Below, one piece after another: positions 1 through 64,000 of a stretch of DNA of 64,000 bases. Under the pieces are notes generated by a model. That model was not told the DNA's origin. It saw only the letters and a program-made list of their open reading frames with translations, and made no database searches. This DNA is from a virus. The DNA lies in the IMG/VR virus record IMGVR_UViG_3300032046_000001, positions 232,551 to 296,550 of that record; one strand, 5' to 3'. Within the stretch, counting starts at the first letter, position 1; each line of letters starts with the position of its first letter. A program made the translations under genes and the position numbers.

Positions 1-2
1 TT

Positions 3-833
3 AAAAATAAAATAAATAAAATCAAAAAATCTGAATTAGAACCGATAATTATAAAATTATATGAAAATTTGAATGAAAAAGAATCATTTGAAAAAGAAAT
101 TGAATTAATAGAAAAATTTGGAAGAATCGAATTAGGAACTGGTCCATTGGTTAATATGACGATTGGTGGTGACGGTAAAAGTGGAAATATTGTTTCTGAA
201 GAAACAAAAAAGAAAATAAGAAAAGATTTTTCTGATATTAAAAAAGAATTCGAAAGAAGAAATTATATTTTATTATCAGAAGAAAAAGACTATAAAAATG
301 CATTTACAAAATTAAAATATATTTGTAATGAAGGACATGAATGTTTTATTAGTTGGAGTAATTTTCAACGAGGATGTGGTTGTTCTGTTTGTGATAATGA
401 AAAACAAAAAAAAATTTTTTATGATATAAAACAGGAATTTGAAAGAAGAAAATATAAATTATTAACGGAAGAAAAAGATTATAAAGATAACGATACAAAA
501 TTAAAATATATTTGTCCGAAAGGACACGAAGGTTATATTAGTTGGAATAGTTTTCAACAAGGACGAGGTTGTCCAATTGAAGGTAAAAAATCTGGTTCTA
601 AAAAACTAAGAAAAAATTTTCAAGAAATTAAAAAAGAATTTGAAAGAAGAAATTATATTTTATTAACAGAAGAAAAAGATTATGAAAATATTTATACAAA
701 ATTAAATTATATTTGTCCAAAAGGACATGAAGGTTCTATTTGTTGGAATAATTTTCAACAAGGAAGATGTTGCCCTATTTGTGGAAAAAAACATTTAAAA
801 CATATTAATATTAAATTAGGAGAAACAACATGA
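3..833 (+). CDS. GIY-YIG homing endonuclease, 5'-truncated by the window edge; the C-terminal region carries three tandem copies of a ~60-aa Cys/His module
   Basis: The frame is open from nt 3. The upstream translation KNKINKIKKSELEPIIIKLYENL aligns to the paralogs at 9093..9896 and 11176..12045. The GRIELGTGPLVNMTIGGDG segment matches those paralogs. The repeat unit is KKEFERRNYILLxEEKDY...YICPKGHEG.IxWNxFQQG.xCPxC, present three times. Confidence 0.7.
   Translation, partial: KNKINKIKKSELEPIIIKLYENLNEKESFEKEIELIEKFGRIELGTGPLVNMTIGGDGKSGNIVSEETKKKIRKDFSDIKKEFERRNYILLSEEKDYKNAFTKLKYICNEGHECFISWSNFQRGCGCSVCDNEKQKKIFYDIKQEFERRKYKLLTEEKDYKDNDTKLKYICPKGHEGYISWNSFQQGRGCPIEGKKSGSKKLRKNFQEIKKEFERRNYILLTEEKDYENIYTKLNYICPKGHEGSICWNNFQQGRCCPICGKKHLKHINIKLGETT
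211..790 (+). repeat. Three tandem ~186-nt coding repeats (protein-domain repeats) inside the GIY-YIG gene
   Basis: The protein segments KKIRKDFSDIKKEFERRNYILLSEEKDY..., KKIFYDIKQEFERRKYKLLTEEKDY... and KKLRKNFQEIKKEFERRNYILLTEEKDY... repeat. The DNA is near-identical, e.g. aaaaagaattYgaaagaagaaattatatttta. Confidence 0.7.
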
Positions 834-1957
834 AATTATTATTGGATAAATCAAAAGTTAATGGTGTTGTTCTCAAAAAATTTTTATTAAAAATTGTATC
901 AGAAGAATTATTAAATTTAAGTGAACCATGTTATTATCCAGCTATCAAGAAATATTATTATAATTTATTAAATTTCACTGGACAAACAGAAAGCAGTTCA
1001 AAAGAACTTACAAAGAATTTTTATGAGCAAGTTAAATTAGAGAAATCAACTTATTTAATGAGAATTCACGATGACCCAATTACCAATCTTATTGTTTTTA
1101 TAATGAATTATTTTTTAATAGAAGAAGATATTATGGGTTATTCAACAGCTACTGTATATTTTGTAATTCGTACATATGCCAATCTTCTACATCGCCAAAT
1201 AAGATTTTGTGATCCCAACGCATTTCGCTATGCAATGGAACACTTAGCGAAAACTCATTTATTTATTAGAGAACGAACATTACCCAATTCATTATATTTT
1301 ATGGCTAAAGAAATAATGAAAAAATATTCTGAGGGTATTGCTGATGGTAATCCAGTTGAAATTGCAAAAATGATTACTGAAACAAGAACAAGAATTCAAC
1401 AAAGTCTTAGAAGTTTTGCAGAGATATACTATAAATCAAAAGAGTCTAATGCGGTTATTAAAAATCCATATGAATCAGAAAATGATACTGAGGATAAAAA
1501 GTATCAAGAACAATCTCAAGATCGATTTGACAGGGTTGTTGATGTTATTTCAAAAAAAATAACAGTATATAAATTTGTAGATAAAAAGGCAATTATTGAT
1601 GCTAAAACTATAACTAAAATAAATATTTCATTAGCAACTTTATTGTCTAATACTTTGACTGATGTTCGATATCTTGATAATGTCAAATTAATTTTAAAAT
1701 TATTTATAAAAGATATGACAAGTGTTAAAACTATTTGTGGTAAAGAATATATAAATTATTTAAGAAATCTCATGTCAATTAAAAGAACAACATCAGTTAT
1801 TTATTTTAAACAACAGATTGCCGAGATCGTTGAAAAAATAATTGATGATATTAATTACAGAGAAAAATATGACAATCTATCTAATCAGTCAAAATTTATG
1901 ATAAATCTTTATATTGCCCTATATTTAACAATGATCTTAAAAAATACTCTATGTTAA
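830..1957 (+). CDS. hypothetical protein (375 aa); its start overlaps the GIY-YIG stop (ATGA)
   Basis: Long ORF with an ATGA overlap, co-oriented with the endonuclease. No recognisable motifs. Confidence 0.5.
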   Translation: MKLLLDKSKVNGVVLKKFLLKIVSEELLNLSEPCYYPAIKKYYYNLLNFTGQTESSSKELTKNFYEQVKLEKSTYLMRIHDDPITNLIVFIMNYFLIEEDIMGYSTATVYFVIRTYANLLHRQIRFCDPNAFRYAMEHLAKTHLFIRERTLPNSLYFMAKEIMKKYSEGIADGNPVEIAKMITETRTRIQQSLRSFAEIYYKSKESNAVIKNPYESENDTEDKKYQEQSQDRFDRVVDVISKKITVYKFVDKKAIIDAKTITKINISLATLLSNTLTDVRYLDNVKLILKLFIKDMTSVKTICGKEYINYLRNLMSIKRTTSVIYFKQQIAEIVEKIIDDINYREKYDNLSNQSKFMINLYIALYLTMILKNTLC

Positions 1958-1983
1958 ACTTATGTTACCAGTTTTTCTTTTTT

Positions 1984-3174
1984 TTAAAATGCTGGATTTT
2001 CAGCTACTAATTGATAATAATCACGAACATCTTGTTGTGATACTCTAGCATCTGGTTCACCAGATACATTACCAACTTCTTGTGTACGTCGTACTGAATT
2101 TGCAGTAACTCGTCTAAGACGTATTAATTCTGGTTCTGCATATGTTCCAAGTGTATTTATCGGAACTGGTGGTTCTCTACCAGTTTCGAGTTCTTTAATA
2201 TATTCCTTTAATGATGGCCTACCACTTATTTCATTACCACCCTCATCAGCAACGAGAGTATCAAATAAACATCCAAATTCTATTCTTACATCACACATTC
2301 CCATATTTTGTTTATATGAAATAACTTGTTGATCTCCACCTTTTACTACAGTAATATTTCCAATATATGATTCTGGTAAATTTAATAGTCCAGGAACTCG
2401 AATTTTATGAAAAAATGGCCAACTATAAAATACACCATCTGAACTTTTCGGTAAAGCCAATAATAATAATGCACATAATGGTCCTGTAATATATTTCTTT
2501 GTAACCTCTAAATTTCCAGGATTTGGATTAAATAATCTTATTGTTATTGTGTATGATGGTGCAAAACCACTATTTTTCCAAATCTGCGGTAAATCAATTC
2601 TTCCACCAAGAGTTTTGTTTGCTAATGATACCGTGTTTTGTATAACAGATCCTACTGGTCCCATTTTAGAAGTGACATCATTAAAACCTTTTGCTACAGT
2701 TTCTGCCATACCACCAATACCACCAACTACAGCTCCCATTACGTCTGAACCAGCGGTGGATATAGGACGAATCGCTTTTCCAAATCTTCCCATTTCACCT
2801 AAAATTTTTTTTCCTGCCTGAGACCATGTTTTTGCCCCTAACATCTGTCCAAGTTGTGCTGCTTCTTCAGAAACAACTTGTAATCCACTTCCTAAAAAAC
2901 TCTCAGCATAAAAGTTAGAAAAATTATCAGTTGGGAAGTTGTCTGATAAAAAAGCAACTTTCAGTGAATTTCCAGTTATACTATAACCATAATTATTTAA
3001 AATTTTTTTATAGGTTTCGATATCTGGATCTATTGTAAATAAGTTTTGAGATAAATCACCTGGTTTAGATGGTATAATCTCCATGACTGGAAATGTACTT
3101 TTTATAATAACATCAGTCTCAGGTGTTGATGGAGGCAAACCGATTATTTCTGGTAGTGCTGTTAATTGTGGCAT
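1984..3174 (-). CDS. hypothetical virion/tail-associated protein (396 aa)
   Basis: Long ORF translationally coupled to the 1102-aa ORF (shared nt 3174). It lies in the structural block downstream of terL. Confidence 0.45.
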   Translation of the reverse strand: MPQLTALPEIIGLPPSTPETDVIIKSTFPVMEIIPSKPGDLSQNLFTIDPDIETYKKILNNYGYSITGNSLKVAFLSDNFPTDNFSNFYAESFLGSGLQVVSEEAAQLGQMLGAKTWSQAGKKILGEMGRFGKAIRPISTAGSDVMGAVVGGIGGMAETVAKGFNDVTSKMGPVGSVIQNTVSLANKTLGGRIDLPQIWKNSGFAPSYTITIRLFNPNPGNLEVTKKYITGPLCALLLLALPKSSDGVFYSWPFFHKIRVPGLLNLPESYIGNITVVKGGDQQVISYKQNMGMCDVRIEFGCLFDTLVADEGGNEISGRPSLKEYIKELETGREPPVPINTLGTYAEPELIRLRRVTANSVRRTQEVGNVSGEPDARVSQQDVRDYYQLVAENPAF

Positions 3175-6100
3175 TAATATAAATCTCCTTTTAATATTGA
3201 TTCAATAATGGGATCAGTAGTAGTAGAAATTGGTGAATTACCACCAGACACAGTTGATGTACTATTATTGAGATTATTTTTAATAACATTTATTATTTCA
3301 TTTCTATTACCTATATTAGAACCATGTACAATCCTATTAAAATTTTCTTTCGCTTTCAATAAATCTTCACGATATTGTTCATCGTTTTTGTGTTTATTTT
3401 TTAACACTGCATCTATTGTATTTTTAATGCCATTATTTTTAATTATTTCTTTTTTAATTTCCATTCCAATAATTTTTGAATTTTCAATTACAGGAGTAAT
3501 TTGTTCTTTCATTTCTGATGTATTTTCTTTAAAACTACCCCAAAAATTTTCACCAATTTCAGATAACTGAGAAGAAAATGGTTGATTTTCCCTTTTAATA
3601 CTTTTTAAATAATCCTGAGTTGATTTATCTTGTTCAGCAGATTGCATCATATCAGCATATGAATACGCTCCAGCTTGTTTTTCCAAAACATCGCTGTATC
3701 TCATTGTTGGATCATGTAACATTGTCAATTCTCTATTAACCCTATCATTCATTACATGTTCAGCTTCTTCTTTATATACTGATGCTTTAATTCCCAATAA
3801 ATTTATTAAGTCACTAGGTGGAATATTTCTCGCACCAAACATATATTTCAATCTATCTTCAAAAGAAAGTTTTCCAGTTTTATCTAAAACTTGATATGCT
3901 GTACTGATTTTACCTTGATATTCATATAATTGATTATTCGCCACCATCGAACTAAATTTTTCAGAAATATTATCCTTTCCAAATCTAGTTAACATACTAT
4001 ACGCTTCAGGCGTCAAATTTTTCTTTATAGTTTCAGCAAATGCCTTGTTTTGTACATCACGAGCTTCTTCGGCTTTTAAACCATGAATACGTGCTTCTTT
4101 AATTTGTGCCCCCAAACCAATTTTTTCAAAAGCACCAACTTCTAATTTTGTTAATAAAGGAGCTTCAACTTCAAAATATTCATCTTTAAGTACCCATTTT
4201 TTATGTTTATTTTGAATTATTTGTCCTGTTTGTTGTAAATATAAAAATCTATCTGCAACACCGACTGGATTATTAGGATCTAATAATTTAAATGCCTCAC
4301 CACTCATATGTTTTTTCTTATTTTTTAAATATATTGATCCAGTCTCCTCAGCAACGTTTCTGTGTGCTTCTCTTGTTTGCTCTACTTGATTTCTTAACCA
4401 GGTTTCTCTATCATATCCAAATAGTTTAAGTGGTTTTGATGCCATTAATTGTGCAGATGTAATAAGTTTTTCAGTTGCTGTTATTTTTTGACCAGGAACA
4501 CCAAATTTGGCCTCAAATTCTTTACCAAAAACATTACTATACATTTCACCCAATAATCCCCAACTTTCAGACATTTTCATCCTTTCGACAAGTGATGCTT
4601 TTTCGTATGCCTCAAGTCTTTTTTCCCTACGTTTTTTATCTTCTTCTTCAAATTCAAATGCCTTCTTTTTACCACCGCCTCCGAGTGTTGCTTTTATTGA
4701 GTCAATTATTTTTGGAAAATATTCATTTAATTTTTCACCAATTTTATTACCCACATACAAAGCTATACCTGTACCTAATGCTGCTTTTACTGGATCTGGT
4801 ATAAGACCCCATGCAGTGGTGAGTAATCCTACTAATGAACCACCAAGCCACTTTATCGCATCCCAAATATAACTACCAGCTCTTTTAACATAATTTTTAA
4901 ATTTGATTCCTAAATCGAATATACTGTCTTTAATATGTTTTAAAAATTTCAAAGCTTTTTGGGCATATGGCGATTCTGAAATATTTTTACGTACAGATGA
5001 TAGATCTTTCTTGACAGATTTTAAAATAGTTGTATTTTTTCTATTATCTTCTTGTTGTATATAACTGCCTTTTAATAATTTTTTCTGAAATTCTTTTTCA
5101 CGATTCATATATATTTCATAAACGTCTTTATTTACAGACTGTTTTACAAGAATTTCAATTTGATATAACATTTTCATTTGAATATCAATTAATGTGGCAA
5201 ATCGATCAGTAATATTCAATAAACTTATTTCTTGTGATGGAAGATGAGCACCAGTTTTCCCACCTTTACCAAACATCTTCTTAACACCACGATATTCCCA
5301 AGCAGCAATCTTACCAATACCTTTTGCTCCTCGACCAAGAAGTCTCATAAACGCACCAGCAATCGTATATTCAGGATACGTTTTATGAAGAGCTGTTTTA
5401 TATTTTTTTCCTGTAAATGCCGATGCCATATCTTGTGTGGCTGTTAGTTGTTGTGTTAATAGTTGGATTATTGTATCATATTTATCCATTGAAAAAACAA
5501 AAGTAGTATTAAGAATATCTCTCGTTGCGTTAAAAGCGTTTGGATCTTTAGAAAGAAACTTTTTATAACCACCTCTTCTGGTAAATGGAAAATTAATTAA
5601 TCCTCTTGCTCTCCCAATAAACCAACTACTCATTGAATATACAAATCTAAGTGCTGGATGTTTCAGTAAAAAATCTTGAAACATACTGGAAATCCACTCA
5701 CGAAATCCCTTAGTATATCCAGCTAAAGCAATACGAATTTCAACTAAACTCTCAAGAATCTCTCTATTATATACTCTATTACTTGTATCTAATTTCTGAA
5801 CACTCTTTGATACTCTATCAGTTTGTTGAATATTAAATTTTTTGAACATCGTATTGAATTTATCTTCATATTTTTCATCAATACGATCTAATAGTTTATC
5901 AATTGGCATTACAACTTCAGCAGCATGTAATCTTGTTAAACCACCTTTGGAAACATAGCCACCTTTTGCCATTTTTGGAATTTTTTCATCAAACGATTCT
6001 TTCTTTTTTAAACCAACTACTCTTTTCAATCCACCCCAAGTACCTGTTATTATTCCTCGAAGTTTATCAACAACACTTCTAATAGCAGTGATAAAACCAT

Positions 6101-6482
6101 CTTTTATTTTTTTCATAGTATTTTGAAACGCTTCAGTTTCAAAAAATTTACTTACGAAGTATCCAAATACTGGACTGGCTTGGGTTATTGATAATGCCAT
6201 CAAATTTTTTTTATTGACACTAATATCTTGTCCGATTTGTTTACTATATTGATCGAGTGTTTCTTTTGTATAGCGAACAGCATTACTTGCAACCTTTTCT
6301 ATACTACTAGTCGCAGCTTCAACAGCACCAGCGAGTTTTCCCAGAACTTTATTGGTTGTTGAGACAATTTGTTGTTGTCCTTCAACCTTATTTTCTAGTT
6401 TATTCAGAGTTGCGCTCATAGAATTTATTCTTTTCGCTTGATTCCGAACTTCACTATCGGCAACAAATTTTTTGTCTGCCAT
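3174..6482 (-). CDS. large structural protein (1102 aa), tape-measure-like or internal virion protein
   Basis: Size and coiled-coil-rich N-terminus (LNKLENKVEGQQQIVSTTNKVLGKLAGAVEAATSSIEK). Position in the terL-proximal structural block. Confidence 0.45.
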   Translation of the reverse strand: MADKKFVADSEVRNQAKRINSMSATLNKLENKVEGQQQIVSTTNKVLGKLAGAVEAATSSIEKVASNAVRYTKETLDQYSKQIGQDISVNKKNLMALSITQASPVFGYFVSKFFETEAFQNTMKKIKDGFITAIRSVVDKLRGIITGTWGGLKRVVGLKKKESFDEKIPKMAKGGYVSKGGLTRLHAAEVVMPIDKLLDRIDEKYEDKFNTMFKKFNIQQTDRVSKSVQKLDTSNRVYNREILESLVEIRIALAGYTKGFREWISSMFQDFLLKHPALRFVYSMSSWFIGRARGLINFPFTRRGGYKKFLSKDPNAFNATRDILNTTFVFSMDKYDTIIQLLTQQLTATQDMASAFTGKKYKTALHKTYPEYTIAGAFMRLLGRGAKGIGKIAAWEYRGVKKMFGKGGKTGAHLPSQEISLLNITDRFATLIDIQMKMLYQIEILVKQSVNKDVYEIYMNREKEFQKKLLKGSYIQQEDNRKNTTILKSVKKDLSSVRKNISESPYAQKALKFLKHIKDSIFDLGIKFKNYVKRAGSYIWDAIKWLGGSLVGLLTTAWGLIPDPVKAALGTGIALYVGNKIGEKLNEYFPKIIDSIKATLGGGGKKKAFEFEEEDKKRREKRLEAYEKASLVERMKMSESWGLLGEMYSNVFGKEFEAKFGVPGQKITATEKLITSAQLMASKPLKLFGYDRETWLRNQVEQTREAHRNVAEETGSIYLKNKKKHMSGEAFKLLDPNNPVGVADRFLYLQQTGQIIQNKHKKWVLKDEYFEVEAPLLTKLEVGAFEKIGLGAQIKEARIHGLKAEEARDVQNKAFAETIKKNLTPEAYSMLTRFGKDNISEKFSSMVANNQLYEYQGKISTAYQVLDKTGKLSFEDRLKYMFGARNIPPSDLINLLGIKASVYKEEAEHVMNDRVNRELTMLHDPTMRYSDVLEKQAGAYSYADMMQSAEQDKSTQDYLKSIKRENQPFSSQLSEIGENFWGSFKENTSEMKEQITPVIENSKIIGMEIKKEIIKNNGIKNTIDAVLKNKHKNDEQYREDLLKAKENFNRIVHGSNIGNRNEIINVIKNNLNNSTSTVSGGNSPISTTTDPIIESILKGDLY

Positions 6483-6494
6483 TATTCAAACTCC

Positions 6495-7418
6495 TTATGA
6501 AAGTAATTTAAAAACTTTATAAACATCAGCCATATCAGTTCCTGGAATTTCAGAATAAACTGAAATTACTTCTGATGGAAAAAGTAATTCCTGAACCGCT
6601 ACATTTTTTACATCTATACCTCCAAAAACATTTTTATATGATCTATCAATTGATGATAAAATATGACTAAAAGTACTAATATTTTTTATAAATATACTAA
6701 CACTCTTAGTAAATAATTTAATTAAGACAATATATTGATTCGCTAATGTGTCGAATGCTTTGGAATCTAAAGTAGAATATGATTTTAATGACATTAATTT
6801 TTTATGATACTTGGTTAATATCTTGTTATCAATATTTTTTTCTTTTTCTACTTTTTCAAATAAAAATTTTATTATTGATTCTATTTCAAGATCAAATACA
6901 CCTTTTAATTTAAACGTATCTTGAAAATAAAAATAATAAAAATCAAATAATTTTTTTCTGAATATACTTATAAATTTATCTGGATGATTTGCCGCAAACA
7001 TATGCATAGTTTCATGAACTAATATTTCACTTAATAGATTGTTATCAACAAATCCATATTTATTTATTGAATTACTAATCAGTATATAAATTTTATTACT
7101 GTCAATTTCATAGAAACCAAATACTTGTCGAAATTCTTCTCTAAAATATTGTTCTTCTGAACGAATTCTGTCCGTTGGATGTAATCTATATAATATTGTT
7201 GATACGATTCCTTTTGTTAAAAAACACGGTACAACAATATTATTATTAACAAGTTTTGTTAAACTTTCAATTATTGGTTTCATCTTATTAGTTTTATACA
7301 TCGATTTAAGAAATGAGTTTCTGATATGATTTGATGTATATAACTTTAAATTTCCAAATATTGGTATAGAGTGTAATCCAACGGGAGGAGCAAATAACTC
7401 ACTGATATTATTATTCAA
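6495..7418 (-). CDS. zincin-like HExxH protein (putative metallopeptidase)
   Basis: Motif LVHETMHMFAANHPDKF (HExxH). Sits between terL and the large structural ORF. Confidence 0.45.
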   Translation of the reverse strand: MNNNISELFAPPVGLHSIPIFGNLKLYTSNHIRNSFLKSMYKTNKMKPIIESLTKLVNNNIVVPCFLTKGIVSTILYRLHPTDRIRSEEQYFREEFRQVFGFYEIDSNKIYILISNSINKYGFVDNNLLSEILVHETMHMFAANHPDKFISIFRKKLFDFYYFYFQDTFKLKGVFDLEIESIIKFLFEKVEKEKNIDNKILTKYHKKLMSLKSYSTLDSKAFDTLANQYIVLIKLFTKSVSIFIKNISTFSHILSSIDRSYKNVFGGIDVKNVAVQELLFPSEVISVYSEIPGTDMADVYKVFKLLS

Positions 7419-7429
7419 TATATCACCTC

Positions 7430-9103
7430 CTAATCTTTGTTAATTATATCAAATACATCTATCACAGAATAATTACCGTATTTAGTGACTTTTGAATTTG
7501 TTATTTGATCTTTTATCTTTTTAATAATAGAAAAATTATCAACTTCTCTTATACCACTATTATCGAATGGATTATTATCATCATTATTTAATCTAAGAAT
7601 ATTATCAAAATCCATCAATTCTTCATATCTAGTGTCAGCTTCAATGATCAATGGAGGATCATATTTACGAACAAAATAACAAAATGCCGCAGCCATAACT
7701 AAATCATCATGGCATCCCTCGTCTGCTTCAACTTTCCCACTTGGTTTTGTTATTAAACCTATTAATTCTAGAGCTAAATTTTTTGATTTTATAGTTGTTG
7801 GAAATTGACTAACATATGAATATAATGCATCAATAACCAATGGTCTGTTCTGTCTATCTAAAAAAATACCTGGAATAATATTTGTTATTTCTCCTGCTTT
7901 ATTTCTTTTTTTCTCTTTATATAACATGGTGTGATATGTACTTCTATTAAGAGTCTCCATTACTTGATTTCCAACACCATTATTCTCTATCACTAACGTT
8001 CCTGGATATGTTGCACAAGCAAGTTCTACTATTTTACACAAATCGATAACTTCACATTTAGAGTGATATTCCCAAACTTGTGTCATTGAAATATAATCAA
8101 AAATTACTATAGTCGATTTATCTTCACCATTCAAAGTTGCAGTATCAACACCAATTATATAATGCCTATTGGGTACTGGTTTTTCATAAATTCTTATTTC
8201 ACCATTGAATATTTTATGAATTTCAATTGGATCAACAGGATTATCCTGTAGAACAATATTTGTTTTTTCATCAAAGAATGAACCCGATGTCGGTAAAAAT
8301 TTTAACTCTAATTCTTGCTGGATTTTTCTAAGATCATTATCAAAGAGTCTGCATTGCGTTTGATACCATTCTTCATTTAGTTCCTTAATCATCTTCCAAT
8401 GGATTATGAAAGGTTTGAAGATATCATTACCTGCAACGGCATTTTGATATCTGCTATAAAAAAACTTTCCAGTACCAACTGTTTTATTTGGTGTACTCAA
8501 AATTATTGTTCCATATGGTACATCATTTTCTTTGGCAGATTTTTGATTAGTTGCTAAAGCTGGCACCATTCCTGTCCAAGCATCATCTAATTTTTGAACA
8601 AATGCCGCTTCATCAATAACTAAAAAAGTAATACTTTCACCACGAAAACAATTCATAGGATTTTTGGGGTCAATTGGAGAGTTATATACTTTGCTACCAT
8701 TTTTTAATATAAAAGATCGTTCATTTCTCTTTTCAAATTTTGGTCGCATCCATGAAGGTAATTTATCAATAAATCCAGCTATAAATCTTGAAAATTTTGT
8801 TGCTGCTGGTCCATCTTTGGAAATTATTCCAACAACAGCATTATCATGAAAAACTACTAACCATGAAATATATGCTTGAATTATTGTACTAATACCAATT
8901 TGTCGAGATTTTACAACTATAACATAATGTTCTTCATTTATAGTTTTAATTAATTCTAATTGTTTATCATATGGTTTTATTTTTACATCACCACCAGGAA
9001 GTTCCAAAAGAATGTCGTTGGAAATATAATGATTAAAATTATTTTTACATTTCAAATATTCACTGACATTATCCTCCATTATTTTTATTTTTTCATTTTT
9101 CAT
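7430..9103 (-). CDS. terL: terminase large subunit
   Basis: Walker A-like VVKSRQIGISTI and Walker B-like FLVIDEAAF. C-terminal nuclease-type acidic motifs IGVDTA and EGCHDDLVMAAA. Length 557 aa. Confidence 0.85.
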   Translation of the reverse strand: MKNEKIKIMEDNVSEYLKCKNNFNHYISNDILLELPGGDVKIKPYDKQLELIKTINEEHYVIVVKSRQIGISTIIQAYISWLVVFHDNAVVGIISKDGPAATKFSRFIAGFIDKLPSWMRPKFEKRNERSFILKNGSKVYNSPIDPKNPMNCFRGESITFLVIDEAAFVQKLDDAWTGMVPALATNQKSAKENDVPYGTIILSTPNKTVGTGKFFYSRYQNAVAGNDIFKPFIIHWKMIKELNEEWYQTQCRLFDNDLRKIQQELELKFLPTSGSFFDEKTNIVLQDNPVDPIEIHKIFNGEIRIYEKPVPNRHYIIGVDTATLNGEDKSTIVIFDYISMTQVWEYHSKCEVIDLCKIVELACATYPGTLVIENNGVGNQVMETLNRSTYHTMLYKEKKRNKAGEITNIIPGIFLDRQNRPLVIDALYSYVSQFPTTIKSKNLALELIGLITKPSGKVEADEGCHDDLVMAAAFCYFVRKYDPPLIIEADTRYEELMDFDNILRLNNDDNNPFDNSGIREVDNFSIIKKIKDQITNSKVTKYGNYSVIDVFDIINKD

Positions 9104-9896
9104 TTTTTGTTTCCCTACAATTTAATTTTTTTAATTTTATATTTGATATTGTTGATATACAAACATTATGTTTTTTAGCCATCTGCCTATAATTTAATTC
9201 TTTTTTTTCTATCTCAATTTGAATATCTATAATTTTTTGATCCGTTAATTTAAAATTTGGATTGTCTTTACAGAAAAGACCTTTACCAAAATTAGGATTA
9301 TTTTCACCAATATATTTTCCTTTTTTGGACTCACTCATTTTATTTTTTGATTTTTCTGAAAAAAATTTTCCCTTTTTAGATTCACTCATCTTCTTTTTTG
9401 ATTCTTCTGAATGATGTTTACCAAAATTTGATGATTTTTCTCCTTTTTGTTTTTCACTTATTATTTTTTTTATTTCTTTACTATGTTGTTTTTTAAAAAA
9501 TGGATTATTTTCACCTTTTACTTTTTCACTTATTTTTTTTCTTGTTTGGTATGAAGTAATTTTACCACTGCTTCCTTCACCGCCATTGGTCATATTTAAA
9601 AGTGAACCAGTTCCTAAATCAATTCTTCCTATTTCTTGGATCAATTTTATTTCAAGTTCAAAAGATTCTTCTTCATTTAAATTTTCATATAATTTAAAAA
9701 CTACTGATTGTAATTTAGATTGTTTGATTTTATTTATTTTATTTTTAAAAAATAAATTTCTTCCATGTTCAATTGAATATCTTCTATCTTTACCTTTTCC
9801 AATATAAAATGGTTCGAATAAGAAACAAATATCTTCATAACAATACTTTCCAGATTTTCTTGGATCAAGATAAATATAAATATAAAAATTATTCAT
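9093..9896 (-). CDS. GIY-YIG homing endonuclease with four NUMOD3 repeats and a C-terminal HTH
   Basis: MNNFYIYIYLDPR...YIGKG (GIY-YIG). Repeats of SEESKKKMSESKKGK type (NUMOD3). C-terminal NYRQMAKKHNVCISTISNIK. Its 3' end overlaps the terL start by 11 nt. Confidence 0.8.
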   Translation of the reverse strand: MNNFYIYIYLDPRKSGKYCYEDICFLFEPFYIGKGKDRRYSIEHGRNLFFKNKINKIKQSKLQSVVFKLYENLNEEESFELEIKLIQEIGRIDLGTGSLLNMTNGGEGSSGKITSYQTRKKISEKVKGENNPFFKKQHSKEIKKIISEKQKGEKSSNFGKHHSEESKKKMSESKKGKFFSEKSKNKMSESKKGKYIGENNPNFGKGLFCKDNPNFKLTDQKIIDIQIEIEKKELNYRQMAKKHNVCISTISNIKLKKLNCRETKNEK

Positions 9897-9923
9897 CTTT
9901 TAAAATTTCCTTTATCAAATTAT

Positions 9924-11168
9924 TCATACAGTATATCTATTCGATCTAATCAGATAAAGAACGGCTACTAAGTTCCAATCTCTTGTTCTATGAAAATTTA
10001 ATAATACTGATTTCATAATATATTTTCCAACAAGATTAATATATTCTGATGTTTCAGTATTAAATTTCACACACTCACCAACAGAATCAATCAATGTTAA
10101 AAAATTAATATCTCGTTCCAAACGAAAATTAATATTTGCCATATTTGCTATGATTTTAGACATAGTTGAGATTACAAATGTATTATCTTTATTATATCCA
10201 GTATGTTGAACATAATATCTTGTTCGATCATCAATATTTGGATCTAATTTAATCTGTTTATTTTTATCAATTAACCCATACTTGGTTGCTATATTTTCTA
10301 AATCTTCTTCTATTTTATAATATAAAGTGTCAACTGGTTTTGATATATATTTAATATTTTTTGAAAATATAGAAAATTTTGTATTGTCAGAATTATCGAT
10401 GTTGATTGCATCATAAGTATAGAATGTTTTTCCGTCACTTGTTTTCTTTATTTTTTCTAAATTATTAGAATCACTAGCTAATTGATAAAAAGTACATTTT
10501 GGAGTTTCATTCATTTTCTGCGTCAAATTATTAACATGTACTTCATTATTATAACGACAATGACTATGTGTGATTCCTTTAAAAATACCGAATGTTTCAT
10601 CAAGAGAATTAATAGCATTAGTCAATGTAGTTGGTGGAATAATTACTTGATCAATCACAGTATTATTTAGATTTGCTGAATCTAAAACTAATTTAGAATT
10701 TGTTTTTGTTGATTTTACAAGATCTTGTAAAATATTACTGATTGTTTTTCCAATGAAAATTTTATTAACAAGCGAAGACATTGTTTTAAAAGGTTTTCTT
10801 GTTACACATGTTAATGGGAATGATACGCGCTCAGTTTGTTTATCTGTATATATCTGGGGGCTGATTGGTATAGAATATTCAGATTTTAAAAACATCAATT
10901 CTAAATCTATTCGTTGTCCGGCCATCCCTTCTCCTTCACCAACATTAATAATTGAAAGTTTTATTGGATCTTCGCCATTTATGTTTGTGATAATATCTCT
11001 TGCATCAACAAATATTGTCATTTTTACTATAGTGTATATAGAATTGATTGTTTCAATGACTTGACAATCAACAAGATCGTTAGAATAATCAGTATTCTTA
11101 ATATGTAGTTGGATATCATATTTTCTACTTGGGACAAATTGTCTTTTATCTATTTGATTTGGCAACAC
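9924..11168 (-). CDS. hypothetical protein (414 aa), flanked by two GIY-YIG genes
   Basis: Long ORF with no recognisable motifs. Confidence 0.5.
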   Translation of the reverse strand: MLPNQIDKRQFVPSRKYDIQLHIKNTDYSNDLVDCQVIETINSIYTIVKMTIFVDARDIITNINGEDPIKLSIINVGEGEGMAGQRIDLELMFLKSEYSIPISPQIYTDKQTERVSFPLTCVTRKPFKTMSSLVNKIFIGKTISNILQDLVKSTKTNSKLVLDSANLNNTVIDQVIIPPTTLTNAINSLDETFGIFKGITHSHCRYNNEVHVNNLTQKMNETPKCTFYQLASDSNNLEKIKKTSDGKTFYTYDAINIDNSDNTKFSIFSKNIKYISKPVDTLYYKIEEDLENIATKYGLIDKNKQIKLDPNIDDRTRYYVQHTGYNKDNTFVISTMSKIIANMANINFRLERDINFLTLIDSVGECVKFNTETSEYINLVGKYIMKSVLLNFHRTRDWNLVAVLYLIRSNRYTV

Positions 11169-11175
11169 CGTTCTC

Positions 11176-12045
11176 CTATATTTTGATATGATTCCACGTT
11201 ATACCAGTTTTTATATTTGAGATTGTTTTTCGATTAACTCCAAATATATCAGCAATTTCTCTTTGTAATAATTTTCCTTCTTTTAATAATAATTTTATCT
11301 GAATAACATCTTGTGATATTAATATTGAATTATAATTTTTTTCACCTTTTTGATTTAATTCTCCATTTTTATATTTTTCTTTTATTGTTTCACTAATTTT
11401 TTTTCTTGCATCTTCATCTACACAAATAGAACAACTACATCCTTGTTGAAAATGATTCCAGTTAATAGAACCTTTATGTCCTTTTGGACATGTATATTCT
11501 AATATTGTTTCATTATTTTTATAATCTTTTTCTTCTGATAGTAAAATATATTTTCTTTTTTCAAATTCATTTTTTATATAAGAGAAATTTTTTCTATTTT
11601 TCTCACCTATTTTATTTTTAGTTTCTTTTAATAAATGTTTTCCAAAATTCGGATGATTTTCACCTCTATTTATTTCGCTTAATTTTTGTTTTGTTTCTTC
11701 TGTATGTTTATAACCACTTATTCCTTCACCACCATCTGTAATATTAACTAGAATTCCTGGATTTTTTATATTAATTTCATTTATCAATTCAACTTCTTTT
11801 TCAAATGATTTTTCTTCATTTAAATTCTCATATAATTTAAAAAAAATTAGTTCCAATCCAGATGATTTTATTTTATTAATTTTTCTTATAAAATAATCAC
11901 TTCTTCTGTTTTCACCAATTTCTTTCCATCTTTCATTACTTCCCTTACCGACATACATTGGTTTATATAAAAAACTAAAATTTTCATAACAATACTGTCC
12001 CGATGTTCTCGGATCTAAGTAAATATAAATATAAAATTCATTCAT
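11176..12045 (-). CDS. GIY-YIG homing endonuclease with one copy of the Cys/His repeat module and a C-terminal HTH
   Basis: MNEFYIYIYLDPR...YVGKG. NEFEKRKYILLSEEKDY...CPKGHKGSINWNHFQQGCSCSIC matches the repeat in 3..833. C-terminal REIADIFGVNRKTISNIK. Confidence 0.8.
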   Translation of the reverse strand: MNEFYIYIYLDPRTSGQYCYENFSFLYKPMYVGKGSNERWKEIGENRRSDYFIRKINKIKSSGLELIFFKLYENLNEEKSFEKEVELINEINIKNPGILVNITDGGEGISGYKHTEETKQKLSEINRGENHPNFGKHLLKETKNKIGEKNRKNFSYIKNEFEKRKYILLSEEKDYKNNETILEYTCPKGHKGSINWNHFQQGCSCSICVDEDARKKISETIKEKYKNGELNQKGEKNYNSILISQDVIQIKLLLKEGKLLQREIADIFGVNRKTISNIKTGITWNHIKI

Positions 12046-12192
12046 TTCAAACTCCTTGTTTGTTTATTCCCTTGAATTTTTAAAGAGAGCAGGATAATCA
12101 AGGTTTTATCTTTTCGATTCGCGTAATCTATCTCTCTTATTAATTTGTTCCCATATAAAAGACAAAAAAAAAATAAAGTGATAAAATAGAAT

Positions 12193-12226
12193 AACTACCA
12201 TAACATCTTCGGGTGTTATGGTAGTT
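12193..12226 (-). terminator. hairpin with a 13-15 bp stem and a UUCG tetraloop
   Basis: aactaccataaca-TCTTCGG-tgttatggtagtt. It lies between the 3' end of the 12257/12330 genes and the start of the GIY-YIG gene at 12045. On the - strand it is followed by an AU-rich tract. Confidence 0.6.
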
Positions 12227-12256
12227 AAATATCAATAGAATTAATATAATATCATT

Positions 12257-12442
12257 TCATTTTGAAAATAGAAGTAATCCATAAATAATAGTGTTAATTA
12301 CAACGACAACAAGTCCTAATGATTCTTCTTTACTTATTCCTTTTCTGAGTCCACCAATGGCACAAAGTACCATAAAGATTGTTAATATAATGAACCATCC
12401 GTAATAAAGCGTGTTCATCGAGATCGTCATAGTCATAATCAT
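12257..12442 (-). CDS. small hydrophobic membrane protein (about 59 aa)
   Basis: AGGAGA sits just before ATGATTATG. Translates to MIMTMTISMNTLYYGWFIILTIFMVLCAIGG. Overlaps the 3' end of 12330..13220 in another frame. Confidence 0.3.
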   Translation of the reverse strand: MIMTMTISMNTLYYGWFIILTIFMVLCAIGGLRKGISKEESLGLVVVVINTIIYGLLLFSK

Positions 12443-13220
12443 TCTCCTTTTTTAATCTTTTATTCACCAATTCAAGTGATTTTTCTAATAATATTTTTTC
12501 GGCTTGATGACACCCAAATTGTGTACCAGACATTCCAGGAAAATAAAATTTATTCATTCCAAACATTGCCCATTCGAATATTCTGAATTTGATGAATTCT
12601 TCTTTAAATCGACCATCTAAGAAAGTTTCAAAATATATTTTTTTCATTGATCTATGAAAATCTAATTTAAAACTTGACGATTCAATATGACCCAATTCAT
12701 AATCTTGAAAATGTTCATATGAACGTTTAATACCATCTTGATATATCTGATATTCTTTTTCTAGTTGTTCTCGATAGTTACAAATTCTACCACAATCATC
12801 TATACAAAAATTTGTCATCATTTCATAAATTTCTCGAAGAACAAACATACCAGAACCTATAGTTTTTAAATCAAGTCCATCTTCTCTACTACAAACAAAT
12901 GGTTTATCATAACAACTATCATAATGAGATATTTCAGTTATATTTTCTAATTTATATCCAGTTTTGTTTTCGAGAAAATTTACGTGTTCAAGACAAGATG
13001 GATCTTTACGATCAATATCAATAGTTCCATAATCACCATAATCACCGTATATTGGTAAAGTGATTGGTGAATAGATACACCAAGGATATATCAAAATATT
13101 ATTTGAATCACCAATTATATGATTTGGATACTTGGTTTTTTCTAATGGAAAATATACAACTTCGTCACCACAATGAATACTTAATCCTGATATAGAGCAG
13201 GTAACATTGAATGAACCCAT
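12330..13220 (-). CDS. hypothetical protein (296 aa)
   Basis: Long ORF with no motifs. Confidence 0.5.
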   Translation of the reverse strand: MGSFNVTCSISGLSIHCGDEVVYFPLEKTKYPNHIIGDSNNILIYPWCIYSPITLPIYGDYGDYGTIDIDRKDPSCLEHVNFLENKTGYKLENITEISHYDSCYDKPFVCSREDGLDLKTIGSGMFVLREIYEMMTNFCIDDCGRICNYREQLEKEYQIYQDGIKRSYEHFQDYELGHIESSSFKLDFHRSMKKIYFETFLDGRFKEEFIKFRIFEWAMFGMNKFYFPGMSGTQFGCHQAEKILLEKSLELVNKRLKKENDYDYDDLDEHALLRMVHYINNLYGTLCHWWTQKRNK

Positions 13221-13363
13221 TATTCTTCTTCCTCTCTAATTTTCTTTTTTCTATTATAAATTTTTTTATTTGGTACTATTTTAGTTGTTGGATCTCTAGT
13301 CCATATTCTTCTAATCTTTTTAATAATCTCAAGTTCTGATATTTTATTTTTCATATTTTATAT

Positions 13364-13945
13364 TTAAACCTTGATATGATTCCAATATTTTTCAGTTCTT
13401 ATGTTCGATATCATATTTGATGAAATATTATATATTTTGGAGATCTCTATATTTTTAAAATTTAATTTAAATAACATTTTTATTTGAATAATTTTTAAAT
13501 TTGTTAATTTATGATTTCCCGATTTTTCACCAGATCTTTTAATACCAAACATTGGATTATTTTTTCCAATATAATTTCCTTTTGGATTATGATTATATGA
13601 ATGTATTGGATGAAATTTCGATTCTAAGTTATCAACAAAATTATTTTTTTTATTCTCATCGACATGATGAATATCATAATCTTTTTTTAATTTTTCTTTA
13701 AAAGTTTCATAAATCAATCTATGAATATAAATTGTTTTTCGTTTATTATTATTATTAAATAATCCTATTTTTAAATATCCATCTTTATTTTTATTTTGTT
13801 TTAATATTTTACAACAAATACCTCGACACTTTTTAAAACTTTTTATTCTACCGAAATTACTTACTAAATAATCAGGAAAATTTTTTATAACTTTCCAGAA
13901 CTCTCCTTCTAAATTATTAATATCTAAATTTTCATAAATTTTCAT
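13364..13945 (-). CDS. HNH homing endonuclease (NUMOD4-like N-terminus, C-terminal HTH)
   Basis: MKIYENLDINNLEGEFWKVI...YLVSNFGRIKS. DIHHVDENKKNN (HNH). C-terminal ISSNMISNIR. Confidence 0.75.
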   Translation of the reverse strand: MKIYENLDINNLEGEFWKVIKNFPDYLVSNFGRIKSFKKCRGICCKILKQNKNKDGYLKIGLFNNNNKRKTIYIHRLIYETFKEKLKKDYDIHHVDENKKNNFVDNLESKFHPIHSYNHNPKGNYIGKNNPMFGIKRSGEKSGNHKLTNLKIIQIKMLFKLNFKNIEISKIYNISSNMISNIRTEKYWNHIKV

Positions 13946-13967
13946 TTTAAATCTCCAAAAAAATAAA

Positions 13968-14050
13968 CGGAGAGGGTGGGATTCAAACCCACGGACCTTT
14001 CAGCCACTGATTTTCAAGATCAGTATCATAAATCACTCGATCACCTCTCC
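13968..14050 (-). tRNA. tRNA-Ser (anticodon UGA), class II
   Basis: Reverse complement GGAGAGGTGATCGAG...ACTGAT-CTTGAAA-ATCAGT...GTGGGTTTGAATCCCACCCTCTCCG. Perfect 7-bp acceptor stem, T-loop present, long variable arm. Confidence 0.8.
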
Positions 14051-14057
14051 TTAAATC

Positions 14058-14261
14058 TTAATAAGTCACAAAACCATCTGGATCAACACCCAGATCATCA
14101 ACTTCGATTTCAGTTTCTTCATAATCTCGATCATCCTGAATTTCAGGATGTAGTTTATAATATTTTTCCAAACCTTCTTCAGTAAATACACCAACAATGT
14201 TGGTTCCAGGAGCAATGTATGGATCATCAGGTATAGTTTTCGTTAAAAGAATCAATTTCAT
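14058..14261 (-). CDS. small acidic protein (67 aa)
   Basis: An AAAGGTGA SD precedes the ATG. The + strand ORF at 13976..14185 overlaps the tRNA and is spurious. Confidence 0.45.
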   Translation of the reverse strand: MKLILLTKTIPDDPYIAPGTNIVGVFTEEGLEKYYKLHPEIQDDRDYEETEIEVDDLGVDPDGFVTY

Positions 14262-14293
14262 TCACCTTTCTAATATTTAATTTTAACGATTTT

Positions 14294-14420
14294 ATCTTTG
14301 ATTTATTCCGATCTTAATCGATTTAAATATACTAATTAAATTTCTAATTGATTGAATAGTCAAAATAATCATAAGTATGCCAATTATCATCAATAATATT
14401 CCAATTATATAATCAAACAT
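14294..14420 (-). CDS. small hydrophobic peptide (about 41 aa, MFDYIIGILLMIIGILMIILTIQSIRN...)
   Basis: Found by manual translation (below the ORF-track size cutoff). AAAGGG lies upstream. Single transmembrane-like segment. Confidence 0.3.
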
Positions 14421-14457
14421 TAATTGTGCCCTTTCGAAATAAAAAAATAAAAACATT

Positions 14458-14534
14458 CGAGACGGATCGGAACAATCGCTATTTAACCACCACCCATTAT
14501 GGGAATAGTGCGATTTTATTTCCGATCCGTCTCG
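14458..14534 (-). terminator. long structured hairpin (15-bp GC-rich stem, 47-nt structured loop) followed on the - strand by a U-rich tract
   Basis: cgagacggatcggaa...ttccgatccgtctcg, then rc(aaaaaaataaaaacatt), which is T-rich. Lies immediately 3' of the 14592..15440 gene. Confidence 0.6.
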
Positions 14535-14591
14535 TCATCATTCGAATTCACAATCTTCGAGATCCCCAAATCTCAATTCAGTGAAGGAACC

Positions 14592-15440
14592 TTAGTGGTT
14601 CAGAAGATATTCATACGCAGTGGCGAGTTCATCACCCAGGATATCAACCGGAGGCACACCAGGATACCTTCTCAATGTATATTCAATATCCTGGAAGAAA
14701 ATCTTCCGGTAGTCATCGGGATCAATCGTTCCGAAGAAGCGCAGCGAATCAATTATCGGATGTACATATGGTATCACCGGATTTATTTCCATACCAATTA
14801 TCAAAAATGGGAGAACCGATCGCCGGGCAAATTTGTATTGTGGGATAATTGCGCCCAACTGACCTTTTGTACAGTATATGTACATATCGAGAAGTTTTTC
14901 CTGGCCTCGATATTGAAGAGGTGTCTGGCCGAGAGTACATGTGTATTGGGTATAGTTGTTATAGTAGGACCAGAAATGGGACAATTCGTGGTCGATCATG
15001 CCGATGAGTATATCATCATCACAACCACAGAATGATGTCAGGAAATCGGTATTCATTACCCAATAGATATTGTATGGACCATCATATAAGATGTGTGGAA
15101 TAGTCCATGATGGTTCGCCTTCAGCAAATGTAACGGTACTTGGCCATGCGGGAGACATAACATATACATTGTCTTCACTGGATGTTAATCCATACTCGGC
15201 CAGCCGATATGCGGCATTATTGGTGGTCATATCATTTGTTACCAGGATGACCTTGATCTTATGTTGCCATGTTGGGAATTCGATACTCCAATACTTAACA
15301 AGAGCATGTTTCCATGCTTTTTCAGCCGATTCGACAGTCAGAGGAAAGTACTGGCTATCAGCGAAACTGGTATTAACTATACCGAAAATCAAAGCCAATG
15401 TTAAAAATACCATTGCGAACTTCACAGTAAAAATTTTCAT
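14592..15440 (-). CDS. secreted HExxH metallopeptidase-like protein (signal peptide), in a GC-richer segment
   Basis: N-terminus MKIFTVKFAMVFLTLALIFGIVNTSFA. Motif IDHELSHFW. Local GC is clearly above the window background. Confidence 0.55.
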   Translation of the reverse strand: MKIFTVKFAMVFLTLALIFGIVNTSFADSQYFPLTVESAEKAWKHALVKYWSIEFPTWQHKIKVILVTNDMTTNNAAYRLAEYGLTSSEDNVYVMSPAWPSTVTFAEGEPSWTIPHILYDGPYNIYWVMNTDFLTSFCGCDDDILIGMIDHELSHFWSYYNNYTQYTCTLGQTPLQYRGQEKLLDMYIYCTKGQLGAIIPQYKFARRSVLPFLIIGMEINPVIPYVHPIIDSLRFFGTIDPDDYRKIFFQDIEYTLRRYPGVPPVDILGDELATAYEYLLNH

Positions 15441-15505
15441 GCTTTTTCTCCCTTTTCAATATAGGTGTTAAATAATATAAGTGAGATTGGGGATCTCAGA
15501 TAAAT

Positions 15506-15585
15506 TGGGAGGTCATATCGGATTCGAACCGATGCCTTCGAATTCGCGCGTAACCCGAAACTCTGGCCACTGAGTTTAATGACCT
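15506..15585 (-). tRNA. tRNA-like sequence with an anomalous anticodon arm (possible pseudo-tRNA; encoded CCA)
   Basis: Acceptor AGGTCAT/ATGACCT, T-arm ATCGG-TTCGAAT-CCGAT and a D-arm are present. The 24-nt central region CGGGTTACGCGCGAATTCGAAGGC does not fold into a canonical 5-bp/7-nt anticodon arm. Confidence 0.3.
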
Positions 15586-15602
15586 CATAAAAATTCAAAT
15601 AG

Positions 15603-15676
15603 GGTGAGGTACGAGATTCGAACTCGTATATCTGGATTCACAGTCCAGCACCTGTCTCCGTTCGGTTAACCCCACC
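15603..15676 (-). tRNA. tRNA-His (GUG) with encoded G-1
   Basis: Reverse complement G-GTGGGGT...CTGGA-CTGTGAA-TCCAG...ACGAG-TTCGAAT-CTCGT-ACCTCAC-C. Confidence 0.8.
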
Positions 15677-15683
15677 ATAAAAA

Positions 15684-15756
15684 TGAGCTGTACTGGATTC
15701 GAACCAGTGACGACTTCATTAAAAGTGAAGTGCTCTACCAACTGAGCTAACAGCCC
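15684..15756 (-). tRNA. tRNA-Lys (UUU)
   Basis: GGGCTGT-TA-GCTCAGTTGGTAGAGC-A-CTTCA-CTTTTAA-TGAAG-TCGTC-ACTGG-TTCGAAT-CCAGT-ACAGCTC-A. Confidence 0.85.
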
Positions 15757-15767
15757 GTAATTTCAAG

Positions 15768-15839
15768 CGACACTATGGAGAATCGAACTCCAGTTAGATG
15801 ATCGACAGTCATCTGTCCTAACCACTGGACGATAGTGCC
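15768..15839 (-). tRNA. tRNA-Asp (GUC)
   Basis: GGCACTA-TC-GTCCAGTGGTTAGGAC-A-GATGA-CTGTCGA-TCATC-TAAC-TGGAG-TTCGATT-CTCCA-TAGTGTC-G. Confidence 0.85.
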
Positions 15840-15847
15840 ATTTTATA

Positions 15848-15932
15848 ATCGAACTGAAGGAATCGAACCTCCATTCACCAGAAGCAAGAATGGAATTGAA
15901 CCATTAATGATATGCCTATCACCATTACTCGA
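15848..15932 (-). tRNA. degenerate class II tRNA-like sequence (possible tRNA-Leu CAA) or tRNA 3'-half remnants
   Basis: Two T-arm-like hairpins, AATGG-TTCAATT-CCATT and GGAGG-TTCGATT-CCTTC. The acceptor pairing is imperfect (6/7 with two G.U pairs). There is an extra nucleotide at positions 8-9. Position 37 would be a pyrimidine. Confidence 0.25.
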
Positions 15933-15935
15933 TAA

Positions 15936-16009
15936 CAGGTCAGAGAGGATTTGAACCCCCGATCTTCGGATTTGGAGTCCGATGTTCTACCAAATTGAAC
16001 TACTGACCT
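15936..16009 (-). tRNA. tRNA-Trp (CCA)
   Basis: AGGTCAG-TA-GTTCAATTTGGTAGAAC-A-TCGGA-CTCCAAA-TCCGA-AGATC-GGGGG-TTCAAAT-CCTCT-CTGACCT-G. Confidence 0.8.
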
Positions 16010-16112
16010 ATTTGAGATTTCAGAAATGATATCCAATCAATATTCCATAATTATAACCACCAATATCGACTTTTTCACTAAAAATTAAAATAACATTTGG
16101 ATCGGTATCAGA

Positions 16113-16305
16113 TTAAAATAATGGAACTATATGAAAATTAATAGGAATACCACATCCGGTACACCCTTCAATACATGAACTTTTTTCAGGCATCAGATCG
16201 AAAAATTCCAATGCCTTTCTCACTTTATGGCACTTCTCAGGGGGTTGGTACGTCAAATGTAATATATTCATTTAGTACAGTTCCTTCAACATGTAATACA
16301 TCCAT
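16113..16305 (-). pseudogene. Cys-rich small protein gene interrupted by a frameshift at a C5 (G5 on +) homopolymer. Paralog of 17156..17410.
   Basis: A perfect AGGAGG SD precedes the ATG. Translates to MDVLHVEGTVLNEYITFDVPTP then TGA. The +1 frame continues PEKCHKVRKALEFFDLMPEKSSCIEGCTGCGIPINFHIVPLF, which matches the paralog's C-terminus ...SSCTDGCTGCGFNIDI. Adding one C at 16240-16244 restores the frame. Confidence 0.4.
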
Positions 16306-16320
16306 TTTGATTCCTCCTAA

Positions 16321-16500
16321 TTAGAAATCGATTTGTAAACTTATTGTATCTTTTTCAATTCCGTCATCATCTGTTTCTTCGAACACAATTTCTTCAATTT
16401 CAGTTTGACTTGCAAAACCATCATCATAAACCAAAACTTCTACATCACCATGTTTTTTAATAATTTTTTCAATCCTATCAATTAATTCTGATGCTAACAT
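16321..16500 (-). CDS. small acidic protein (59 aa, MLASELIDRIEKIIKKHGDVEVLVYDDGFASQTEIEE...)
   Basis: An AAGGGG SD lies upstream. Manually translated; below the ORF-track cutoff. Confidence 0.4.
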   Translation of the reverse strand: MLASELIDRIEKIIKKHGDVEVLVYDDGFASQTEIEEIVFEETDDDGIEKDTISLQIDF

Positions 16501-16521
16501 AAATACCCCTTTTTAAAAAAT

Positions 16522-16598
16522 TGGTCGCACCGTGGAGATTTGAACTCCAATCCGAATAGCCGATCAAGCTATCCAATCCTTTGATTAAACTCTGCCCA
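16522..16598 (-). tRNA. tRNA-like sequence (anticodon arm GAU, Ile-like) with an intact 3' half and encoded CCA but a non-pairing 5' half
   Basis: T-arm TGGAG-TTCAAAT-CTCCA. Acceptor 3' strand CGGTGCG-A-CCA. Anticodon arm ATAGC-TTGATCG-GCTAT. No complementary 5' acceptor strand was found in the preceding 26 nt. Confidence 0.3.
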
Positions 16599-16658
16599 TA
16601 TACAACTATGGCGGACTTTATTTAATCAGATCCCTATTAGACGACGGTGCTAAATAAG

Positions 16659-16731
16659 TTGACGTGAAAGGACTTGAACCTTTGACCTAACGCTTATAAG
16701 GCGTTTGCTCTAACCAACTGAGCTACACGTC
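16659..16731 (-). tRNA. tRNA-Ile (UAU)
   Basis: TGACGTG-TA-GCTCAGTTGGTTAGAGC-A-AACGC-CTTATAA-GCGTT-AGGTC-AAAGG-TTCAAGT-CCTTT-CACGTCA-A. Confidence 0.8.
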
Positions 16732-16749
16732 AAACTATGATACTAAAAA

Positions 16750-17211
16750 TTAACCACCGAATGTTTGTCTGAATATTTCCCTAAATTCATTATATGGAAT
16801 CATATTTTTTCCTTGTGATCCCTGGACACAAGTCATACCACAAAATTTTGAAATTTTGAGATTTTCAGTTGAATCTACTTGAAGCGGATTCTTTTCAAAC
16901 ACTGTTTGAGCTAAAGTTATACAAAAATCAGTATCTCTACCAATTCCTGCATTATATGCAGCTTGATATATGGCGTATAAATTACCACACGCCTTTTCAA
17001 ACTGTTCATTTTTTTGCTGTGTCTGTTCCAATTGGTTCTGACCTTGACTTGGAACTGGTGGAGCAACCGGATAATTTCTGGTACAACCAAAGAGTAATAC
17101 CATCAACACAATTGAAAAAAGTTTTGCGTATCCCCTTTTCTTTGAATAATTTAAATTAAAATGGCTGGAGAAGATCGATATCAATATTGAATCCGCATCC
17201 AGTGCATCCAT
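16750..17211 (-). CDS. putative lipoprotein (GC-richer gene)
   Basis: KKRGYAKLFSIVLMVLLFGC reads as n-region, h-region and lipobox Cys. Gln-rich linker. Confidence 0.45.
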   Translation of the reverse strand: MDALDADSILISIFSSHFNLNYSKKRGYAKLFSIVLMVLLFGCTRNYPVAPPVPSQGQNQLEQTQQKNEQFEKACGNLYAIYQAAYNAGIGRDTDFCITLAQTVFEKNPLQVDSTENLKISKFCGMTCVQGSQGKNMIPYNEFREIFRQTFGG

Positions 17212-17410
17212 CCGTGCAGGAGCTATTCACAGGAATGATGCTAAAGAATCCCAACGAGTCTCGTACTCGTGTACATATCGCAGGTGTAGGAACATTGAAG
17301 GTAATATGTTCGCCTGTGTCCATAGTACCTTCAACATGCAACGTTTCTTCAAATATGGAAAGATGTTTTACCTTATCTCTTTGAGATGAATTCATTATAA
17401 TTTCCTCCAT
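17156..17410 (-). CDS. Cys-rich small protein (84 aa) with C-terminal SSCTDGCTGCG motif
   Basis: Paralog of the frameshifted gene at 16113..16305 (shared LHVEGT...ITF[DN]VPTP...SSC..GCTGCG). Confidence 0.45.
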   Translation of the reverse strand: MEEIIMNSSQRDKVKHLSIFEETLHVEGTMDTGEHITFNVPTPAICTRVRDSLGFFSIIPVNSSCTDGCTGCGFNIDIDLLQPF

Positions 17411-17431
17411 TTAAAGTGTGATAAAAAATAG

Positions 17432-17502
17432 TGGCACTATGGAGGATCGAACTCCAGTTGGATGATCGAAGGTCATCTGTCCTGCCATTAGACGATAGTG
17501 CC
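17432..17502 (-). tRNA. tRNA-Glu (UUC), paralog of the tRNA-Asp gene, with unusual C33
   Basis: GGCACTA-TC-GTCTAATGGCAGGAC-A-GATGA-CCTTCGA-TCATC-CAAC-TGGAG-TTCGATC-CTCCA-TAGTGCC-A. Differs from tRNA-Asp mainly in the anticodon loop. Confidence 0.7.
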
Positions 17503-17532
17503 GAATAAAAAATTTGATTGTATTACTACTTT

Positions 17533-17552
17533 CACATATTAATATATATAAA
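17533..17552 (-). promoter_or_regulatory. conserved promoter-like 20-mer TCACATATTAATATATATAA (+ strand reading), 31 nt upstream of the tRNA-Glu 5' end
   Basis: Exact 20-mer also at 33076..33095 and 56276..56295. Variants at 18992, 34576 and 49096. Always sits 5' of - strand genes. Confidence 0.5.
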
Positions 17553-17651
17553 TGTTCATCGATATCCCAAAATCAAAAAATCAACCTTCCAACACCAAAT
17601 GCCCCATAATGTTTTCCAACAGGAACACATGGCATTGGATTTAAGGGATTT

Positions 17652-18056
17652 TCATATAATACCATTTCCGAGTCCTTCAACTAATTGAAAATAAAAAATC
17701 ATGTATTCATCATATGACCTATGAAATATTGGTCTTATATTGTTTATTGAAAAGGGAACCGTATCCCTTTCTAAAACGTCAGTTAAACAACCACTTGTAA
17801 ATTTATGTTTTCGTTTTTTATATATGATTTCTCCTGTCATCATCATACTTCTAAAAAAATTGAATTGATCATGAGTTATTGGTCCCGTACATGTTATTGT
17901 CTGTCTGGATCTACCTGAGAATAACCAGTGGAGATACTCCGAATTTCTAATATTCGGTGCTCCAATAATAAAAAATGGTAACATTATACCTTCATACATG
18001 ATATTTATAATCATTTCGGGTATTTTCATTTCTGGCATTTTAACATCCCTCATCAA
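17652..18056 (-). CDS. hypothetical protein (134 aa), paralog of 18541..18960
   Basis: Shared LPF...P.I...E.....LF and C.GP.T.D motifs with 18541..18960. Confidence 0.5.
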   Translation of the reverse strand: MMRDVKMPEMKIPEMIINIMYEGIMLPFFIIGAPNIRNSEYLHWLFSGRSRQTITCTGPITHDQFNFFRSMMMTGEIIYKKRKHKFTSGCLTDVLERDTVPFSINNIRPIFHRSYDEYMIFYFQLVEGLGNGII

Positions 18057-18067
18057 ATTAATTTTGA

Positions 18068-18526
18068 CTATTTATATCTAACAATATTGACACTTGGAAA
18101 ATATTGAACGATAATGGAAAGATAAACATTCCAATTACCGCCGCCTAATGTACATCCCATTTTTTCTGGAATATAAACTTTATCAGGATCTAATTGATGT
18201 ATTTCAATATGTCGTTTCAGTTTATTGAATGCATGATCAACAGCTTCATAATTTGTTTTTCTACTATCTGTTCCAATTTTTTCTTGTCCGAAAACATTAA
18301 CAACTGATAATAATTCATTGATCTTTATAACCTGAATTGATCCTAATAGAGTATAACCACCTTCTCTACACAAATCACGATATTGTTGATAAACTTCGGG
18401 ATATTTATCACGTATTTGTTTCGCTAAACCAGCCCCCATAATACCGAGGCAATTAACCTGATGACAGATTAATCCCTCGGTAATAGAGAGCAAATTTCCA
18501 TTCTGAACATGATATGTTATTTCCAA
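18068..18526 (-). CDS. macro-domain protein (ADP-ribose binding/processing), Poa1p-like signature
   Basis: ICHQVNCLGIMGAGLAKQIRDKYP matches the N..N.G.MG.G.A macro motif. Length 152 aa. Confidence 0.65.
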   Translation of the reverse strand: MEITYHVQNGNLLSITEGLICHQVNCLGIMGAGLAKQIRDKYPEVYQQYRDLCREGGYTLLGSIQVIKINELLSVVNVFGQEKIGTDSRKTNYEAVDHAFNKLKRHIEIHQLDPDKVYIPEKMGCTLGGGNWNVYLSIIVQYFPSVNIVRYK

Positions 18527-18540
18527 ATTTTTATTTCTCC

Positions 18541-18960
18541 TTAACTCTCAAAATCATTAATAGATTTAATTCTGAATAAATTTCCTTTTATTACAATTGA
18601 AAAATTAACAAAATAATCATATTTACGTGATGGTATTTTACTTATTACTGCAATATATCGTGGCAATACATCACTTTCTCCAAAACCACTTAATCGGCAC
18701 TGCAACATTTTGTATGGATTATTATTGTATATCATAATACCCATAACTGGAAATGATTTTAAAATCGAACACTCATCACTTGTTAATGGTCCGTAACATC
18801 TTATTGCGCGTTCAATGTCATCACTACGTAATTTAAATAAAAATTCAATTGATTCTTCTCTGGAAATACCCGGAACACAATCGAGAACAAATGGAAGTAA
18901 TTTCCCATCAATGTTAAGACAAACAAGAATATCTGATAATCTCATAATTAGTTCCTCCAT
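18541..18960 (-). CDS. hypothetical protein (139 aa), paralog of 17652..18056
   Basis: See the paralog. Together they flank the macro-domain gene. Confidence 0.5.
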   Translation of the reverse strand: MEELIMRLSDILVCLNIDGKLLPFVLDCVPGISREESIEFLFKLRSDDIERAIRCYGPLTSDECSILKSFPVMGIMIYNNNPYKMLQCRLSGFGESDVLPRYIAVISKIPSRKYDYFVNFSIVIKGNLFRIKSINDFES

Positions 18961-18991
18961 AATTGAAGTTTAAAAAATTAATTATCCGTAT

Positions 18992-19010
18992 CATCTATTA
19001 ATATATTTAG
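18992..19010 (-). promoter_or_regulatory. variant of the promoter-like motif (CATCTATTAATATATTTAG)
   Basis: Lies 31 nt upstream of the 18960 start codon. Confidence 0.35.
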
Positions 19011-19182
19011 TTTACCTCGTTTTTAATGATTATTTTATTATATCGTCTAACAGCCTTATGTAATCTTCTCTTATTTTTTTTATGGGTTTTTTTATTTCTT
19101 TTTATATAATTAAAATTATCATCATAATTATGACCAAATAATTTTAATAAATATACTTTCTCAAATTTACTCTTAGGTTTCA

Positions 19183-19593
19183 TTAATCGTCATATATTGG
19201 TGAAAATTTCTTTTTTAATTTTTCATATAATTCGAGTTCGTTTTGAAATTCTTTTTGATGTTTTTCTATTTCTTTTTGTTTTTCTTGTTCTTTTTCTAAT
19301 TCAATTTCTTGTTGTCGTTCTTTAATTAATTTTTCGAGAATTTTTTCTTGTCCGAATAAAAGTTCATTATATTCAACAGAAAAATAATCTATTTCATCTT
19401 CGCCGTCATAATAATCATGACTGTACTGATAATAAGTTATTGTAATATAATTATCTCCAAGACGAATTCGATTAAAATCAAAATTTATTTTAAAAAATTC
19501 AGAAAATTTTTTAGAAATTTCTTCAGCCATTTCATGGAATAATTTATGTAATTTTTTGAAAGTTTCAATTTGTTCTTTTGTCATGTTTACCAA
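19183..19593 (-). CDS. coiled-coil protein (136 aa)
   Basis: EQEKQKEIEKHQKEFQNELELYEKLKKK-type heptads. Confidence 0.45.
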   Translation of the reverse strand: MVNMTKEQIETFKKLHKLFHEMAEEISKKFSEFFKINFDFNRIRLGDNYITITYYQYSHDYYDGEDEIDYFSVEYNELLFGQEKILEKLIKERQQEIELEKEQEKQKEIEKHQKEFQNELELYEKLKKKFSPIYDD

Positions 19594-20173
19594 AGATCAC
19601 ATTTCCTTTCTTCGTTTTATAACAATATCCACATTCTAAACATGTTTTTTTATTTTTTTCATATAAACATTCAAACCCATTTGCTCTTTTATCATTATTT
19701 ATATATGCGATTCTAAATCCGTCGGGTGGATCAGGCATTGTTATATCAGTAGATAAAAAAATTTGGATATTATTTAATTTATTTAGAACTTTTATTTTTT
19801 CAAATAAATTTGGAATCACACACGAACGAGTGTATGTCCAAAATTTAATACTTGATAATGATGAACAAATTTTAATCCATGAATCAATATAATCTTCACT
19901 ATAAAAATCTCCAGACGTGTGAATACGTACAATTGATTCACACGTCTTAGAGATTTTATTTATAATCATATCAGAAAAATTAGTTTGATCTTTAGAATAT
20001 TGAAAATTATTTTCGTATGATCGTTCACAAACTTTATATCTTTTCTGATATTTTAAAACATAACACTCTTTTTCACACCATTTACTTCTCCCAGGACAGC
20101 TATAATAACTGGGCATACTGATATTTAATATTTTTCCTAACTTTGTATTTCCCTTACTGATACAAAAATTCAT
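19565..20173 (-). CDS. Cys-rich hypothetical protein (202 aa)
   Basis: Cys pairs CPGRSKWCEKEC and CLECGYC. No confident family assignment. Confidence 0.45.
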   Translation of the reverse strand: MNFCISKGNTKLGKILNISMPSYYSCPGRSKWCEKECYVLKYQKRYKVCERSYENNFQYSKDQTNFSDMIINKISKTCESIVRIHTSGDFYSEDYIDSWIKICSSLSSIKFWTYTRSCVIPNLFEKIKVLNKLNNIQIFLSTDITMPDPPDGFRIAYINNDKRANGFECLYEKNKKTCLECGYCYKTKKGNVIFGKHDKRTN

Positions 20174-20662
20174 TTACGATTGTTGATTACTTTTCTCCTG
20201 TAGTATTTTAATATACTCTTGGATAATTGTGCGATAAACTAATCCATTTGGAAAGAATGGTAAAATATCAAATTCAGAATTTATCAAATTAAAATCATAT
20301 TCTGTTTTGATACCATCATTATTCAATATTTTATCGAGTGCTTTTGCTGTAGCCGAACTACGACTTATACCAGCATCGCACTGACACACTATCGTGTTAA
20401 CATTGTCTTTATTTTCAAAAATAAAATTCAAAATTTGTCTGGCATGATTTTCATTGAATAAAGTCAATTTATATTTTTCAATAATATCATCACCAATATC
20501 TTCTTCAACATCGCTAAATTTTAATTGTAGAATTCCTTTACAGTTTCTTCGTTTCGGAATTTTTGCGAATTCTTCCGAATTTTCTGTAATTGAAATTATA
20601 ATATATGGAACATCTGCATCAAAGAATCCTATAGTCCACCTGCTTTCAACTACCAGAATCAT
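20174..20662 (-). CDS. CX5R phosphatase-like protein (PTP/DUSP fold)
   Basis: Motif VCQCDAGISRSSA (C-x5-R-S). Confidence 0.55.
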   Translation of the reverse strand: MILVVESRWTIGFFDADVPYIIISITENSEEFAKIPKRRNCKGILQLKFSDVEEDIGDDIIEKYKLTLFNENHARQILNFIFENKDNVNTIVCQCDAGISRSSATAKALDKILNNDGIKTEYDFNLINSEFDILPFFPNGLVYRTIIQEYIKILQEKSNQQS

Positions 20663-20798
20663 TTTTCTTCGTCTTTAATTTATAAATACCCCAAATTGTG
20701 AAAATCAATAGGGCTGTTCCAATTGGACACTTGATTAAACCCCAAATAAACAGAATACAAAAAACAATCAATAAAATAAAGAAATCAATAGGTTCCAT
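20646..20798 (-). CDS. small hydrophobic membrane peptide (50 aa)
   Basis: A GGAGGG SD lies 5 nt before the ATG. Translates to MEPIDFFILLIVFCILFIWGLIKCPIGTALLIFTIWGIYKLKTKK.... Below the ORF-track cutoff. Confidence 0.4.
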   Translation of the reverse strand: MEPIDFFILLIVFCILFIWGLIKCPIGTALLIFTIWGIYKLKTKKNDSGS

Positions 20799-20840
20799 TT
20801 TTCCCTCCAATTATTTAATATGAATTAATTTCTTCTTTTG

Positions 20841-21017
20841 TCATACTTTATATAATCTCTTTTCAATTTGATATATTTCATCATAATCATGACAGTTTGG
20901 ACATCCTGCATCATAAGTTTCAGCAACCATTTCTCCTTCATATTCATAATATATCGTTCTTGGTTCTAAATCTTCTTCATCACCAATCCAACCACATAAT
21001 CGACAACTACACTTCAT
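20841..21017 (-). CDS. small zinc-ribbon protein (58 aa)
   Basis: MKCSCRLCGW...DAGCPNCHDY has two CxxC pairs. Manually translated. Confidence 0.35.
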   Translation of the reverse strand: MKCSCRLCGWIGDEEDLEPRTIYYEYEGEMVAETYDAGCPNCHDYDEIYQIEKRLYKV

Positions 21018-21240
21018 GTTCTTCCATTACACCTGATATGGTGTATTTATCGAATTCGTTTATAGTGATATTTGATTCTTCCAATATTTGAAATAGTTTC
21101 ATCAGATCATGATTCAATTGTTGTCTCAATAAACCATATTCATATGGAAAGACAGACATAACATATTGACTATCATGAAACTTAAAAGCCACGGTTGAAT
21201 TTTTGACTCTTTCACTCATCGTCATCCTCCAATTTAGCAA
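21007..21240 (-). CDS. hypothetical small protein (77 aa)
   Basis: ORF in a tightly packed overlapping series. Confidence 0.35.
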   Translation of the reverse strand: MLNWRMTMSERVKNSTVAFKFHDSQYVMSVFPYEYGLLRQQLNHDLMKLFQILEESNITINEFDKYTISGVMEEHEV

Positions 21241-21463
21241 GTTTTTTATAAACTCTGTTCATATTATCCAGTGCTTCTTTAATATCATCTTGGTAAAGAA
21301 CATATTCATCATCATCTACACTTTCAAGTAGACTTTCAATTTCTTTTATATATTCTAAGATTCTATTACCAATCGAATAACTTGTTGAACTACTATTTGT
21401 AACCAAATCATTTTTAACTTTCAATCTGAATTGTCCTCTTATCAATCTCGATAAGTCGTTCAC
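21212..21463 (-). CDS. hypothetical small acidic protein (83 aa)
   Basis: ORF overlapping its neighbours. Confidence 0.35.
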   Translation of the reverse strand: MNDLSRLIRGQFRLKVKNDLVTNSSSTSYSIGNRILEYIKEIESLLESVDDDEYVLYQDDIKEALDNMNRVYKKLAKLEDDDE

Positions 21464-21602
21464 GTATTTTATTAATTTTTTCTAAAATTTTTTTAATATC
21501 TGATTTTGTAACAAAATGATCATTGATTGAATTTTCAACTCTCTTAAGATTGTCTAATAATTCATCGACGACAGACCGAAATATAATTCGCCCAAATATC
21601 AT
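21414..21602 (-). CDS. hypothetical small protein (62 aa)
   Basis: ORF. Confidence 0.3.
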   Translation of the reverse strand: MIFGRIIFRSVVDELLDNLKRVENSINDHFVTKSDIKKILEKINKIRERLIEIDKRTIQIES

Positions 21603-21603
21603 T

Positions 21604-22191
21604 CTAATCAGGTTTTCTCCTAATTATTGATCGAAAATAAATATCCCTACCATCATAGGTGCATTGTGTTGATTGTATAACTTCAAATCGTCCCTCATAT
21701 TCAAATAATCGTTTTATTCTTTGAGGAGTCGTGATATTTTGATGAGGATCATATGTTTCATTAAACATCTCAGTTGAGATAATTATGTCATTTTTATCAA
21801 AATTAGGATCATCAACATCTTCATCAAGAATCATCTGGGATAATGATCTGAAATTAGGACACACTAAATCAATGACACCATTTGTTTCTATTGCGGTTGA
21901 AAGAAGATAGATAAAAAATCCTGTCTGATCTCTTGGAATATGTTCGAAATATCTGTAAATTAAAGCCCCATTGAATTTATATTTATAAGTTTTCAAAAAT
22001 TCAAAAATATCATATTTTACTTCAAGAACACAATGATTAATTTCACCACTTAACCATTTCTTGTGTTGTAATTCAGCGTATTCTGGTAAATCAGCCGTGA
22101 AATAATTGCGGTCTAAATTAACAATAAATTTACCTTCAATATCAATACCCAAATCTGGTTTACCAGCACCAATATTAAGAAACGATTCCAT
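21604..22191 (-). CDS. hypothetical protein (195 aa)
   Basis: ORF with no motifs. Confidence 0.5.
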   Translation of the reverse strand: MESFLNIGAGKPDLGIDIEGKFIVNLDRNYFTADLPEYAELQHKKWLSGEINHCVLEVKYDIFEFLKTYKYKFNGALIYRYFEHIPRDQTGFFIYLLSTAIETNGVIDLVCPNFRSLSQMILDEDVDDPNFDKNDIIISTEMFNETYDPHQNITTPQRIKRLFEYEGRFEVIQSTQCTYDGRDIYFRSIIRRKPD

Positions 22192-22206
22192 AAATAATAT
22201 TCTCCT

Positions 22207-22374
22207 TTAACTAAATAACATTCCTATAAAAACAATACCCAAATAAATTATTGCGATTACACCTATTATGGCAAGTACAATAAAAAATTTAATTAAAAAT
22301 ATACTAAATGCCATAAATATAATTGGAAATATAAAAAAACATATGATAAATAATATAATAAATAATTCAAACAT
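22207..22374 (-). CDS. small hydrophobic membrane peptide (55 aa)
   Basis: An AGGAGAG SD lies 8 nt upstream. Translates to MFELFIILFIICFFIFPIIFMAFSIFLIKFFIVLAIIGVIAIIYLGIVFIGMLFS. Confidence 0.4.
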   Translation of the reverse strand: MFELFIILFIICFFIFPIIFMAFSIFLIKFFIVLAIIGVIAIIYLGIVFIGMLFS

Positions 22375-22386
22375 TGTCTATCTCTC

Positions 22387-23109
22387 CTATATAAACTCAA
22401 TTACTATACTGTTAAAGAACGGTTTCAAATACTTATCAAAATATATTTCTTTATCAATATCATTACAATCTATCATCTGAATCACTGTTTCTGAAATTTT
22501 CATTCTACCATATTTTAAAAGAATTATTTCATAATATTCATTACTGATTGGAATACAAAAAATTTCTGGATCTTCATTATTGATTAACTCGTCTCTTATT
22601 CTCTGTAGTGATCTAAAAATTGACTCTTTACTAAGAAAATTTATTTTTAGTATCTTTGAATAAAAATAATTCATTTGACCATATTTATTAGCTATACCTT
22701 TAGCTGTGATTTCATTTTTATTATTGATTGCTATATAACTATTACGATCAGATGATATTATAAAATTTAGATAAATATCTCTAAGTTTTAAAGATGTTTC
22801 ATGATCGAGTATTTTTACTGGAGTTAATAACAATCCATCATATTGCCTCGTTATTATATCACTGTCAACGACCTTATTTTTTAGAATAAAGTCATTGACA
22901 GTAGCCTCGGTTATTTTTCTTAAAATATTTATCAAATTGGGATACTTTTTCATTAAATTCCCTATTTGAATATTTCGTTTTATTTTGTCATTTTTATCAA
23001 TATTAGAAATATCATAACCCAATGATTCGAGTATAAAATAATGACAACTTTCTATATCGTATAAATAAATATTATTTAAAAATAGTTTACATTTCTCATT
23101 TATTTTCAT
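22387..23109 (-). CDS. hypothetical protein (240 aa)
   Basis: ORF. Confidence 0.5.
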   Translation of the reverse strand: MKINEKCKLFLNNIYLYDIESCHYFILESLGYDISNIDKNDKIKRNIQIGNLMKKYPNLINILRKITEATVNDFILKNKVVDSDIITRQYDGLLLTPVKILDHETSLKLRDIYLNFIISSDRNSYIAINNKNEITAKGIANKYGQMNYFYSKILKINFLSKESIFRSLQRIRDELINNEDPEIFCIPISNEYYEIILLKYGRMKISETVIQMIDCNDIDKEIYFDKYLKPFFNSIVIEFI

Positions 23110-23389
23110 CTTTTATAAAATTTATTTCTAATTTATATCCAAATTGAAGGCAAATTTCAGTCATAATACTAACCACTGTATTATTAATCTCACTATTATC
23201 AAATGCGTAGTTAACATGTATCCAATCAAGACCAATTAAATCGCATAATGTCTTGTTTTCTTTGTTTAAAATTTCAATTATTTTTTCTCTGATTTGAGAT
23301 AAGTTTTGAAGTTGTAGTTCTTTTCTTTTAATATACAAGGGAATTAATTCCTCTTCCATTGTTTCATCCTGTAACATTATTTCCTCCAT
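23096..23389 (-). CDS. hypothetical protein (97 aa)
   Basis: ORF. Confidence 0.45.
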   Translation of the reverse strand: MEEIMLQDETMEEELIPLYIKRKELQLQNLSQIREKIIEILNKENKTLCDLIGLDWIHVNYAFDNSEINNTVVSIMTEICLQFGYKLEINFIKDENK

Positions 23390-23396
23390 TATTTTA

Positions 23397-24269
23397 TTAC
23401 ATATTATCCCTTAAAATTTGTCTACCAACATGAGTTGATGTGTTTTCATTAGTTGGAAACTCACCAGTCACTAATCCAATCATAATATTGTCTATTTTAA
23501 TATGATGTAAATTATCTCTGATATCTTTTTGAAGGTTTAGAAAATATTCACACATATCTCCGTTTGTCCTCATAGTAGACCAGTTTTCAGTATTAGCGAT
23601 AACCTTATATAACATCTTGACCATTTCTCTATTAGCTGATTCAGTTAATCGTTGTTCAATATTGATTGTATTTTCTTTAAATAATACTGCATTATTATTT
23701 TTAACTTTGACAATATAATATGGAATTAGATTTTGATGTGCCATTGATATAATCAAATAATTTGATTTTCCACCATAACACTTCAAACAATAATCATTGA
23801 ATATATGTACCATTCTGAATCCAGAATTATACACCGATATTTCAGAGACAGGTAAATCTAATACTGGAATCTTATCCGCATTTTTGAAAATTAATAATTC
23901 GCGCCTTTTATTACCATCTGAAAGAAATCCACCTTTGGGATGGGGAATACTCAAAAATAAATATTCATCTGAATTAACACCTTTTACTCCAGCAGTTACA
24001 GATTTAATATCTGCTCCTTCTGGAAGTTCTGTTTTATATCTCTTCATCCACTCACTTAATGAAGTTATGGGTATTGCGATTTTTGGTTGCCTTGTAGTAG
24101 AAACTTGATCAGTAGTTTCTGTTATACAATCTTCAACAACTGGTTCAATTTCTTGAGTTGATTTTTTACGATATTTCCTTTTAGTTGGGACTATAGCATC
24201 AATATCTTTTGGTATACCTGTAATCCCTTCGATCATTTTCAATATATCGTCATCTTTATCATCAATCAT
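23397..24269 (-). CDS. hypothetical protein (290 aa)
   Basis: ORF. Confidence 0.5.
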   Translation of the reverse strand: MIDDKDDDILKMIEGITGIPKDIDAIVPTKRKYRKKSTQEIEPVVEDCITETTDQVSTTRQPKIAIPITSLSEWMKRYKTELPEGADIKSVTAGVKGVNSDEYLFLSIPHPKGGFLSDGNKRRELLIFKNADKIPVLDLPVSEISVYNSGFRMVHIFNDYCLKCYGGKSNYLIISMAHQNLIPYYIVKVKNNNAVLFKENTINIEQRLTESANREMVKMLYKVIANTENWSTMRTNGDMCEYFLNLQKDIRDNLHHIKIDNIMIGLVTGEFPTNENTSTHVGRQILRDNM

Positions 24270-24301
24270 TGAAAAAATTTATTCCTTTCATTATAAAATA
24301 T

Positions 24302-24335
24302 TTGGAAGATCCGAGTAATTTCGGATCTTCCAAAA
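24302..24335 (-). terminator. 14-bp hairpin (tttggaagatccga-gtaatt-tcggatcttccaaa) in an intergenic gap
   Basis: Perfect inverted repeat between the 24339 gene's 3' end and the 24269 start. Flanking sequence is A/T-rich rather than a clean U-run. Confidence 0.4.
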
Positions 24336-24338
24336 CAA

Positions 24339-24536
24339 TTAGAGAATACTATGACGAGCACAATATGCTCCTTTTATTATTTTGTCACTATTTTTGGGAT
24401 TATGATACGATCTAAGTCCAACAGGATCATTATGTTCTGATGGATATGGTGCTTTAAACCAAGTATAAATACCTGTTTCTAATTCCCACAGACATTGTGG
24501 GCATGTTGGTAAAACAGAATCATCTTTTCTTTTCAT
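24339..24536 (-). CDS. hypothetical small protein (65 aa)
   Basis: ORF. Confidence 0.4.
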   Translation of the reverse strand: MKRKDDSVLPTCPQCLWELETGIYTWFKAPYPSEHNDPVGLRSYHNPKNSDKIIKGAYCARHSIL

Positions 24537-24760
24537 AAAATTGGATTTGCTGAAAATCTATTTTTGCCCTCGTTTACATAGCTGACTTTATACATTACGC
24601 CATTAATTGAAAATACAGTTCCTGTTGATGGTAATAATTGAGGCGGGACGTCAGCCTGTTTTGGTGCCAAAGATTCCTTAATTTCTTCAAGAGTCGCTGG
24701 TACTGTTACTACCGGAAATTCATTTCCATTTTGATCCTTAAAAATCACTTCATCAGACAT
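24533..24760 (-). CDS. hypothetical small protein (75 aa)
   Basis: ORF with ATGA-type overlap. Confidence 0.4.
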   Translation of the reverse strand: MSDEVIFKDQNGNEFPVVTVPATLEEIKESLAPKQADVPPQLLPSTGTVFSINGVMYKVSYVNEGKNRFSANPIL

Positions 24761-24773
24761 AATTTATTCTCCT

Positions 24774-25430
24774 TTAAATATTTTGATGATATTTATCATT
24801 TAAAATTTTTCGTATACTACTTATTGCGTGTTGTTCATATTTTTCTCTAAATAATTCAGTACGAAAAATATGTTTTTTTGGATCTAAAAGAGTTAGTAAA
24901 AAATTTATTCTGGCATTTTTACTGAATGATAATCCATATTCCTTTTCAATATTATCATCATATTGATTGAAAGTTTCTTCATCAGAACCTAATATTGAAA
25001 AATCAATGTCATACATATAATTATATTCAATTATTGGTTTGGTTGATGTTCCATATTTTGTTTCTAAAATTAAATCAGCAACTAAATCTGGATTTAATAT
25101 CAAGTCTAACTCATATATTGATCTTACTGCTTCTATAGAACTTAATAATTCTGATTCTCCATTATAAGTAGTCATGATAAAATCATGCCAGAATATGGCG
25201 TACTCCATTTCTTCACGATTTGGAAGGGTTTGCTTGATACTATCTAATAGATCAATACTTCTCATAATATGATCAATATTATGATAATGTCTTCTATGAG
25301 AAGTATATGCCGATATTAATTGATTTAAATATGCGGAGTGACTAAATCCACCACCATATAACGCAACACTTTGACATAATCTTGAAAATCTTTCTCTAAA
25401 TGATGATATATCCATTATGACCACCACCAA
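24774..25430 (-). CDS. possible HD-domain phosphohydrolase-like protein
   Basis: Segments RRHYHNIDHIMRSIDLL and FWHD. Weak call. Translationally coupled to the CoaD-CoaE gene. Confidence 0.35.
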   Translation of the reverse strand: MVVVIMDISSFRERFSRLCQSVALYGGGFSHSAYLNQLISAYTSHRRHYHNIDHIMRSIDLLDSIKQTLPNREEMEYAIFWHDFIMTTYNGESELLSSIEAVRSIYELDLILNPDLVADLILETKYGTSTKPIIEYNYMYDIDFSILGSDEETFNQYDDNIEKEYGLSFSKNARINFLLTLLDPKKHIFRTELFREKYEQHAISSIRKILNDKYHQNI

Positions 25431-26581
25431 TATCGCTGAATTGTCTCAGCTAATTTATGAAAACATTCTCGATCAAATTCAGTATCTGATACATTTGAAT
25501 TATTGAATGTGATAATATCTCCGTGACCATCTTTTTTAATTTGATCTTGTATTCGTTTTCTAAGTTCTCCTGATGTTAATTGACTATTGATTCTTTCTTC
25601 GATTTGTTTATCAGTTAAAGATCTTGATCTTAATCTTTCATATTGTTCACTTGGGCTTGTCTCAACCAAGATCACATTGTTATTAGATAGATAACCCAAA
25701 TTAAAATCTAATATTTTATTACCGAATAAATAGGCACAATTCAGAAGAATAATACAATCTTTATTTTTCTGTAATTTCTCTCGATAGAGCATGAATAGAG
25801 CTTCATCTACTAATTTATATAGTTTAATCAATCTTTCAGGATTAGGGAAAACTTTCTCAGCCAGGATATGAGAATCTATCAAACACATACAATTATTATT
25901 AGAAAATATAATATCATCACCAAATTCGTCAACAATGTTTCGACGAATTTGTGTATAATATGGTTGAAATCTCTGTGTATAAATCTCATGAACAAGATTA
26001 TCGAAGTCTATATTAATCATCTTTAATGAACCAGCTTCAATTATCTTTTTTGTGACGAATGACTTACCACAACCGATACCACCTACAACTCCAATAATTA
26101 TTTGTCCAGAAATTTTTTTCTCAAGAGCTTGTTTGACATATAAAGGTACAAACTCATGAATGAATCCTTTGTGTTGTTCTAATACTTTAACAACAGAAGA
26201 ACTCACATTTTCATACTTCTGTTCCGAAAATAAAAGTAAAGTCTCGATATTGGGAGCTTGTGATTTACCAACTTTATATAGATTTGTTTCATACTGATAA
26301 TCTTCTTGATTTCGGACACTTTTCACAATGATATCTATACCGTTTAAGATCGCATAATCAACAAGCAACCCATCAAATGCTGATACTTCAACATTAGGTA
26401 TATGAGCAACTGATTTACGGATAAGTTCCAATCTCTCATATAAATTAAAAACATACTTCTTTGTTTCATTAATTCCAACGGCAACATGTACTTGTTCAAA
26501 TAGTTTAGCTGCTCGTTCGATTGTATTTATATGACCAAAATGGATCGGGTCTCCACTCAGAGCAAACATAGCTTTTGACAT
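25415..26581 (-). CDS. coaDE: bifunctional phosphopantetheine adenylyltransferase / dephospho-CoA kinase (CoaD-CoaE fusion)
   Basis: N-terminal FALSGDPIHFGHINTIERAAKLF...NVEV...RNQEDYQYETNL (CoaD-like T/HxGH and R..DFEYE). C-terminal IIGVVGGIGCGKSFV...IDFDNL...ILVETSPSEQYERLRSR (CoaE-like P-loop). Confidence 0.7.
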   Translation of the reverse strand: MSKAMFALSGDPIHFGHINTIERAAKLFEQVHVAVGINETKKYVFNLYERLELIRKSVAHIPNVEVSAFDGLLVDYAILNGIDIIVKSVRNQEDYQYETNLYKVGKSQAPNIETLLLFSEQKYENVSSSVVKVLEQHKGFIHEFVPLYVKQALEKKISGQIIIGVVGGIGCGKSFVTKKIIEAGSLKMINIDFDNLVHEIYTQRFQPYYTQIRRNIVDEFGDDIIFSNNNCMCLIDSHILAEKVFPNPERLIKLYKLVDEALFMLYREKLQKNKDCIILLNCAYLFGNKILDFNLGYLSNNNVILVETSPSEQYERLRSRSLTDKQIEERINSQLTSGELRKRIQDQIKKDGHGDIITFNNSNVSDTEFDRECFHKLAETIQRYWWWS

Positions 26582-26591
26582 AATCGATCTC

Positions 26592-26804
26592 CTATGGTGT
26601 ATCTACTTCTATTACTGTCTCATCAATACTTAATTCAACTATATAAAATATAATATTTCTATAATTAGAATTTGGATCTTTTCTTTCATCAATAATCCAT
26701 TCGTTTATCCTATTTTCATCTTCGGAAGAATAAACACAATCTCCTTGTGGTGAATTAATTCTACATTCAAATTTGATATATGTTTTTTCCATTGTTTCTC
26801 TCAT
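26592..26804 (-). CDS. hypothetical small protein (70 aa)
   Basis: ORF. Confidence 0.4.
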   Translation of the reverse strand: MRETMEKTYIKFECRINSPQGDCVYSSEDENRINEWIIDERKDPNSNYRNIIFYIVELSIDETVIEVDTP

Positions 26805-26814
26805 TGTTTTTCTC

Positions 26815-27228
26815 CTATTTCTTTTTTTTCACAAAATACCGTGGCCAATTTTCATAACTTCCATTAATAACTGGTGTATTAGGAAACCATGTATTTTTAT
26901 GGTTGAATTGATCTGTGAGCAAAACTGTTAATTCACCACGTTCCATTTGTTCATACCGAATGGGACAATCTTTTTTGAAGGCGTCCCAAGCGTCAATGAC
27001 ATTCTGTTTTTCTTTTTGTTGTGTATGTTCACCATCTTTATATGGAGCTTTGTATGTATATAAACAATAATGTTCGGTATTATCCGATACTTTGATATTT
27101 TCTTCTAATATTGGAGACCATGTATATTCTCCTACTCTTACTACAAAATAATAATTTATATATACAAGTCCGATATGCTCCCAAGTTCTATCAATACGTG
27201 ATGGATCTACTCCTTGTTTTGTTAACAT
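26815..27228 (-). CDS. hypothetical protein (137 aa)
   Basis: ORF. Confidence 0.45.
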   Translation of the reverse strand: MLTKQGVDPSRIDRTWEHIGLVYINYYFVVRVGEYTWSPILEENIKVSDNTEHYCLYTYKAPYKDGEHTQQKEKQNVIDAWDAFKKDCPIRYEQMERGELTVLLTDQFNHKNTWFPNTPVINGSYENWPRYFVKKKK

Positions 27229-27488
27229 TTTGTTTGCCTCTTCACAATATTCGTATATATAGGTTTTGTCTTTGTCTCCATAACCACAAAATCATGTTTA
27301 CAGTATTTTCCTTCTTCTCTTTGTCTATTCATCCATCCGATTATTTCACTTAAACCAGTACCAGTATATACTCTTCTACCTTTTGGACTATCAAGTCGAA
27401 TTTCAAATATCGTTCGTCCCTTATCATTTTCTATAAATTCTTCACTATAATTCATATACAATCTTTTGTCATAATAGGTTCTTTCCAA
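27222..27488 (-). CDS. hypothetical small protein (88 aa)
   Basis: ORF. Confidence 0.4.
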   Translation of the reverse strand: MERTYYDKRLYMNYSEEFIENDKGRTIFEIRLDSPKGRRVYTGTGLSEIIGWMNRQREEGKYCKHDFVVMETKTKPIYTNIVKRQTKC

Positions 27489-27724
27489 TCATCATCTTGG
27501 ATTGGTTTGGTATCATACCAATCCAATATAGCTCCACAGTATGGACACCAATAAATATATGTTTCACCACCAGATGATGAATGTGGGTGTTCATGATGTT
27601 CAATTAATTCCATCTGATAATTACAAAATTTACAAATTTCATCAAAATTCATTTTTTCAAACCTGTTCCTATATAGTATTTTTATGATATTCGTAGAACT
27701 TATTATTATAATCACGACATACAT
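27452..27724 (-). CDS. small zinc-ribbon-like protein (90 aa)
   Basis: CKFCNYQ...CPYCGAIL. Confidence 0.4.
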   Translation of the reverse strand: MYVVIIIISSTNIIKILYRNRFEKMNFDEICKFCNYQMELIEHHEHPHSSSGGETYIYWCPYCGAILDWYDTKPIQDDDWKEPIMTKDCI

Positions 27725-28661
27725 CTAAACAATTATTACGACATATAGAATCTTTATAAGTATCATGGTTTTTATACCAATTATATCTTTCTTCCATTAT
27801 CTTATTTCTGATAATTGAGTGTTTCGATCCACAATGTAATATATTTCCGATTGGTTTTCCCTTTTCTCGCATATAAATAATACATGGATAATGATATTCT
27901 CCGGCGATTGCTATATCATCTAATACCAATGGACATCGATTATAATCAGATAAAGAAAGACCTCGTACTGGAATATTATTTATGATATTGTTATACCGAT
28001 ATTTTAGTATTGGATGTTTATATAATATAGACGATTCAATATAAAATGTTGGATATTGTGTCCCATTTTGCGCTGCTGGTATAATGCGTATATCATCTAC
28101 ATGTAAGTCATGTGCTAATCTAATTATATCTCCCAATTCGGACATATTTTGTTCAGTCAATACCACACCAACTGTTATATAAGATATCAATGATAAAAAT
28201 TCAATTGTATCTATTACCTTTTTCCATTGACCTGTTTTTCCAGTCATTGTGTCACCTGTTGATGAACAACACGAATCCAGTGAAACAGAAAAATCATTCA
28301 CTCCTGCGGCCATTAAATAAAAATATAATTCTTGATCATTAGACCCATTTGTTGAAATGGCAATATGTCCTATGTTATTTTGTCTCGCATATTTAATCAT
28401 TTTTAACAGATCTTTATTTAAAGTTGGTTCTCCTCCTGAAAATCTGATATTCCTGATTTTATTATTGAATATATCAAGAATACATTTAATAGAATCTATC
28501 GTAAGATCACCACATAATTTATCTTCGAGTCCACGACAATATGGACATTTAAAATTACATCTATCGGTAATTATTATTTCACATCGATTGATTATACCAT
28601 CGGGAATTTTTTTTACTCTTTCTTCACACAATGTATAAAAACCTATTTCTTCAAGATTCAT
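27669..28661 (-). CDS. radical SAM enzyme (MoaA/SPASM-like) with a C-terminal Cys-rich domain
   Basis: DRCNFKCPYC (CxxxCxxC). GGEPTL. STNGS. VSLDS. Multiple C-terminal Cys (CPLV, CIIY, CGSK, CRNNCLDVC). Confidence 0.7.
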   Translation of the reverse strand: MNLEEIGFYTLCEERVKKIPDGIINRCEIIITDRCNFKCPYCRGLEDKLCGDLTIDSIKCILDIFNNKIRNIRFSGGEPTLNKDLLKMIKYARQNNIGHIAISTNGSNDQELYFYLMAAGVNDFSVSLDSCCSSTGDTMTGKTGQWKKVIDTIEFLSLISYITVGVVLTEQNMSELGDIIRLAHDLHVDDIRIIPAAQNGTQYPTFYIESSILYKHPILKYRYNNIINNIPVRGLSLSDYNRCPLVLDDIAIAGEYHYPCIIYMREKGKPIGNILHCGSKHSIIRNKIMEERYNWYKNHDTYKDSICRNNCLDVCRDYNNKFYEYHKNTI

Positions 28662-28714
28662 AATTTATACTCCTTTCAATAATAAAATGTAATATATCTC
28701 CATATTTTCAAATT

Positions 28715-29041
28715 TTATTTTCTATAATTCCAATAACTTCTTTCATCTATTAATTCAGTACATTTTTCAAACCATTCATCCACTGTATAAATTTCTGGTA
28801 AATTCAAACTAATTTTACCATAAGCACCATTATGAATTATATCAGAGGCATAAAACGTATAACCTCCAATTTTAAAGGAATGTTTAAGATATATATTTTT
28901 TTCAAAATCATAACAAGCTCTACACTCCCGTTCTATATCACATAATAATGCCTCAGCAGATTCATACTCAGCGGGGAAAATAATTTCCCCGCCTTCATAC
29001 TCACTACCATATTGATAAATAATAACGAGTCTCATCAACAA
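28715..29041 (-). CDS. hypothetical protein (108 aa)
   Basis: ORF. Confidence 0.45.
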   Translation of the reverse strand: MLMRLVIIYQYGSEYEGGEIIFPAEYESAEALLCDIERECRACYDFEKNIYLKHSFKIGGYTFYASDIIHNGAYGKISLNLPEIYTVDEWFEKCTELIDERSYWNYRK

Positions 29042-31041
29042 TCACCAGATTCGATTCGTTTCTTCATTATTTCTTTCAATTCTTGAAGCTCTCTGCTAAC
29101 CCAAACCGATTGTCTCTTTGGAAATTTAAGATCTTTCCATTGAGGTTTCAATAATGCCATTTCAGACTGATGATATATCTTAATTTCATTAGCCATCAAT
29201 GGCACTGTTAATCTCACATCATTCTGTAAAGTAGGTTGTAGCATGTTATGACGAATATCCCTTAGATCAGTATATCGTCTTCTTCCACTATTCGACCGCT
29301 CAACCATCTCTTGAGAATCAGATTTTGGTTGATCTTTTAAAGAAGTTGAATACTCTCCTTCAGAATCACGATGTAATGATTTTTTACCAGGATCGGTCAT
29401 TTTCTCTATACTACTACTAAGTTTGATGGTTGGATTACCATCAATATCAACTAATTTATAAACAACTCCTAACGGTACAGGAACAAGTTTAGTTCCAATA
29501 CCATCAGCATCATTAGCTGCTTCTTTTTCCATCATCAACATTCTAGTATCTTCATCAATATCATTAGATGTAACGATCTTTACTGCTTTAAATCCGTTAT
29601 CATCCAGAATCTTTCTTACAGTTTGAGAATCCCAAATTAAATCACCGGAATCGATACGAACTTTAAATCTCCGTAAACCGTGTTTATTTGCCGTTTTAAG
29701 GGCATCTCTTAGTCCTGTGAAGGTTCCATAGGTATCTAAAATAAATGCGGATTTCTCCCCAAATAACGAAGCCTGGGCATCAAAACTATAGAGTTGTCTC
29801 CTGTATGCCTCAACGGAACTATGGCTTGCTGTTCCTGATAATGGAATACCATATACTTGTCCCGCTAAAACATTAGAACTTGATGTTGCCCCAGTGATAT
29901 AGAATGCTCTTGATAATTCCAATGCCGCTTCTCTACCCATTCCTCTTCGCATATGAAAGTCTGCCCAAGGAACAGATGGATTAGCCAATGTCATTCTGGC
30001 ACCATTGGTAGCACCAGCAATAACATATCCCATACATCCTAATATATAGGTTTCAATAAAATCACCGATTGCCAAAGGTGCTGTTATTTGAATTAAAGGA
30101 ATATGGGGTTGAATAACAGTTCCTTCTGGAACCATTTCAACATATCCTTTAAACGATAACTCTCTTAAGTATTCATATAATATCTCTGGAAAGTTCCATT
30201 GAGATTTGATAAAATCGATATCTCTTCCAGTCATTTCAAGCTGTTGGAGATATTCAATTACTTTTTCATTTCCCATCATTATACCGAAACTACCATTCTT
30301 TGGATTGTTTCGATAAAACATGTTAAACGTAGCGATGTCGTCTTGTTTACCAGAATGTAAATACATCGCCATTTTCAATAGTTGATAAAAATCTGTTGAC
30401 ATGGCTGAGTTTAGAGGAGGTTTATCTGTAATATAAAATCTATTACCTTGAGGATCTTGAATTTCAACATAACCATTCTTCATCACTTTCAATATTTTAT
30501 TACCGCTATTGACAAGTGATTCTAAAAACTTATCATTCATTAAAACAATTCCCTCCAGTTTCGTTTGAATAAGGTTGGTTGATCTACCATACCAGTATAT
30601 TCGAATTTTCTTTTTCCCAAATTTAAAAGCCTCATATGGCTTTAATATATCAATTCTTGATCGAAATCGAGAACTTGTTTTATCAAGAACGATTTTTTCT
30701 CTAACTACATTATCGCTCTTGTAATAAATTTTTGTGTTTCGATCTAATCCTAATTTTACCAGATCTTTCGAAACAGCAATAATTTTGTGACGATTCTTGT
30801 TATGAATCCTGTCATTCCACGCACAAATATTTGGTGTAGAATCACATTGTTTTTTTGTGGCATTATATGCAGTTGCATCAACAATCTTACTATTTATAAT
30901 CGGAATTTCCGATTGTTTAATACTCCAAATATAAAAAGATCTAAAATGATTTTTTGATTGAGTATCATAAATTTTTGAAGTTGTAATTACTACCGGACAC
31001 AATATAATTAAAATAAATAACATCATAAATGTCTTTTTCAA
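29035..31041 (-). CDS. nicotinate/nicotinamide phosphoribosyltransferase-family enzyme fused to an N-terminal signal peptide and a 3D-like domain
   Basis: C-terminal 450 aa: LNSAMSTDFYQLLKMAMYL, GATSSSN, SGTASHS, VRIDSGD and DGIGTKLV, the type-II PRTase motifs. N-terminus: MKKTFMMLFILIILCPVVITTS, then ATAYNATKKQCDSTP...KIIAVSKDLVKLG...RIDIL (3D-domain-like). Confidence 0.65.
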   Translation of the reverse strand: MKKTFMMLFILIILCPVVITTSKIYDTQSKNHFRSFYIWSIKQSEIPIINSKIVDATAYNATKKQCDSTPNICAWNDRIHNKNRHKIIAVSKDLVKLGLDRNTKIYYKSDNVVREKIVLDKTSSRFRSRIDILKPYEAFKFGKKKIRIYWYGRSTNLIQTKLEGIVLMNDKFLESLVNSGNKILKVMKNGYVEIQDPQGNRFYITDKPPLNSAMSTDFYQLLKMAMYLHSGKQDDIATFNMFYRNNPKNGSFGIMMGNEKVIEYLQQLEMTGRDIDFIKSQWNFPEILYEYLRELSFKGYVEMVPEGTVIQPHIPLIQITAPLAIGDFIETYILGCMGYVIAGATNGARMTLANPSVPWADFHMRRGMGREAALELSRAFYITGATSSSNVLAGQVYGIPLSGTASHSSVEAYRRQLYSFDAQASLFGEKSAFILDTYGTFTGLRDALKTANKHGLRRFKVRIDSGDLIWDSQTVRKILDDNGFKAVKIVTSNDIDEDTRMLMMEKEAANDADGIGTKLVPVPLGVVYKLVDIDGNPTIKLSSSIEKMTDPGKKSLHRDSEGEYSTSLKDQPKSDSQEMVERSNSGRRRYTDLRDIRHNMLQPTLQNDVRLTVPLMANEIKIYHQSEMALLKPQWKDLKFPKRQSVWVSRELQELKEIMKKRIESGDC

Positions 31042-31052
31042 ATTATTATCTC

Positions 31053-31415
31053 CTATTTAATTATTCTATTTTTATTATGATCTCCTGTATGTTTAGACGT
31101 AGGTTTTTTTTCTAAATTTTCAAAAGTATTTTCTAATTTATTTTTATTTTTATGGTGAATAACTTCATCACATTTTAATTTTTCTATAAAAGTTTCATAT
31201 AGTAAACGATGAACTCTCCTAGTTTTTATTATTTTATTTTGACATAAACGAGCACGAAGATATCCAGTACTACTCTTGGTTTGTTTTAATATTTTATTTT
31301 TCTTGATAGATTTAATTCTACTAAAATTACTTATTAGATATTCTGGAAACTCTTCGATTATTTTCCAAGTTTCATTTTTTAAATCTCGTAAGTTTAAATT
31401 TTTATATATTTTCAC
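31053..31415 (-). CDS. HNH homing endonuclease, short form lacking the C-terminal DNA-binding region
   Basis: MKIYKNLNLRDLKNETWKII...YLISNFSRIKS. VIHHKNKNKLEN. Ends soon after the HNH motif. Confidence 0.55.
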   Translation of the reverse strand: MKIYKNLNLRDLKNETWKIIEEFPEYLISNFSRIKSIKKNKILKQTKSSTGYLRARLCQNKIIKTRRVHRLLYETFIEKLKCDEVIHHKNKNKLENTFENLEKKPTSKHTGDHNKNRIIK

Positions 31416-31440
31416 TAAAATTCCTTTTTAAAAAATTTAT

Positions 31441-31490
31441 AAAAAAAATCCTCTGGATTAGGAGGGAGTAAAATATCCAGAGGATTTTTT
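31441..31490. terminator. bidirectional rho-independent terminator (12-bp stem, A8 upstream and T6 downstream)
   Basis: aaaaaaaa-tcctctggat-[16-nt loop]-atccagaggatt-tttttt. Lies between the HNH gene start and the SPFH gene 3' end. Confidence 0.6.
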
Positions 31491-31511
31491 CAATTAATAC
31501 TGTTAAACAAA

Positions 31512-32450
31512 CTATTCTTTGGTTGGGAATGTCTGTTTGTAGAGCATTGAACTCCCTACTATGGGACCGAAATTCTTACTGGTTAGTGCATCATAAGGTG
31601 CCAACATAAAAGTATTATTTGGACCCTTTGCCATTTCTTCGTACATCTTGTACTGTTCTAATGCTAATACAGCCGGTGTTAAGGAGGCACCGACAATGGC
31701 ATTGGCTTTGGCTGTAGCTCTCGCTCTTTCTACTTGGGCTTCGCCTTCCTTAATGGCAATCTCTGTCTGTCGTTCAGCTTCTCTTGTCCGCGCTTGGGCT
31801 TCTGCGGCCTTCTGTAAATCATCAAGTTCGGCATTTTTAATAGCCGTTTTCTTGTTCTTGATCTTTTCCTCATAATCCAGGTCAGATACCTTAAGGCCGG
31901 TGGTGATTATCGGGAATCCCTTACCCTTTATTTCAGCAGCAATCTGTTTGTTTAATTCATTCTCAATGGGTCCGCGTAGATCCTGGAGATTGTCAGTATT
32001 GTATGGTGCTACAACACTTCGTGTAGTACTCCGAATGGTACTTTGTATTACGGCCTTGTAGAAGGTGGCGAATTCAACTTTGTATATCTTGGAGTCACTT
32101 GTGGGAGTTGGTTTCACTATACTCAGAATTTTCTTAACAGACTCATCATCCCGTAGGTCAAACTGGCCAAAGTACTTCACATCCATGATTACAGGTATCT
32201 GATCTTTACAGAGGATGTGCATCGTGTCTTCATCAAACTTATTGATGGAACCGTCGATATAAATGGTAAGATCACGGCCATATGCGTGGTAGTTGCCATC
32301 ACGAATGATATTGAAGTTTCCACCAGAATCCTTGATAACAATTACTGTTGCTGGAGGCACGGTCTTACCCATACAACCGAAGATCGAAGGAAGGACACAT
32401 AAAATCAAAGCCATAAATAGTACATATTTCAGAGATTGTTTCGGATTCAT
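31512..32450 (-). CDS. SPFH/band-7 (stomatin/HflC-like) domain lipoprotein, GC-richer
   Basis: Signal peptide with lipobox LPSIFGC. C-terminal Ala/Glu-rich coiled coil AELDDLQKAAEAQARTREAERQTEIAIKEGEAQVERARA. Confidence 0.6.
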   Translation of the reverse strand: MNPKQSLKYVLFMALILCVLPSIFGCMGKTVPPATVIVIKDSGGNFNIIRDGNYHAYGRDLTIYIDGSINKFDEDTMHILCKDQIPVIMDVKYFGQFDLRDDESVKKILSIVKPTPTSDSKIYKVEFATFYKAVIQSTIRSTTRSVVAPYNTDNLQDLRGPIENELNKQIAAEIKGKGFPIITTGLKVSDLDYEEKIKNKKTAIKNAELDDLQKAAEAQARTREAERQTEIAIKEGEAQVERARATAKANAIVGASLTPAVLALEQYKMYEEMAKGPNNTFMLAPYDALTSKNFGPIVGSSMLYKQTFPTKE

Positions 32451-32513
32451 ATTAATGCTCCTTATATTAGAATAACATTGTTTAAACTACCATTAATATT
32501 AAGATTCTCCCTC

Positions 32514-32948
32514 CTAAAGAGTATCTAGATACTTCTGGAACTCATCACGAGCTTTTTGATTCTTTTCTCGAATCTTGTCGTTCAGTTCCATTTCACGTTT
32601 TTCTTTCATATCCTTAATGAGTTGTTCAATTGTATTCGGATCAGATGTTTTGTGATCCTCCAATTGTTTTTGATTATATTGCTCGGATTGTGTACCAACA
32701 CCGCTGTCATATGATTTCACTGTTACATCATGAAGGAATATTCTGGAAGCGATAAATATGATCGCACCAGCGGTCAGAAGTACTTTAATAACAGAATAAA
32801 TAACAGCCAGGACATTATACCATGATTCATTAACTTCAAAAATGGTGAACAATTTCTTAATTCCCCATTTCGAAGTCATAAAGATGATAATCATAAATAT
32901 GACCGATGCCACAAACCAAATCAGCGGTTGAATATGAAAATTTAACAT
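32514..32948 (-). CDS. two-TM membrane protein, possible NfeD-like partner of the SPFH protein
   Basis: Two hydrophobic segments, then a charged C-terminal tail. Immediately upstream of the SPFH gene. Confidence 0.45.
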   Translation of the reverse strand: MLNFHIQPLIWFVASVIFMIIIFMTSKWGIKKLFTIFEVNESWYNVLAVIYSVIKVLLTAGAIIFIASRIFLHDVTVKSYDSGVGTQSEQYNQKQLEDHKTSDPNTIEQLIKDMKEKREMELNDKIREKNQKARDEFQKYLDTL

Positions 32949-33075
32949 AATTTGTTCTCCTCTCGAAAAAGATTTCCTGAATCACTAATGTTGTCATCAT
33001 AACTCTTCAGGTGGATAGTATCATTTATACGTGCTATTCATTTAACTACTATGAATTGTAGAGATATAAATTACT

Positions 33076-33095
33076 TCACATATTAATATATATAA
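33076..33095 (-). promoter_or_regulatory. conserved promoter-like 20-mer TCACATATTAATATATATAA
   Basis: Exact copy. Lies 5' of the 32514..32948 gene on the - strand. Confidence 0.5.
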
Positions 33096-33119
33096 TAACT
33101 TCGGTTTATTTCTAAATTA

Positions 33120-33890
33120 TTACTCTATATTCTCATCCCATCGTACCAATGCTATTGGAGCTAATGCCCTCTTATGCTCAGTAGCTTCCATAATTTTTGA
33201 AATTCTCACTTCGTCTGGTGTTGTAGGTGTCTTACCACTGAGATATATTTTTGTGAGAACATCATCAAGAACATCATAATTTCCGATATCATCCTCATCA
33301 TAATGATTTGGTGTTAGATCAGCAGTTGGTCGCTTTGTCAGAATTTTTTCGGGAATTTGAATATAGTCGTGTTGAGTACAAAGTATATTATTATAATAAT
33401 GTGCTAGACCATATACATCTCTTTTTAGTAATTCACCTAATAATTCGATATCTGATGCTCCATCGCCGAATTTTGTAAAATATCCAGTCATAATTTCTGA
33501 TAAATTACAAGTTCCAATAACTTTACTATTATGTTCATTGGCGTATGCATACAATAGACACATTCTTATCCTAGACATTATATTTTCTTTAGTTCCATTT
33601 TGCCATAAGATTCCGGTATTATAAAAGCTATCGTATATATTTCTAATGTTTATAATAGAGTATGATACACCGAATTGGTGTACTAGATCAATACCATCCT
33701 TAAGATGTTCATTTTCCCAATATGGCATAAGCATAGCATGAATCTTGTCTTTTCCAACAGCCTGAACAGTCATTGCGAGACAAAGAGATGAGTCAATTCC
33801 ACCAGATACTCCGAGGATAAAACCACTAGATGTTTCTAATTCTTCTCTGACAAAATCAACAATAATTTGATTCACTTTTTCATAATTCAT
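33120..33890 (-). CDS. nadE: NH3-dependent NAD+ synthetase
   Basis: LGVSGGIDSSL (PP-loop SGGxDS). GYFTKFGDGASDI. RPTADL. TEHKRA. Confidence 0.85.
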   Translation of the reverse strand: MNYEKVNQIIVDFVREELETSSGFILGVSGGIDSSLCLAMTVQAVGKDKIHAMLMPYWENEHLKDGIDLVHQFGVSYSIINIRNIYDSFYNTGILWQNGTKENIMSRIRMCLLYAYANEHNSKVIGTCNLSEIMTGYFTKFGDGASDIELLGELLKRDVYGLAHYYNNILCTQHDYIQIPEKILTKRPTADLTPNHYDEDDIGNYDVLDDVLTKIYLSGKTPTTPDEVRISKIMEATEHKRALAPIALVRWDENIE

Positions 33891-34545
33891 TTTCCATTCT
33901 CCTTTTTATTTTTGATACTGTTGAATGAACTACTCCGTGTTTATTTGCAATCTGTCTTTGAGTTAAATCATCTTTTTCAATATCAATTTTTATATCAATA
34001 TATTTTTGATTTGACAACCTGTTAAGATTATTTTCACTCATTATCTTTTTTGTTTTTTCTGAATGTTTTTTTCCTTTATTGCTTTCACTTATTTTTATTT
34101 TAGTTTCTTCTGAAAGTAATCTACCTTTTGGATTATGAAGTTTGTTATGTTCTTTTTTAGGTATCATTATTAAATTTTCTAAAATATTATTTTCTTTATT
34201 TCTATCTTTATCATGATGAACACATTCATCAGATTTTAATTTATAATCATTAAAAGTTTCATAAACTAATATATGAATTTTTTTAGTTTTCTTGTTTCCA
34301 TTTTTAGATAAATTAATTACAAAATAATCATCATTATCTTTATGTTGTTTTATTATTTTTCCACTTATTTTATCATATTTAAAACTTTTAACTCGACCCA
34401 GATTACTAACTTGATAATCACAATCATAATCTAAAATATCTTTCCAAATTTCATTATCTAAATCATTAATATCTAAATTTTCGTATATTTTCATTTTAAT
34501 GCTCCAAGTATCTGAAAGAAAATTTTTATAATATAAAAATGACAT
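33880..34545 (-). CDS. HNH homing endonuclease with NUMOD3-like repeats and a C-terminal HTH
   Basis: MKIYENLDINDLDNEIWKDI...YQVSNLGRVKS. CVHHDKDRNKENN. ETKIKISESNKGKKHSEKTKK. VHSTVSKIKRR. Confidence 0.7.
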   Translation of the reverse strand: MSFLYYKNFLSDTWSIKMKIYENLDINDLDNEIWKDILDYDCDYQVSNLGRVKSFKYDKISGKIIKQHKDNDDYFVINLSKNGNKKTKKIHILVYETFNDYKLKSDECVHHDKDRNKENNILENLIMIPKKEHNKLHNPKGRLLSEETKIKISESNKGKKHSEKTKKIMSENNLNRLSNQKYIDIKIDIEKDDLTQRQIANKHGVVHSTVSKIKRRMENEL

Positions 34546-34575
34546 CTTTTTAAAACGTTATTTTACTTATTCTTT

Positions 34576-34594
34576 CATAGATTAATATATATAG
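34576..34594 (-). promoter_or_regulatory. variant of the promoter-like motif (CATAGATTAATATATATAG), 30 nt upstream of the 34545 start
   Basis: Similar to the 20-mer. Confidence 0.4.
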
Positions 34595-34598
34595 TTCT

Positions 34599-35192
34599 TC
34601 ATGACTTTGAAAAATCTGGATTCTTACCTAAAAATAAAGACCTATTTAATGCGTTTGGATCAATACCAGCTTTTTGACACAAACCAATAATATATATAGG
34701 ATCTATTGGTAATTTATATTCTTTTAATTTTCGTCGAACGTGTCGATCAATAGGAAATGCTGGTAATTTCAAATAATCTCTGATAAATAACCAAAGTACT
34801 TTAGTTCCTTTGGGATTTGCACCACATAAATTGAAAAATTCAACAATTGGTGTAGTCCATGAATATTTACCTTTTTCAAGCCAAATATCACATAATGTTT
34901 TAAATTCAATTTGTTTTTTATTTAACGAAGTTATCATATTGAATAACATATCATTTTCCCATTTTAGTGGGTAGATATTTTCAAATTGACTTGGTAAAAT
35001 ATTTCCCAAATCTCTATTATTTAACCACTGAATAGCCCTGGTTTGAACTTTTTTTCTTCTTTCGACTTTCCAAGGACCAGCACCTATACAAATAAGAAAT
35101 GCCTTATTTGATTCAGAACCTACCCATGTATGATCATAAGTAGGTTCTGATGAATACATTTTTTTTATTTTTTCGATATCTTCACTTGACAT
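34599..35192 (-). CDS. HhH-GPD superfamily DNA glycosylase-like protein
   Basis: WLFIRDYLKLPAFPIDRHVRRKL resembles the HhH-GPD helix-hairpin-helix with the P.D.HV.R signature. Confidence 0.5.
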   Translation of the reverse strand: MSSEDIEKIKKMYSSEPTYDHTWVGSESNKAFLICIGAGPWKVERRKKVQTRAIQWLNNRDLGNILPSQFENIYPLKWENDMLFNMITSLNKKQIEFKTLCDIWLEKGKYSWTTPIVEFFNLCGANPKGTKVLWLFIRDYLKLPAFPIDRHVRRKLKEYKLPIDPIYIIGLCQKAGIDPNALNRSLFLGKNPDFSKS

Positions 35193-35454
35193 GATAACCT
35201 CTATCTGATAGTTCCGTCATTGATTCAAAAAAATTATTATGATGAAATAAAATTTTTCTTCCATCACATTCAAATATTATCCAACCATTTCCTAAATTTT
35301 TTAATATTTTTGCCTCTGTTGGAATATCATACATGACAGAAAAACCACCTTCATGAACAACTTTTGATGGATCTTGTTCATATGTTTTACAGGAAATAGT
35401 TCCTAATATAATAAAAATAATTAATAAAAATTTTTTAATATTTTTGATAGTCAT
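35182..35454 (-). CDS. small lipoprotein (90 aa)
   Basis: MTIKNIKKFLLIIFIILGTISC, with lipobox GTISC. Confidence 0.45.
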   Translation of the reverse strand: MTIKNIKKFLLIIFIILGTISCKTYEQDPSKVVHEGGFSVMYDIPTEAKILKNLGNGWIIFECDGRKILFHHNNFFESMTELSDRGYHVK

Positions 35455-35593
35455 TTAGTGATGAAATTTTTCCAGTTTTCCAATCAAAAACTAAAGTATT
35501 TTCCATACGTTGACGTAGAAGTTTATCTATTTCTTCATTATGCGCCAGTTCATTTGCAAGTTTTTCCAATTTTATTTTTTCATCTTCTGTCAT
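35441..35593 (-). CDS. small coiled-coil protein (50 aa, MTEDEKIKLEKLANELAHNEEIDKLLRQRMEN...)
   Basis: A GAGGGAG SD lies upstream. Manually translated. Confidence 0.3.
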
Positions 35594-35905
35594 TTACCAA
35601 GCTCCCTCACTTTTATATCCAAGATCTTCTATTGAACTCAAATCAAAACCTCGTTCATCTTCGAACATCTGTTTTAACCTGATTCCCTTATTAATACCTT
35701 CTTGTCTCAAACATGCTGATAAATATAAAATATCTTCTCTTAAGTTTTTTAATCGTTGAATTCTGTCTTCGATTGCTCTATTTACACCTATTGTTTGTTT
35801 GTAAGATCTTTGGCTGTCTAAATTATCAATTTCAACTTTTATCAATCTTGCGATTTCAAATAACTCTTCACCATCAAAAAATCGACCTATTATTTTATTA
35901 TCCAT
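35594..35905 (-). CDS. hypothetical protein (103 aa)
   Basis: ORF. Confidence 0.45.
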   Translation of the reverse strand: MDNKIIGRFFDGEELFEIARLIKVEIDNLDSQRSYKQTIGVNRAIEDRIQRLKNLREDILYLSACLRQEGINKGIRLKQMFEDERGFDLSSIEDLGYKSEGAW

Positions 35906-36575
35906 TGAAATCTCGATTTATTAGATTAATCACACTATCTGTTCTAATAAAAAGAGCACCTGCTTTCATCATCTCAAATAAGGCATTCTGTTTGCCTTCC
36001 TCAGTGATATGATATATACAATCATCAATTACCCATACTTTCTTTCCTCGTTTAAGAAGACCAAGTACAGCAGCTAAAACACAGTACTCAGTTGCAACAC
36101 CATATACAAAGAAAGTATCAATATCGAGATATTTTAAACAAAAATCAATATTTTGATTACCACCTGGGTTCGTTTCATCCCAAAAAACATTATAGCTTTG
36201 TTTTTCAAAAGTAATTTGACATGCTGCATCTAAAAGAATTTTTAAAAGTTCTTCACTATACATATCTTCTGAATCAATATGTATTGAATACTCTGGTGTT
36301 GTTGATTCTTCAATTTTACTACAACCATTTGTATCATCTTCACAATGCATTGGAAATGGTCCACCATTTACATCAAGTTCTATTTCCGCTTCTTTATGTG
36401 CGGTATCTCCAAAATGTCTATCACCACAACCAAGTATTTTAATATTATTTTCATAACCATATTTTGTTAATTTAGAAATATTTGGAATAATTTTTTCAGA
36501 ATCTTTTATATATAATTTACCATTCTTGGTCATAAAATCAACTAACGTATCTACATCAAAAAAAGCGCATTTCAT
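35898..36575 (-). CDS. pncA: nicotinamidase (isochorismatase-family cysteine hydrolase)
   Basis: FFDVDTLVDF (catalytic Asp region). PMHCEDDTNGCS (metal-binding HC..T.G). YGVATEYCV (catalytic Cys signature). VIDDCI. Confidence 0.7.
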   Translation of the reverse strand: MKCAFFDVDTLVDFMTKNGKLYIKDSEKIIPNISKLTKYGYENNIKILGCGDRHFGDTAHKEAEIELDVNGGPFPMHCEDDTNGCSKIEESTTPEYSIHIDSEDMYSEELLKILLDAACQITFEKQSYNVFWDETNPGGNQNIDFCLKYLDIDTFFVYGVATEYCVLAAVLGLLKRGKKVWVIDDCIYHITEEGKQNALFEMMKAGALFIRTDSVINLINRDFNG

Positions 36576-36850
36576 TTCTTTAGTTCCTCCAACTGTAATT
36601 TGATTCTTTCCCTGAGTTCACTTAAATATTCACCAGGATTCCAACCAAAACCTTCAGTGATAAAACTAACATCACTGTCACTCATTCCAATACCTTGGGG
36701 TCTGTGTAATATTTCAACTAATCTGGTATATTTAGATTTATTTTTCACAAATTTCTTAATCAATAAATCAATATCATCATCGAGCAGGACTCGATCCCTA
36801 AGTCTCAGAATCAAGTCCTGCATCTTCTCGAATTTGTTTGTGGTTTTCAT
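36572..36850 (-). CDS. hypothetical small protein (92 aa)
   Basis: ORF with ATGA overlap. Confidence 0.4.
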   Translation of the reverse strand: MKTTNKFEKMQDLILRLRDRVLLDDDIDLLIKKFVKNKSKYTRLVEILHRPQGIGMSDSDVSFITEGFGWNPGEYLSELRERIKLQLEELKK

Positions 36851-36857
36851 CCCATTC

Positions 36858-37040
36858 CTATGTTGTTAATAAAATATCAATAATTTTATTATTGAGTTTT
36901 TTACTCCAGATTACATCAGCAATAAATTCATTATAAGTCCAGCCATTTTTTACCAATTCACTGTTAATTTCCTCATGATTCAAATTAGGTAACTTAGACT
37001 CCAGTAATTTCATCAATTCTTTAAAACCGATCTTCTCCAT
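36858..37040 (-). CDS. hypothetical small protein (60 aa)
   Basis: ORF. Confidence 0.35.
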   Translation of the reverse strand: MEKIGFKELMKLLESKLPNLNHEEINSELVKNGWTYNEFIADVIWSKKLNNKIIDILLTT

Positions 37041-37070
37041 TTTAACATCCTTTCCTGTAGGCGATTTAAT

Positions 37071-38252
37071 TTAGGCGATCATTTCTTCTGTTATATCATA
37101 GTCCTTTTCAGTGTCATCTCTTTCAACTTCAAATTGAAAATCAACCATTAAAGACTCAATAACAGATTTTAATCCTCTCGCTCCAATCCCCTTTCTGTCA
37201 GCGATTTCGGCAATTCTTCTTATAGCATTGTCAGTAAAATTTAAATTAATATTATCAATTTCTAATAATCTCTGATATTGTTTGATTATTGAATCAACTG
37301 GGTCTGTTAAAATACGAGCTAATTCATCAATGGATAATCTATTAAGTACCGACACTATTGGAATTCGGCCAACTAATTCAGGTATTAAACCATACTGAAT
37401 AAGATCATCTTGTTCTAAATAATTTAATAAATCGATATCGCGTTCAGCTTTAGACATCTTTGTATTAAAACCAATATTATTTTTACATAGACGAGCTGAA
37501 ACAATATCAGAAAGACCATTAAAGGCACCACCAAATACAAATAATATATTTGATGTATCCATTAACAATCGATCTCCATGTGGGTGTTTTCTTGCACCTG
37601 TTGGTTGAATATTCATTACTGAACCTTCAATCATTTTTAACAAACCAAACTGAACACCTTCACCTGATACGTCTCGTGTTATCGATGTACTTGCTGAACT
37701 CTTCTTGGCTTTTTTATCAATCTCATCAATAAAAATAATTCCCTTAGATGCTCGTTCAACATCAAAATCACAAGCGAGTAATAACATTTGAATCATTGAT
37801 TCAATATTATCACCCACATAACCTTCTTCGGTTAATGTTGTTGCATCAGCAATAATAAATGGAACTCTCAATATTTTTGATAATGTCTGTGCAAAAAGTG
37901 TCTTTCCAGATCCAGATGGACCTATTAAAAGAATATTACTTTTTTGGACATTAAGGTTACATAGAATCTTTAACATATGATTATAGACACCAACAGAAAT
38001 TATTTTTTTAGTTTTTTCTTGACCAATAATATATTGATCTAAAATAATTTTAATCTCTTTTGGTGTCATGATTTTTTGTTTTTTAGGCTTTGAATTTTTA
38101 ATTTGATCAACTTTAAGATCCGAATTAATATTTTCAGCCGTTAATGCCAATCTTGCTGTATCAATACAAGAATCACAGATACAAATATTCGGATCGCTCG
38201 ATTCAATTATTAATTTATAATCTGTACTATGACAGAAGCTACATTCTCTCAT
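37071..38252 (-). CDS. clpX: ClpX-like AAA+ unfoldase
   Basis: N-terminal C4 zinc finger CSFCHS...CICDSC. Walker A GPSGSGKT. EGYVGDNIES. IIFIDEIDK. Pore loop RDVSGEGVQFGLLKMIEG. Confidence 0.85.
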   Translation of the reverse strand: MRECSFCHSTDYKLIIESSDPNICICDSCIDTARLALTAENINSDLKVDQIKNSKPKKQKIMTPKEIKIILDQYIIGQEKTKKIISVGVYNHMLKILCNLNVQKSNILLIGPSGSGKTLFAQTLSKILRVPFIIADATTLTEEGYVGDNIESMIQMLLLACDFDVERASKGIIFIDEIDKKAKKSSASTSITRDVSGEGVQFGLLKMIEGSVMNIQPTGARKHPHGDRLLMDTSNILFVFGGAFNGLSDIVSARLCKNNIGFNTKMSKAERDIDLLNYLEQDDLIQYGLIPELVGRIPIVSVLNRLSIDELARILTDPVDSIIKQYQRLLEIDNINLNFTDNAIRRIAEIADRKGIGARGLKSVIESLMVDFQFEVERDDTEKDYDITEEMIA

Positions 38253-38920
38253 TCTTCGTAATCATCCTCAATTTCATCATATATCATATTTTCTTCTTCA
38301 AATAAATTATCACTAACAATACAATTTACTGGTGAAAGACAGTTTCTATCTCTCATTAATTCATATGGTCTTCCATTTGTTAAATATTGAAGATATCTAC
38401 ACCAAGTTTTATATTTATCCAATCCAAAAATTGAATTTGAATATTTCTTCTTAAACTCATCACTCACATCTCCAACACAACATGGCATTATAATTAGAAA
38501 TGGTGATTTTGAATTTTTATATATTTCTATAATTCTAATTGCCAAATTCTTACAAGGATGTGATGCCATGATTATCGTATTTTCGTCAATCAAGTCTATT
38601 ATATCATCATCATAAATATTTTTTTCAATATACTCAAATCGTCTGATTCTCGCATATTTTCTTCTAACTATACGTTTATCAATCGCAACAGCTTTTGACA
38701 CGGGTAATGAAAAAAGAGAAAGTACGCTGGAAATTGGATTTCCAGCGCACAATTCTACAATGTTATATTTCATTGGATTATCTAAAGTAAGTTTTCGAAT
38801 TTTTTCCCGTAAAGTCATCGCTTCAGATATCTCTTTACAATATCCACTACCAATAGGTGATAACAATCCTAATACATCAGAAGAACAACGTAACCTCAAA
38901 AACATTTCAACATATTTCAT
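38249..38920 (-). CDS. hypothetical protein, possible SAM-dependent methyltransferase
   Basis: IVELCAGNPISS (motif-I-like). SHPC and PCC segments. Weak call. Confidence 0.4.
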   Translation of the reverse strand: MKYVEMFLRLRCSSDVLGLLSPIGSGYCKEISEAMTLREKIRKLTLDNPMKYNIVELCAGNPISSVLSLFSLPVSKAVAIDKRIVRRKYARIRRFEYIEKNIYDDDIIDLIDENTIIMASHPCKNLAIRIIEIYKNSKSPFLIIMPCCVGDVSDEFKKKYSNSIFGLDKYKTWCRYLQYLTNGRPYELMRDRNCLSPVNCIVSDNLFEEENMIYDEIEDDYEE

Positions 38921-38934
38921 TTTCTTTATTCTCC

Positions 38935-39510
38935 TTAATATATTTTCATCATACTCTTAATTATTTCACTGTCATTCTTACTGGAAACAATAGTTGAAAT
39001 ATCATTTGTTCCAAATTTTTTAATTCGAATTGCCCATTCATCGATATCTGAAAATATGTCTAAATATTTATGAGTTTCATTAACTCTATCTTCAAGCGTT
39101 TGGTTTGGAATCTTATTTATATTTAAATAATCTATTAATAGACTGATTAAAAATTCAAAATTAAAATTTTGATTTTTTGATCTAACAATCAATTCATGAT
39201 AAAAACCATCAGCATAAATCGACATTCCTCTATACATCTTAAATTCGTCATCGATATGAAAATTGAAAAAACAATTGTGATAATTGTCTTTATACTTGTA
39301 ACTGAAATTAATTTTCAAATAAAAATTTTTTAAATTTATTTTTTCAATTAGATCATCTGGAATAACAACAACACTTAATATTTGTCTTAACTCATTAAGA
39401 TCTACTTTAGTTTCACTTAAAAATGAAACCATTGCTATTGATCCATAATTGTGATGATTATCAATAAATAATATAGACTGTTTAAATTGCTCAATTCCAA
39501 AATATGTCAT
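38935..39510 (-). CDS. hypothetical protein (191 aa)
   Basis: ORF. Confidence 0.45.
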   Translation of the reverse strand: MTYFGIEQFKQSILFIDNHHNYGSIAMVSFLSETKVDLNELRQILSVVVIPDDLIEKINLKNFYLKINFSYKYKDNYHNCFFNFHIDDEFKMYRGMSIYADGFYHELIVRSKNQNFNFEFLISLLIDYLNINKIPNQTLEDRVNETHKYLDIFSDIDEWAIRIKKFGTNDISTIVSSKNDSEIIKSMMKIY

Positions 39511-42500
39511 TAATCTCCTTTATCGATTCCGATAACTGTTAGATATGAATTTAATAATCGTACAGATTCACTTATCATATCATTCTCTTTATAAATTTCA
39601 TTCCGTAATTTATTTCCAGAATCGATTTGATCAAACATCCATTTATTCTTAGCCTCAATTGAATCAGACTTGGTTGTCATTGATTCATTCAAATTATGAA
39701 CAGAATCATGAGCAATCATACAACTAACTTCCATTTCACCAAGTCTTTGACCACCATTATTTCTTTTACCACCAGTTGGTTGTAGTGTTTTCTTAGTATA
39801 TGTTCCAATTCCTCTCGCTGATAATTTATCTTCAGCTATATGAATCATTCGAAAGAAATACAAATACCCTACAGCTAAATCATTTACAAGCGTATCACCG
39901 GCAACTGGATCATATATTGGATATTTAAATCGAGTGTTTGTATATTTCAACGCTTTTTTACATTGCTTTATATTTATCGATTCAAATGGTGGTTGAATCA
40001 AAGAAAGATCATCAATAAATTTTTCATCAATCTTGACCATTTTTAATTGATTTTTAAACTGGTTAAAATACCAGTTATCTTTTGTATTATCAATAATTTT
40101 AATATATTTTAATAAATATTTTTTAATGGTTGATTGTGATAAGATACCCTCCTTCAATTCTTGATATTTGAGTTTTTCTTCTTCAGATTCAAGTGAATCA
40201 ATCATTTGTAATAATTCATTATCTTTTTTAATCAAACTTCGCATGTTATTTTTCAGATCCATTAATGACATTGCCAAATGAAGTTCAAATAACTGTCCGA
40301 TGTTCATTCGACTTATTATTCCTAATGGATTGATGATAATATCTAATGGTCTACCATCAGGTAATTTCGGCATATCTTCAGTTTTGACAATCTTTGAAAT
40401 AACACCTTTATTGCCGTGTCTATTTCCTATTTTATCGCCAACTTCGATTTTCCGAATATAATATCCTGTTAGATGAACAAAAATACCATCAAACTTCTCA
40501 CCTTTAATTTTATACTTACCCTCAGATAAAAAGTTGTTTAAATTATTTTTAGCGAATTTATTATATTCACTTTTGGGTAAATATTTTCCCAAGATTTTAC
40601 TTATTTTTTTCTCTTTTATTTTTTGATCAATAATTTTTTGTTCAATCCAATCTTGAAATTCTTGAGGTACATTCTTAGTTGGATAATCATTGACATAAAT
40701 ATTACTTTCGAGAATACACATCTTTTTGGGAGATATTAAATTTTCATCTTCTTCAAATAACACACTGAAGTCATTGTTTTGTTGTACTTTTCGTAACATT
40801 GCATATGGTTGACCAGTATTAATCCACTCCCCAGGTTCAGGTAATGGTTTATATTCCATAGTCCTCGCACGTTCACCATATTCGTCATACTCTTCAGGTT
40901 GTGGCTTACATGTATTCAAATTTGAAAGTATTTTATTTGATGGGATAAAGAATGAGAGATCTCGATAATGAATAGAAGATAAGATTCGTTCATCGACTAA
41001 TCTTTCGGATATCACTATACCATCTTCATAATTATAACCATAGTATATACCAATACCTGTTAATAAATTTCTACCAATACTAATATTACGATCCTTTGTA
41101 AATAATGATTCAACTAAAATATCACCTTGACGAAATCGTTCTCCCTCTTTGAAGTTCGTTTCCATCATGTCCATATTATCAGTATAAATTTTCTTGTAAC
41201 CAGTTTGAATTAATTCGATTTCATCATCATCATACTTGACAATAATAAATCCCTCATCATCGTCATGATATAATACAATTCCATCTTTTTTGGCCATCTT
41301 AAGAAAGTTTGTATATTGCGTATATAAACTCTCACATCCACTTTGAATCAATGGTTTTTCTGGTTTTCTTAAAAGGATAGCTTGTCTCATTTGAGACGAG
41401 GCCATTTGTAATCTTGTTTGGTCGTCATGCTCTAAAAAAGGCACCATAGCAACTGGAATTGATATGGGACTTTTAGATTGAATCTCGCTTGTGAATTTCA
41501 TATTATGATCTAATTTTGAAGTTGGTAGAATATTTCCGACAATTCCACAATTATCTCTATCTGGTGTATCAACAACACAAATTCGTCCGAACATTGAATC
41601 ATTGATATCACGAATATTTTCTGGAACACTCTTTCTTTCGAAACCATTCGGACCCAATAATGATATTCTTGATAATTCAGTCAATGAATCAATAGGATTT
41701 ATTGAAAAATCAAATTGAATAATTTCCGATACATTACAGTTCTGTAATATTTCGGATGAATTGATATTAAATTTTGGTTTTGAATTTTTAGTTATAATAC
41801 ATAGATTGAATATTGCTTTTGCCACATAACTAAAAATTAAATATTCAAAACATCTAATTCGTTTATTTTCATAATTTAAAAAATCAAAAGGTCCATTTTG
41901 TATAGCATCAATAAAATCTTCTATAACAGAACCAGTTTTAAGAAATCTGGCTGTTATAACATCAATTTTTGGTATAAGATCTAATCCATATAATATTTCT
42001 TCACCTTTAAGTTTGGCATTATACTTAGTAAAAGTTTCACCCAACATCTTGGTATATTCGTCTTTGGTCTTATTCATATTATAATATAAATAGACTTGTT
42101 TAATTAATCGATTATAAAATGTGTCTTCTAAACCTTCAACGTTTTCCTGACTTAAATTAAATCGTGAATTTAATACTTCTGGACCATAATAGGCCAATAA
42201 TAATAATGCGAAAGGTAGTTTTTTATTAAGAAAGGTAAATATGATCGTTTTCTTTTCATAAAGTATTATAGTCTGGACATTTGATTTAAACTTAATTATA
42301 AAACTATCATCTGATTTTTTATTCAATTTTGTTATTATTGGAAAATCGGTAATTTGAAAATGAGGAATCTTTCTTTTACCATTGATAAAAATATAATTAT
42401 CGTCAATGAGTTCTGGAATGTTAATACTTAGATCAACTTTTGCCTCATCTTTTGATAAGATAATATTTAAATTTTTCTTAAACGTTTTCTGTAACTCTTC

Positions 42501-42671
42501 CCCTTGAGATCGACAATCGTTTATTTCAAACTTCTCAATTTTATATCCAATTTCTTTGACTGGTTGTAATGCCTCAAATATTTGTCCTTCAAGTTTTTCA
42601 TATTCACGTTTTCTTAAAGTAAAAATATTATCAACATCATCAATTTTTAGATTCGGATTTTCTATAATCAT
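39510..42671 (-). CDS. rpoB: DNA-directed RNA polymerase beta subunit, compact bacterial type (1053 aa)
   Basis: GDKIGNRHGNKGVISKI...LDIIINPLGIISRMNIGQLFELHL. C-terminal GGQRLGEMEVSCMIAHD. Fork and clamp segments recognisable. Confidence 0.9.
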   Translation of the reverse strand: MIIENPNLKIDDVDNIFTLRKREYEKLEGQIFEALQPVKEIGYKIEKFEINDCRSQGEELQKTFKKNLNIILSKDEAKVDLSINIPELIDDNYIFINGKRKIPHFQITDFPIITKLNKKSDDSFIIKFKSNVQTIILYEKKTIIFTFLNKKLPFALLLLAYYGPEVLNSRFNLSQENVEGLEDTFYNRLIKQVYLYYNMNKTKDEYTKMLGETFTKYNAKLKGEEILYGLDLIPKIDVITARFLKTGSVIEDFIDAIQNGPFDFLNYENKRIRCFEYLIFSYVAKAIFNLCIITKNSKPKFNINSSEILQNCNVSEIIQFDFSINPIDSLTELSRISLLGPNGFERKSVPENIRDINDSMFGRICVVDTPDRDNCGIVGNILPTSKLDHNMKFTSEIQSKSPISIPVAMVPFLEHDDQTRLQMASSQMRQAILLRKPEKPLIQSGCESLYTQYTNFLKMAKKDGIVLYHDDDEGFIIVKYDDDEIELIQTGYKKIYTDNMDMMETNFKEGERFRQGDILVESLFTKDRNISIGRNLLTGIGIYYGYNYEDGIVISERLVDERILSSIHYRDLSFFIPSNKILSNLNTCKPQPEEYDEYGERARTMEYKPLPEPGEWINTGQPYAMLRKVQQNNDFSVLFEEDENLISPKKMCILESNIYVNDYPTKNVPQEFQDWIEQKIIDQKIKEKKISKILGKYLPKSEYNKFAKNNLNNFLSEGKYKIKGEKFDGIFVHLTGYYIRKIEVGDKIGNRHGNKGVISKIVKTEDMPKLPDGRPLDIIINPLGIISRMNIGQLFELHLAMSLMDLKNNMRSLIKKDNELLQMIDSLESEEEKLKYQELKEGILSQSTIKKYLLKYIKIIDNTKDNWYFNQFKNQLKMVKIDEKFIDDLSLIQPPFESINIKQCKKALKYTNTRFKYPIYDPVAGDTLVNDLAVGYLYFFRMIHIAEDKLSARGIGTYTKKTLQPTGGKRNNGGQRLGEMEVSCMIAHDSVHNLNESMTTKSDSIEAKNKWMFDQIDSGNKLRNEIYKENDMISESVRLLNSYLTVIGIDKGD

Positions 42672-42934
42672 TTGTCACTTTCATTTTGTTCTGATTTTTC
42701 GGATGAATTAAATATCAATATACTCTCCCAATTTATCCTGTCTTCTGTACAGAATTCTTCGTCGAACTTTGATGAGAAATTATCAATTATATTATTATAT
42801 GCGATATTGAATTCATTATTTTTTCTTTTTTAAAACATCTTTTAATTTCAGATTTTTTAAATTATCTAATTTATTAATGTGATAATAGACTATATTATTA
42901 TTAATATAGTCTTCAATTTGTCTTGTTAATTCAT

Positions 42935-43737
42935 TCATATAATAACTTTAAAATAATCATCAACTGTTTTAAAATATTCGTGATTGAGTTCTATTCCGAT
43001 TCCATGACGATTTAACTTCGCAGCAACTTTTAACGTTGTACCACTTCCCATAAACGGATCTAAAATATTATCATTGGGTTGTGTAAAAAGTTTTATAAAC
43101 CATTCAGGAATCCATATTGGAAACACAGCACTATGATTTTTATTATTACATTCAGTAGCACCATATAAGACATTAGTTGGATAAACCATATCTCTTTTGA
43201 TCCAATTAGAGACGTTTTTTCCAAAACCACTTCCAACTTTCGATTGATCTCTAATTTTATCCGTTTCACTTAAATTTTTTAATCTTGATTGTGACCAATC
43301 ACCAATTGGAATCATTACATTATCTTGAAACATGTTGAATTTTTTATCTTTATTGAATTGATAAAGATGTTCCCATGAATCACGAAATCTATTTGGCCAT
43401 TTTCCAGGAAAACAGTTCTTTTTATGCCAGATGAATTCCTCAGTCCATAACCATCCCTGTTTTCTCATAGCCAAAACAAGTTCTATTACATATGTATGTC
43501 TTTCTCCTCCAACTGCACACTCTTTTATATTTAAAATAAACGTACCTGTCGGTTTCAAGACTCTTAAAAGTTCTTGTGATATTGGAATAAACCATTCTAT
43601 ATATTTATCTGGATGTACACCACCGTATGTATTTTTCTCTGATTCGCATATGGTGGAGATGTTAATATTAAGTCTATTGAATTACTATCTATTTCTTTTA
43701 ATTTATCTGAACAATCACCAAGTAATAAACGTATCAA
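42935..43737 (-). pseudogene. N4/N6 DNA methyltransferase (beta-class order: SPPY then FxGxG) interrupted by a frameshift at an A5 (T5 on +) run
   Basis: Upstream frame: (TTG)IRLLLGDCSDKLKEIDSNSIDLILTSPPYANQRK... ends with a stop at 43597. Downstream frame: ...NTYGGVHPDKYIEWFIPISQELLRVLKPTGTF...DPFMGSGTT. Adding one A at 43632-43636 joins the two frames. Confidence 0.55.
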
Positions 43738-43753
43738 AACTTTTACACCTCAA

Positions 43754-46537
43754 TTATTTTATTTTCTCTCCAAGTAGGATCTTATCTATTATTCCTGAAT
43801 ATTGACCAACTTCAAAAAGACCTTTTATGATACTTCTTTTTGGATCTGAAAAACCAAGACTTAGAATCCATGATTCGAATGCCGGAACTTGTTGTATACT
43901 ATGCCATTCTGGTTTAACATTCTCTCTATTTTCAACCAATCTCCATTTTGTATAACCACTCCACATTAATTGACTAATGACAGCTTCAATATGAATATGA
44001 TGAATCTTTCCATTATTATTATAAATTTTGAATAATTTTTCTGCCATTTCACCAGGAATTTGATTATCACTAAAATGATGAAAAGCATCACAAGCAACCG
44101 AAAGATCAGCAACAATATCATCTTGTTTTAAATCACCATCAGATTTTGCACCTCTAATATTTGCAACACCTGACGTATGAAATGTTCTTAGAATCAATTG
44201 AGTAGACCGTTCACCTAATGTTTGTGCTGCAATAATACCAATATATTTACTATTTAAAATCTTGTAAAGATTACCATAACATTTGTGACAAATTTTATTA
44301 CTTCTACAATATATCGGTGATCTCAAAAGAATGATTTTACCAATTAGATTCTTATAATTTTCTTTTGTAATTTCAACATATTCATTATTATCATTTAAAT
44401 AATAACGATATAATAACATCTCGGCTTTTTGTACAGAATCGACATTGATAGTTAAGTGATCTCTTGTTCCACAATCTTCTAAATCAAGATCCTTTTGAAG
44501 ATTAACACAAGAAAAATTTAATTTTCTTGAAAGATAGCCAGATTCCCCTGTATTTAAAGCAACATCTAATAATCCTTTTCTACATCCGTATGTTGATATA
44601 AAAAATTCTTCAGGTGTTAAACCATCTAATAAACTCGATTTAACTGGTGTTGGTATAATCTCACCTTTAAAGTTCGAAATAAAACCTCTTGATAGAATAA
44701 TTTGTCTTGCTTGATCCCATGTTCCTCTAGATCCAGAACTAATCATATAAGAATAGTTAAAATTTTCTTTCAAAAAGTTTTCTGTTTCCAGACTGGAAAT
44801 TTTATTTAACTGGGTTACGATATTATCAGATTCATATAATTCTTTCTTAAGCGAATCATCTTTTAATTCGAATGAATCCAATGACATTGTTGGACCAAAT
44901 AAGGTAGCGTATTTAAAACCGCAATTTTTAATCTGATCTAAAATTTCAGCTAGGATCGTGTAGTCATATTTTGATTTAATATCTTCTAAAATATTTAATA
45001 GTTCTTTCTTTGATATTATCTTATCAATTATAGGATAATCATTCGGTAAACAATCATTGAATATTTTTCTACTTTCTGTAATTTTTTGACCTTTACAAAC
45101 GACCATCTTTTTCAATTTTGGAAATTGATTTGAAGTTAATGCGTATATACCAAGAATCATATCTTGAGAATGAGTAGTTGTTAATAATCCATTTGCGGGA
45201 TTACTCAAATTTTTAGTTATTAAAAATTTATCATAGACTTCTTGTTTTGATTCTTCTGATATAGGCACATATACAGCCATCTGATCACCATCAAAATCTG
45301 CATTAAAACAACCACAAACTAACGGGTGAATCTTGATTGTATTATTCCCATGAATTCGATATACTGTTTCATTATTATCATCTTTCTTTTCGAAAATGAC
45401 AGAATTATTATTATCTAATTTTATTTTGAAACCTAACATACCCAATCTGTGAAGAGAAGGTTGTCGATTAATAATACACACTTGAGGATGTTGTTCAAAA
45501 TATTCTTTGACAAATTCGAATAAATAATATGATTTTGTAAGAATCGTCTGATCTAATATTTGAATCGCACTATTAAGAAATTTAACTATTCCGCGATATG
45601 TCATTTCTTTTGCGATGTCAATTTTAAATAATTCAAGAATCATACTATAAGGTAAAATACACTCATCTAATTTCAACATTGGATCTGGTGTGATCACAGC
45701 CCTACCTGAAAAATCAATTCTCTTACCTAATATATGTCCTCTGATTAAACCATCTTTTTCTGACATTGACGATAAAATATAACCATATAGTTCATTCACA
45801 TCTTTTTGAAGTTGATGATAATATTGATAATATATTTTTTTATCATTCGCAATATCATAGTTTGTATTGGCCATAATTTCTTTTTTGGTTAATAACCTGA
45901 TATAGAATCTATTTATTTTATCTACGATTTGGTTACGATTATTTTTTTCTGTGATTTTTGATGCAGGACGTAAATCAGCAGGTAAGACAATAACTTCATT
46001 AATCAATACGTTATGAATATTGTCATATATATATTTCCATTTTGGATCATCCAACTTATATTTTGAAGTTTCATACAATAATTTTATAACAGCTCCCATT
46101 TTATCCCATCTTTCAGAATCAGATGGAATATTATTAGGATCATCTGTCACTAAATATTTTTCACCTTTTTTATATAATATACTTCTTTCATTTGAAATTA
46201 ATATATCAACCAGGGATTTAATTTTAGAACCACATAAACTGGAAATCAAATCGTAAAAAATTGGATTCATAACTGGTAAAGGAAGTTTGATTTTTGCAAA
46301 TCTTTTTCTTCTTTCACCACAATTAGTTATTTCCACACCACATATTTTACAAACTTCACCTTCACCAGAAAGTCCATAAAAAGTTCCACATTGACATGTA
46401 TAATTTTTTACTGGACCAAAAATCTGTTCAGAAAATAAACCATCTTCTGTAAATCTGCCACGATTATTAATTATTTTTGAAGTTTTGATTTCTTTCAAAT
46501 CTTCACAAAAGTCATGTATATCTAAGAGTTTCGACAT
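43754..46537 (-). CDS. rpoC: DNA-directed RNA polymerase beta-prime subunit, compact bacterial type (927 aa)
   Basis: N-terminal Zn ribbon CQCGTFYG...CKICGVE. Catalytic NADFDGDQMAVYVP. Bacterial-like throughout but about 480 aa shorter than E. coli RpoC. Confidence 0.9.
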   Translation of the reverse strand: MSKLLDIHDFCEDLKEIKTSKIINNRGRFTEDGLFSEQIFGPVKNYTCQCGTFYGLSGEGEVCKICGVEITNCGERRKRFAKIKLPLPVMNPIFYDLISSLCGSKIKSLVDILISNERSILYKKGEKYLVTDDPNNIPSDSERWDKMGAVIKLLYETSKYKLDDPKWKYIYDNIHNVLINEVIVLPADLRPASKITEKNNRNQIVDKINRFYIRLLTKKEIMANTNYDIANDKKIYYQYYHQLQKDVNELYGYILSSMSEKDGLIRGHILGKRIDFSGRAVITPDPMLKLDECILPYSMILELFKIDIAKEMTYRGIVKFLNSAIQILDQTILTKSYYLFEFVKEYFEQHPQVCIINRQPSLHRLGMLGFKIKLDNNNSVIFEKKDDNNETVYRIHGNNTIKIHPLVCGCFNADFDGDQMAVYVPISEESKQEVYDKFLITKNLSNPANGLLTTTHSQDMILGIYALTSNQFPKLKKMVVCKGQKITESRKIFNDCLPNDYPIIDKIISKKELLNILEDIKSKYDYTILAEILDQIKNCGFKYATLFGPTMSLDSFELKDDSLKKELYESDNIVTQLNKISSLETENFLKENFNYSYMISSGSRGTWDQARQIILSRGFISNFKGEIIPTPVKSSLLDGLTPEEFFISTYGCRKGLLDVALNTGESGYLSRKLNFSCVNLQKDLDLEDCGTRDHLTINVDSVQKAEMLLYRYYLNDNNEYVEITKENYKNLIGKIILLRSPIYCRSNKICHKCYGNLYKILNSKYIGIIAAQTLGERSTQLILRTFHTSGVANIRGAKSDGDLKQDDIVADLSVACDAFHHFSDNQIPGEMAEKLFKIYNNNGKIHHIHIEAVISQLMWSGYTKWRLVENRENVKPEWHSIQQVPAFESWILSLGFSDPKRSIIKGLFEVGQYSGIIDKILLGEKIK

Positions 46538-46542
46538 TAATT

Positions 46543-46968
46543 TTATATCCCCAATTTGTGTAAATTAAAAAAATTTGATATTTTACCAATTATTGAGTTC
46601 TCTTTTTTCTCTACCTTTTTCATATATTCTTGATGATCATATGGTTCATACTCTATATAATTAAATGGAGTGAAATAACAATTATTTAAATTATAAGTTC
46701 TGATTAAATTTTCAATTAATTTAATTAAATCATTTGATAATACTTTATATTTGACATTAGCTGATAAACAAAATAAATCAGTATATGGATCGGCATTACA
46801 ATGATCAGCATCTAATTTAATACTAATTAATTTATTTTTGCCATCTGTTATTCTAACTGAATATTTATCAATTATATAATTTGGATCTATTTTTGTTATT
46901 CTGTAAATTTTATTATTATGAATCATTCTCTCAGGTACAAGTTTTTTTGCTATTACAAACTGTTTCAT
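46543..46968 (-). CDS. hypothetical protein, candidate E2/UBC-like partner of the adjacent E1
   Basis: DADHCNADPYTDLFCLSANV resembles a degenerate HPN...C UBC active-site segment. Starts in the ATGA overlap with the E1-like gene. Low confidence. Confidence 0.3.
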   Translation of the reverse strand: MKQFVIAKKLVPERMIHNNKIYRITKIDPNYIIDKYSVRITDGKNKLISIKLDADHCNADPYTDLFCLSANVKYKVLSNDLIKLIENLIRTYNLNNCYFTPFNYIEYEPYDHQEYMKKVEKKENSIIGKISNFFNLHKLGI

Positions 46969-47861
46969 TATGCTGCACCAGACTCTGGAAGAAGATTTAT
47001 AATATAATTATTTTGAGTCTGTGTAATTGAAATGATGTAATAGAGTTCAGGTTCATTTGAATTATTTATTAGATGTGACATTGTTGAAATGATATCATTA
47101 GCTGATTGAATTGAATTTTTGGGAATTTTTCTAATTGGATATTTATTAGAATCACCAATTGTTATTAGAACATCTTTATTTCTATTCTCCTGAATTATAT
47201 CAGTTACATTCTCTTCAAAATTTAATAATTTCTTAGATGCTTCATAATCTATAATCATGTTTCTATTATTATATTTTTTCTTGATATCATTGGATACTTC
47301 ATCTAAATAATCAAGAGATATTTCTTTCACTATTTGATTATCAATCATATAATTAATAAAACCACTTTGTAGAAAAGATGTTGCTATCATTGTTGCTTTT
47401 CTTAAATCATTTTTTGATAACAGTGTTGTATATCGGCCTTCATAATTCTTATCATATGTTATATTTTTTCTACAATCTACAACAAGATATCTGGACGTGA
47501 TATACAATCTAACATCTATTTTATTTTTGCGATTATAAACAAAATCTCGACAATCAATTATTAAATCTGAATATGGGAGTTCCGTAATTTCTTCTTCATA
47601 TCTAGTTGTTAATATTTCAACATCTATATTACTTTGATCTTTTATGATATCATGAAGAACTGTTGTTTTATATTTTCCAACATCACTCTTTCTATATATT
47701 GAATTATATGTATTCTTCATTTCAACTCTATCATAATCAACCAAGATTAATTTTTGTAAATTATCCAGTTCGGATAATGATTGAGACAAAAAACTACCTA
47801 TGGTACCAAGACCAATAACTGCTACTGTTTTTATAGAAGATTCCTCCACAATTTTTTTCAA
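46968..47861 (-). CDS. ThiF/MoeB/E1-like adenylyltransferase
   Basis: TVAVIGLGTIGSFLSQSLSELDNLQKLILVDYDRVEMKNTYNSIYRKSDVG carries the Rossmann GxGxxG plus the D.D.VE.(S)N..RQ-like motif. Confidence 0.65.
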   Translation of the reverse strand: MKKIVEESSIKTVAVIGLGTIGSFLSQSLSELDNLQKLILVDYDRVEMKNTYNSIYRKSDVGKYKTTVLHDIIKDQSNIDVEILTTRYEEEITELPYSDLIIDCRDFVYNRKNKIDVRLYITSRYLVVDCRKNITYDKNYEGRYTTLLSKNDLRKATMIATSFLQSGFINYMIDNQIVKEISLDYLDEVSNDIKKKYNNRNMIIDYEASKKLLNFEENVTDIIQENRNKDVLITIGDSNKYPIRKIPKNSIQSANDIISTMSHLINNSNEPELYYIISITQTQNNYIINLLPESGAA

Positions 47862-47981
47862 TATCTAAAATTGGTGGGTAATTAAAGTTAAATAAAATAT
47901 ATTTTTAATTTGTTATTTAAATAAATTTTTTATTCCCATAAAAAAATAAAAAAATAAATTAGGATAATTATAGGATAAGGG

Positions 47982-48007
47982 AAGGGATGGAATTTCTTCC
48001 ATCCCTT
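47982..48007. terminator. 11-bp hairpin (aagggatggaa-tttc-ttccatccctt)
   Basis: Perfect inverted repeat 50 nt 3' of the 48057 gene end on the - strand. Followed on + by ttttccactt and on - by an AU-rich tract. Confidence 0.35.
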
Positions 48008-48056
48008 TTTCCACTTATGTACTACACCCGGTATATCATATTATAATATTGGGTTA

Positions 48057-48611
48057 TTAACCCTTGCGATCGGCAGGCTTCGTGAACTCCAGGGTCAAAT
48101 CAGTCGATGTCAAAACGTAGTCGTATGCTACCTCGGTCGTACCGTTGACCAAAGCTTTGGAACCGGCAGCGATATTGAACGCTCCACTGAGCAAATTGAA
48201 TACTTCCTGGACTGCATGTCCTACGGTGTCTTCGATCTCCTGTTTGTTGGTACCGCAGGTAACGACAATCTTGGTGTTGACACAGCCGTCATTGGCATTG
48301 GTGACAGTAAACGTACCGGAAACCGCAGCAAGGGCAACCCTGGTAAAATGGGCAATGAGAAGTTCCACCAAAATAGCCTTGGGTTGTTTTCCCAGACCGG
48401 ACATACCATTTTCCTCGGCCAGCGTGAGCAGATCGGTAACAGACATTGCATTCAATTGTTCCCGGCTAAGAACCTCGGATTTCTCGACCATATCGTTCTC
48501 AATTACTTTGGCAATCATCTCGACGGTCTGTCCGTCCAATCCAGTGATCCCACGTCCAGCAGCGATTTGAAGAAGTTCGGCCTTTGACTTACCATTCAGT
48601 GCTTGATTCAT
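48057..48611 (-). CDS. GC-rich hypothetical protein (184 aa) with two N-terminal HeH/Rho-N-like motifs
   Basis: KAELLQIAAGRGITGLDGQTVEMIAKVIE and VTDLLTLAEENGMSGLGKQPKAILVELLI. AAGGAG SD. Local GC far above background, so many spurious overlapping ORFs on both strands. Confidence 0.5.
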   Translation of the reverse strand: MNQALNGKSKAELLQIAAGRGITGLDGQTVEMIAKVIENDMVEKSEVLSREQLNAMSVTDLLTLAEENGMSGLGKQPKAILVELLIAHFTRVALAAVSGTFTVTNANDGCVNTKIVVTCGTNKQEIEDTVGHAVQEVFNLLSGAFNIAAGSKALVNGTTEVAYDYVLTSTDLTLEFTKPADRKG

Positions 48612-48784
48612 AAAAATAATTCTCCTTTTGGAAATAGATTAGGTTCACTAAGTGAATCCTTTGAGATAAAATACAGCGGCGACATTAATTATTTTTTTCT
48701 ATCTCCTAAATAATTATAGCACCTCCCTTTGGATTTATCCATGAAGTTAGAGAGTTAAGACAACTCTCTCTTGATGGATTCTAT

Positions 48785-49051
48785 TTACTGAGTAAATTCC
48801 TGAAGCTTTTTCACTTTTCCCTCAATCCAATCAATACGATTCTTGGCATCCTGTTGACCAGCCTTAGCAGCCGAAATCTGATGATTTAGTTTCTGCACTT
48901 TTCGTGTCAAGGATTCAATTCGTTGTTCCTCCATTTGCGATGCCTGTTGAAGTTTCTTCTCAGCAACTGCAAACATTTTCAATGCGTTACCAAGAACTGT
49001 GGGAGCAACATTAATACCAAAATGAGATAATAAAATATAAAACCAGTCCAT
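48785..49051 (-). CDS. small coiled-coil protein (88 aa)
   Basis: N-terminal hydrophobic stretch, then QQASQMEEQRIESLTRKVQKLNHQISAAKAGQQDAKNRI. Confidence 0.4.
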   Translation of the reverse strand: MDWFYILLSHFGINVAPTVLGNALKMFAVAEKKLQQASQMEEQRIESLTRKVQKLNHQISAAKAGQQDAKNRIDWIEGKVKKLQEFTQ

Positions 49052-49095
49052 TACAGACCTCCTTTACAATATTAAAAAGTACGAATTGTACCTTT

Positions 49096-49115
49096 CACAT
49101 ATTTATTATATATAG
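49096..49115 (-). promoter_or_regulatory. variant of the promoter-like motif (CACATATTTATTATATATAG), 44 nt upstream of the 49051 start
   Basis: Similar to the 20-mer. Confidence 0.35.
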
Positions 49116-49167
49116 ATATAATCGTATATACAAGAATTTAAATATTTGGGTGCTTTGTATAATTAAA

Positions 49168-49869
49168 CTATACTGGGAACTGTTTGGCTAAAACTTCACC
49201 TGTGAGAATATCGAAATCATTCTCACAGGTGGTATCGAGTTGACCAAGGATACAGATCTTGTAAAATCGACACAACACAATCCATGCCGCTCCCATGTTT
49301 GCGAATAACAATTGTGGTTCTGCTTGATGCAATGCCTCACATCCGAGACGCTGAGGGTGTTGTCCATCACCAACGGATATCTCTTCATGGTATCTGGTAA
49401 TTGACGCAGTGTAGTTTTGTCCTGCAATCCGAACGTTTGTCAAAACATCGCCGGTGTAGAATCCATTACCCCCAGAAATTAAAACTACATTTTGCAGGGT
49501 AGCAACTTTTTCTGCAATCAACGCTCTGGTATCATGATTGTCAACACACACTAATACAATATCATCTTCTTGGATGATACTACTAATGTTGCTCTCACTG
49601 AGATATTCAGGAACCGAATGGATAGTTAAATCATACTTCTGCATGAGTTCGGTGGCTTTAATCTCGGCTTTATTACCGAAGTTATAAAAATCCTGTCTCT
49701 CCCGATTACGCTGCTCGAAGCTATCTCCGTCTACGATAGTTACCTCGAAGGTGTCAGCCTCTTCGCCTTCTGCTGGTTGCGGATGATAATAATTGAGGAA
49801 TTGGCACAACGGATCAAGTAATTTAGTACCAATACCACCAGCACCTATAACTTTAATCGACCGATTCAT
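49168..49869 (-). CDS. ThiF/MoeB/E1-like adenylyltransferase (233 aa)
   Basis: IKVIGAGGIGTKLLDPLCQFL. TIVDGDSFEQRNRERQ. LVCVDNHDTRALI. SGGNGFYTGDV. Confidence 0.7.
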   Translation of the reverse strand: MNRSIKVIGAGGIGTKLLDPLCQFLNYYHPQPAEGEEADTFEVTIVDGDSFEQRNRERQDFYNFGNKAEIKATELMQKYDLTIHSVPEYLSESNISSIIQEDDIVLVCVDNHDTRALIAEKVATLQNVVLISGGNGFYTGDVLTNVRIAGQNYTASITRYHEEISVGDGQHPQRLGCEALHQAEPQLLFANMGAAWIVLCRFYKICILGQLDTTCENDFDILTGEVLAKQFPV

Positions 49870-51133
49870 ATGCTGAAATCTCCTCTTTTGTCATAATGAT
49901 TACTCCTTCAGAGTCAATCATGTTGCCATTAGAATCATATGATAATTCAAAATCGCGGTTGTTGTTTGGTGTGTGTTCACCATAACATCCCATAGTTGTC
50001 AATAATAAGTCATCGACCAATCCACCTTCCATTGCCTGAATAGCAATATTACGATAATGACACTTTGGACAGATGGTATAATCAATTAGTGGATAATAAT
50101 CTGTATCATCACTACCATAACAATCAGGACGGGCAATTGGAGATGTTGGTGAATATTCAGGAGTTTTAGCAGGACTTGGAAGATACTTCGTTTCCGACGG
50201 AACATATGTGTTGTTTGATTGGGAAGAACATTTGATAAGTTTACCACCAACGAATTTATATACTACATCGGGTGTATAAACCATGTTCTCATACCATTCT
50301 ATGGGAACCTCAACAGCATCCATATCAACGTCTAAACTAAAATGAAATTTAGTTGCAACCGATTGCGCTGTTACATCTGTCATATTATGAGTCGATACTT
50401 TAGATGCGGCATAATCTTCCCATACAGCACCCGAAGACACATACTTGGTTTCTTCCCGACTTGTGATTGTAACATCAAGATATCTTAATATTTCCTCCTC
50501 TTTAAGTTGAAATCTATTGCCGTTAATAACAATCGCTGCCGTGACCGATGGGGTATCTGTATTTATGTGTCCAAACACAATATGAATACCATCCAACTCA
50601 CCCTCACTACCTTTGTCGGTACCACTATGAAACGCCGACATTGCACCACCGTGTGAGTGTAGTGTTCCAACATACATAAAATCTTTCGGTGGACTGGAAT
50701 TCTTCCAATCCGTTGACGCGCCCGAAATTTTCTGATTGGGAACATCAAATAAATAAAACTCGGTATATGGATTATAGAAAATCCGTATACCAGCTTCAGA
50801 TTTGTACGTTTCATAGATCTGTTTGAAAAACTTAAGACCTTGAGCTAACAAATCTTTGTGAATCTTCGGTATCTTCATCTCCCCAAACGGTTGTAGTTTG
50901 GGGAGATGACTGATTCCATTAACCTTAGTTAAACTTCTCAATAATTGTTGATTCTTTAGAACAAAGTTGCCGTTACCGGCAACGATGTATAAAAGATCCT
51001 GGTCTTCAGGCAAGACATAATCCTTCGGTAATATAATAACAGGAATTTCACCAAATTTCATATTAATTATCCTCACTAACATTTGGAATTGTTGATGGAT
51101 AATATCCATCAGAAAACGTATGAGTATTCCCAT
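49853..51133 (-). CDS. JAB/MPN (JAMM-like) metallopeptidase-domain protein with a 220-aa C-terminal extension
   Basis: GTLHSHGGAMSAFHSGTD matches HxH-x(8)-S-xx-D, the JAMM motif with one extra residue. Its 3' end overlaps the E1 start. Confidence 0.6.
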   Translation of the reverse strand: MGILIRFLMDIIHQQFQMLVRIINMKFGEIPVIILPKDYVLPEDQDLLYIVAGNGNFVLKNQQLLRSLTKVNGISHLPKLQPFGEMKIPKIHKDLLAQGLKFFKQIYETYKSEAGIRIFYNPYTEFYLFDVPNQKISGASTDWKNSSPPKDFMYVGTLHSHGGAMSAFHSGTDKGSEGELDGIHIVFGHINTDTPSVTAAIVINGNRFQLKEEEILRYLDVTITSREETKYVSSGAVWEDYAASKVSTHNMTDVTAQSVATKFHFSLDVDMDAVEVPIEWYENMVYTPDVVYKFVGGKLIKCSSQSNNTYVPSETKYLPSPAKTPEYSPTSPIARPDCYGSDDTDYYPLIDYTICPKCHYRNIAIQAMEGGLVDDLLLTTMGCYGEHTPNNNRDFELSYDSNGNMIDSEGVIIMTKEEISAYESVD

Positions 51134-53477
51134 TTACAAAATTCGGGAGACTCTCATAAACAACATGTGAATGGTTTTTAGATAATCTGGGGTCTAAAAT
51201 ACCATATCTCTTAAAATCTGGATTATTCTGTGAACTTACCACAGCCTTTGAACGGAAAGATCCTGTTTTCACAAAAACAGGATCAATTAACATATACAAC
51301 TTTCCGAGGTATGTGTTGTCATCATTGAAAACGAATAAATTATCACTTTTGGTACATAGATCACCTGTCTGCCAAGGAATCTTGGCCAAGTTTATTGTTT
51401 CGGGTGTTCTGGCTGATGTAACTACGTTGAAGTTATTGGTTAAATCTTCAACAGTAATTGTCAGACCATTTCCACACAATATAAGAGGCTTTTCACCATC
51501 GACAATAAATGCGTCAATTCTGTTTATCACCTTTTTCGGAAATCCTAATATTCCAGGATTCTTAGCTTGGATAAGACCAACTTCAATACCATTCAGAGAC
51601 TTGGATGCTTTCCTAATAGATCCGATGTAAACTCTACCGTTTGATAGGTTGATATATTGAGAACTAGTTGTTTCTTCACCACATCGTAATTCAAAATTCA
51701 AATAACCATTTGATCTGGCAAATGCTGTAATCGTCCAGATTTTACCAATTGTATCAGGATTGTTCCAGTTAGGACATACAACCTCATCACCAACACTGAA
51801 ATTGATATCGACATCATATGATGGTATATGTAACTTGGTACCATCATTCGTCAATATATCCTCAAGTGCTGTTTCGCGGAAGAAAGTACTGCTCCAGATA
51901 TTGGATGAGTCGTTACTGGAAAAAATGCCTATGCCTTTTACAATACGAAAATCTCGATCGGTTATAATCTGATCCAAAAATCTGAATGTTCTGGATTGAG
52001 TAATCCTTGGGTCATTTGCTTCAAAAATTGAGAAATCACCATTATAGATTGAATCTACAGAGATTCCTCGCTCATCACCATCACCACCGAAGAATATGTG
52101 GAGAATGTTGTAAGAATTATTCTGAATACGAAGCATTCTCCCGGTGAAGTAGGTCCGATATTGATTATTAAAGATCACATAATCCTTACCAGAAACCAAT
52201 TCAGTATCGCCAGCCTTCACAGAATCGATTACGTCATATGTACCATCCAATGCCAGAAAGAACTTTGAACCGATGACGAATTCAATCGTATTATCTCTGG
52301 CTAACCTAATCTTATCTACAACCTCATAGGTATTCATAGATTTGATTTTGATTATTGTGCCTGATGATACGGTTTTACCATCAACTGTTAATGATTGTAA
52401 ATAATTCGTTCTTTGAGCGGCAACATCTGTTTCCCATTGGGCTAATAAGGCTGGTGTTAACTCAACAGTAATTTTTTCATTATTGAGATTAACCAGTTCC
52501 ACCTGTTTAGGTGTATTAAAATTTCCCCTAATGGTATCAATATACCAATCTGCTTCTTCATATATTAATTTGTCGCCAATACTTACGACGCTCTCAACTA
52601 ACCTGAAATTTTGATATATGGTTGATCCATTACCTCCAGATAGTTGTTCGTCAAGTGGTACAACAAACACTCTCTCAAAGGTTGGAACTGTTCTAGAGAC
52701 AACAAAAGTATCAATCTCCTGATACAATGTTTTATCGTGCATTATCAATGGAATGTTAAATCCGAATGTTGGTTTTTGACTAGCCATTGACCAAGCCAGA
52801 AAGGAATTCATCGGCGGTGTATTCTTGTATTTATCATGACGACAGCGATATTCCGCTGCAAATGGTGCTGCCCAATACAGAGCAATTAATTCTTCAACAG
52901 CAGATGACAGAGTATGAGTTTGTTTTGACCATGAACGTTTGTTACCACCAAAACAAACTTCATTGCCACTACTAACATTAAATAAATTTGCATATCCCAA
53001 ATAGTCGCCGGATGCTCCCAATGGATGATTTCGGAAAAATACCCGACAATAGGGAACTTCAAATACATCCTTTTTTTCCTGAACGAAGAGAAGAAACACT
53101 ATATATGGTAATTGGATTCGGAGCGAGTACGGTATTTGTTGCCCTTCCAGCAACGATTCTAGTCCTAGTGCCGCCTGTCCACTCTTCTTGGTTGTTCTTG
53201 TTTCTTCAACAAAATCCCAGTCAAACTTCAAATGTCTTGATCTTGGAGCTTCCTCAATAACCAGAACTCTTGCACCACCTGAGCATGGAATATTTAATCT
53301 ACAATTCCTGGGCAAAACATGACAGTCAGATCCCAACTGACTGGTAATTCGGGCAATATAATCTGCTGTTCGTATTAATTTTTTCCTGAAGACTGGTTGG
53401 GCTTCACCATTTTCTCCAATAATGGATTCAACAAACGATGTAGTTTCTTTGTCGATTATTAACGTGGGATTTGTCAT
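51063..53477 (-). CDS. large hypothetical protein (804 aa), moderately GC-rich
   Basis: Long ORF overlapping the JAB gene start. No confident domains. Confidence 0.5.
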   Translation of the reverse strand: MTNPTLIIDKETTSFVESIIGENGEAQPVFRKKLIRTADYIARITSQLGSDCHVLPRNCRLNIPCSGGARVLVIEEAPRSRHLKFDWDFVEETRTTKKSGQAALGLESLLEGQQIPYSLRIQLPYIVFLLFVQEKKDVFEVPYCRVFFRNHPLGASGDYLGYANLFNVSSGNEVCFGGNKRSWSKQTHTLSSAVEELIALYWAAPFAAEYRCRHDKYKNTPPMNSFLAWSMASQKPTFGFNIPLIMHDKTLYQEIDTFVVSRTVPTFERVFVVPLDEQLSGGNGSTIYQNFRLVESVVSIGDKLIYEEADWYIDTIRGNFNTPKQVELVNLNNEKITVELTPALLAQWETDVAAQRTNYLQSLTVDGKTVSSGTIIKIKSMNTYEVVDKIRLARDNTIEFVIGSKFFLALDGTYDVIDSVKAGDTELVSGKDYVIFNNQYRTYFTGRMLRIQNNSYNILHIFFGGDGDERGISVDSIYNGDFSIFEANDPRITQSRTFRFLDQIITDRDFRIVKGIGIFSSNDSSNIWSSTFFRETALEDILTNDGTKLHIPSYDVDINFSVGDEVVCPNWNNPDTIGKIWTITAFARSNGYLNFELRCGEETTSSQYINLSNGRVYIGSIRKASKSLNGIEVGLIQAKNPGILGFPKKVINRIDAFIVDGEKPLILCGNGLTITVEDLTNNFNVVTSARTPETINLAKIPWQTGDLCTKSDNLFVFNDDNTYLGKLYMLIDPVFVKTGSFRSKAVVSSQNNPDFKRYGILDPRLSKNHSHVVYESLPNFVNGNTHTFSDGYYPSTIPNVSEDN

Positions 53478-53506
53478 GATAACATCCTTTCCAAGTAATA
53501 TAAAAT

Positions 53507-54490
53507 TTAATTTCTCTTATCTGCATGGATTAGATCATTATAATCGTATGCAGATGTCATGATACAACTCGTCCAATTACATCCCTCACAAACTTTATTT
53601 TGGTCATATTGTAAATTATTTTTCAATTCATCCAGATTCATTAAATATTCATCAATTGTCATTGATGGTGTTTTCAATCCTCTGATTCTTAAACATAACC
53701 TAACCATACCATCTGCATCGATAACAATATTATCCAGTGATTGAACATGGCATTTGAAATTATAGGGTAAATTTTCATATAATATCTTCAAACTTTGAGG
53801 CATATGAATATTATAGTTTTTTGCCTGTTCTAATATTTCTTTCAATTCAGGTGTTTTGTGGACTATCAAGTCGCTATTTTTTTCTATTCCAGCAAAATCA
53901 TAATATTTATTTTTATAAGCATCAATAAAAGATATTACACTATTGATACCATGACCAGTTAAAAGTTCCAATGTTTTAATTAAATATTTATAATTTCTGC
54001 TATCACATGTTACTTCCGCAACAGGATCTTTTATTCTGTCTTTATATTTTAATAAACAATTCAATCCATAGAGACTTTTAAAATATCTGTCCTTATCATA
54101 CTGTTCACTGAATATTATGGGGTCGATTGAAGTTGTAAAACCCATTACTTCTCCAACTTCTGAAAAAAATCGATCTAATAAATCTGTACATGTACCATTA
54201 GAAATTATCGTGTATAAAATACTGTTTTCATTACAGTATTTTATAATATCAATTAAGTCATTATGAAGTAATGGTTCACCTCCCATAAAAATATGAAAAC
54301 ATTCTGGATTATTAATTTTCATCAAGTCCAGTATTTTCACTATATTAATATATTTAATTTGATACTTATTAAAATAATAAATATTTGGATATGGAGCATC
54401 GAGATAATATTTTGCAATCCTACAATACTCACAGCTTAAATTACATTGTCTATTCAAAAACCAAGTCATGACCTTTATATCTTTTATCAT
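53507..54490 (-). CDS. radical SAM enzyme with a C-terminal Cys-rich (SPASM/twitch-like) region
   Basis: NRQCNLSCEYC. MGGEPLL. ISNGT. C-terminal CLRIRG...CEGCNWTSC. Confidence 0.7.
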   Translation of the reverse strand: MIKDIKVMTWFLNRQCNLSCEYCRIAKYYLDAPYPNIYYFNKYQIKYINIVKILDLMKINNPECFHIFMGGEPLLHNDLIDIIKYCNENSILYTIISNGTCTDLLDRFFSEVGEVMGFTTSIDPIIFSEQYDKDRYFKSLYGLNCLLKYKDRIKDPVAEVTCDSRNYKYLIKTLELLTGHGINSVISFIDAYKNKYYDFAGIEKNSDLIVHKTPELKEILEQAKNYNIHMPQSLKILYENLPYNFKCHVQSLDNIVIDADGMVRLCLRIRGLKTPSMTIDEYLMNLDELKNNLQYDQNKVCEGCNWTSCIMTSAYDYNDLIHADKRN

Positions 54491-54545
54491 TTTAACTCCA
54501 AATAAAATAAAAACATTTAATTTTTTTTAAAAAAATTAAAACATC

Positions 54546-54581
54546 AAATAAGGAGAGAGAATAAGTTCTCTCTCCTTATTT
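54546..54581 (-). terminator. rho-independent terminator (14-16 bp stem)
   Basis: aaataaggagagag-aataagtt-ctctctccttattt. On the - strand it is followed by gatgttttaattttttt. Lies 3' of the 54603 gene. Confidence 0.55.
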
Positions 54582-54602
54582 AGCCACCATCATCGGAACA
54601 TC

Positions 54603-54821
54603 CTACTTCTTCTTAGTCTTTTCTCGTGGGAAATAGGCGGGTGATTGTAGATAATCCTTCATCCAGTGATTTCTTTCAGCCTTCTGGAAGTTCTGATACT
54701 GATCATAATTCATGCCATAATTATGATAATACTCGGCATCCCGCTCCAATTTGTTTTGACCACAACCAAATATAGGCATAAATAACAAAACACATACAAT
54801 ACATATGAAATAATTTTTCAT
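54603..54821 (-). CDS. small lipoprotein (start chosen at the internal Met that has an SD and a lipobox)
   Basis: AGGAGAAA SD, then MKNYFICIVCVLLFMPIFGC (lipobox IFGC). The ORF track extends it to 54869. Confidence 0.45.
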   Translation of the reverse strand: MKNYFICIVCVLLFMPIFGCGQNKLERDAEYYHNYGMNYDQYQNFQKAERNHWMKDYLQSPAYFPREKTKKK

Positions 54822-54900
54822 AAATTTTCTCCTATAAAGGGAAGGAAAATATTTCTCCTTCCCAGTCAATAAATCTGGTTGATGGTCTGATCAATCAGAA

Positions 54901-55896
54901 TTAAAAGGTGTATGTCAAAGCACCAATGCTCTGGTTCTGACTAAGTTGCCAATCGGCATAGTGTGTCAGTTCGAGGTCGAGATTTTTGATTCCAGTTGGT
55001 AAAGTAATCGCTACTGCATGACCATTATCGAATGGGAAATCAATATCAGCCATTATTGATTTCGAATCAATTTCTCGATAATTATAGTCAACTGTTACCT
55101 CACCTATTCCTAACTTGGCACCAGCCAACCAGGACACAACATTATCACCAACAGTCACAGCATAATCACCGTATATAGATGATGTATCATAGCCGATTTC
55201 AGCCATTGCCTCCCTATAGGCATTCCCTTCATAGAAATCATAATATCCGACTGCTCCAACAATATATGCCTTATCGCCGATCTGGATGCCGATCTGACCA
55301 CCATTCATAACATCATTGAAATATCCACCAGTGGCAAAACACGAAAGAGTCCGGTCATCATTAACAGCGAAATAGTTGGATGCAACACCTTCTCCACGAA
55401 AGACATCAGTATCGAACAAAAGACCAGAATCACCAGGAGTCTGAAATGGTAATTCGCTTTTACCGAGATGTAATTCAAGACCTGGAAACAAATCCGGGGT
55501 AATATTCAAATTGGCAACATCAATCATGGCATCATCTTGTTGTTGATCACCAACTTGTTGGGTTCCAGTATTAAGTCGAAAATACAAATCGGCCTGATTA
55601 TCCAAAGCAATACCGAGGCCAAACCGGATGCGATAATCCTGGGAATATTCATTGAGTTGGTGATCATACAATGTGCGATAACGGGCATCACCATCAACAA
55701 AGAATTTAGAAGGATCTGTAACGCCGGGATTTTCTCTCTCGAAAATTTCCCACTCTTCCTCAGCGGTTTCAGCATAGACGGTATCCTCAGTTCTGAGACT
55801 GGTGGTTGTACCTTCTTCATAGGTGTTGAAAGCATAGACATTGATATGAGCAAAGAGCACCAACAATAAAACAAACACGACATAATACTTTTTCAT
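54901..55896 (-). CDS. outer-membrane beta-barrel protein (signal peptide, C-terminal Phe)
   Basis: N-terminus MKKYYVVFVLLLVLFAHINVYA. Alternating amphipathic strands. Ends ...IGALTYTF. Confidence 0.5.
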   Translation of the reverse strand: MKKYYVVFVLLLVLFAHINVYAFNTYEEGTTTSLRTEDTVYAETAEEEWEIFERENPGVTDPSKFFVDGDARYRTLYDHQLNEYSQDYRIRFGLGIALDNQADLYFRLNTGTQQVGDQQQDDAMIDVANLNITPDLFPGLELHLGKSELPFQTPGDSGLLFDTDVFRGEGVASNYFAVNDDRTLSCFATGGYFNDVMNGGQIGIQIGDKAYIVGAVGYYDFYEGNAYREAMAEIGYDTSSIYGDYAVTVGDNVVSWLAGAKLGIGEVTVDYNYREIDSKSIMADIDFPFDNGHAVAITLPTGIKNLDLELTHYADWQLSQNQSIGALTYTF

Positions 55897-55973
55897 AGTT
55901 TTTTCCTTTCGAGTAAAATAGATTTAACATCAATTTAAAAACTTGGTATCAAATATCAATTTTTAAATTATTT

Positions 55974-56246
55974 TCACCTCCTTTCAAAAAGATCCTCATA
56001 AATTTCATCCTCAGTATCACCAACTGGTAAATGTGGTGGACGTGATGTTGATCGTAACTTCTGACAAACATCCTGATAAAATTTTTGTTTCCATGCTAAC
56101 TCTTGATCTTCTTCGTCACGTTGACGAGACTTAACGGCTTCTGCTGTCTCATGAATAACACCAGACAATCCCTCTTCTAATTCAAAACTTCCATCTTCGG
56201 TTATTATAATAACCATTATATTATCTCCCATACAAAATTTTGACAA
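55974..56246 (-). CDS. hypothetical acidic protein (90 aa)
   Basis: ORF preceded by the promoter-like 20-mer. Confidence 0.4.
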   Translation of the reverse strand: MSKFCMGDNIMVIIITEDGSFELEEGLSGVIHETAEAVKSRQRDEEDQELAWKQKFYQDVCQKLRSTSRPPHLPVGDTEDEIYEDLFERR

Positions 56247-56275
56247 AGAAACGGTTTTATAATATCACATATTAA

Positions 56276-56295
56276 TATATATAATTCACTTAGGT
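56276..56295 (-). promoter_or_regulatory. conserved promoter-like 20-mer TCACATATTAATATATATAA, 30 nt upstream of the 56246 start
   Basis: Exact copy. Confidence 0.5.
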
Positions 56296-56300
56296 CATAA

Positions 56301-56807
56301 TCAGAAAAATATGAATTTTTTCTTCTTTTTATCAATATTGTTGGCTATTATATCAGAATAGATATACATGTCTTTGGCAACAATGACATCTAACTTCTTT
56401 TTGAAAATACCATCATATTTTTCATATCCAATAACAATCACATTTTTTAACTTTACTTTGGTGAGTATATACATCACACTATTTATTCTTCGATATTTAT
56501 TAAATTCCAATTTAGCATCTTTTAAATTTGTATAGCAGTGATATCCTGATCGATAATGTCTATCAAAATTATTTTCAGGTTGATATCCAAAACCAGGAAC
56601 ATATGATCGTTCTTCACCACTACACAATAATATATTTTTTTCATCGTGATACCAACAGCCTAAATAATATTCACCATATAGATATGGAGAAGCTAATGAA
56701 TGTCCATCATACCAAAAAATTTTATATCCCTCAGTTTTATCATCTGAATAATAAGGATCGAATGATTTAGTTATTTTATAAAGACACATTCTATCAACTA
56801 ATATCAA
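56301..56807 (-). CDS. hypothetical protein (168 aa)
   Basis: ORF. Confidence 0.45.
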   Translation of the reverse strand: MILVDRMCLYKITKSFDPYYSDDKTEGYKIFWYDGHSLASPYLYGEYYLGCWYHDEKNILLCSGEERSYVPGFGYQPENNFDRHYRSGYHCYTNLKDAKLEFNKYRRINSVMYILTKVKLKNVIVIGYEKYDGIFKKKLDVIVAKDMYIYSDIIANNIDKKKKKFIFF

Positions 56808-57135
56808 TCAAATAATTTCCAGGTATAAGACATCTATTATAGACAAGACATTCTAATATCCATTCAGTCTTAATACCACAATAACCTGTCTCTTCTTCAA
56901 TAGTATTCTCATCATTGGTTTGTAAAAAATATTTCATTTTTTCCATGAATCTTTTAAAGGATGGTTCATCTTTTTCGGTTTTACAATCATTCCCAATATT
57001 TTCATATAATTGATATGTGTTTTTATGAAAATAATCGATATATTCCGTTATATCAAATTTATTATTCCCAAAATCATATTTCATGATACTATCAATATCT
57101 TTATGGTGAATAATAATAACTTCTAATTCTTGCAT
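56794..57135 (-). CDS. hypothetical protein (113 aa)
   Basis: ORF. Confidence 0.45.
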   Translation of the reverse strand: MQELEVIIIHHKDIDSIMKYDFGNNKFDITEYIDYFHKNTYQLYENIGNDCKTEKDEPSFKRFMEKMKYFLQTNDENTIEEETGYCGIKTEWILECLVYNRCLIPGNYLIDIS

Positions 57136-57147
57136 AATTTATTCTCC

Positions 57148-57405
57148 TCAAATAATAATATAATTTCCAGCTTCAATAACTTCTTTATGACATAAATCAT
57201 TTAATACTTCTTCAACACGATGTTCACATGATCCAGTCTCAATCACTTCTTTTATACATCGATCGAATATCATCTTACCATTAATATTTGGAAAATATCG
57301 TCGAAAAGTTGCGATTCTAATATTTTTGCAGTATATTGTTTTAGTAATATTTTCTAATTCTTCCATTGTAAGTTCAATTACTTCAACTTTTCTCATCAGT
57401 AACAT
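57148..57405 (-). CDS. hypothetical protein (85 aa)
   Basis: ORF. Confidence 0.4.
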   Translation of the reverse strand: MLLMRKVEVIELTMEELENITKTIYCKNIRIATFRRYFPNINGKMIFDRCIKEVIETGSCEHRVEEVLNDLCHKEVIEAGNYIII

Positions 57406-57409
57406 CCTT

Positions 57410-59608
57410 TCACAATTTTAGTTCTTCATCAGCCTCAATCTGGTCGATATGTCGATGACTTATTAGAAACATACATTTATTTTTTGTTAAATTTTTCAAT
57501 ACTTTAGATACTCGATAAATATTCTCATCATCAAGTGTATCAAATATCTCATCAAATAATAATAAATTAAATTTAATATCTTGCACACTACTTTGTAAAT
57601 CACAAAGAGTCAGAATTATGGCAATATCTAAAATTCTAACTTGACCTGCTGAAAAATTTTCTCTTGAATTAGATAGTGTAACATTATCAAGTACATTCAA
57701 ACTTATTTTATCACAATACTCATCAGAACTCTTTAATTTTTTCAATGTATCAAATGTGACAATATATCTACCAAATGAAATATCATTTAAATACTGAGCA
57801 ATACGTGTATTCATAAATGGAATTGATTCATCAATCAACATACTTTCAATTCCACTTTTTGAAAACGCATCTTTCCAGAATAATAGAACATCATTCTTCT
57901 TTTTTAATTCAATATTTTTTGATTTTAAATTTTCAATTTCAGTCATTGTTTCTTTTATCTTCTTATAACATGACTTCAATCTACTATCATCATATTTTTC
58001 AGATTTTTTTAATTCAATTAATTCTTGATATTTTTTAATATCAGCTTCAGTTGATATTATTTGATCTTTCAATTCTTGAATTTTAAGAACAATACGATTC
58101 AACATATCTTTTTCTAATTCAAAATCTTTAATTTTTTCAGTTAGTTCTGACCTTTGTTGTTTTATATCTTGAGTTTTATTTGTGACTGCTTCGTTCGCTA
58201 ATTTCTGTAGTTCCTGAAGTGAATTTTTAAAATTTAAATCAAGTTCTTTTATATCTGCTTCAAATTTTGATTTTAAATTATCTGTCTCACTTTTTATAGT
58301 AGTAAACTGACTATTTAAATCTTCTGATTTTTTCAACCATTCACTTTTTAATTGTCCGATTTTTAAATATTGAACTTTATTCTCTTCTTCTAAATTTTTA
58401 ATTTTATCTTTAAGAGATTCAATATATTGATTTAACTTTGTTTTTACATCTTGGTCAATTACCTGTTGACATGTTGGACACACAGACACAGTATTTCTAA
58501 AAATATCATTAAAAAATTTTTGTCTCTCTTCATCTAAATTTATAATAGTTTGTTTACTAAATTGAATTGAATTCTCTATGGTTTTAATTTCATTACTAAC
58601 AGAAGCCTCATCTAATTTTTTATTAGATCTAATTATATTTGACTGATCATTCAATTTTGATAACGTAGAATTATAATCATCGGTTAATTTAATCTTCTTT
58701 TGACTACGAAAACTATCCATCTCGTATTGTTTATTCTGAAGTTTTATTTTGATTTGTTCAATGATATTATTTAATTGAGAATCTAATTCTAATAATTGTC
58801 GATTATGATTGGATAATCTATCATTAACTAACTCTAATTTAATATTCACTTCATTATCATTTAATTCGGATAAATTATGTTTCAGTTCAACTCCACGACT
58901 GTTCAATCTTATAATATCATTCTCATATTCTCTGACTTTATTTTCTTTTAACTTACCAAATTCGTCTTTTTCTTTATTTAACAATAGAATATGATTTTTC
59001 AGGTCTTCAATTATATAAGTTTTCGCTGAATTTTGATTTTCAATTCCAGTTGATTCTTTTTGAAGTAATTCTATAAGTTCAGATGATTTCTTGTTATATG
59101 TGACATAATCATCTAATTTTAATATTTTTCTGAAAATTTCTTTTTGATCAGTATCACTTAATTCAGTAAAGAAAGTTTTATTTTTCTGACCAAATAACAA
59201 AGTACTGAAAAATAATTTTTTAGGAATCAAGATTTTTTCTAATTCGGCAACTACTTCTTGACTTCCTCTTTTATAAAGAACACCATCTCTTGTTAAATGT
59301 GCAGTATCTCCAAGTTTTGTATGACCATAATATCGTTCAGCTTTATAATGGGTATCATTAATATCAAATTCAACATAGGTATAACAATCTTTCTGGGTTC
59401 GATTATTAATGGCACTTTTTCCTCTTATACCTTTACTTGTAGCACCAAATAACGTGAAAGGAATTGAATCAAATATTGTAGTTTTACCAATACCATTCGG
59501 ACCATGAATCAAAATAAGTTTATTATTTTGAATTTCAATTTCAAATAATTCATCTCCATAACAACAAAAATTTTTAAATCCGATTTTTTTAAAATTAACT
59601 TCTTTCAT
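57410..59608 (-). CDS. Rad50/SbcC-like recombination ATPase (T4 gp46-like)
   Basis: Walker A LIHGPNGIGKTTIFDSI. Long central coiled coil with a CPTC zinc hook. Signature FSAGQ. Walker B LLLFDEIFDTLD. Confidence 0.75.
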   Translation of the reverse strand: MKEVNFKKIGFKNFCCYGDELFEIEIQNNKLILIHGPNGIGKTTIFDSIPFTLFGATSKGIRGKSAINNRTQKDCYTYVEFDINDTHYKAERYYGHTKLGDTAHLTRDGVLYKRGSQEVVAELEKILIPKKLFFSTLLFGQKNKTFFTELSDTDQKEIFRKILKLDDYVTYNKKSSELIELLQKESTGIENQNSAKTYIIEDLKNHILLLNKEKDEFGKLKENKVREYENDIIRLNSRGVELKHNLSELNDNEVNIKLELVNDRLSNHNRQLLELDSQLNNIIEQIKIKLQNKQYEMDSFRSQKKIKLTDDYNSTLSKLNDQSNIIRSNKKLDEASVSNEIKTIENSIQFSKQTIINLDEERQKFFNDIFRNTVSVCPTCQQVIDQDVKTKLNQYIESLKDKIKNLEEENKVQYLKIGQLKSEWLKKSEDLNSQFTTIKSETDNLKSKFEADIKELDLNFKNSLQELQKLANEAVTNKTQDIKQQRSELTEKIKDFELEKDMLNRIVLKIQELKDQIISTEADIKKYQELIELKKSEKYDDSRLKSCYKKIKETMTEIENLKSKNIELKKKNDVLLFWKDAFSKSGIESMLIDESIPFMNTRIAQYLNDISFGRYIVTFDTLKKLKSSDEYCDKISLNVLDNVTLSNSRENFSAGQVRILDIAIILTLCDLQSSVQDIKFNLLLFDEIFDTLDDENIYRVSKVLKNLTKNKCMFLISHRHIDQIEADEELKL

Positions 59609-60149
59609 TACTCTTCCTTAATTTTTTAAAAAAATAATCTTTTATTAAATTATTATCAATAATAGATCTTTCTTTATTTTTTTGCCATGTTATATACCAA
59701 GGACCATCTTCATCATGAGTCATATTTGATAATTGAATTCCTGTAAATTTATCGAAAGTTTTATATATCTCATTTAAAAATGATATTTTAAACTCATCAT
59801 AAATCATTGGTATGAATGGTTTTCCTCCATCATAATCAATAGCATAACGAGTAATCGGATCATTTCCAAATTCAGACACAAATTCAAAATATATTTGTGG
59901 TATTACAATACCATATGACCATGCTTCAATATGTGAATTAAATAAGATATCATTTTTGATTGCTAAATAATATCCATAGGATAAATATAATAAATTTTTT
60001 AATTTCATAAGATCTACACCAAAACTATAAAGGTGCCAAAAATAATTAGCTATGGCTTTGACATTTAAGGAAGAATCTACAATTGGAATACAATCACACT
60101 TTTCCAAAAGGTAGATTCTCTCTTTTAAATAATTATAGTGTTTTATCAT
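59595..60149 (-). CDS. hypothetical protein (184 aa)
   Basis: ORF. Confidence 0.45.
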   Translation of the reverse strand: MIKHYNYLKERIYLLEKCDCIPIVDSSLNVKAIANYFWHLYSFGVDLMKLKNLLYLSYGYYLAIKNDILFNSHIEAWSYGIVIPQIYFEFVSEFGNDPITRYAIDYDGGKPFIPMIYDEFKISFLNEIYKTFDKFTGIQLSNMTHDEDGPWYITWQKNKERSIIDNNLIKDYFFKKLRKSNERS

Positions 60150-60619
60150 TTTCGTTGAAATATTATTGTTCCTCTTGATGGTCCATTTAGTATAGTTGGT
60201 AAATATGAAAAATCAAATATAATATCAGAAAACTTTTTTCGAATATCACATTCATAATCAAGTAATTTATCCATTAATTCATCATCATATTGATTAATAT
60301 CTAAATATATTTTTATTGATATTTGAGAATCATATTCATGACATTGAACAATCTTGATGACTTTCTCAGATTTAATAAATTCAGCAATAATTTCTTGTAA
60401 AATCTCATCATCCGTTGATATTTCTTCTATTGTTATTCGAAAAGGTGCAAATCTTAATATTTCAATGCCACATTCTTTACAACGGACTATCTCTTTTTTA
60501 CCTTCTTTGAATGATAAGTAAGACGAAACAAAACACTCATGCCCATTTTGACACAATCCAAACTCGCCATTTATTTCTTTTCTACAATCCACAATTTTCC
60601 ATTGAATATTTTCTTTCAT
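60146..60619 (-). CDS. hypothetical protein with an N-terminal zinc ribbon (157 aa)
   Basis: CQNGHEC...CKECG. Confidence 0.45.
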   Translation of the reverse strand: MKENIQWKIVDCRKEINGEFGLCQNGHECFVSSYLSFKEGKKEIVRCKECGIEILRFAPFRITIEEISTDDEILQEIIAEFIKSEKVIKIVQCHEYDSQISIKIYLDINQYDDELMDKLLDYECDIRKKFSDIIFDFSYLPTILNGPSRGTIIFQRK

Positions 60620-60933
60620 TCAATTTTATTCTCCATAGTTCCATAAATACCGTCATAACTGTGAATATAACCATCGTATATAAAATCAAACAAAAATATG
60701 GTTTCAGCTTTTGTTATATTTTTAAGATGTATTCCATACTTTTGGAAATGATCATCAAAAATTTTTTTTAATCTTGAATTTTTATATTTCCTGGTTTTCA
60801 AATATGACTGAATCTTTTTTGAAAATCTCTCGGCTTTTTCTAAATTATCAAAATCTCTACTACAATGAATAAAACCATTATCTCCAGCACCTGAATTATA
60901 TTGATAACAGATAAAACGTACTTGATATTTCAT
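60616..60933 (-). CDS. hypothetical protein (105 aa)
   Basis: ORF. Confidence 0.4.
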   Translation of the reverse strand: MKYQVRFICYQYNSGAGDNGFIHCSRDFDNLEKAERFSKKIQSYLKTRKYKNSRLKKIFDDHFQKYGIHLKNITKAETIFLFDFIYDGYIHSYDGIYGTMENKIE

Positions 60934-61163
60934 TCAATCTTCTCTAATGGACAATTATCACTAATTATTCTACGATCTGATGTTGGTTTTTTTACTTCTT
61001 CTAAAGTGGCAATTATATCACCATTATTTTCTGGATGATGACATAAAAATTTACTTCTATTATAATTTAAATAATTCATTTCTAAATGACAATAAGGGCA
61101 CTCATCACAAAATTTTTCTATAATCAAATTAATTCTTCTTTTCATACATCCTCCAAATTCCAT
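60930..61163 (-). CDS. hypothetical Cys-rich small protein (77 aa)
   Basis: CDECPYCH...CHHPE. Confidence 0.4.
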   Translation of the reverse strand: MEFGGCMKRRINLIIEKFCDECPYCHLEMNYLNYNRSKFLCHHPENNGDIIATLEEVKKPTSDRRIISDNCPLEKIE

Positions 61164-61305
61164 TTTGATTTTTTCATGATATCACGTATTGGATGACAAT
61201 TACAATCAGGTTTATCTTTAAAATCTGATTGCCATATCCATCGCCATGTTAATAATTTACCACAGTATCCACAAAATAAATATCGTTTTAATTTATTTAT
61301 TATTT

Positions 61306-62226
61306 TCATATATCATCCGTACACGCATTTATAATTTCAAAACCAATAGATAAATAGTTATTCAGTTCACTTTCTGGAATCTCTTTTATTTCTAAATATT
61401 TCTTTAATTTTTCTTCCATTGACATATTGATTGTTAATCCACGATTTGTTATATCTTTGATTGTTTTATCAACAACATTGAATTCATCTTTAATATCATC
61501 GGTATCTACTTTATCTTTTTTGACTATATTAATATGATGACCTTGTTCTTTTAAATACCGAGCTTCATGAATAATTTCATTTTTATTTTCACTAGTGACT
61601 TCAAATTCGTAATGTTTCTTGTATCCCTGCGTTAAAACACTTTCAATTATATCAATATCAGTATCGACAACCAAGAATCGTTTGTCGTCATTTTTCTCAC
61701 CCCAATCCAATTGGATAAGAGATCCGACATAGTACAATCTAATATCATCTCTTATTATTTCTTGGGATTTATGATAATGGGATAATAATACTGTTCCATA
61801 TTTTCCAATTAATTCTGATAATCTAATGTCAGCAATAACACTGATACCAGAATTTAATATTCCTTCATTTAAACCGAAATGTGAAACTAAGTATCTTGCA
61901 GTATTATTTTTGATGACATCAACCATTCCATATGAATATGGAATATACATGATATCACCTATTTTGGTGGGTTTTGAAATTCGAATAACATTTGGTTCAT
62001 TATCAACACATGATAAAGCCGATACTACATCTTCACCACGTCCTGAAAGGTCATGATTACCATCAATTATTGTAAATCTCAAATTTTTATATGATCTGAT
62101 AAAAGATAGGAATATATTCATTGCTAAAGAATGAATAATTGATTTATTATGAAATACATCACCAGAAATAACAATATTTTCAATATTATTATCAACAGCA
62201 TAATTTGCCATTTGATATAATATCAT
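61306..62226 (-). CDS. Mre11/SbcD-like nuclease (calcineurin-like phosphoesterase, T4 gp47-like)
   Basis: VISGDVFHNK. IIDGNHD. SHYH. Confidence 0.75.
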   Translation of the reverse strand: MILYQMANYAVDNNIENIVISGDVFHNKSIIHSLAMNIFLSFIRSYKNLRFTIIDGNHDLSGRGEDVVSALSCVDNEPNVIRISKPTKIGDIMYIPYSYGMVDVIKNNTARYLVSHFGLNEGILNSGISVIADIRLSELIGKYGTVLLSHYHKSQEIIRDDIRLYYVGSLIQLDWGEKNDDKRFLVVDTDIDIIESVLTQGYKKHYEFEVTSENKNEIIHEARYLKEQGHHINIVKKDKVDTDDIKDEFNVVDKTIKDITNRGLTINMSMEEKLKKYLEIKEIPESELNNYLSIGFEIINACTDDI

Positions 62227-62324
62227 ATTGATATCGTGTAATCTCTCTGGTAAATTCGATTCATGATTTATTCTATCATTTGAATATTTACTGAGATGAA
62301 TATCTCCTGTGAATAAAAATTTAA

Positions 62325-62576
62325 TTATTTATCACTCCTTTCATATTTTAAATTATCCATTATATCTAAAATTGAAATTAATTGATTATATATACAATCT
62401 CTTTCTTCTTTTTCAGAATATACTAATTTTATCGGTTGTTGATTCTTATAAAAAATAACTAAATAATATACCCAATAATAACATAATTCTTGTTGTTCTC
62501 GCTCTTCGGCATCTTTTCCGACACACAATAATTCATCATTAATATTTACTATTGATTTTCCATCACTTATATACAA
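62325..62576 (-). CDS. hypothetical protein (83 aa)
   Basis: ORF. Confidence 0.4.
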   Translation of the reverse strand: MYISDGKSIVNINDELLCVGKDAEEREQQELCYYWVYYLVIFYKNQQPIKLVYSEKEERDCIYNQLISILDIMDNLKYERSDK

Positions 62577-62579
62577 TCT

Positions 62580-62774
62580 TTATTCTCCTATTATTTCTAA
62601 ACATCTTTTACATGTCACTTTCGATTTATCTGTAGTAGATGAAATTCTCCTCGCTGTTTTACCACAAAGAGTATTAGGATCTTCTGGACGACATTTCCCT
62701 GAAACCATGTGAACCCATTGATCATAATTTTTTCTCTTCTTTGGAGCGTACAGACTTGGCATTTTTGAAATCAT
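62580..62774 (-). CDS. small zinc-ribbon protein, paralog of 62771..62983
   Basis: CGKTARR...VTCKRCLEII. Confidence 0.4.
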   Translation of the reverse strand: MISKMPSLYAPKKRKNYDQWVHMVSGKCRPEDPNTLCGKTARRISSTTDKSKVTCKRCLEIIGE

Positions 62775-62983
62775 TCTAATTTACCATCTTGTTTTAAAAT
62801 TTCAATACATCTTTCACAAGTGACTTTATCTACAATAAATGTCCTTTTAACTTTCTTCGTTCTGTCACCACAAAGAGTTTTACACAAATAATGATCATAA
62901 TGATCATATGAAGGATAGTGTATTAATTTATAATTACTGTTTTTCACAACATATAAGAGTTTTGTGGGAATTTTTCTTTTCAT
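62771..62983 (-). CDS. small zinc-ribbon protein, paralog of 62580..62774
   Basis: CKTLCGDRT...VTCERCIEIL. Confidence 0.4.
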   Translation of the reverse strand: MKRKIPTKLLYVVKNSNYKLIHYPSYDHYDHYLCKTLCGDRTKKVKRTFIVDKVTCERCIEILKQDGKLE

Positions 62984-64000
62984 TTACACTTTTTCACCTC
63001 ATTCGGAGTCACTGCCTTGTGAAGCCAGTGATGGCGATTCTTTACATCTTCACTAAATCGTTGGGCTACAAATTTGGCAACTGAATTTTTAAATTCTCGA
63101 TATGGAAAACTACTTGTAAGTCTAATGACATAACCTTCACAATCGTCATTTTCAAAATTAGAACGATATAAATTTTTAATCAAATCAGCATTAAATGGTC
63201 CGACATATACTATCGGGACAGTTTCCAGTCCGAGTAAGTAGCACCATTCAGTTGTTGTTTTCCAATCTAAACATATGTTATTCTCATCCCAAATTGAATA
63301 TACCATAAAATAATTTCTCAAATTATGATAATGAATCGTATGTTTGGCAAATAAATTTTCACCACATATTCTCCAACCATCTGGTATATCATAACAGATT
63401 TGAGAATGTAGATTCTTAATCCAAGTTCTTGATGGGTGATTACCACTATCGATAGAACGGGCATGATAATAATCTTTATAAAGACTTGATTGTTCACCAT
63501 CCATCTTCACCGTTAAAACAATCTGTTTTCCAATGAAATGATCAATTGATTGTAATCTCTTATCATCACTTGTTACCGTCTCTGACCAAGGTAAGTGATA
63601 GGTCCTTGGATATTTAATATATGGACAAAATAAATCAAGAACTGGTTCTATAATCTTCTGAACCGATTCATCAAAGAATAATGGACCTCTTAATCGTCTT
63701 CCATTTTGAAGAATAATATTACCCCATTTATCATATCGTTCATCGGTATAAAAGTCTTCAGGTAAAACTATTTCAGTAATACCTGAAGACTCTCTTATTT
63801 GGTCACAACTTATGATTGTTTGTTCAGCTTTTATATGACAATCTCCACATAATGATGCTCCATTATTTAAATAATAACCGCCATCATTGAATAATCTTCT
63901 TTCGATTATATGATGAGCGTCTTGAGATGGAGATTTACAAATGACGCATTGATTATTATCTCTCTTGAATACTTCGGTTCTAAAAACATCCCTTGAAAGT
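62980..64000 (-). CDS. 5'-truncated gene: HNH nuclease motif followed by an ATP-dependent RNA-ligase-like nucleotidyltransferase domain
   Basis: The frame is open from the window edge. CVICKSPSQDAHHIIERRLFNDGG...NGASLCGDCH (HNH). Then YPRTYHL...KMDGEQ (KxDG motif I)...EGYVIR (motif IV)...AKFVAQR. The ORF-track entry 62980..63510 is only the part after the first start-like codon. Confidence 0.5.
   Translation of the reverse strand, partial: LSRDVFRTEVFKRDNNQCVICKSPSQDAHHIIERRLFNDGGYYLNNGASLCGDCHIKAEQTIISCDQIRESSGITEIVLPEDFYTDERYDKWGNIILQNGRRLRGPLFFDESVQKIIEPVLDLFCPYIKYPRTYHLPWSETVTSDDKRLQSIDHFIGKQIVLTVKMDGEQSSLYKDYYHARSIDSGNHPSRTWIKNLHSQICYDIPDGWRICGENLFAKHTIHYHNLRNYFMVYSIWDENNICLDWKTTTEWCYLLGLETVPIVYVGPFNADLIKNLYRSNFENDDCEGYVIRLTSSFPYREFKNSVAKFVAQRFSEDVKNRHHWLHKAVTPNEVKKCK

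Follow-up and report, generated by a model that had tools for sequence, protein, structure and literature searches.

The question raised by this locus is which role is played by a 20-nt AT-rich motif that recurs ahead of several genes and of a tRNA in a stretch of viral DNA of 64,000 nucleotides (hereafter the window), and which transcription machinery would be likely to read it. The window has a GC content of ~28% and carries almost all of its genes on the - strand, including those for a T4-type large terminase subunit (TerL), SbcC/SbcD-like proteins, enzymes of NAD and CoA metabolism and several HNH/NUMOD4 homing endonucleases, together with eight or nine tRNAs. Comparison of 20 kb of the window with GenBank phages by megablast gave no nucleotide match. 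The RNA polymerase (RNAP) β' subunit encoded in the window belongs to a contig of 312,420 bp, and its metagenomic relatives, ~900 aa in length, number in the thousands, which identifies the window as part of an uncultivated huge phage belonging to a large undescribed lineage.

On the coding (-) strand the motif reads TTATATATATTAATATGTGA, corresponding to TCACATATTAATATATATAA on the + strand, and it occurs exactly at three positions of the window, all of them oriented along the - strand. The first exact copy (W17, 17532-17551) is preceded by a hairpin and heads a cluster of tRNAs and small ORFs, whose first gene, tRNA-Glu(UUC) (17431-17502, - strand), has its 5' end at 17502, 29 nt downstream of the motif. 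The second (W33, 33076-33095) occupies the 171-nt gap that follows the NAD synthase gene, at 127 nt from the downstream gene for a 144-aa membrane protein (32514-32948), itself followed by a SPFH/Band-7 gene. The third (W56, 56265-56284) is separated by 48 nt from the ATG (56216) of a downstream 80-aa ORF, the first of a unit that continues with 331-aa and 88-aa ORFs up to a terminator at 54545-54582. The initial annotation had rightly reported three exact copies, the first upstream of tRNA-Glu and the second, correctly placed at 33076, farther from its gene; the positions that it gave for the other two (17533 and 56276) were however wrong by 1 and 11 nt, respectively.

The three close variants announced at the same time are also real, and all are oriented along the - strand. 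The variant W34 (CTATATATATTAATCTATGA, 34575-34594, 3 mismatches) begins only 4 nt past the stop codon of the upstream gene and is separated by 29 nt from the downstream start codon, with a HNH/NUMOD4 homing-endonuclease gene and the NAD synthase gene located downstream. The variant W19 (CTAAATATATTAATAGATGA, 18991-19010, 4 mismatches) precedes a 139-aa ORF, followed by a 152-aa (Macro-like) and a 134-aa ORF, at a distance of 30 or 45 nt, the latter value corresponding to the ATG of the 139-aa ORF which possesses a Shine-Dalgarno sequence. The variant W49 (CTATATATAATAAATATGTGA, 49095-49115), which differs by a 1-nt indel, is found 43 nt upstream of an 88-aa coiled-coil ORF. A candidate degenerate seventh copy (GATATTATATTAATTCTATTGA, 12232-12253, - strand), which has to be considered a weak call, occurs in a 284-nt gap upstream of the operon leading to the TerL gene. 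Another near-match, at 54337-54357 inside a radical-SAM gene, was left out of the count because the conserved IKYINI peptide encoded there accounts for the match.

Counted from the 3' end of the motif to the next start codon or to the 5' end of tRNA-Glu, the distances thus range from 29 to 48 nt, with W33 alone at 127 nt. All six sites are intergenic and point in the same direction as the genes, in a window where gaps make up at most ~7.5% of the sequence, a contrast that is somewhat inflated by the fact that AT-rich intergenic DNA favours AT-rich motifs a priori. A position weight matrix (PWM) built from the aligned sites matches the window solely on the coding strand. With up to 3 mismatches allowed, the window contains 4 matches for 0.16 expected, and none of 100 dinucleotide-preserving shuffles reached this number. 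In the bacterial and archaeal genomes of GTDB (596 Gb), the exact 20-mer was encountered 4 times, always in unrelated contexts and never in a promoter-like position. The recurrence of the motif is not due to chance. A literature search for the motif string retrieved no phage promoter with this sequence.

The shape of the conservation is informative with respect to function. On the coding strand, the consensus derived from the PWM corresponds to (T/C)TATATATATTAATA-n-(G/A)-T-G-A, i.e., yTATATATATTAATA followed by nrTGA. The 14-nt core TATATATATTAATA is invariant in at least 20 aligned sites, A20 is invariant in 23 of the 23 sites aligned with the PWM, and the conservation drops off sharply past this residue, leaving at the 3' edge of the motif the conserved pair G19/A20, located 6 nt past TATATATATTAAT. 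The core had been described as a perfect palindrome with asymmetric flanks. The palindrome is indeed perfect in the exact copies (10 bp, ATATTAATAT) but not in most variants, where it shrinks down to 8 bp (TATTAATA); the asymmetry of the flanks is borne out, since the left arm yTATATATA differs from the right arm nrTGA and both are conserved, so that the symmetric part is restricted to 8-10 bp out of 20 conserved base pairs.

These features bear directly on the idea, also put forward initially, that the motif is an operator, in which the palindromic core ATATTAATAT would be bound by a dimeric phage repressor or activator controlling adjacent promoters and would not be a polymerase element as such. 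The perfect 10-bp palindrome of the three exact copies and the intergenic location of the sites are in line with such a role, and a regulator site could overlap a promoter, the two roles coexisting. However, in the majority of variants and orthologues only TATTAATA is left of the dyad, whereas yTATATATA and nrTGA, the flanks lacking symmetry, are kept, and all phage-like copies are co-oriented with the downstream gene, an orientation that a symmetric operator does not need. Moreover, alternating AT sequences are near-palindromic by composition alone, and none of the sites is accompanied by a helix-turn-helix regulator. A conservation that is both asymmetric and directional speaks in favour of a promoter rather than a symmetric operator, and the latter is accordingly regarded as very improbable.

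Additional evidence comes from the relatives of the phage, which were explored on the contigs encoding β' relatives and by a scan for the 20-mer in public collections. At orthologous intergenic sites of related metagenomic phages, the motif stands out as identical sequence within diverged flanking DNA. At the site orthologous to W56, the 20-mer is 100% identical in the contigs L013, L011 and L163 (~60-85% protein identity), and the flanks diverge. At the site orthologous to W49, located upstream of the same 88-aa gene, a version of the motif is present in every relative with a β' at least 63% identical, namely L163 (CTATATAAATTAATATGTGAAAGG), L013 (CTATATATAATTAATAGTGAAAG), L006 (CTATATATATTAATAGGTAA), L010 (CTATATATATTAATAGACGAA) and L161 (CTATATATATTAATATACGAA), the β' subunits of which are 63-84% identical to that of the window. 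A terminator hairpin often directly precedes the motif; it is perfect in L013 and L163 and weaker at W17.

In the metagenome scan, the exact 20-mer was found in 28 contigs, corresponding to ~12 distinct low-GC phage-like sites, many of them on contigs encoding proteins homologous to those of the window, the remaining matches being isolated chance matches in unrelated DNA, often of higher GC content or from giant viruses. The ~12 phage-like sites are all intergenic, co-oriented with the downstream gene and located 33-67 nt before a Shine-Dalgarno sequence and an ATG. They precede diverse genes, including the TerL operons of L033, L014 and L031, each of which follows an exact 20-mer. In the window too, the genes located downstream are mixed (tRNAs, membrane and SPFH/Band-7 proteins, a homing endonuclease followed by NAD synthase, and unknown proteins), so that no temporal class can be assigned to the motif.

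The distribution of the motif has its limits within the lineage. No such motif occurs in the ~18-23 kb available for each of L008 and L160, two relatives with β' subunits 56-57% identical and a GC content of 33-37%, which restricts the motif to a sub-lineage. Among the matches listed from a scan of IMG/VR with the 14-mer core, most are due to chance in AT-rich contigs, and those of L157, L042 and L050 are informative. In L157, an IMG/VR contig whose β' is 28.7% identical, two copies of cTATATATATTAAT(A/T) run in the same direction, 40-55 nt before Shine-Dalgarno sequences, and only the second copy counts as independent evidence because the contig was found through the other one. A search of genome contigs retrieved no relatives of β', and the 'moraphage' lineage, which is devoid of RNAP, was set aside as not relevant for comparison.

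The same comparisons help to weigh the proposal that the motif acts at the RNA level, as a site of endonuclease processing or an element of the 5' UTR, or that it belongs to a functionless duplicated terminator-promoter or mobile cassette. Under read-through from upstream the motif would fall in a 5' UTR region, one copy stands ahead of a homing-endonuclease gene, and a stretch of ~70 nt, comprising a hairpin arm and, further downstream, AAAG...TACAAT, is common to W17 itself and the orthologues of the W49 site, which indicates that cassette duplication has occurred. Yet the RNA of the motif only folds into a weak AU hairpin (-5.5 to -6.1 kcal/mol, compared to ~-2.5 +/- 1.7 for shuffles), and no Rfam family is recognized at any site, the Rfam matches in the window being confined to tRNAs. 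Most copies show no similarity beyond the 20-mer itself, so that duplication by itself does not account for the way in which it is exactly preserved between phages whose proteins are 60-85% identical. An RNA-level signal or a functionless cassette is thus highly unlikely.

Taken together, the strict direction of the motif, its short distance to start codons or to the tRNA, its placement after terminators and its exact conservation in spite of 15-40% protein divergence support its reading as a promoter. The membership of a class of phage promoters, first suggested from the window itself, is favoured by the conserved orthologous sites, their uniform direction, the 33-67 nt that separate them from the Shine-Dalgarno sequence and ATG, and the frequent presence of a preceding terminator. 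It is from these features that we infer the promoter activity, together with the start site and the identity of the polymerase and of its factor; that the motif is a promoter of some kind is very probable.

The type of promoter was examined by comparison with bacterial elements. Promoters of the sigma-70 type associate a -35 TTGACA-like and a -10 TATAAT-like hexamer, 16-18 nt apart. Across the aligned sites there is no conserved -35 element or other upstream hexamer. The element ATTTTGGGATA located 11 nt before the motif was rejected as a -35-like element because it consists of the loop and 3' arm of a terminator hairpin or of a T-tract, and occurs in less than half of the sites, with many mutual orthologues among them. 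A -10 hexamer beginning at G19/A20, or a downstream TACAAT, is not conserved across the sites either. In the range 44001-64000, which contains W49 and W56, consensus sites of the sigma-70 type are not enriched (142 vs 128.8 +/- 9.5 expected), and the stronger matches listed include none on the - strand at W49 or W56, the matches there being exclusively antisense and inconsistent between copies; e.g., the antisense TTCACA-N17-TATAAT of W49 is not reproduced at other copies.

The window itself encodes a candidate reader. The RNAP β' subunit (43754-46537, - strand) is a compact and unsplit polypeptide of 927 aa, of bacterial type, with an intact NADFDGD motif, and the β subunit (39510-42671, - strand), of 1053 aa, is similarly unsplit and of bacterial type; their link to the motif, as putative cognate subunits, is drawn by inference. 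Both contain Pfam RNAP domains, and the best PDB matches of β' are bacterial β' subunits, with E ~1e-93; the β subunit shares 30-37% identity with bacterial rpoB as compared to ~24% with the subunits of the phiKZ/AR9 type. Within the 64-kb window no second, split set of RNAP subunits was seen, and no single-subunit RNAP gene occurs among the large ORFs. Two small ORFs accompany the RNAP genes: an ORF of 141 aa upstream of β' (46543-46968) is conserved, with only 7 close homologues and an AlphaFold model of unusable quality (pLDDT 46), and an ORF of 191 aa located after β is conserved no further than L006. The initial annotation had tentatively named the phage RNAP as the reader; this is plausible, as the window encodes β' and β with an intact NADFDGD motif.

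Which polymerase would use the motif is the point at which the main rival reading has to be considered, namely a promoter read by a host or hybrid RNAP core equipped with a sigma-like factor encoded by the phage or by the host, as in T4 late transcription, where gp55 plays this part. In T4 late promoters, a TATAAATA box spanning roughly -13 to -6 is recognised by gp55, which acts on the host RNAP together with gp33 and the sliding clamp, and the core TATTAATA agrees with this box at 7 of 8 positions. The phage also possesses a T4-type TerL, the motif stands in relatives ahead of TerL operons, which are typically late genes, and a bacterial-type β'/β pair would presumably depend on a sigma-like factor; furthermore, the existence of relatives with the same RNAP family but no motif suggests that a separate factor, evolving faster, may determine the specificity. 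Against these points, a search with Pfam and PHROGs among the ~65 proteins of the window revealed no sigma, gp55-, gp33-, gp68- or gp226-like factor, and the 14-20 contiguous conserved base pairs far exceed the length of a sigma -10 box. The lack of both a conserved -35 element and an enrichment in sigma-70-type sites, as well as the virtual absence of the 20-mer from bacterial genomes, weigh in the same direction. A host or hybrid core guided by a sigma-like factor is consequently possible, though rather unlikely.

The polymerase of the phage appears to be the most likely reader, because the conserved block is long and rigid, because bacterial genomes are virtually devoid of the motif, and because an apparently functional phage RNAP is encoded. 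According to the mechanism favoured here, the contiguous AT-rich block of ~14 bp would be read as a '-10-region' element by a phage-directed transcription machinery, most likely the bacterial-type β'/β RNAP of the phage itself associated with a putative specificity factor. The predicted start of transcription coincides with the conserved G19/A20, 6 nt past TATATATATTAAT, or immediately follows it, the analogy with AR9 or T4 predicting a start at positions 19-21. The predicted 5' UTRs would then be ~30-70 nt long, with a leader of 29 nt for tRNA-Glu. Where the element follows the terminator hairpin of the upstream unit, it would allow re-initiation for the next unit. The frequency of the motif, ~1 site per 10 kb, points to one promoter class among several. 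That the motif represents a lineage-specific promoter core of the 312-kb phage and its low-GC relatives, read by the phage RNAP with a start at its 3' edge, is on the whole the reading that we hold to be probable, with limited confidence. Three results count against it: the ~65 proteins scanned in the window yielded no specificity factor, the known promoters most similar to the motif are read by split RNAPs of the phiKZ/AR9 type and not by an unsplit bacterial-type enzyme, and L008 and L160, with an RNAP of the same family, showed no motif.

The RNAP operon itself provides a further observation. In the window and in close relatives, the region upstream of this operon contains no motif and displays a conserved block of its own, a T-run followed by TAAATAACAAA, which is conserved among relatives although it is not enriched as a recurrent signal of the window (13 occurrences vs 13.2 expected). 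The lack of motif is as expected if the RNAP must exist before the motif sites can be used, and the separate block would fit a cascade that begins with production of the RNAP from another promoter class. In L157, however, the motif is located upstream of an operon containing a β'-like gene, so that the lack of motif ahead of RNAP genes is not a general rule.

The occurrence of the cTATATATATTAAT core in L157, with a β' only 29% identical, hints that the motif may travel with the polymerase family. A bolder version of the phage-polymerase reading supposes that the minimal, unsplit bacterial-type β'/β of this huge-phage lineage initiates without a canonical sigma at a 14-20-bp AT-rich promoter whose core is near-identical to that of AR9. 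This version is doubtful; if true, it would imply either an ancient mode of promoter recognition shared among phage multisubunit RNAPs or a convergence.

The discovery of a phage-specific promoter consensus by over-representation is of a well-precedented kind, and the phage lineage itself is uncharacterised. The motif would offer a first testable promoter consensus for an unstudied and abundant lineage of huge phages, with genomes up to >300 kb and a compact bacterial-type RNAP. It provides a defined template with which the polymerase and its putative specificity factor can be tested in vitro, as well as a consensus usable for the annotation of transcription units in metagenomic genomes. Finally, by setting it beside the virion-RNAP promoters of AR9 and phiKZ, one may learn whether phage multisubunit RNAPs in general share AT-rich '-10-only' recognition.

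Among the known systems, those nearest to the motif are the early promoters of jumbo phages with a multisubunit RNAP of their own. One of these is AR9, a Bacillus jumbo phage whose early promoters, read by the virion RNAP and mapped by dRNA-seq, correspond to AAATATATATTAT-(6N)-G+1 (PMC5312081). Both motifs consist of an extended and near-invariant AT-rich block, share the 10-mer ATATATATTA and exhibit a conserved purine 6 nt past the block (here G19/A20, where the start is a predicted one). Both were discovered bioinformatically by over-representation, as tens of copies per genome at a density of about one per 7-10 kb, in intergenic positions co-oriented with the genes and with UTRs of tens of nucleotides, which in the present case are predicted. 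They differ by their flanks, AAA...T in AR9 and yT...AATA here, and by the enzymes involved: the AR9 polymerase is a split and highly diverged β/β' set packaged in the virion, and the AR9 genome contains uracil, whereas the sole RNAP seen in the window is unsplit and of bacterial type, virion packaging and early timing being known for AR9 alone.

As a rule, the virion RNAPs of phiKZ-related phages read promoters made of an extended AT-rich element with high conservation, and in the experimentally mapped promoters of phiKZ and phiR1-37 the start site is conserved and lies 6 nt past this element (PMC5312081; PMC7598289). More specifically, the early promoters of the phiKZ family contain a highly conserved AT-rich element of ~10 nt centred near -10 (PMC7598289). 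The present motif resembles them as a single long AT-rich element without -35, phage-specific and over-represented upstream of operons, but differs in sequence and in polymerase lineage, and the starts that were mapped experimentally for phiKZ are predicted here. The motif thus displays the extended AT-rich element without a -35 partner that is typical of AR9 and phiKZ, while a split β/β' virion RNAP is lacking within the 64-kb window; since this defining split, virion-packaged enzyme is not encoded in the window, the motif cannot strictly be counted among the virion-RNAP promoters of the AR9/phiKZ family.

With T4 late promoters the motif has in common a lone AT-rich element of the -10 type without -35, the 7/8 match of its core, a predicted start ~6 nt after the box (~position 21 here) and the T4-type terminase of the phage. 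The T4 box is nevertheless limited to 8 bp as compared to the 14-20 bp conserved here, a search of the window revealed no homologue of gp55 or gp33, and β' and β are encoded by the phage itself. Promoters of the T7 type, read by single-subunit phage RNAPs, are conserved over ~20-23 bp through +1; they resemble the motif as long, near-invariant repeats of promoter size distributed across the genome, with a conservation reaching the presumed start. Membership of the T7 type fails since no single-subunit RNAP is encoded in the window, where the polymerase is multisubunit. The motif does not correspond to the definitions of a sigma-70 promoter or of a symmetric operator either: judged by its sequence, it is not sigma-70-like and looks similar to the AR9 early promoter and to the -10 box of T4 late promoters. 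By analogy, it would work like the AT-rich '-10-only' promoters that serve AR9, phiKZ (early) and T4 (late).

The likeness between the 20-nt motif site located upstream of the tRNA-Glu gene and the orthologues of the site upstream of the 88-aa ORF extends beyond the motif itself. Comparison of window positions 17505-17625 (- strand) with 49050-49170 (- strand) and with the corresponding regions of two contigs carrying related beta' genes, L163 (7800-7915) and L013 (7935-8070), identified approximately 70 nt outside the 20-mer that are common to the tRNA-Glu site and the orthologues of the 88-aa ORF site. The upstream part of this likeness, ATTTTGGGATATCGA, corresponds to an arm of a terminator hairpin, and the downstream part reads AAAG...TACAAT...TTTTT. 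The extent of the shared sequence suggests that an entire terminator-promoter cassette, including the putative promoter, has been copied within the genome.

The motif core also occurs in the same arrangement, as cTATATATATTAAT(A/T), on two IMG/VR contigs, L050 (positions 1040 and 4254) and L042 (position 749), which share no detectable protein similarity with the window, and may thus be used by a broader set of phages. One of the L050 copies is located upstream of a tRNA-like sequence, ARAGORN calling no tRNA in this contig, and the remaining copies on both contigs occur about 35-40 nt 5' of a Shine-Dalgarno sequence followed by an ATG.

The 20-mer is missing ahead of the ThiF / 141-aa / beta' operon, both in the window (47862-48056, - strand) and in the orthologous regions of L163 (8910-9119), L013 (9060-9305), L161 (1619-1846) and L006 (7180-7335). 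This upstream region possesses a conserved non-coding block of its own, TTTATTTTTTTATTTTTTTATGGGATTAAAA...TAAATAACAAA, located 3' of a terminator hairpin, the 11-mer of which shows no enrichment elsewhere in the window. This block may represent a second promoter class, serving the RNAP genes. An intergenic repeat array, absent from the window, occurs in L160, a 277-kb contig with a 56% identical beta'. By-eye reading of a 920-nt intergenic region (20575-21495) gives some 30 copies of (A)GTGAACCA at intervals of roughly 25-35 nt, an arrangement resembling an array of iterons, a replication origin or another type of array bound by a protein.

In the tRNA region, Rfam recognizes an extra tRNA-like gene (15510-15584, - strand, 38.2 bits) missed by ARAGORN, which adjoins the tRNA-His/Lys/Asp/Leu/Trp array. 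Two long "intergenic" stretches of the same strand (14262-14591 and 16011-16657) exhibit a higher GC content of about 0.34-0.39, the first one containing the paired GC-rich segments gacgagacggatcgg...ccgatccgtctcg. Both are without an Rfam match at the gathering threshold, and could harbour small ORFs or an unrecognised structured RNA.

Homing-endonuclease genes of the HNH/NUMOD4 type are numerous, on the + strand (69-833) and on the - strand (9093-9896, 11176-12045, 13364-13945, 31053-31415 and 33880-34545), paralogous copies being dispersed across the window and in the relatives. In the latter, such insertions occur between beta' and beta or adjoin TerL, the gene for the large terminase subunit; the beta' of L010 contains an intein. 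Auxiliary metabolic genes are clustered at 24774-36575 (- strand), and encode a NAPRTase-domain protein (668 aa), an NAD synthase, an isochorismatase/nicotinamidase-like protein, a fusion of PPAT and dephospho-CoA kinase, and a second radical-SAM protein. Their combined content points to putative phage-encoded pathways for the salvage of NAD+ and the synthesis of CoA.

The RNAP gene block (39510-46968, - strand) comprises unsplit, compact, bacterial-type genes for beta' (927 aa) followed by beta (1053 aa), with relatives on L006, L008, L010, L013, L160, L161 and L163. A conserved 141-aa ORF, carrying the motif DxDHPNSDPxTDxFCL...YNLxNCYF, precedes the beta' gene, to which it is translationally coupled. 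Other members of the syntenic block are a pair of ThiF-like genes, one radical-SAM gene and large ORFs of unknown function, 804 and 426 aa in length. Between beta' and beta, the interval 42935-43753 (- strand) includes a 207-aa ORF with a Pfam match to N6/N4 DNA methylases that aligns to the model from model position 43 only, and the 195 nt of in-line sequence 5' of it (ttgaggtg...) read like the missing N-terminus; the methylase gene appears to be frameshifted or interrupted. The beta' family contains thousands of metagenomic members, on contigs of up to 312 kb. The RNAP lineage of this phage appears to be undescribed, and may be of greater interest than the 20-mer motif.

Follow-up and report, generated by a model that had tools for sequence, protein, structure and literature searches.

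A huge phage encodes three enzymes of deamidating NAD+ salvage in a conserved gene neighbourhood

Does a huge phage carry the means to rebuild NAD+ from nicotinamide, and if so, by what route and to what end? The question is raised by a 64-kb stretch of DNA (the window) from a huge phage (312 kb or longer), in which an initial annotation had recognized a nicotinamidase, a phosphoribosyltransferase (PRTase) and an NAD synthetase. Using curated profiles, structure databases and comparison with related loci, our analysis confirms all three, encoded on the minus strand within 7.5 kb. Taken as a whole, the explanation that we favour, with reasonable though not firm confidence, is that the phage contributes three of the four steps of deamidating salvage (PncA plus Preiss–Handler), boosting NAD+, with its nicotinate phosphoribosyltransferase (NAPRT) probably translated from an internal start.

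Three salvage enzymes with intact active sites

The three proteins pass the cut-offs of curated Pfam and NCBIfam profiles for NAPRT, NadE and the isochorismatase fold, and their closest solved structures in the PDB are, respectively, NAPRT, NH3-dependent NAD synthetase and nicotinamidases. The PncA-type nicotinamidase (35898–36575, minus strand; 225 aa), predicted to convert nicotinamide to nicotinate and NH3, scores 70.2 bits against Pfam Isochorismatase (cut-off 27). NadE (33120–33890, minus; 256 aa) is a single-domain, NH3-type NAD synthetase with an SGGIDS P-loop and no glutaminase domain, predicted to convert NaAD to NAD+; it scores 197 bits against Pfam NAD_synthase, 200.5 bits against TIGR00552 (cut-off 63.65) and 124 bits against PHROG 11189 ‘NAD synthetase’, and in the PDB it is matched best by 2E18, the NH3-dependent NAD synthetase of P. 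horikoshii (150.7 bits, residues 2–243). The PRTase open reading frame (29035–31041, minus; 668 aa) reaches 84.5 bits with Pfam NAPRTase_N (cut-off 32.6), 324 bits with TIGR01513 (cut-off 297.4; residues 214–651) and 223 bits with the E. faecalis NAPRT 2F7F, identifying it as NAPRT and not QPRTase or NAMPT.

Catalytic residues are intact, and these and the metal-binding residues are invariant in the compared sequences of the enzymes. In PncA, the catalytic D9, K125 and C165 and the metal ligands D52, H54 and H77 are shared among the window, two related loci (L004 and L008) and gp275 of Bacillus phage G. Of the motifs first quoted, YGVATEYCV, GTASHS, RIDSGD, SGGIDS and TEHKR occur literally, while ‘GTSSN’ is in fact GATSSSN and ‘HC..T.G’ is HCEDDTNG.

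The order pncA, glycosylase-like gene, nadE, Band 7 gene, DPBB/NAPRT is kept in lineages whose NAPRTs are 41–47% identical, pointing to long-term retention. Three enzymes of one pathway within 7.5 kb, in a neighbourhood that recurs in such distant relatives, are clustered far above chance expectation. The conserved gene that adjoins pncA (34599–35192, minus; 197 aa) is a neighbour and no pathway step: its product has no Pfam or PDB sequence match, and its AF2 model (pLDDT 95) retrieves in a Foldseek search of the PDB, among the matches listed, HhH-GPD DNA glycosylases throughout (OGG/AGOG, EndoIII, AlkA, MutY; E 2e-3 and weaker, TM ~0.5). It is 52–55% identical in L004 and L008, where it directly follows pncA. 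Between nadE and NAPRT lies a gene for an SPFH/Band 7 protein (31512–32450, minus; Pfam Band_7, 36.9 bits), with a Band_7 gene at the equivalent position in L003–L005 and L007, alongside one for a hydrophobic protein of 144 aa (32514–32948). Two HNH/NUMOD homing endonuclease genes are also present, one between the glycosylase-like gene and nadE (33880–34545, minus; Pfam NUMOD4, HNH_3, NUMOD3), which L002 and L004 lack at this site, and a second directly upstream of the NAPRT frame (31053–31415, minus; NUMOD4, HNH_3).

An in-frame fusion of NAPRT to a DPBB domain

The reading of the 29035–31041 frame as a PRTase stands for its larger part, but the first 167 codons (30541–31041, minus) encode something separate, a hydrophobic signal or anchor helix and, after it, a double-psi beta-barrel (DPBB) domain of 3D-like type. 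This in-frame fusion of NAPRT to an upstream domain of secreted or cell-wall type is the new feature here. As written, the 668-aa frame has a secretion-type N-terminus that would misplace an ATP/PRPP-dependent enzyme, which counts against our overall explanation.

Downstream of the junction, an ATG at codon 168 (30538–30540) opens a 501-aa NAPRT of PncB type and TIGR01513 class (29035–30540, minus), predicted to join nicotinate and PRPP into NaMN, with a 46-aa N-terminal extension that is also present in a small number of metagenomic and DPANN-type homologues. A Shine–Dalgarno-like GGAGGG (30551–30556, minus) precedes this ATG by 10 nt, and an equivalent motif with an in-frame ATG or TTG is found in L002, L004, L007, L008 and L009. 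In L010, NAPRT is a separate gene with the motif at its true start, and the internal start of the fused lineages coincides with that gene start. By way of background, such motifs precede 3.9–8.6% of 514 internal in-frame start codons, compared with 47–60% of ORF starts. Since the motif and a start codon occur at the junction in all fused lineages, we suggest that translation from this internal ribosome-binding site probably yields a separate, cytoplasmic NAPRT as well.

The proposed route and its purpose

In the route that we propose, phage PncA would convert nicotinamide to nicotinate, and phage NAPRT, active in the cytoplasm and probably initiated at the conserved internal site and ATG codon 168, would combine nicotinate with PRPP to give NaMN. 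NaMN would then pass to NaAD through the essential NadD of the host, or a phage NadD encoded outside the window, and phage NadE would complete NAD+ with ammonia and ATP.

A quite possible, if less favoured, view is that the module serves general auxiliary metabolism and not counter-defence, complementing a host without PncA/PncB salvage or enlarging the NAD+ pool for phage replication and repair enzymes, regardless of NADase immunity. Consistent with this view, phage and host NAD+ routes have been argued to be complementary in jumbo phages that encode many NAD+-consuming enzymes (PMC11662467), the nearby CoaD–CoaE fusion suggests general cofactor supply, and no partner specific to defence (Adps, Namat or a sponge protein, for example) was found in the window. 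Conversely, the substrate that enters through PncA is nicotinamide, the direct product of NADases, and conflict functions are indicated by two proteins of the window, one with a Panacea domain and one with a macro domain of the DarG/TARG1/Poa1p class. The latter (18068–18526, minus) bears out the initial annotation; it scores 59.8 bits against NCBIfam DarG NF048014 (macro part only) and 123 bits against PHROG 335 ‘phosphatase’, and among its PDB matches are 5M3I, the macro domain of DarG (40 bits), and 6LFQ, Poa1p (28 bits). The phosphatase-like gene noted with it (20174–20662, minus; 162 aa) does encode a CQCDAGISRS (CX5R-S) loop; its product is a possible Cys-phosphatase, with only marginal profile support (Pfam DSPc, E=0.057), no PDB sequence match, 63 bits against PHROG 5614 (unknown function) and a 36% identical counterpart in L002. 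General metabolism and counter-defence could both apply.

Among phage systems, the experimentally tested NARP2 of Vibrio phage KVP40, composed of NAMPT and NMNAT (Osterman et al., 10.1101/2024.02.11.579819), likewise rebuilds NAD+ from nicotinamide and PRPP, and not from ADPR, by classical salvage. In contrast to its two amidated steps, the route proposed here is deamidated, takes four steps and lacks NAMPT and NMNAT. NARP1 and NARP1-AP (Adps, Namat and, optionally, the macro-domain phosphatase Adpp) as well as NARP3 (PnuC and NadR) share the goal of restoring NAD+; the window has a Poa1p/DarG-class macro domain as does NARP1-AP, but its gene lies 10 kb away with DarG as best match, and the scanned ORFs include neither a PRPS-like Adps nor Namat, PnuC or NadR. 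For each NAD+, the deamidated route consumes up to three ATP in addition to PRPP; this cost, higher than that of NARP1 or NARP2, counts against it. Because it does not use ADPR, it would be indifferent to whether a NADase releases ADPR or ADPR-1''-phosphate, a property that we infer from the aRES preprint, where it is argued for NARP2. While our literature search found no experiment linking the deamidated route to defence evasion, an anti-defence role is plausible.

Step assignments and related phage clusters

The assignment of the first step could be questioned, in that the isochorismatase-family protein might be another cysteine hydrolase, leaving the phage to use external nicotinate only. 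Its score of 49.5 bits lies below the cut-off of the nicotinamidase equivalog NF008623 (174), its K-x-SY spacing is short as in generic isochorismatase hydrolases, and it carries two insertions relative to canonical enzymes. We nevertheless consider this unlikely, as the D-x-H...H metal site, a mark of nicotinamidases, does not vary among the compared sequences, the four strongest of its five PDB sequence matches are named nicotinamidases or pyrazinamidases (1IM5, 2WT9, 29IV and 3S2S; the fifth, 3R2J, bears the label ‘alpha/beta-hydrolase-like protein’), and three lineages as well as phage G keep pncA linked to nadE and NAPRT.

We similarly regard as improbable a Francisella-type order of steps, in which the short NadE would act as an NMN synthetase (NaMN to NMN) ahead of an NMN adenylyltransferase from the host (NadR/NadM) or from elsewhere in the phage. 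NadE falls in the short PH0182-like class and matches F. tularensis NadE 3FIU at 103 bits, and no NadD is present; yet its best matches are ordinary NAD synthetases, with 2E18 ahead and TIGR00552 above cut-off in scores from which substrate preference is not readable, and this order explains nothing more, since it too needs an adenylyltransferase.

No NadD or NMNAT gene was found in the 64-kb window or in the related loci examined, and tblastn with the phage G NadD gave no match; as the initial annotation had supposed, this step has no clear gene, and the route as seen here, in 64 kb of a genome about 250 kb longer, is incomplete. The sole HxGH nucleotidyltransferase in the window or in the relatives examined is CoaD, fused to CoaE (25415–26581, minus). 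Its N-terminal half passes the phosphopantetheine adenylyltransferase (PPAT) equivalog TIGR01510 over full length (152.7 bits, cut-off 103.3) and its C-terminal half the dephospho-CoA kinase (DPCK) model TIGR00152 (77.2 bits, cut-off 65.55), whereas NadD/NMNAT models cover just the first 70 residues and score no more than 23 bits, and its best 34 PDB matches are all PPATs, with no NadD or NMNAT, followed by DPCKs. The suggestion that the CoaD-like half adenylylates NaMN and makes the phage self-sufficient is therefore very improbable, even with an HxGH fold common to PPAT and NadD, synteny with NAPRT in three lineages (L001, L002, L007) and weak similarity to the NMNAT profile PHROG 3462 (37.5 bits), for the fused kinase fits CoA synthesis and, in L003–L005, the 5 kb that follow NAPRT do not contain the gene.

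Nor is the set a distinct new Preiss–Handler variant. In the cultured huge Bacillus phage G (NC_023719), an isochorismatase (gp275), NAPRT (gp277) and NAD synthetase (gp283) are likewise annotated within 6 kb on one strand (cluster gp273–gp283), at 34% (NAPRT), 33% (NAD synthetase) and only 25% (PncA-like) identity to the window. Unlike the window, phage G has an annotated NaMN adenylyltransferase (gp281), which makes its route complete, together with a NUDIX hydrolase and KptA, and its NAPRT lacks the DPBB fusion. Metagenomic jumbo phages with complete Preiss–Handler clusters (pncB, nadD, nadE), such as Kuafu_71, and with mention of phage pncA, were described in 2024 (Microbiome, PMC11662467); they resemble the window in their clustered pncB and nadE and in resting on bioinformatic prediction, but their definition demands the whole pathway, and nadD, one of its genes, was not found in the window; neither the DPBB–NAPRT fusion nor the CoaD–CoaE neighbour is described there. 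Compared with bacterial PncA–PncB–NadD–NadE salvage, the enzyme families and predicted chemistry are the same, but here they are virus-encoded, without NadD, and with an NAPRT that is extended by 46 aa and joined in frame to a domain of cell-wall type.

With the same set annotated in phage G and reported for these jumbo phages, the gene set is a further example of something known, real but ordinary in kind. In the infected cell, the module would raise the flux from nicotinamide and nicotinate to NAD+ and may thereby offset NAD+ loss, whether this arises from NADase defence systems or from the phage’s own demand.

Predicted enzymes of a deamidated NAD+ route in a divergent huge phage

Our profile searches place three enzymes of a deamidated NAD+ salvage route on the minus strand of the window, at the positions proposed by the initial annotation: a predicted nicotinamidase (PncA, 35898-36575), a nicotinate phosphoribosyltransferase (NAPRT, within the ORF 29035-31041) and an NAD synthetase (NadE, 33120-33890), each scoring above the cut-off of its profile. 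PncA has the isochorismatase fold (Pfam PF00857, 70.2 bits versus a gathering score of 27), its four strongest PDB sequence matches are all named nicotinamidases or pyrazinamidases, and on alignment with 1IM5 its D9, DRH, HC and ATEYCV elements fall on the known residues. The triad D9/K125/C165 and the metal site D52/H54/H77 (Asp-x-His...His) are invariant in an alignment (A6) of the window protein with two distant phage relatives and gp275, the isochorismatase/PncA-like protein of Bacillus phage G. Because PncA falls below the NCBIfam nicotinamidase equivalog NF008623 (49.5 bits versus 174, the match being limited to aa 126-214), nicotinamide, hydrolysed to nicotinate, is its probable rather than certain substrate. 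NadE, a single-domain protein of 256 aa with 2E18 as its best PDB match, reaches 200.5 bits with TIGR00552 (cut-off 63.65), carries the SGGIDS loop at residues 29-34 within an NAD_synthase domain scoring above cut-off, and lacks a glutaminase domain, features that assign it to the NH3-dependent class of NAD synthetases.

The phosphoribosyltransferase matches TIGR01513 at 324 bits, above the equivalog cut-off of 297.4, with aa 214-651 covering model positions 2-451 of 452, and both its sequence and its fold resemble NAPRT more closely than NAMPT or QPRT, which disposes of the alternative that it is a QPRTase or an unrelated PRTase. H407 of the GT-x-x-HS motif, which we take to be the phosphorylated residue, is invariant in alignment A1 together with R365/R366, D464 and G514/G516, so that the conserved His and the PRPP-binding motifs are retained. 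With these residues, those of PncA and the SGGIDS loop of NadE all in place, the genes show no loss of the catalytic residues that would mark them as inactive.

The relatives of this locus preserve not only the enzymes but also their arrangement. Where the NAPRTs are 41-47% identical, the order pncA, a 197-aa gene, nadE, a Band 7 gene and the NAPRT ORF is retained, and this persistence over such divergence argues for selection on the predicted NAD module. In the window's own cluster, two inserted HNH genes are lineage-specific. Between nadE and NAPRT (31512-32948, minus strand) lie genes for an SPFH/Band 7 protein and for a hydrophobic protein of 144 aa; a Band 7 gene is found at the equivalent position in the related loci L003-L005 and L007. 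No gene of the neighbourhood is better conserved than the 197-aa glycosylase-like gene adjoining pncA (34599-35192, minus strand), which is 52-55% identical in L004 and L008 and belongs to a family of 49 clusters with a conserved PIDRH motif and no Pfam domain. A scan of the 25-37.5 kb region for promoters and terminators gave no excess over shuffled sequences.

The source of this DNA is a deeply divergent, uncultured huge phage, as follows from its phage gene content, the size of the contig that carries its NAPRT and its distance from catalogued phages. A T4-type large terminase (Pfam Terminase_6N; PHROG 2 at 128 bits) and a virion structural protein are encoded in the window, the exact NAPRT protein (P0001) is encoded on a 312,420-bp JGI contig, the terminase shares just 28% identity with its nearest catalogued phage counterpart, and megablast of the 7.5-kb NAD region against phage records returned no match. 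The NAPRT ORF used as a query in an IMG/VR scan found no relatives. The window is low in G+C (about 28%), and nearly all of its genes lie on the minus strand.

Several other features of the window are recorded here in their own right. Full-length genes for RNA polymerase beta and beta' flank an N6/N4 DNA methylase gene (39510-42671, 42935-43558 and 43754-46537, minus strand); just downstream of them in window coordinates are ClpX (37071-38252) and a methyltransferase-like gene (38249-38920). Eight tRNA genes (Ser, His, Lys, Asp, Leu, Trp, Ile-TAT, Glu) cluster at 13968-17502 on the minus strand; no suppressor tRNA is among them, and no sign of stop-codon recoding was seen within the window. 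Five homing endonuclease genes, two GIY-YIG/NUMOD3 and three HNH/NUMOD4, are found on the minus strand at 9093-9896, 11176-12045, 13364-13945, 31053-31415 and 33880-34545, with one GIY-YIG gene abutting the terminase gene (7430-9103), the second about 2 kb beyond, and two HNH genes interrupting the NAD cluster. Two ThiF/E1-like proteins (46968-47861 and 49168-49869, minus strand) are associated with a patch of raised G+C at 48000-56000 (0.35-0.41 versus about 0.27), which also holds a second radical SAM protein (53507-54490) and large ORFs without a family match (51063-53477 and 49853-51133). Further along are an SbcC/Rad50-like ATPase (57410-59608, minus strand), followed by a SocA/Panacea-domain protein (59595-60149), and an RNA ligase (62980-63510).

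An in-frame DPBB-NAPRT fusion with a probable internal start

The NAPRT ORF begins with a domain foreign to the enzyme. Codons 1-167 (30541-31041) encode a hydrophobic N-terminal helix followed by a beta domain of about 100 residues with a double-psi beta-barrel (DPBB) fold and conserved aspartates. Comparison with the 3D domain of Pfam (PF06725) gives a mixed picture: the window domain does not match it even at E=0.5, the homologue P0123 reaches E=3.9e-4, below the cut-off, and only one of 46 relatives reaches E 0.006; P0124 bears the NCBI name '3D domain-containing protein'. A metagenome scan recovered five fused DPBB-NAPRT loci and 25 stand-alone DPBB loci, though the 312-kb parent contig was not among them. 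In most relatives this secreted-type, 3D-like domain is joined to NAPRT in a single reading frame; in L010 it is a gene of its own. Because L010 keeps the DPBB gene (68-730) and the NAPRT gene apart, with stop codons, a ribosome-binding site and an ATG between them, the gene organization indicates that the window ORF is a fusion of an ancestral adjacent gene pair.

At the exact point where the separate NAPRT gene of L010 starts, all fused lineages carry an in-frame ATG or TTG together with a Shine-Dalgarno-like motif. The window has GGAGGG at 30556-30551 as the motif and the ATG at 30540-30538 (codon 168) as the start codon, on the minus strand. Such a motif precedes just 3.9-8.6% of the window's internal in-frame start codons, versus 47-60% of its ORF starts. 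From these patterns we infer that internal initiation yields a cytoplasmic NAPRT of 501 aa; the full ORF would yield a 668-aa secretion-type fusion. The conserved in-frame DPBB-NAPRT fusion with its internal start, a small but concrete curiosity of gene structure, is genuinely new here, as is the linked CoaD-CoaE fusion.

The adenylyltransferase step and a CoaD-CoaE fusion

The initial annotation had left the NaMN adenylyltransferase step without a clear assignment, and our searches bear this out for the window, where we find no NaMN/NMN adenylyltransferase. An HxGH signature occurs solely at 25415-26581 in a motif scan of all six frames; NadD, NadM and NadR have no Pfam or NCBIfam match among nearly all window ORFs of at least 100 aa; and neither the window nor any of the related loci gives a tblastn match to phage G NadD. 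Searches with proteins from the window's edges led no further, one having no record and the other lying on a 9-kb contig contained within the window. The step must therefore be supplied by the host's NadD or be encoded in the remaining genome, roughly 250 kb, outside the window. Within the window the set falls short of a complete Preiss-Handler pathway in the 'NAD-jumbo phage' sense, which includes a phage-encoded NadD.

The CoaD-like gene at 25415-26581 (minus strand), which had been suggested for this role, is not a NadD by any of these comparisons. It passes the equivalog cut-offs for both CoaD (TIGR01510, 152.7 bits versus 103.3) and CoaE (TIGR00152, 77.2 versus 65.55), its best 34 PDB matches are phosphopantetheine adenylyltransferases (PPATs, up to 120 bits) followed by dephospho-CoA kinases (DPCKs, up to 40 bits), no NadD is among its PDB matches, and NadR models reach at most 20 bits. 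By profile and PDB match it is a true CoaD-CoaE fusion combining PPAT and DPCK, an architecture shared with eukaryotic CoA synthase. In three lineages such a gene follows NAPRT a few genes downstream, and synteny with the NAPRT gene is seen in L001, L002 and L007. The phage collection contains no record covering at least 80% of its length, and our literature search found no phage-encoded CoaD-CoaE fusions. The 197-aa gene was also considered as the missing adenylyltransferase and set aside, its confident model (pLDDT 95) being all-helical with an HhH-GPD DNA-glycosylase fold; the same family occurs on another phage contig without linkage to NAD genes, so that we do not regard it as a step of the pathway.

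Known phage routes and the possible role of the module

Bacterial defence by NAD+ depletion is widespread, and a counter-defence role for the NAD module is plausible, though inferred. General cofactor supply has to be taken seriously as an alternative, and both roles may operate together. Phage routes that rebuild NAD+ have been demonstrated experimentally as NARP1 (Adps and Namat), NARP2 (NAMPT and NMNAT) and NARP3 (PnuC and NadR). The window differs from NARP1, with its PRPS-like Adps and NAMPT-like Namat, in lacking such Pfam matches and in having an NAPRT-type PRTase, and neither NAMPT and NMNAT nor PnuC and NadR were detected in it. Because Adps is absent from the window and the NAPRT equivalog cut-off is reached, we have dropped the reading of NAPRT as a Namat-like user of ADPR-PP, which these scores do not support.

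Two earlier surveys of phage NAD+ systems dealt only with the amidated enzymes. In the initial annotation a Preiss-Handler-type set had been put forward as a distinct variant. That claim to novelty does not hold: in Bacillus phage G, neighbouring genes are annotated as NUDIX, isochorismatase, NAPRT, KptA, NaMN adenylyltransferase and NAD synthetase, and complete Preiss-Handler clusters have been reported for jumbo phages, with phage pncA noted (PMC11662467). The underlying observation stands, as does its interpretation as far as the PncA/Preiss-Handler enzymes go; the assignment of the CoaD-like gene as NadD does not. The locus is a divergent further case of described phage PncA/Preiss-Handler salvage, here without NadD in the window.

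A macro domain at 18068-18526 was correctly recognized in the initial annotation. It matches NF048014 at 59.8 bits (E 2.6e-16) over aa 7-147, scores 20 bits with Pfam Macro, just under the cut-off of 22, and has PDB matches including 5M3I and 6LFQ, with DarG macro domains best and Poa1p ADP-ribose-1''-phosphate phosphatases weaker; it also matches PHROG 335 'phosphatase'. These matches point to a real macro domain of the DarG/TARG1/Poa1p class, which could reverse DNA ADP-ribosylation or act as an Adpp-like phosphatase as in NARP1-AP, the form of NARP1 that includes the macro-domain phosphatase Adpp. Its gene lies 10 kb away from the NAD genes and has no tie to them. For the phosphatase-like gene at 20174-20662, the CX5R(S) loop is present (CQCDAGISRS) and profile support is marginal (Pfam DSPc, E=0.057), with no PDB sequence match. 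A GP88-family gene (19565-20173, minus strand; Pfam PF17338, 92 bits) adjoins it, and both are kept in L002.

A bolder reading joins the NAD+ route and the conserved adjoining CoaD-CoaE fusion, which would restore coenzyme A from 4'-phosphopantetheine, into a 'cofactor-rebuilding island'; in one variant the PPAT-like domain would double as the NaMN adenylyltransferase that is missing. We consider this a long shot, which if true would mean that in some hosts phages are deprived of both CoA and NAD+ by an immunity mechanism not yet described. The CoaD-CoaE fusion also prompts the question whether further cofactors are contested. The deamidated PncA/PncB/NadE route has so far been just annotated or predicted, in huge phages, and our literature search found no experimental test of it as a counter-defence. 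To these phages the present locus adds a deeply divergent lineage in which the module is kept over long evolutionary distances, a retention that supports the view that the deamidated route is under selection in phages, and it offers clean candidate genes for a first functional test of a Preiss-Handler-type counter-measure.

Follow-up and report, generated by a model that had tools for sequence, protein, structure and literature searches.

Unsplit RNA polymerase beta' and beta genes of probable mReC type in an uncultured, AT-rich jumbo phage

This study focused on two RNA polymerase (RNAP) subunit genes in a 64-kb window, the whole stretch of DNA that was analysed, which forms part of a contig of 312,420 bp; the beta' protein encoded on that contig is identical. 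JGI, ENA and Logan all contain the identical beta', and a 21.6-kb Logan contig (run SRR9617926) overlaps the window, extending about 1.1 kb beyond its edge. The genes are arranged in the order beta' to beta, as they are in 28 of 28 related loci, and are separated by a disrupted methyltransferase gene and a small ORF (Table 1). A first-pass annotation, made by reading the sequence alone, had described both RNAP genes, and its coordinates, protein lengths, quoted motifs and N-terminal zinc ribbon were found to be exact on translation and Pfam search. The genes flanking the pair were ThiF-like, methyltransferase and ClpX-like.

Table 1. Positions of the features discussed in the text, numbered from the first nucleotide of the window
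Feature	Position	Strand	Details
Terminase TerL	7430..9103	(-)	PF03237 (T4-type)
20-mer TTATATATATTAATATGTGA, exact	17532..17551	(-)	29 nt upstream of tRNA-Glu
20-mer, exact, intergenic	33076..33095	(-)	127 nt upstream of ORF start 32948
20-mer variant, three mismatches	34575..34594	(-)	29 nt upstream of HNH endonuclease gene start (34545)
beta-like RNAP subunit gene	39510..42671	(-)	1053 aa, complete, unsplit, second of pair; ORF and translation
49-codon ORF between methyltransferase and beta	42668..42817	(-)	stop overlaps beta start (ATGA)
N6/N4 DNA methyltransferase pseudogene	42935..43737	(-)	PF01555, E = 4e-32 (207-aa C-terminal ORF)
beta'-like RNAP subunit gene	43754..46537	(-)	927 aa, complete, unsplit, first of pair; ORF and translation
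141-aa ORF, conserved neighbour	46543..46968	(-)	stop 6 nt before beta' start
20-mer, exact	56265..56284	(-)	18 nt upstream of ORF start 56246

The beta'-like protein matched Rpb1 domains 1-5 in Pfam (E-value down to 1e-28) and, in a phmmer search of the PDB, bacterial beta' at E = 2e-93, with the region from the zinc ribbon through to the trigger-loop arm aligned. By hhalign it could be placed against E. coli residues 35-954 at 33% identity. The zinc ribbon (C-x-C...C-x2-C) consists of C48, C50, C63 and C66, the motif NADFDGDQMAV was found in the translation, and the bridge helix and trigger-loop arm (R784, H787) were near-canonical; both zinc sites, NADFDGDQMAV and the two trigger-loop residues were invariant among 24 homologs. 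The last ~135 aa resembled bacterial regions G and H weakly (z = 3.1 and 0.5). Conclusions about the domains of beta' were drawn from sequence and profile alignments, since the AF2 model of this subunit alone was of low confidence (pLDDT 62, pTM 0.37).

The beta-like protein matched Rpb2 domains 3, 6 and 7 (E-value down to 9e-54), gave E = 2e-78 in the phmmer search of the PDB, and aligned by hhalign with E. coli residues 440-1336 at 28% identity. Its translation holds GDKIGNRHGNKGVISKI and GGQRLGEMEV, the latter being, together with GNRHGNKG, one of the active-site motifs that have been kept, and near the N-terminus ELIDDNYIFINGKRKI aligns with PLMTDNGTFVINGTERV of E. coli. An AF2 model of beta (pTM 0.64) aligned over its full length with the beta subunits of Thermus and E. 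coli (TM 0.53-0.56, E = 3e-43). In structure searches, the best PDB matches of the two phage proteins were bacterial beta and beta' chains, respectively.

Each subunit is a single polypeptide of bacterial-type architecture that retains every catalytic element. Neither gene is truncated or split, and purifying selection on both is strong (dN/dS 0.07 for beta and 0.08-0.10 for beta'). With dN/dS values near 0.08 and all catalytic residues intact, the pair is clearly functional. The possibility that the two ORFs are fragments of a larger, split polymerase was rejected, as conserved terminal regions were recovered at both ends of both proteins, although support at the C-terminus of beta' was weak. 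The earlier distinction from the split enzymes of phiKZ-like phages also stands. In phiKZ, AR9 and PBS2 (PMC7598289, PMC7824862), each of the two subunits is made up of two or three highly diverged polypeptides, whereas those of the window are single ORFs that match bacterial PDB chains at E ~1e-80 to 1e-93; a tblastn alignment to AR9 beta took in only 31% of the query (23% identity). What they have in common is a phage-encoded double-psi-beta-barrel RNAP without alpha, omega or sigma homologs (here, none in the window), and two polymerase sets per genome, which here is seen in relatives. Unsplit beta and beta' genes have been annotated in some cultured phages, namely the Rhizobium RHph_Y65/TM30 group, Vibrio Va2 and 1.031.O, Cobetia Carin-5, Yersinia YerA41 and Salmonella Arash, but these represent other lineages: their beta'-like genes covered 84-87% of the window beta' query at an identity of merely 24-27%. 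Early expression and association with the virion have been reported for the RNAP subunits of YerA41 (PMC7354516).

Both proteins had been characterised beforehand as highly bacterial-like and size-minimised, and each description was only partly borne out. The likeness is real in domain order, in both zinc sites, in the bridge helix, trigger loop and catalytic loop, and in the beta active-site motifs, and bacterial models scored 369 and 399 bits, well above the ~141-142 bits of archaeal models. It does not extend to orthology. Identity to bacterial subunits was 28-33%, the lineage falls outside Bacteria in the published phylogeny (PMC7481178), and although the NCBIfam E-values were 5e-110 (rpoB, beta) and 6e-119 (rpoC, beta'), the scores were less than half of the equivalog cut-offs, which served as the test for RpoB/RpoC orthology (beta, 369 bits against 896 for NF001616 and 340 against 801 for TIGR02013; beta', 398.6 bits against 963.5 for TIGR02386). 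As for size, the stated shortfall of 300-480 aa relative to E. coli (1342 and 1407 aa) was confirmed, at 289 aa for beta and 480 aa for beta', and much of it is due to E. coli's own lineage insertions. In the alignment to RpoB and RpoC, which had been set in advance as a test, the trigger-loop arm was present, while SI3 was missing from beta', along with segments around E. coli residues 530-569 and 1359-1407 and parts of the clamp, jaw and C-terminus, and SI2 was missing from beta, the SI1-bearing N-terminal part of which was left unaligned by hhalign. Minimisation describes mainly beta', and not beta, which is only ~65 aa shorter than that of Thermus (1119 aa).

The low GC content (~28%), compact subunits and near-canonical motifs might also be expected of an rpoBC operon from a reduced bacterium, symbiont or plastid embedded in the sequence, or captured recently from a host. 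Such an origin was rejected and is barely conceivable in view of the surrounding evidence. The gene order is reversed relative to that of bacteria, with beta' first, the pair has no ribosomal-protein genes around it (the rplKAJL and rpsL context is absent) and no alpha or omega gene nearby, the equivalog scores are sub-threshold as given above, and the closest relatives are all on IMG/VR viral contigs. Recent capture is further contradicted by the age and diversity of the lineage, the members of which are 39-66% identical. The window itself comes from a tailed jumbo phage and not from a bacterium, as indicated by a T4-type terminase, homing endonucleases of the GIY-YIG and HNH types, eight or nine tRNAs, the absence of rRNA from the 64 kb, and the length of the parent contig. 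The gp23-type major capsid family PF07068 (VOG11186), which is associated with mReC phages (introduced below), was not matched by any of the window ORFs scanned, with 248 kb of the genome lying outside the window. Moraphages (PMC12619734) were considered as an identity for this phage but were rejected, as they are without RNAP genes, and a paper on NAD+ pathways of gut jumbo phages nowhere mentions RNAP.

The window proteins appear, by sequence comparison, to belong to a lineage that has already been published, that of the mReC, or multimeric-RNAP-encoding Caudovirales, which are uncultured tailed phages derived from metagenomes and placed phylogenetically outside Bacteria (Weinheimer & Aylward 2020, Nat Commun 11:4506, PMC7481178). 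Full-length identity to the RNAP of named mReC contigs was 39-54%, as against ~28-33% to bacteria. Values for individual contigs were 39% and 35% for Ga0075122_10000014 (152,423 bp; L026 in our set) and 53% for Ga0180432_10000070 (149,482 bp; L004); Ga0180434_10000255 (80,832 bp) corresponds to L138 and L109. The nearest mReC beta' proteins in IMG/VR were those of L004 and L005 (52-54%), and closer relatives (62-66% and 86-98%) were found solely on short metagenomic contigs. Homologs of beta' of ~900 aa and of beta of ~1000 aa number in the thousands, on phage contigs. The correspondence extends to the phages themselves, which are uncultured and tailed, some with genomes >200 kb, to beta (~1000 aa) and beta' (~900 aa) subunits that are encoded separately, are not split and align with the COG0085 and COG0086 models of cellular RNAP, and to a TerL of family PF03237, the family reported for mReC (PMC7481178). 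The window pair also shows differences from them. Its subclade carries an insertion directly before the catalytic loop of beta', 20-45 aa long across members and 20 aa long here (aa ~377-397), and the two genes are parted by a methyltransferase pseudogene. The published phylogeny, the identity levels and the NCBIfam cut-offs together suggest a placement outside Bacteria. The two ORFs are very probably the catalytic core genes of an mReC-type multisubunit RNAP in an uncultured, AT-rich jumbo phage. The enzyme type is known, and the window pair is a further member rather than a new kind of system. To our knowledge, mReC polymerases have been described from sequence alone and used for deep phylogeny, and we know of none that has been purified, promoter-mapped, or studied for assembly of beta and beta' without alpha.

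The prior description of the mReC type was one of three points that went beyond the first-pass annotation, the others being the beta' to beta order and the presence of a second paralogous pair in relatives.

The methyltransferase gene had been noted as apparently frameshifted, and this was confirmed: its PF01555 domain is spread over two frames, with the shift at an A5 run (43632-43636). An N-terminal stretch of 46 codons, carrying the SPPY motif (DLILTSPPY), runs from a TTG at 43737 to a stop at 43597, and the remainder is open in a different frame as far as 42935. The catalytic motif DLILTSPPY and the AdoMet motif DPFMGSGT are both present but in separate frames, with no intact frame, a situation explained by the loss of 1 nt from an A6 run. 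Two relatives of 98% identity (L085 and L086) have A6 at this site, but have suffered a ~340-nt 3' deletion of the gene in which DPFMGSGT was lost, and in a relative of 88% identity (L088) the gene is absent altogether and the beta' stop overlaps the beta start. The 49-codon ORF is found in L085-L087, is absent in L088, and belongs to the inserted segment, which spans 42672-43753. Programmed frameshifting was considered unlikely, because the slippery run is merely A5, the sister sequences have A6 and were disabled by a deletion of their own, and another relative has no copy of the gene. On sequence comparison, the methyltransferase is best read as a selfish element that was inserted recently between beta' and beta and is now a decaying pseudogene; it does not belong to the polymerase.

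A second pair of RNAP genes, beta'2 and beta2, was carried by long related contigs 23-30 kb upstream of the first, to which it is ~30% identical, and was seen on every related contig of sufficient length. Both pairs were present on at least seven IMG/VR contigs (3300001533_002103, 3300010391_001464, 3300017989_000062, 3300029268_000036, 3300025713_000650, 3300031669_000010 and 3300017991_000092), and six more (151964, 183522, 156749, 248136, 65187 and 61393 bp) probably carry both, as they occur on both homolog lists. The mReC supplement includes a 308-kb contig with both pairs (Ga0180431_10000006), and its tables list, for the same contigs, a second and longer pair of about 1362 and 1005 aa, while the text of that paper does not discuss two pairs, gene order or missing domains (PMC7481178). 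Within the 64-kb window, tblastn with the second pair of L029 matched the same two genes alone; the upstream spacing seen in relatives would put a second pair outside the window. A list of 120 homologs of the second pair did not include the parent contig. By extension from the related contigs, the RNAP of the window genome would be one of two paralogous polymerases, which by analogy with phiKZ would divide the temporal gene classes between them. The consistency of the second pair suggests that a two-polymerase temporal programme has arisen outside the phiKZ group.

How the enzyme works can be proposed only in outline. It would transcribe a portion of the phage genome without recourse to the host core polymerase and, like the phiKZ and AR9 enzymes, would function without alpha or omega, with initiation probably depending on a phage-specific factor; we infer independence from host alpha, omega and sigma. 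It is also probably insensitive to rifampicin, since the equivalents of E. coli D516 and H526, read from the hhalign alignment, are F322 and E332. The phiKZ, AR9 and PBS2 enzymes are rifampicin-resistant. An alternative is a hybrid enzyme: host alpha2 and omega, with a sigma factor of host or phage origin, would join the phage beta and beta' in place of the host's own large subunits, and the resulting holoenzyme, still largely host-built, would be redirected to phage promoters. Their bacterial-type architecture and far better fit to bacterial than to archaeal models would suit such an arrangement, and no alpha, omega or sigma-70 domain was found by Pfam in any of the ~95 window ORFs, in agreement with the first-pass annotation; this absence says little, however, because the window covers 64 kb of 312 kb. 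Identity to the bacterial subunits is just 28-33%, and E295 on the E. coli beta' clamp helices, a residue important for sigma-70 binding, is not conserved, being Y239 in the phage protein. YerA41, the subunits of which are distantly similar, also encodes a sigma factor (PMC7354516), but the characterised multisubunit RNAPs of phages, those of phiKZ and AR9, operate without host subunits (PMC7598289, PMC13282480). On balance a hybrid enzyme seems improbable, and a polymerase independent of host subunits is preferred.

A recurrent 20-mer, TTATATATATTAATATGTGA, had been put forward as a promoter-like motif that this polymerase might read. Its recurrence was upheld, with three exact copies and one with three mismatches, compared to 0.16 expected from shuffles, and none of 100 shuffles reached four. 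Every copy sits between genes and on the coding strand, the distance to the following tRNA or ORF start being 18-127 nt. A scan for sigma-70 promoters and terminators around the genes showed no enrichment over shuffles (97 sigma-70-like sites, compared to 89 +/- 8.5). Its identity as the promoter of the window polymerase is nevertheless doubtful. With four sites in 64 kb and ~90 genes it would serve a small gene class at best, the RNAP genes have no copy upstream, and its 17-nt core occurred in none of the other 166 loci searched, the exceptions (L001 and L089) being extracts of one Logan contig that is near-identical to the window. The genome probably encodes two polymerases and also meets the host enzyme, so the 20-mer need not belong to this one, and a regulatory or homing-related role would be just as likely.

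It is conceivable, if tentative, that the whole transcription programme of the lineage is run by two paralogous beta'+beta polymerases lacking alpha, omega and sigma, one being carried in virions to transcribe early genes while the other reads AT-rich motifs like the 20-mer. If this is true, the window pair, at ~1980 aa, would rank among the smallest RNAP cores of bacterial type, and the two-polymerase system would parallel the virion and non-virion arrangement of phiKZ independently and with unsplit subunits, offering a minimal model of RNAP assembly without an alpha scaffold. The compact, unsplit pair would be a convenient candidate for expression and cryo-EM.

Conserved neighbours of the RNAP genes (141, 184, 191, 240, 290, 426 and 804 aa) gave nothing usable from PHROGs, Pfam or NCBIfam, and the 141-aa ORF had no match in any of the three. 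This ORF, immediately ahead of beta', was found by tblastn in 17 of 28 related loci (median identity 33%), and may be regarded as a candidate accessory protein.

Two genes in the window, complete and constrained, make up an RNA polymerase catalytic core whose architecture is bacterial in type; they belong to a jumbo phage of the mReC (multimeric-RNAP-encoding Caudovirales) lineage. The beta and beta' genes lie where the first-pass annotation placed them and specify proteins of 1053 and 927 aa (1342 and 1407 aa in E. coli). All the motifs it quoted were recovered from the translations: beta contains GNRHGNKGVISKI and GGQRLGEMEV, while beta' has NADFDGDQMAV together with a ribbon of four cysteines (C48/C50/C63/C66). 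Pfam domains Rpb2 3, 6, and 7 were found in beta, and Rpb1 1-5 in beta'. A PDB sequence search matched beta' to bacterial beta' chains (E ~1e-79 to 2e-93), in an alignment that starts at the zinc ribbon, spans the catalytic domain and bridge helix, and reaches the trigger loop's N-terminal arm; residues about 305-1011 of beta matched bacterial beta (E ~1e-64 to 2e-78). Profile comparison with E. coli gave 33% identity over 747 columns for beta' (E. coli residues 35-954), and 28% over 716 columns for beta (residues 440-1336). The conserved "DN..F.ING" motif is kept at the beta N-terminus (ELIDDNYIFINGKRKI versus PLMTDNGTFVINGTERV), and an AF2 model of beta (pTM 0.64) could be superposed from end to end on the Thermus and E. 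coli subunits (TM 0.53-0.56). The C-terminal ~135 aa of beta' are conserved among family members, but their resemblance to bacterial regions G/H is weak, with z = 3.1 for IHHIHIEAVISQLM versus INDKHIEVIVRQML and z = 0.5 for the final segment. Taken together, these alignments, the N-terminal motif, the beta model, and the conserved beta' C-terminus indicate that both proteins are complete and that neither is a piece of a split enzyme. The top PDB fold matches were bacterial chains rather than phage polymerases; the beta' model was poor (pLDDT 62).

Compared with E. coli, beta' lacks SI3 (about residues 943-1130), a large part of the jaw, segments near 530-569 and 824-847, and the C-terminal tail. 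The beta protein is without SI2, where its alignment has long gaps across about residues 938-1040; its N-terminus, the site of SI1, was left unaligned by hhalign and gave a weak local alignment (z = 2.9). The earlier description of the pair as size-minimised fits chiefly beta', since beta falls only about 65 aa short of its Thermus counterpart (1119 aa). It had also been called highly bacterial-like, which holds for type, as NCBIfam bacterial models gave beta 369 and beta' 399 bits, and archaeal models about 141-142 bits. It does not hold for orthology, both scores being far below the curated equivalog cut-offs (896 and 963.5 bits): the pair is of bacterial type, yet not made up of bacterial orthologs. 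Overall, the first-pass observation was correct, and its interpretation stands in part only.

The window comes from the genome of a tailed jumbo phage, as seen from its terminase, homing endonucleases, tRNAs, absence of rRNA genes, and genes for NAD+ salvage and CoA, an SbcC-like ATPase, an RNA ligase, and a ClpX-like ATPase (see table). Its GC content is ~28%, nearly all ORFs are on the minus strand, and a protein identical to its beta' is recorded from a 312,420-bp contig. No deposited phage genome similar to the window at the DNA level was found, and TerL identity to any cultured phage was ≤28%.

Features of the window (window coordinates)
Feature	Position	Strand	Details
Plus-strand gene	69-833	+	among the few plus-strand genes; three CapR-homology domains
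Tandem repeats	210-806		three of ~200 nt, encoding the CapR-homology domains
Large terminase (TerL)	7430..9103	-	T4-type; PF03237
Homing endonucleases, several	window		GIY-YIG and HNH/NUMOD
Paralogous homing-endonuclease genes	9093-13945, 31053-31415, 33880-34545		GIY-YIG/NUMOD3, HNH/NUMOD4; DNA repeats between copies 74-82% identical (families D2, D3, D7-D9)
tRNA cluster	13968-17502	coding	eight or nine genes, including tRNA-Ile(UAU), tRNA-Leu(CAA)
NAD+ salvage and CoA genes, SbcC-like ATPase, RNA ligase, ClpX-like ATPase	window
Genes with homologs directly after beta in relatives	21604-24269
Block downstream of beta	24300-39500		~15 kb; CoaE/PPAT, radical SAM, NAPRTase, NadE, nicotinamidase, SPFH protein, ClpX-like ATPase
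beta	39510..42671	-	1053 aa
Spacer	42672-43753		1082 nt; N6/N4 methyltransferase (PF01555, E = 4e-32) and 49-codon ORF
beta'	43754..46537	-	927 aa
Block upstream of beta'	46968-54490		two ThiF-like proteins, radical-SAM protein, unannotated 426-aa and 804-aa proteins; GC 0.35-0.41 (rest of window, 0.24-0.31)

The protein database contains thousands of homologs (~900-aa beta' and ~1000-aa beta), and IMG/VR hundreds more; among the matches listed, identity to the window proteins was 47-66%, near-identical strains aside, and the contigs reach about 300 kb. The published definition of the mReC group rests on 97 contigs from metagenomes, in which beta and beta' are unsplit and TerL is of family PF03237; RNAP pairs of about 1000/900 aa, such as 1009/915, 999/902, and 1006/933, appear in the supplementary tables (Weinheimer & Aylward 2020, PMC7481178). 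By sample identifier and exact bp count, three contigs named there could be equated with relatives of the window: Ga0075122_10000014 (152,423 bp) with L026 (beta' 39% and beta 35% identical to the window proteins), Ga0180432_10000070 (149,482 bp) with L004 (beta' 53%), and Ga0180434_10000255 (80,832 bp) with L138 and L109. By these correspondences, the window polymerase is a new member of the mReC lineage. This lineage is published and biochemically unexplored; the value of the polymerase as a discovery is moderate to low, and higher as an experimental target.

The order beta' then beta was found in all 28 related loci, mostly with a tight junction (-4 to about +220 nt), and is opposite to that of bacterial rpoB-rpoC. 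Both genes are under constraint, with dN/dS of 0.07-0.10 against relatives of 88% and 98% identity. The junction in the window is interrupted by a methyltransferase gene. As previously proposed, this is frameshifted: the frame with the SPPY motif begins with TTG 43737 and is closed by a stop at 43597, the remainder (including DPFMGSGT) is in another frame, and the shift was located at an A5 run (43632-43636). In two relatives from other samples, each 98% identical, the run is A6, restoring the frame, but the AdoMet-binding part has been lost through a ~340-nt deletion. In the 88%-identical relative there is no insert and the beta' stop overlaps the beta start. The methyltransferase is thus a recent insertion at the junction, independently disabled in sister lineages. 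Other family members carry unrelated inserts of 409-980 nt at this junction, one of them a 326-aa cysteine-rich ORF. The methyltransferase is not part of the polymerase. On the far side of beta, the ~15-kb block is an insertion in this genome, because in relatives homologs of the window genes at 21604-24269 adjoin beta; its gene content is that of an auxiliary metabolic island for NAD+/CoA. The block upstream of beta' is conserved, being common to 14-23 of the 28 relatives.

A second, paralogous pair is present in relatives. L029 (IMGVR_UViG_3300001533_002103) encodes a window-type pair (904 and 1016 aa) and, about 23-30 kb upstream (9989-17114), a beta'2 of 1002 aa and a beta2 of 1371 aa, whose identity to the first pair is only about 30% and which Pfam confirmed as RNAP subunits; no cysteine ribbon was visible within the first 120 residues of this beta'2. 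Across relatives (L029, L091-L116), beta'2 is ~780-1007 aa and beta2 ~1355-1371 aa. A beta'2 profile scan found both pairs on at least seven IMG/VR contigs, and identical bp sizes in the homolog lists of each pair imply six more. For several contigs, both pairs appear in the mReC supplement, labelled "_a" and "_b"; one of these is the 308-kb Ga0180431_10000006, with 1362/1009 and 1019/899 aa; the text of that paper does not discuss the second pair (PMC7481178). The window holds the first pair alone and, from synteny with relatives, a second would be expected outside it, beyond about coordinate 70,000.

The two subunits would form a beta'beta enzyme that, like those of phiKZ and AR9, would transcribe genes of the phage without relying on the host core. 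It would share the programme with the second polymerase and need an initiation factor. It is probably insensitive to rifampicin, because E. coli D516 and H526 align in the profile with F322 (invariant in the family) and E332. Substitutions at these E. coli positions confer rifampicin resistance. In agreement with the first reading, no alpha, omega, or sigma-70 Pfam domain was detected in about 95 window ORFs, which is weak evidence on the whole genome since the window is only a fifth of it; none adjoins the second pair in L029. The main rival to an independent phage enzyme is a hybrid, in which phage beta and beta' would work with host alpha, omega, and sigma, but nothing specific speaks for it and we consider it improbable.

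The 20-mer TTATATATATTAATATGTGA, earlier suggested as the signal read by this polymerase, does recur, with three exact copies and one variant in the window against 0.16 expected. Each copy is intergenic, lies on the coding strand, and precedes tRNA-Glu (by 29 nt) or an ORF start, the distances ranging from 18 to 127 nt; none is near the RNAP genes. L001/L089, both taken from a single Logan contig that is nearly identical to the window, have the core motif, and it was absent from all of the other 166 loci scanned.

Homologs of the phage subunits also occur as NCBI "hypothetical protein" records (P0039, P0191, P0238) assigned to MAGs of Candidatus Thorarchaeota; the contigs, up to 255 kb long, are probably phage wrongly binned into archaeal MAGs. 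Some family members have an intein-containing beta' (PF14890; P0011, 1288 aa, and P0055, 1319 aa), an enlarged beta' (L018:10001-13210, 1069 aa), or beta as two ORFs (L025:7709-10708, 523 + 463 aa), and these genes seem to have been invaded repeatedly by selfish elements. Many other IMG/VR phage contigs (L036-L083) carry single giant ORFs of 2000-2470 aa with 23-29% identity to both subunits (e.g., L047:6389-13807 and L083:5159-12337), and these resemble beta-beta' fusion polymerases belonging to another lineage of phages.
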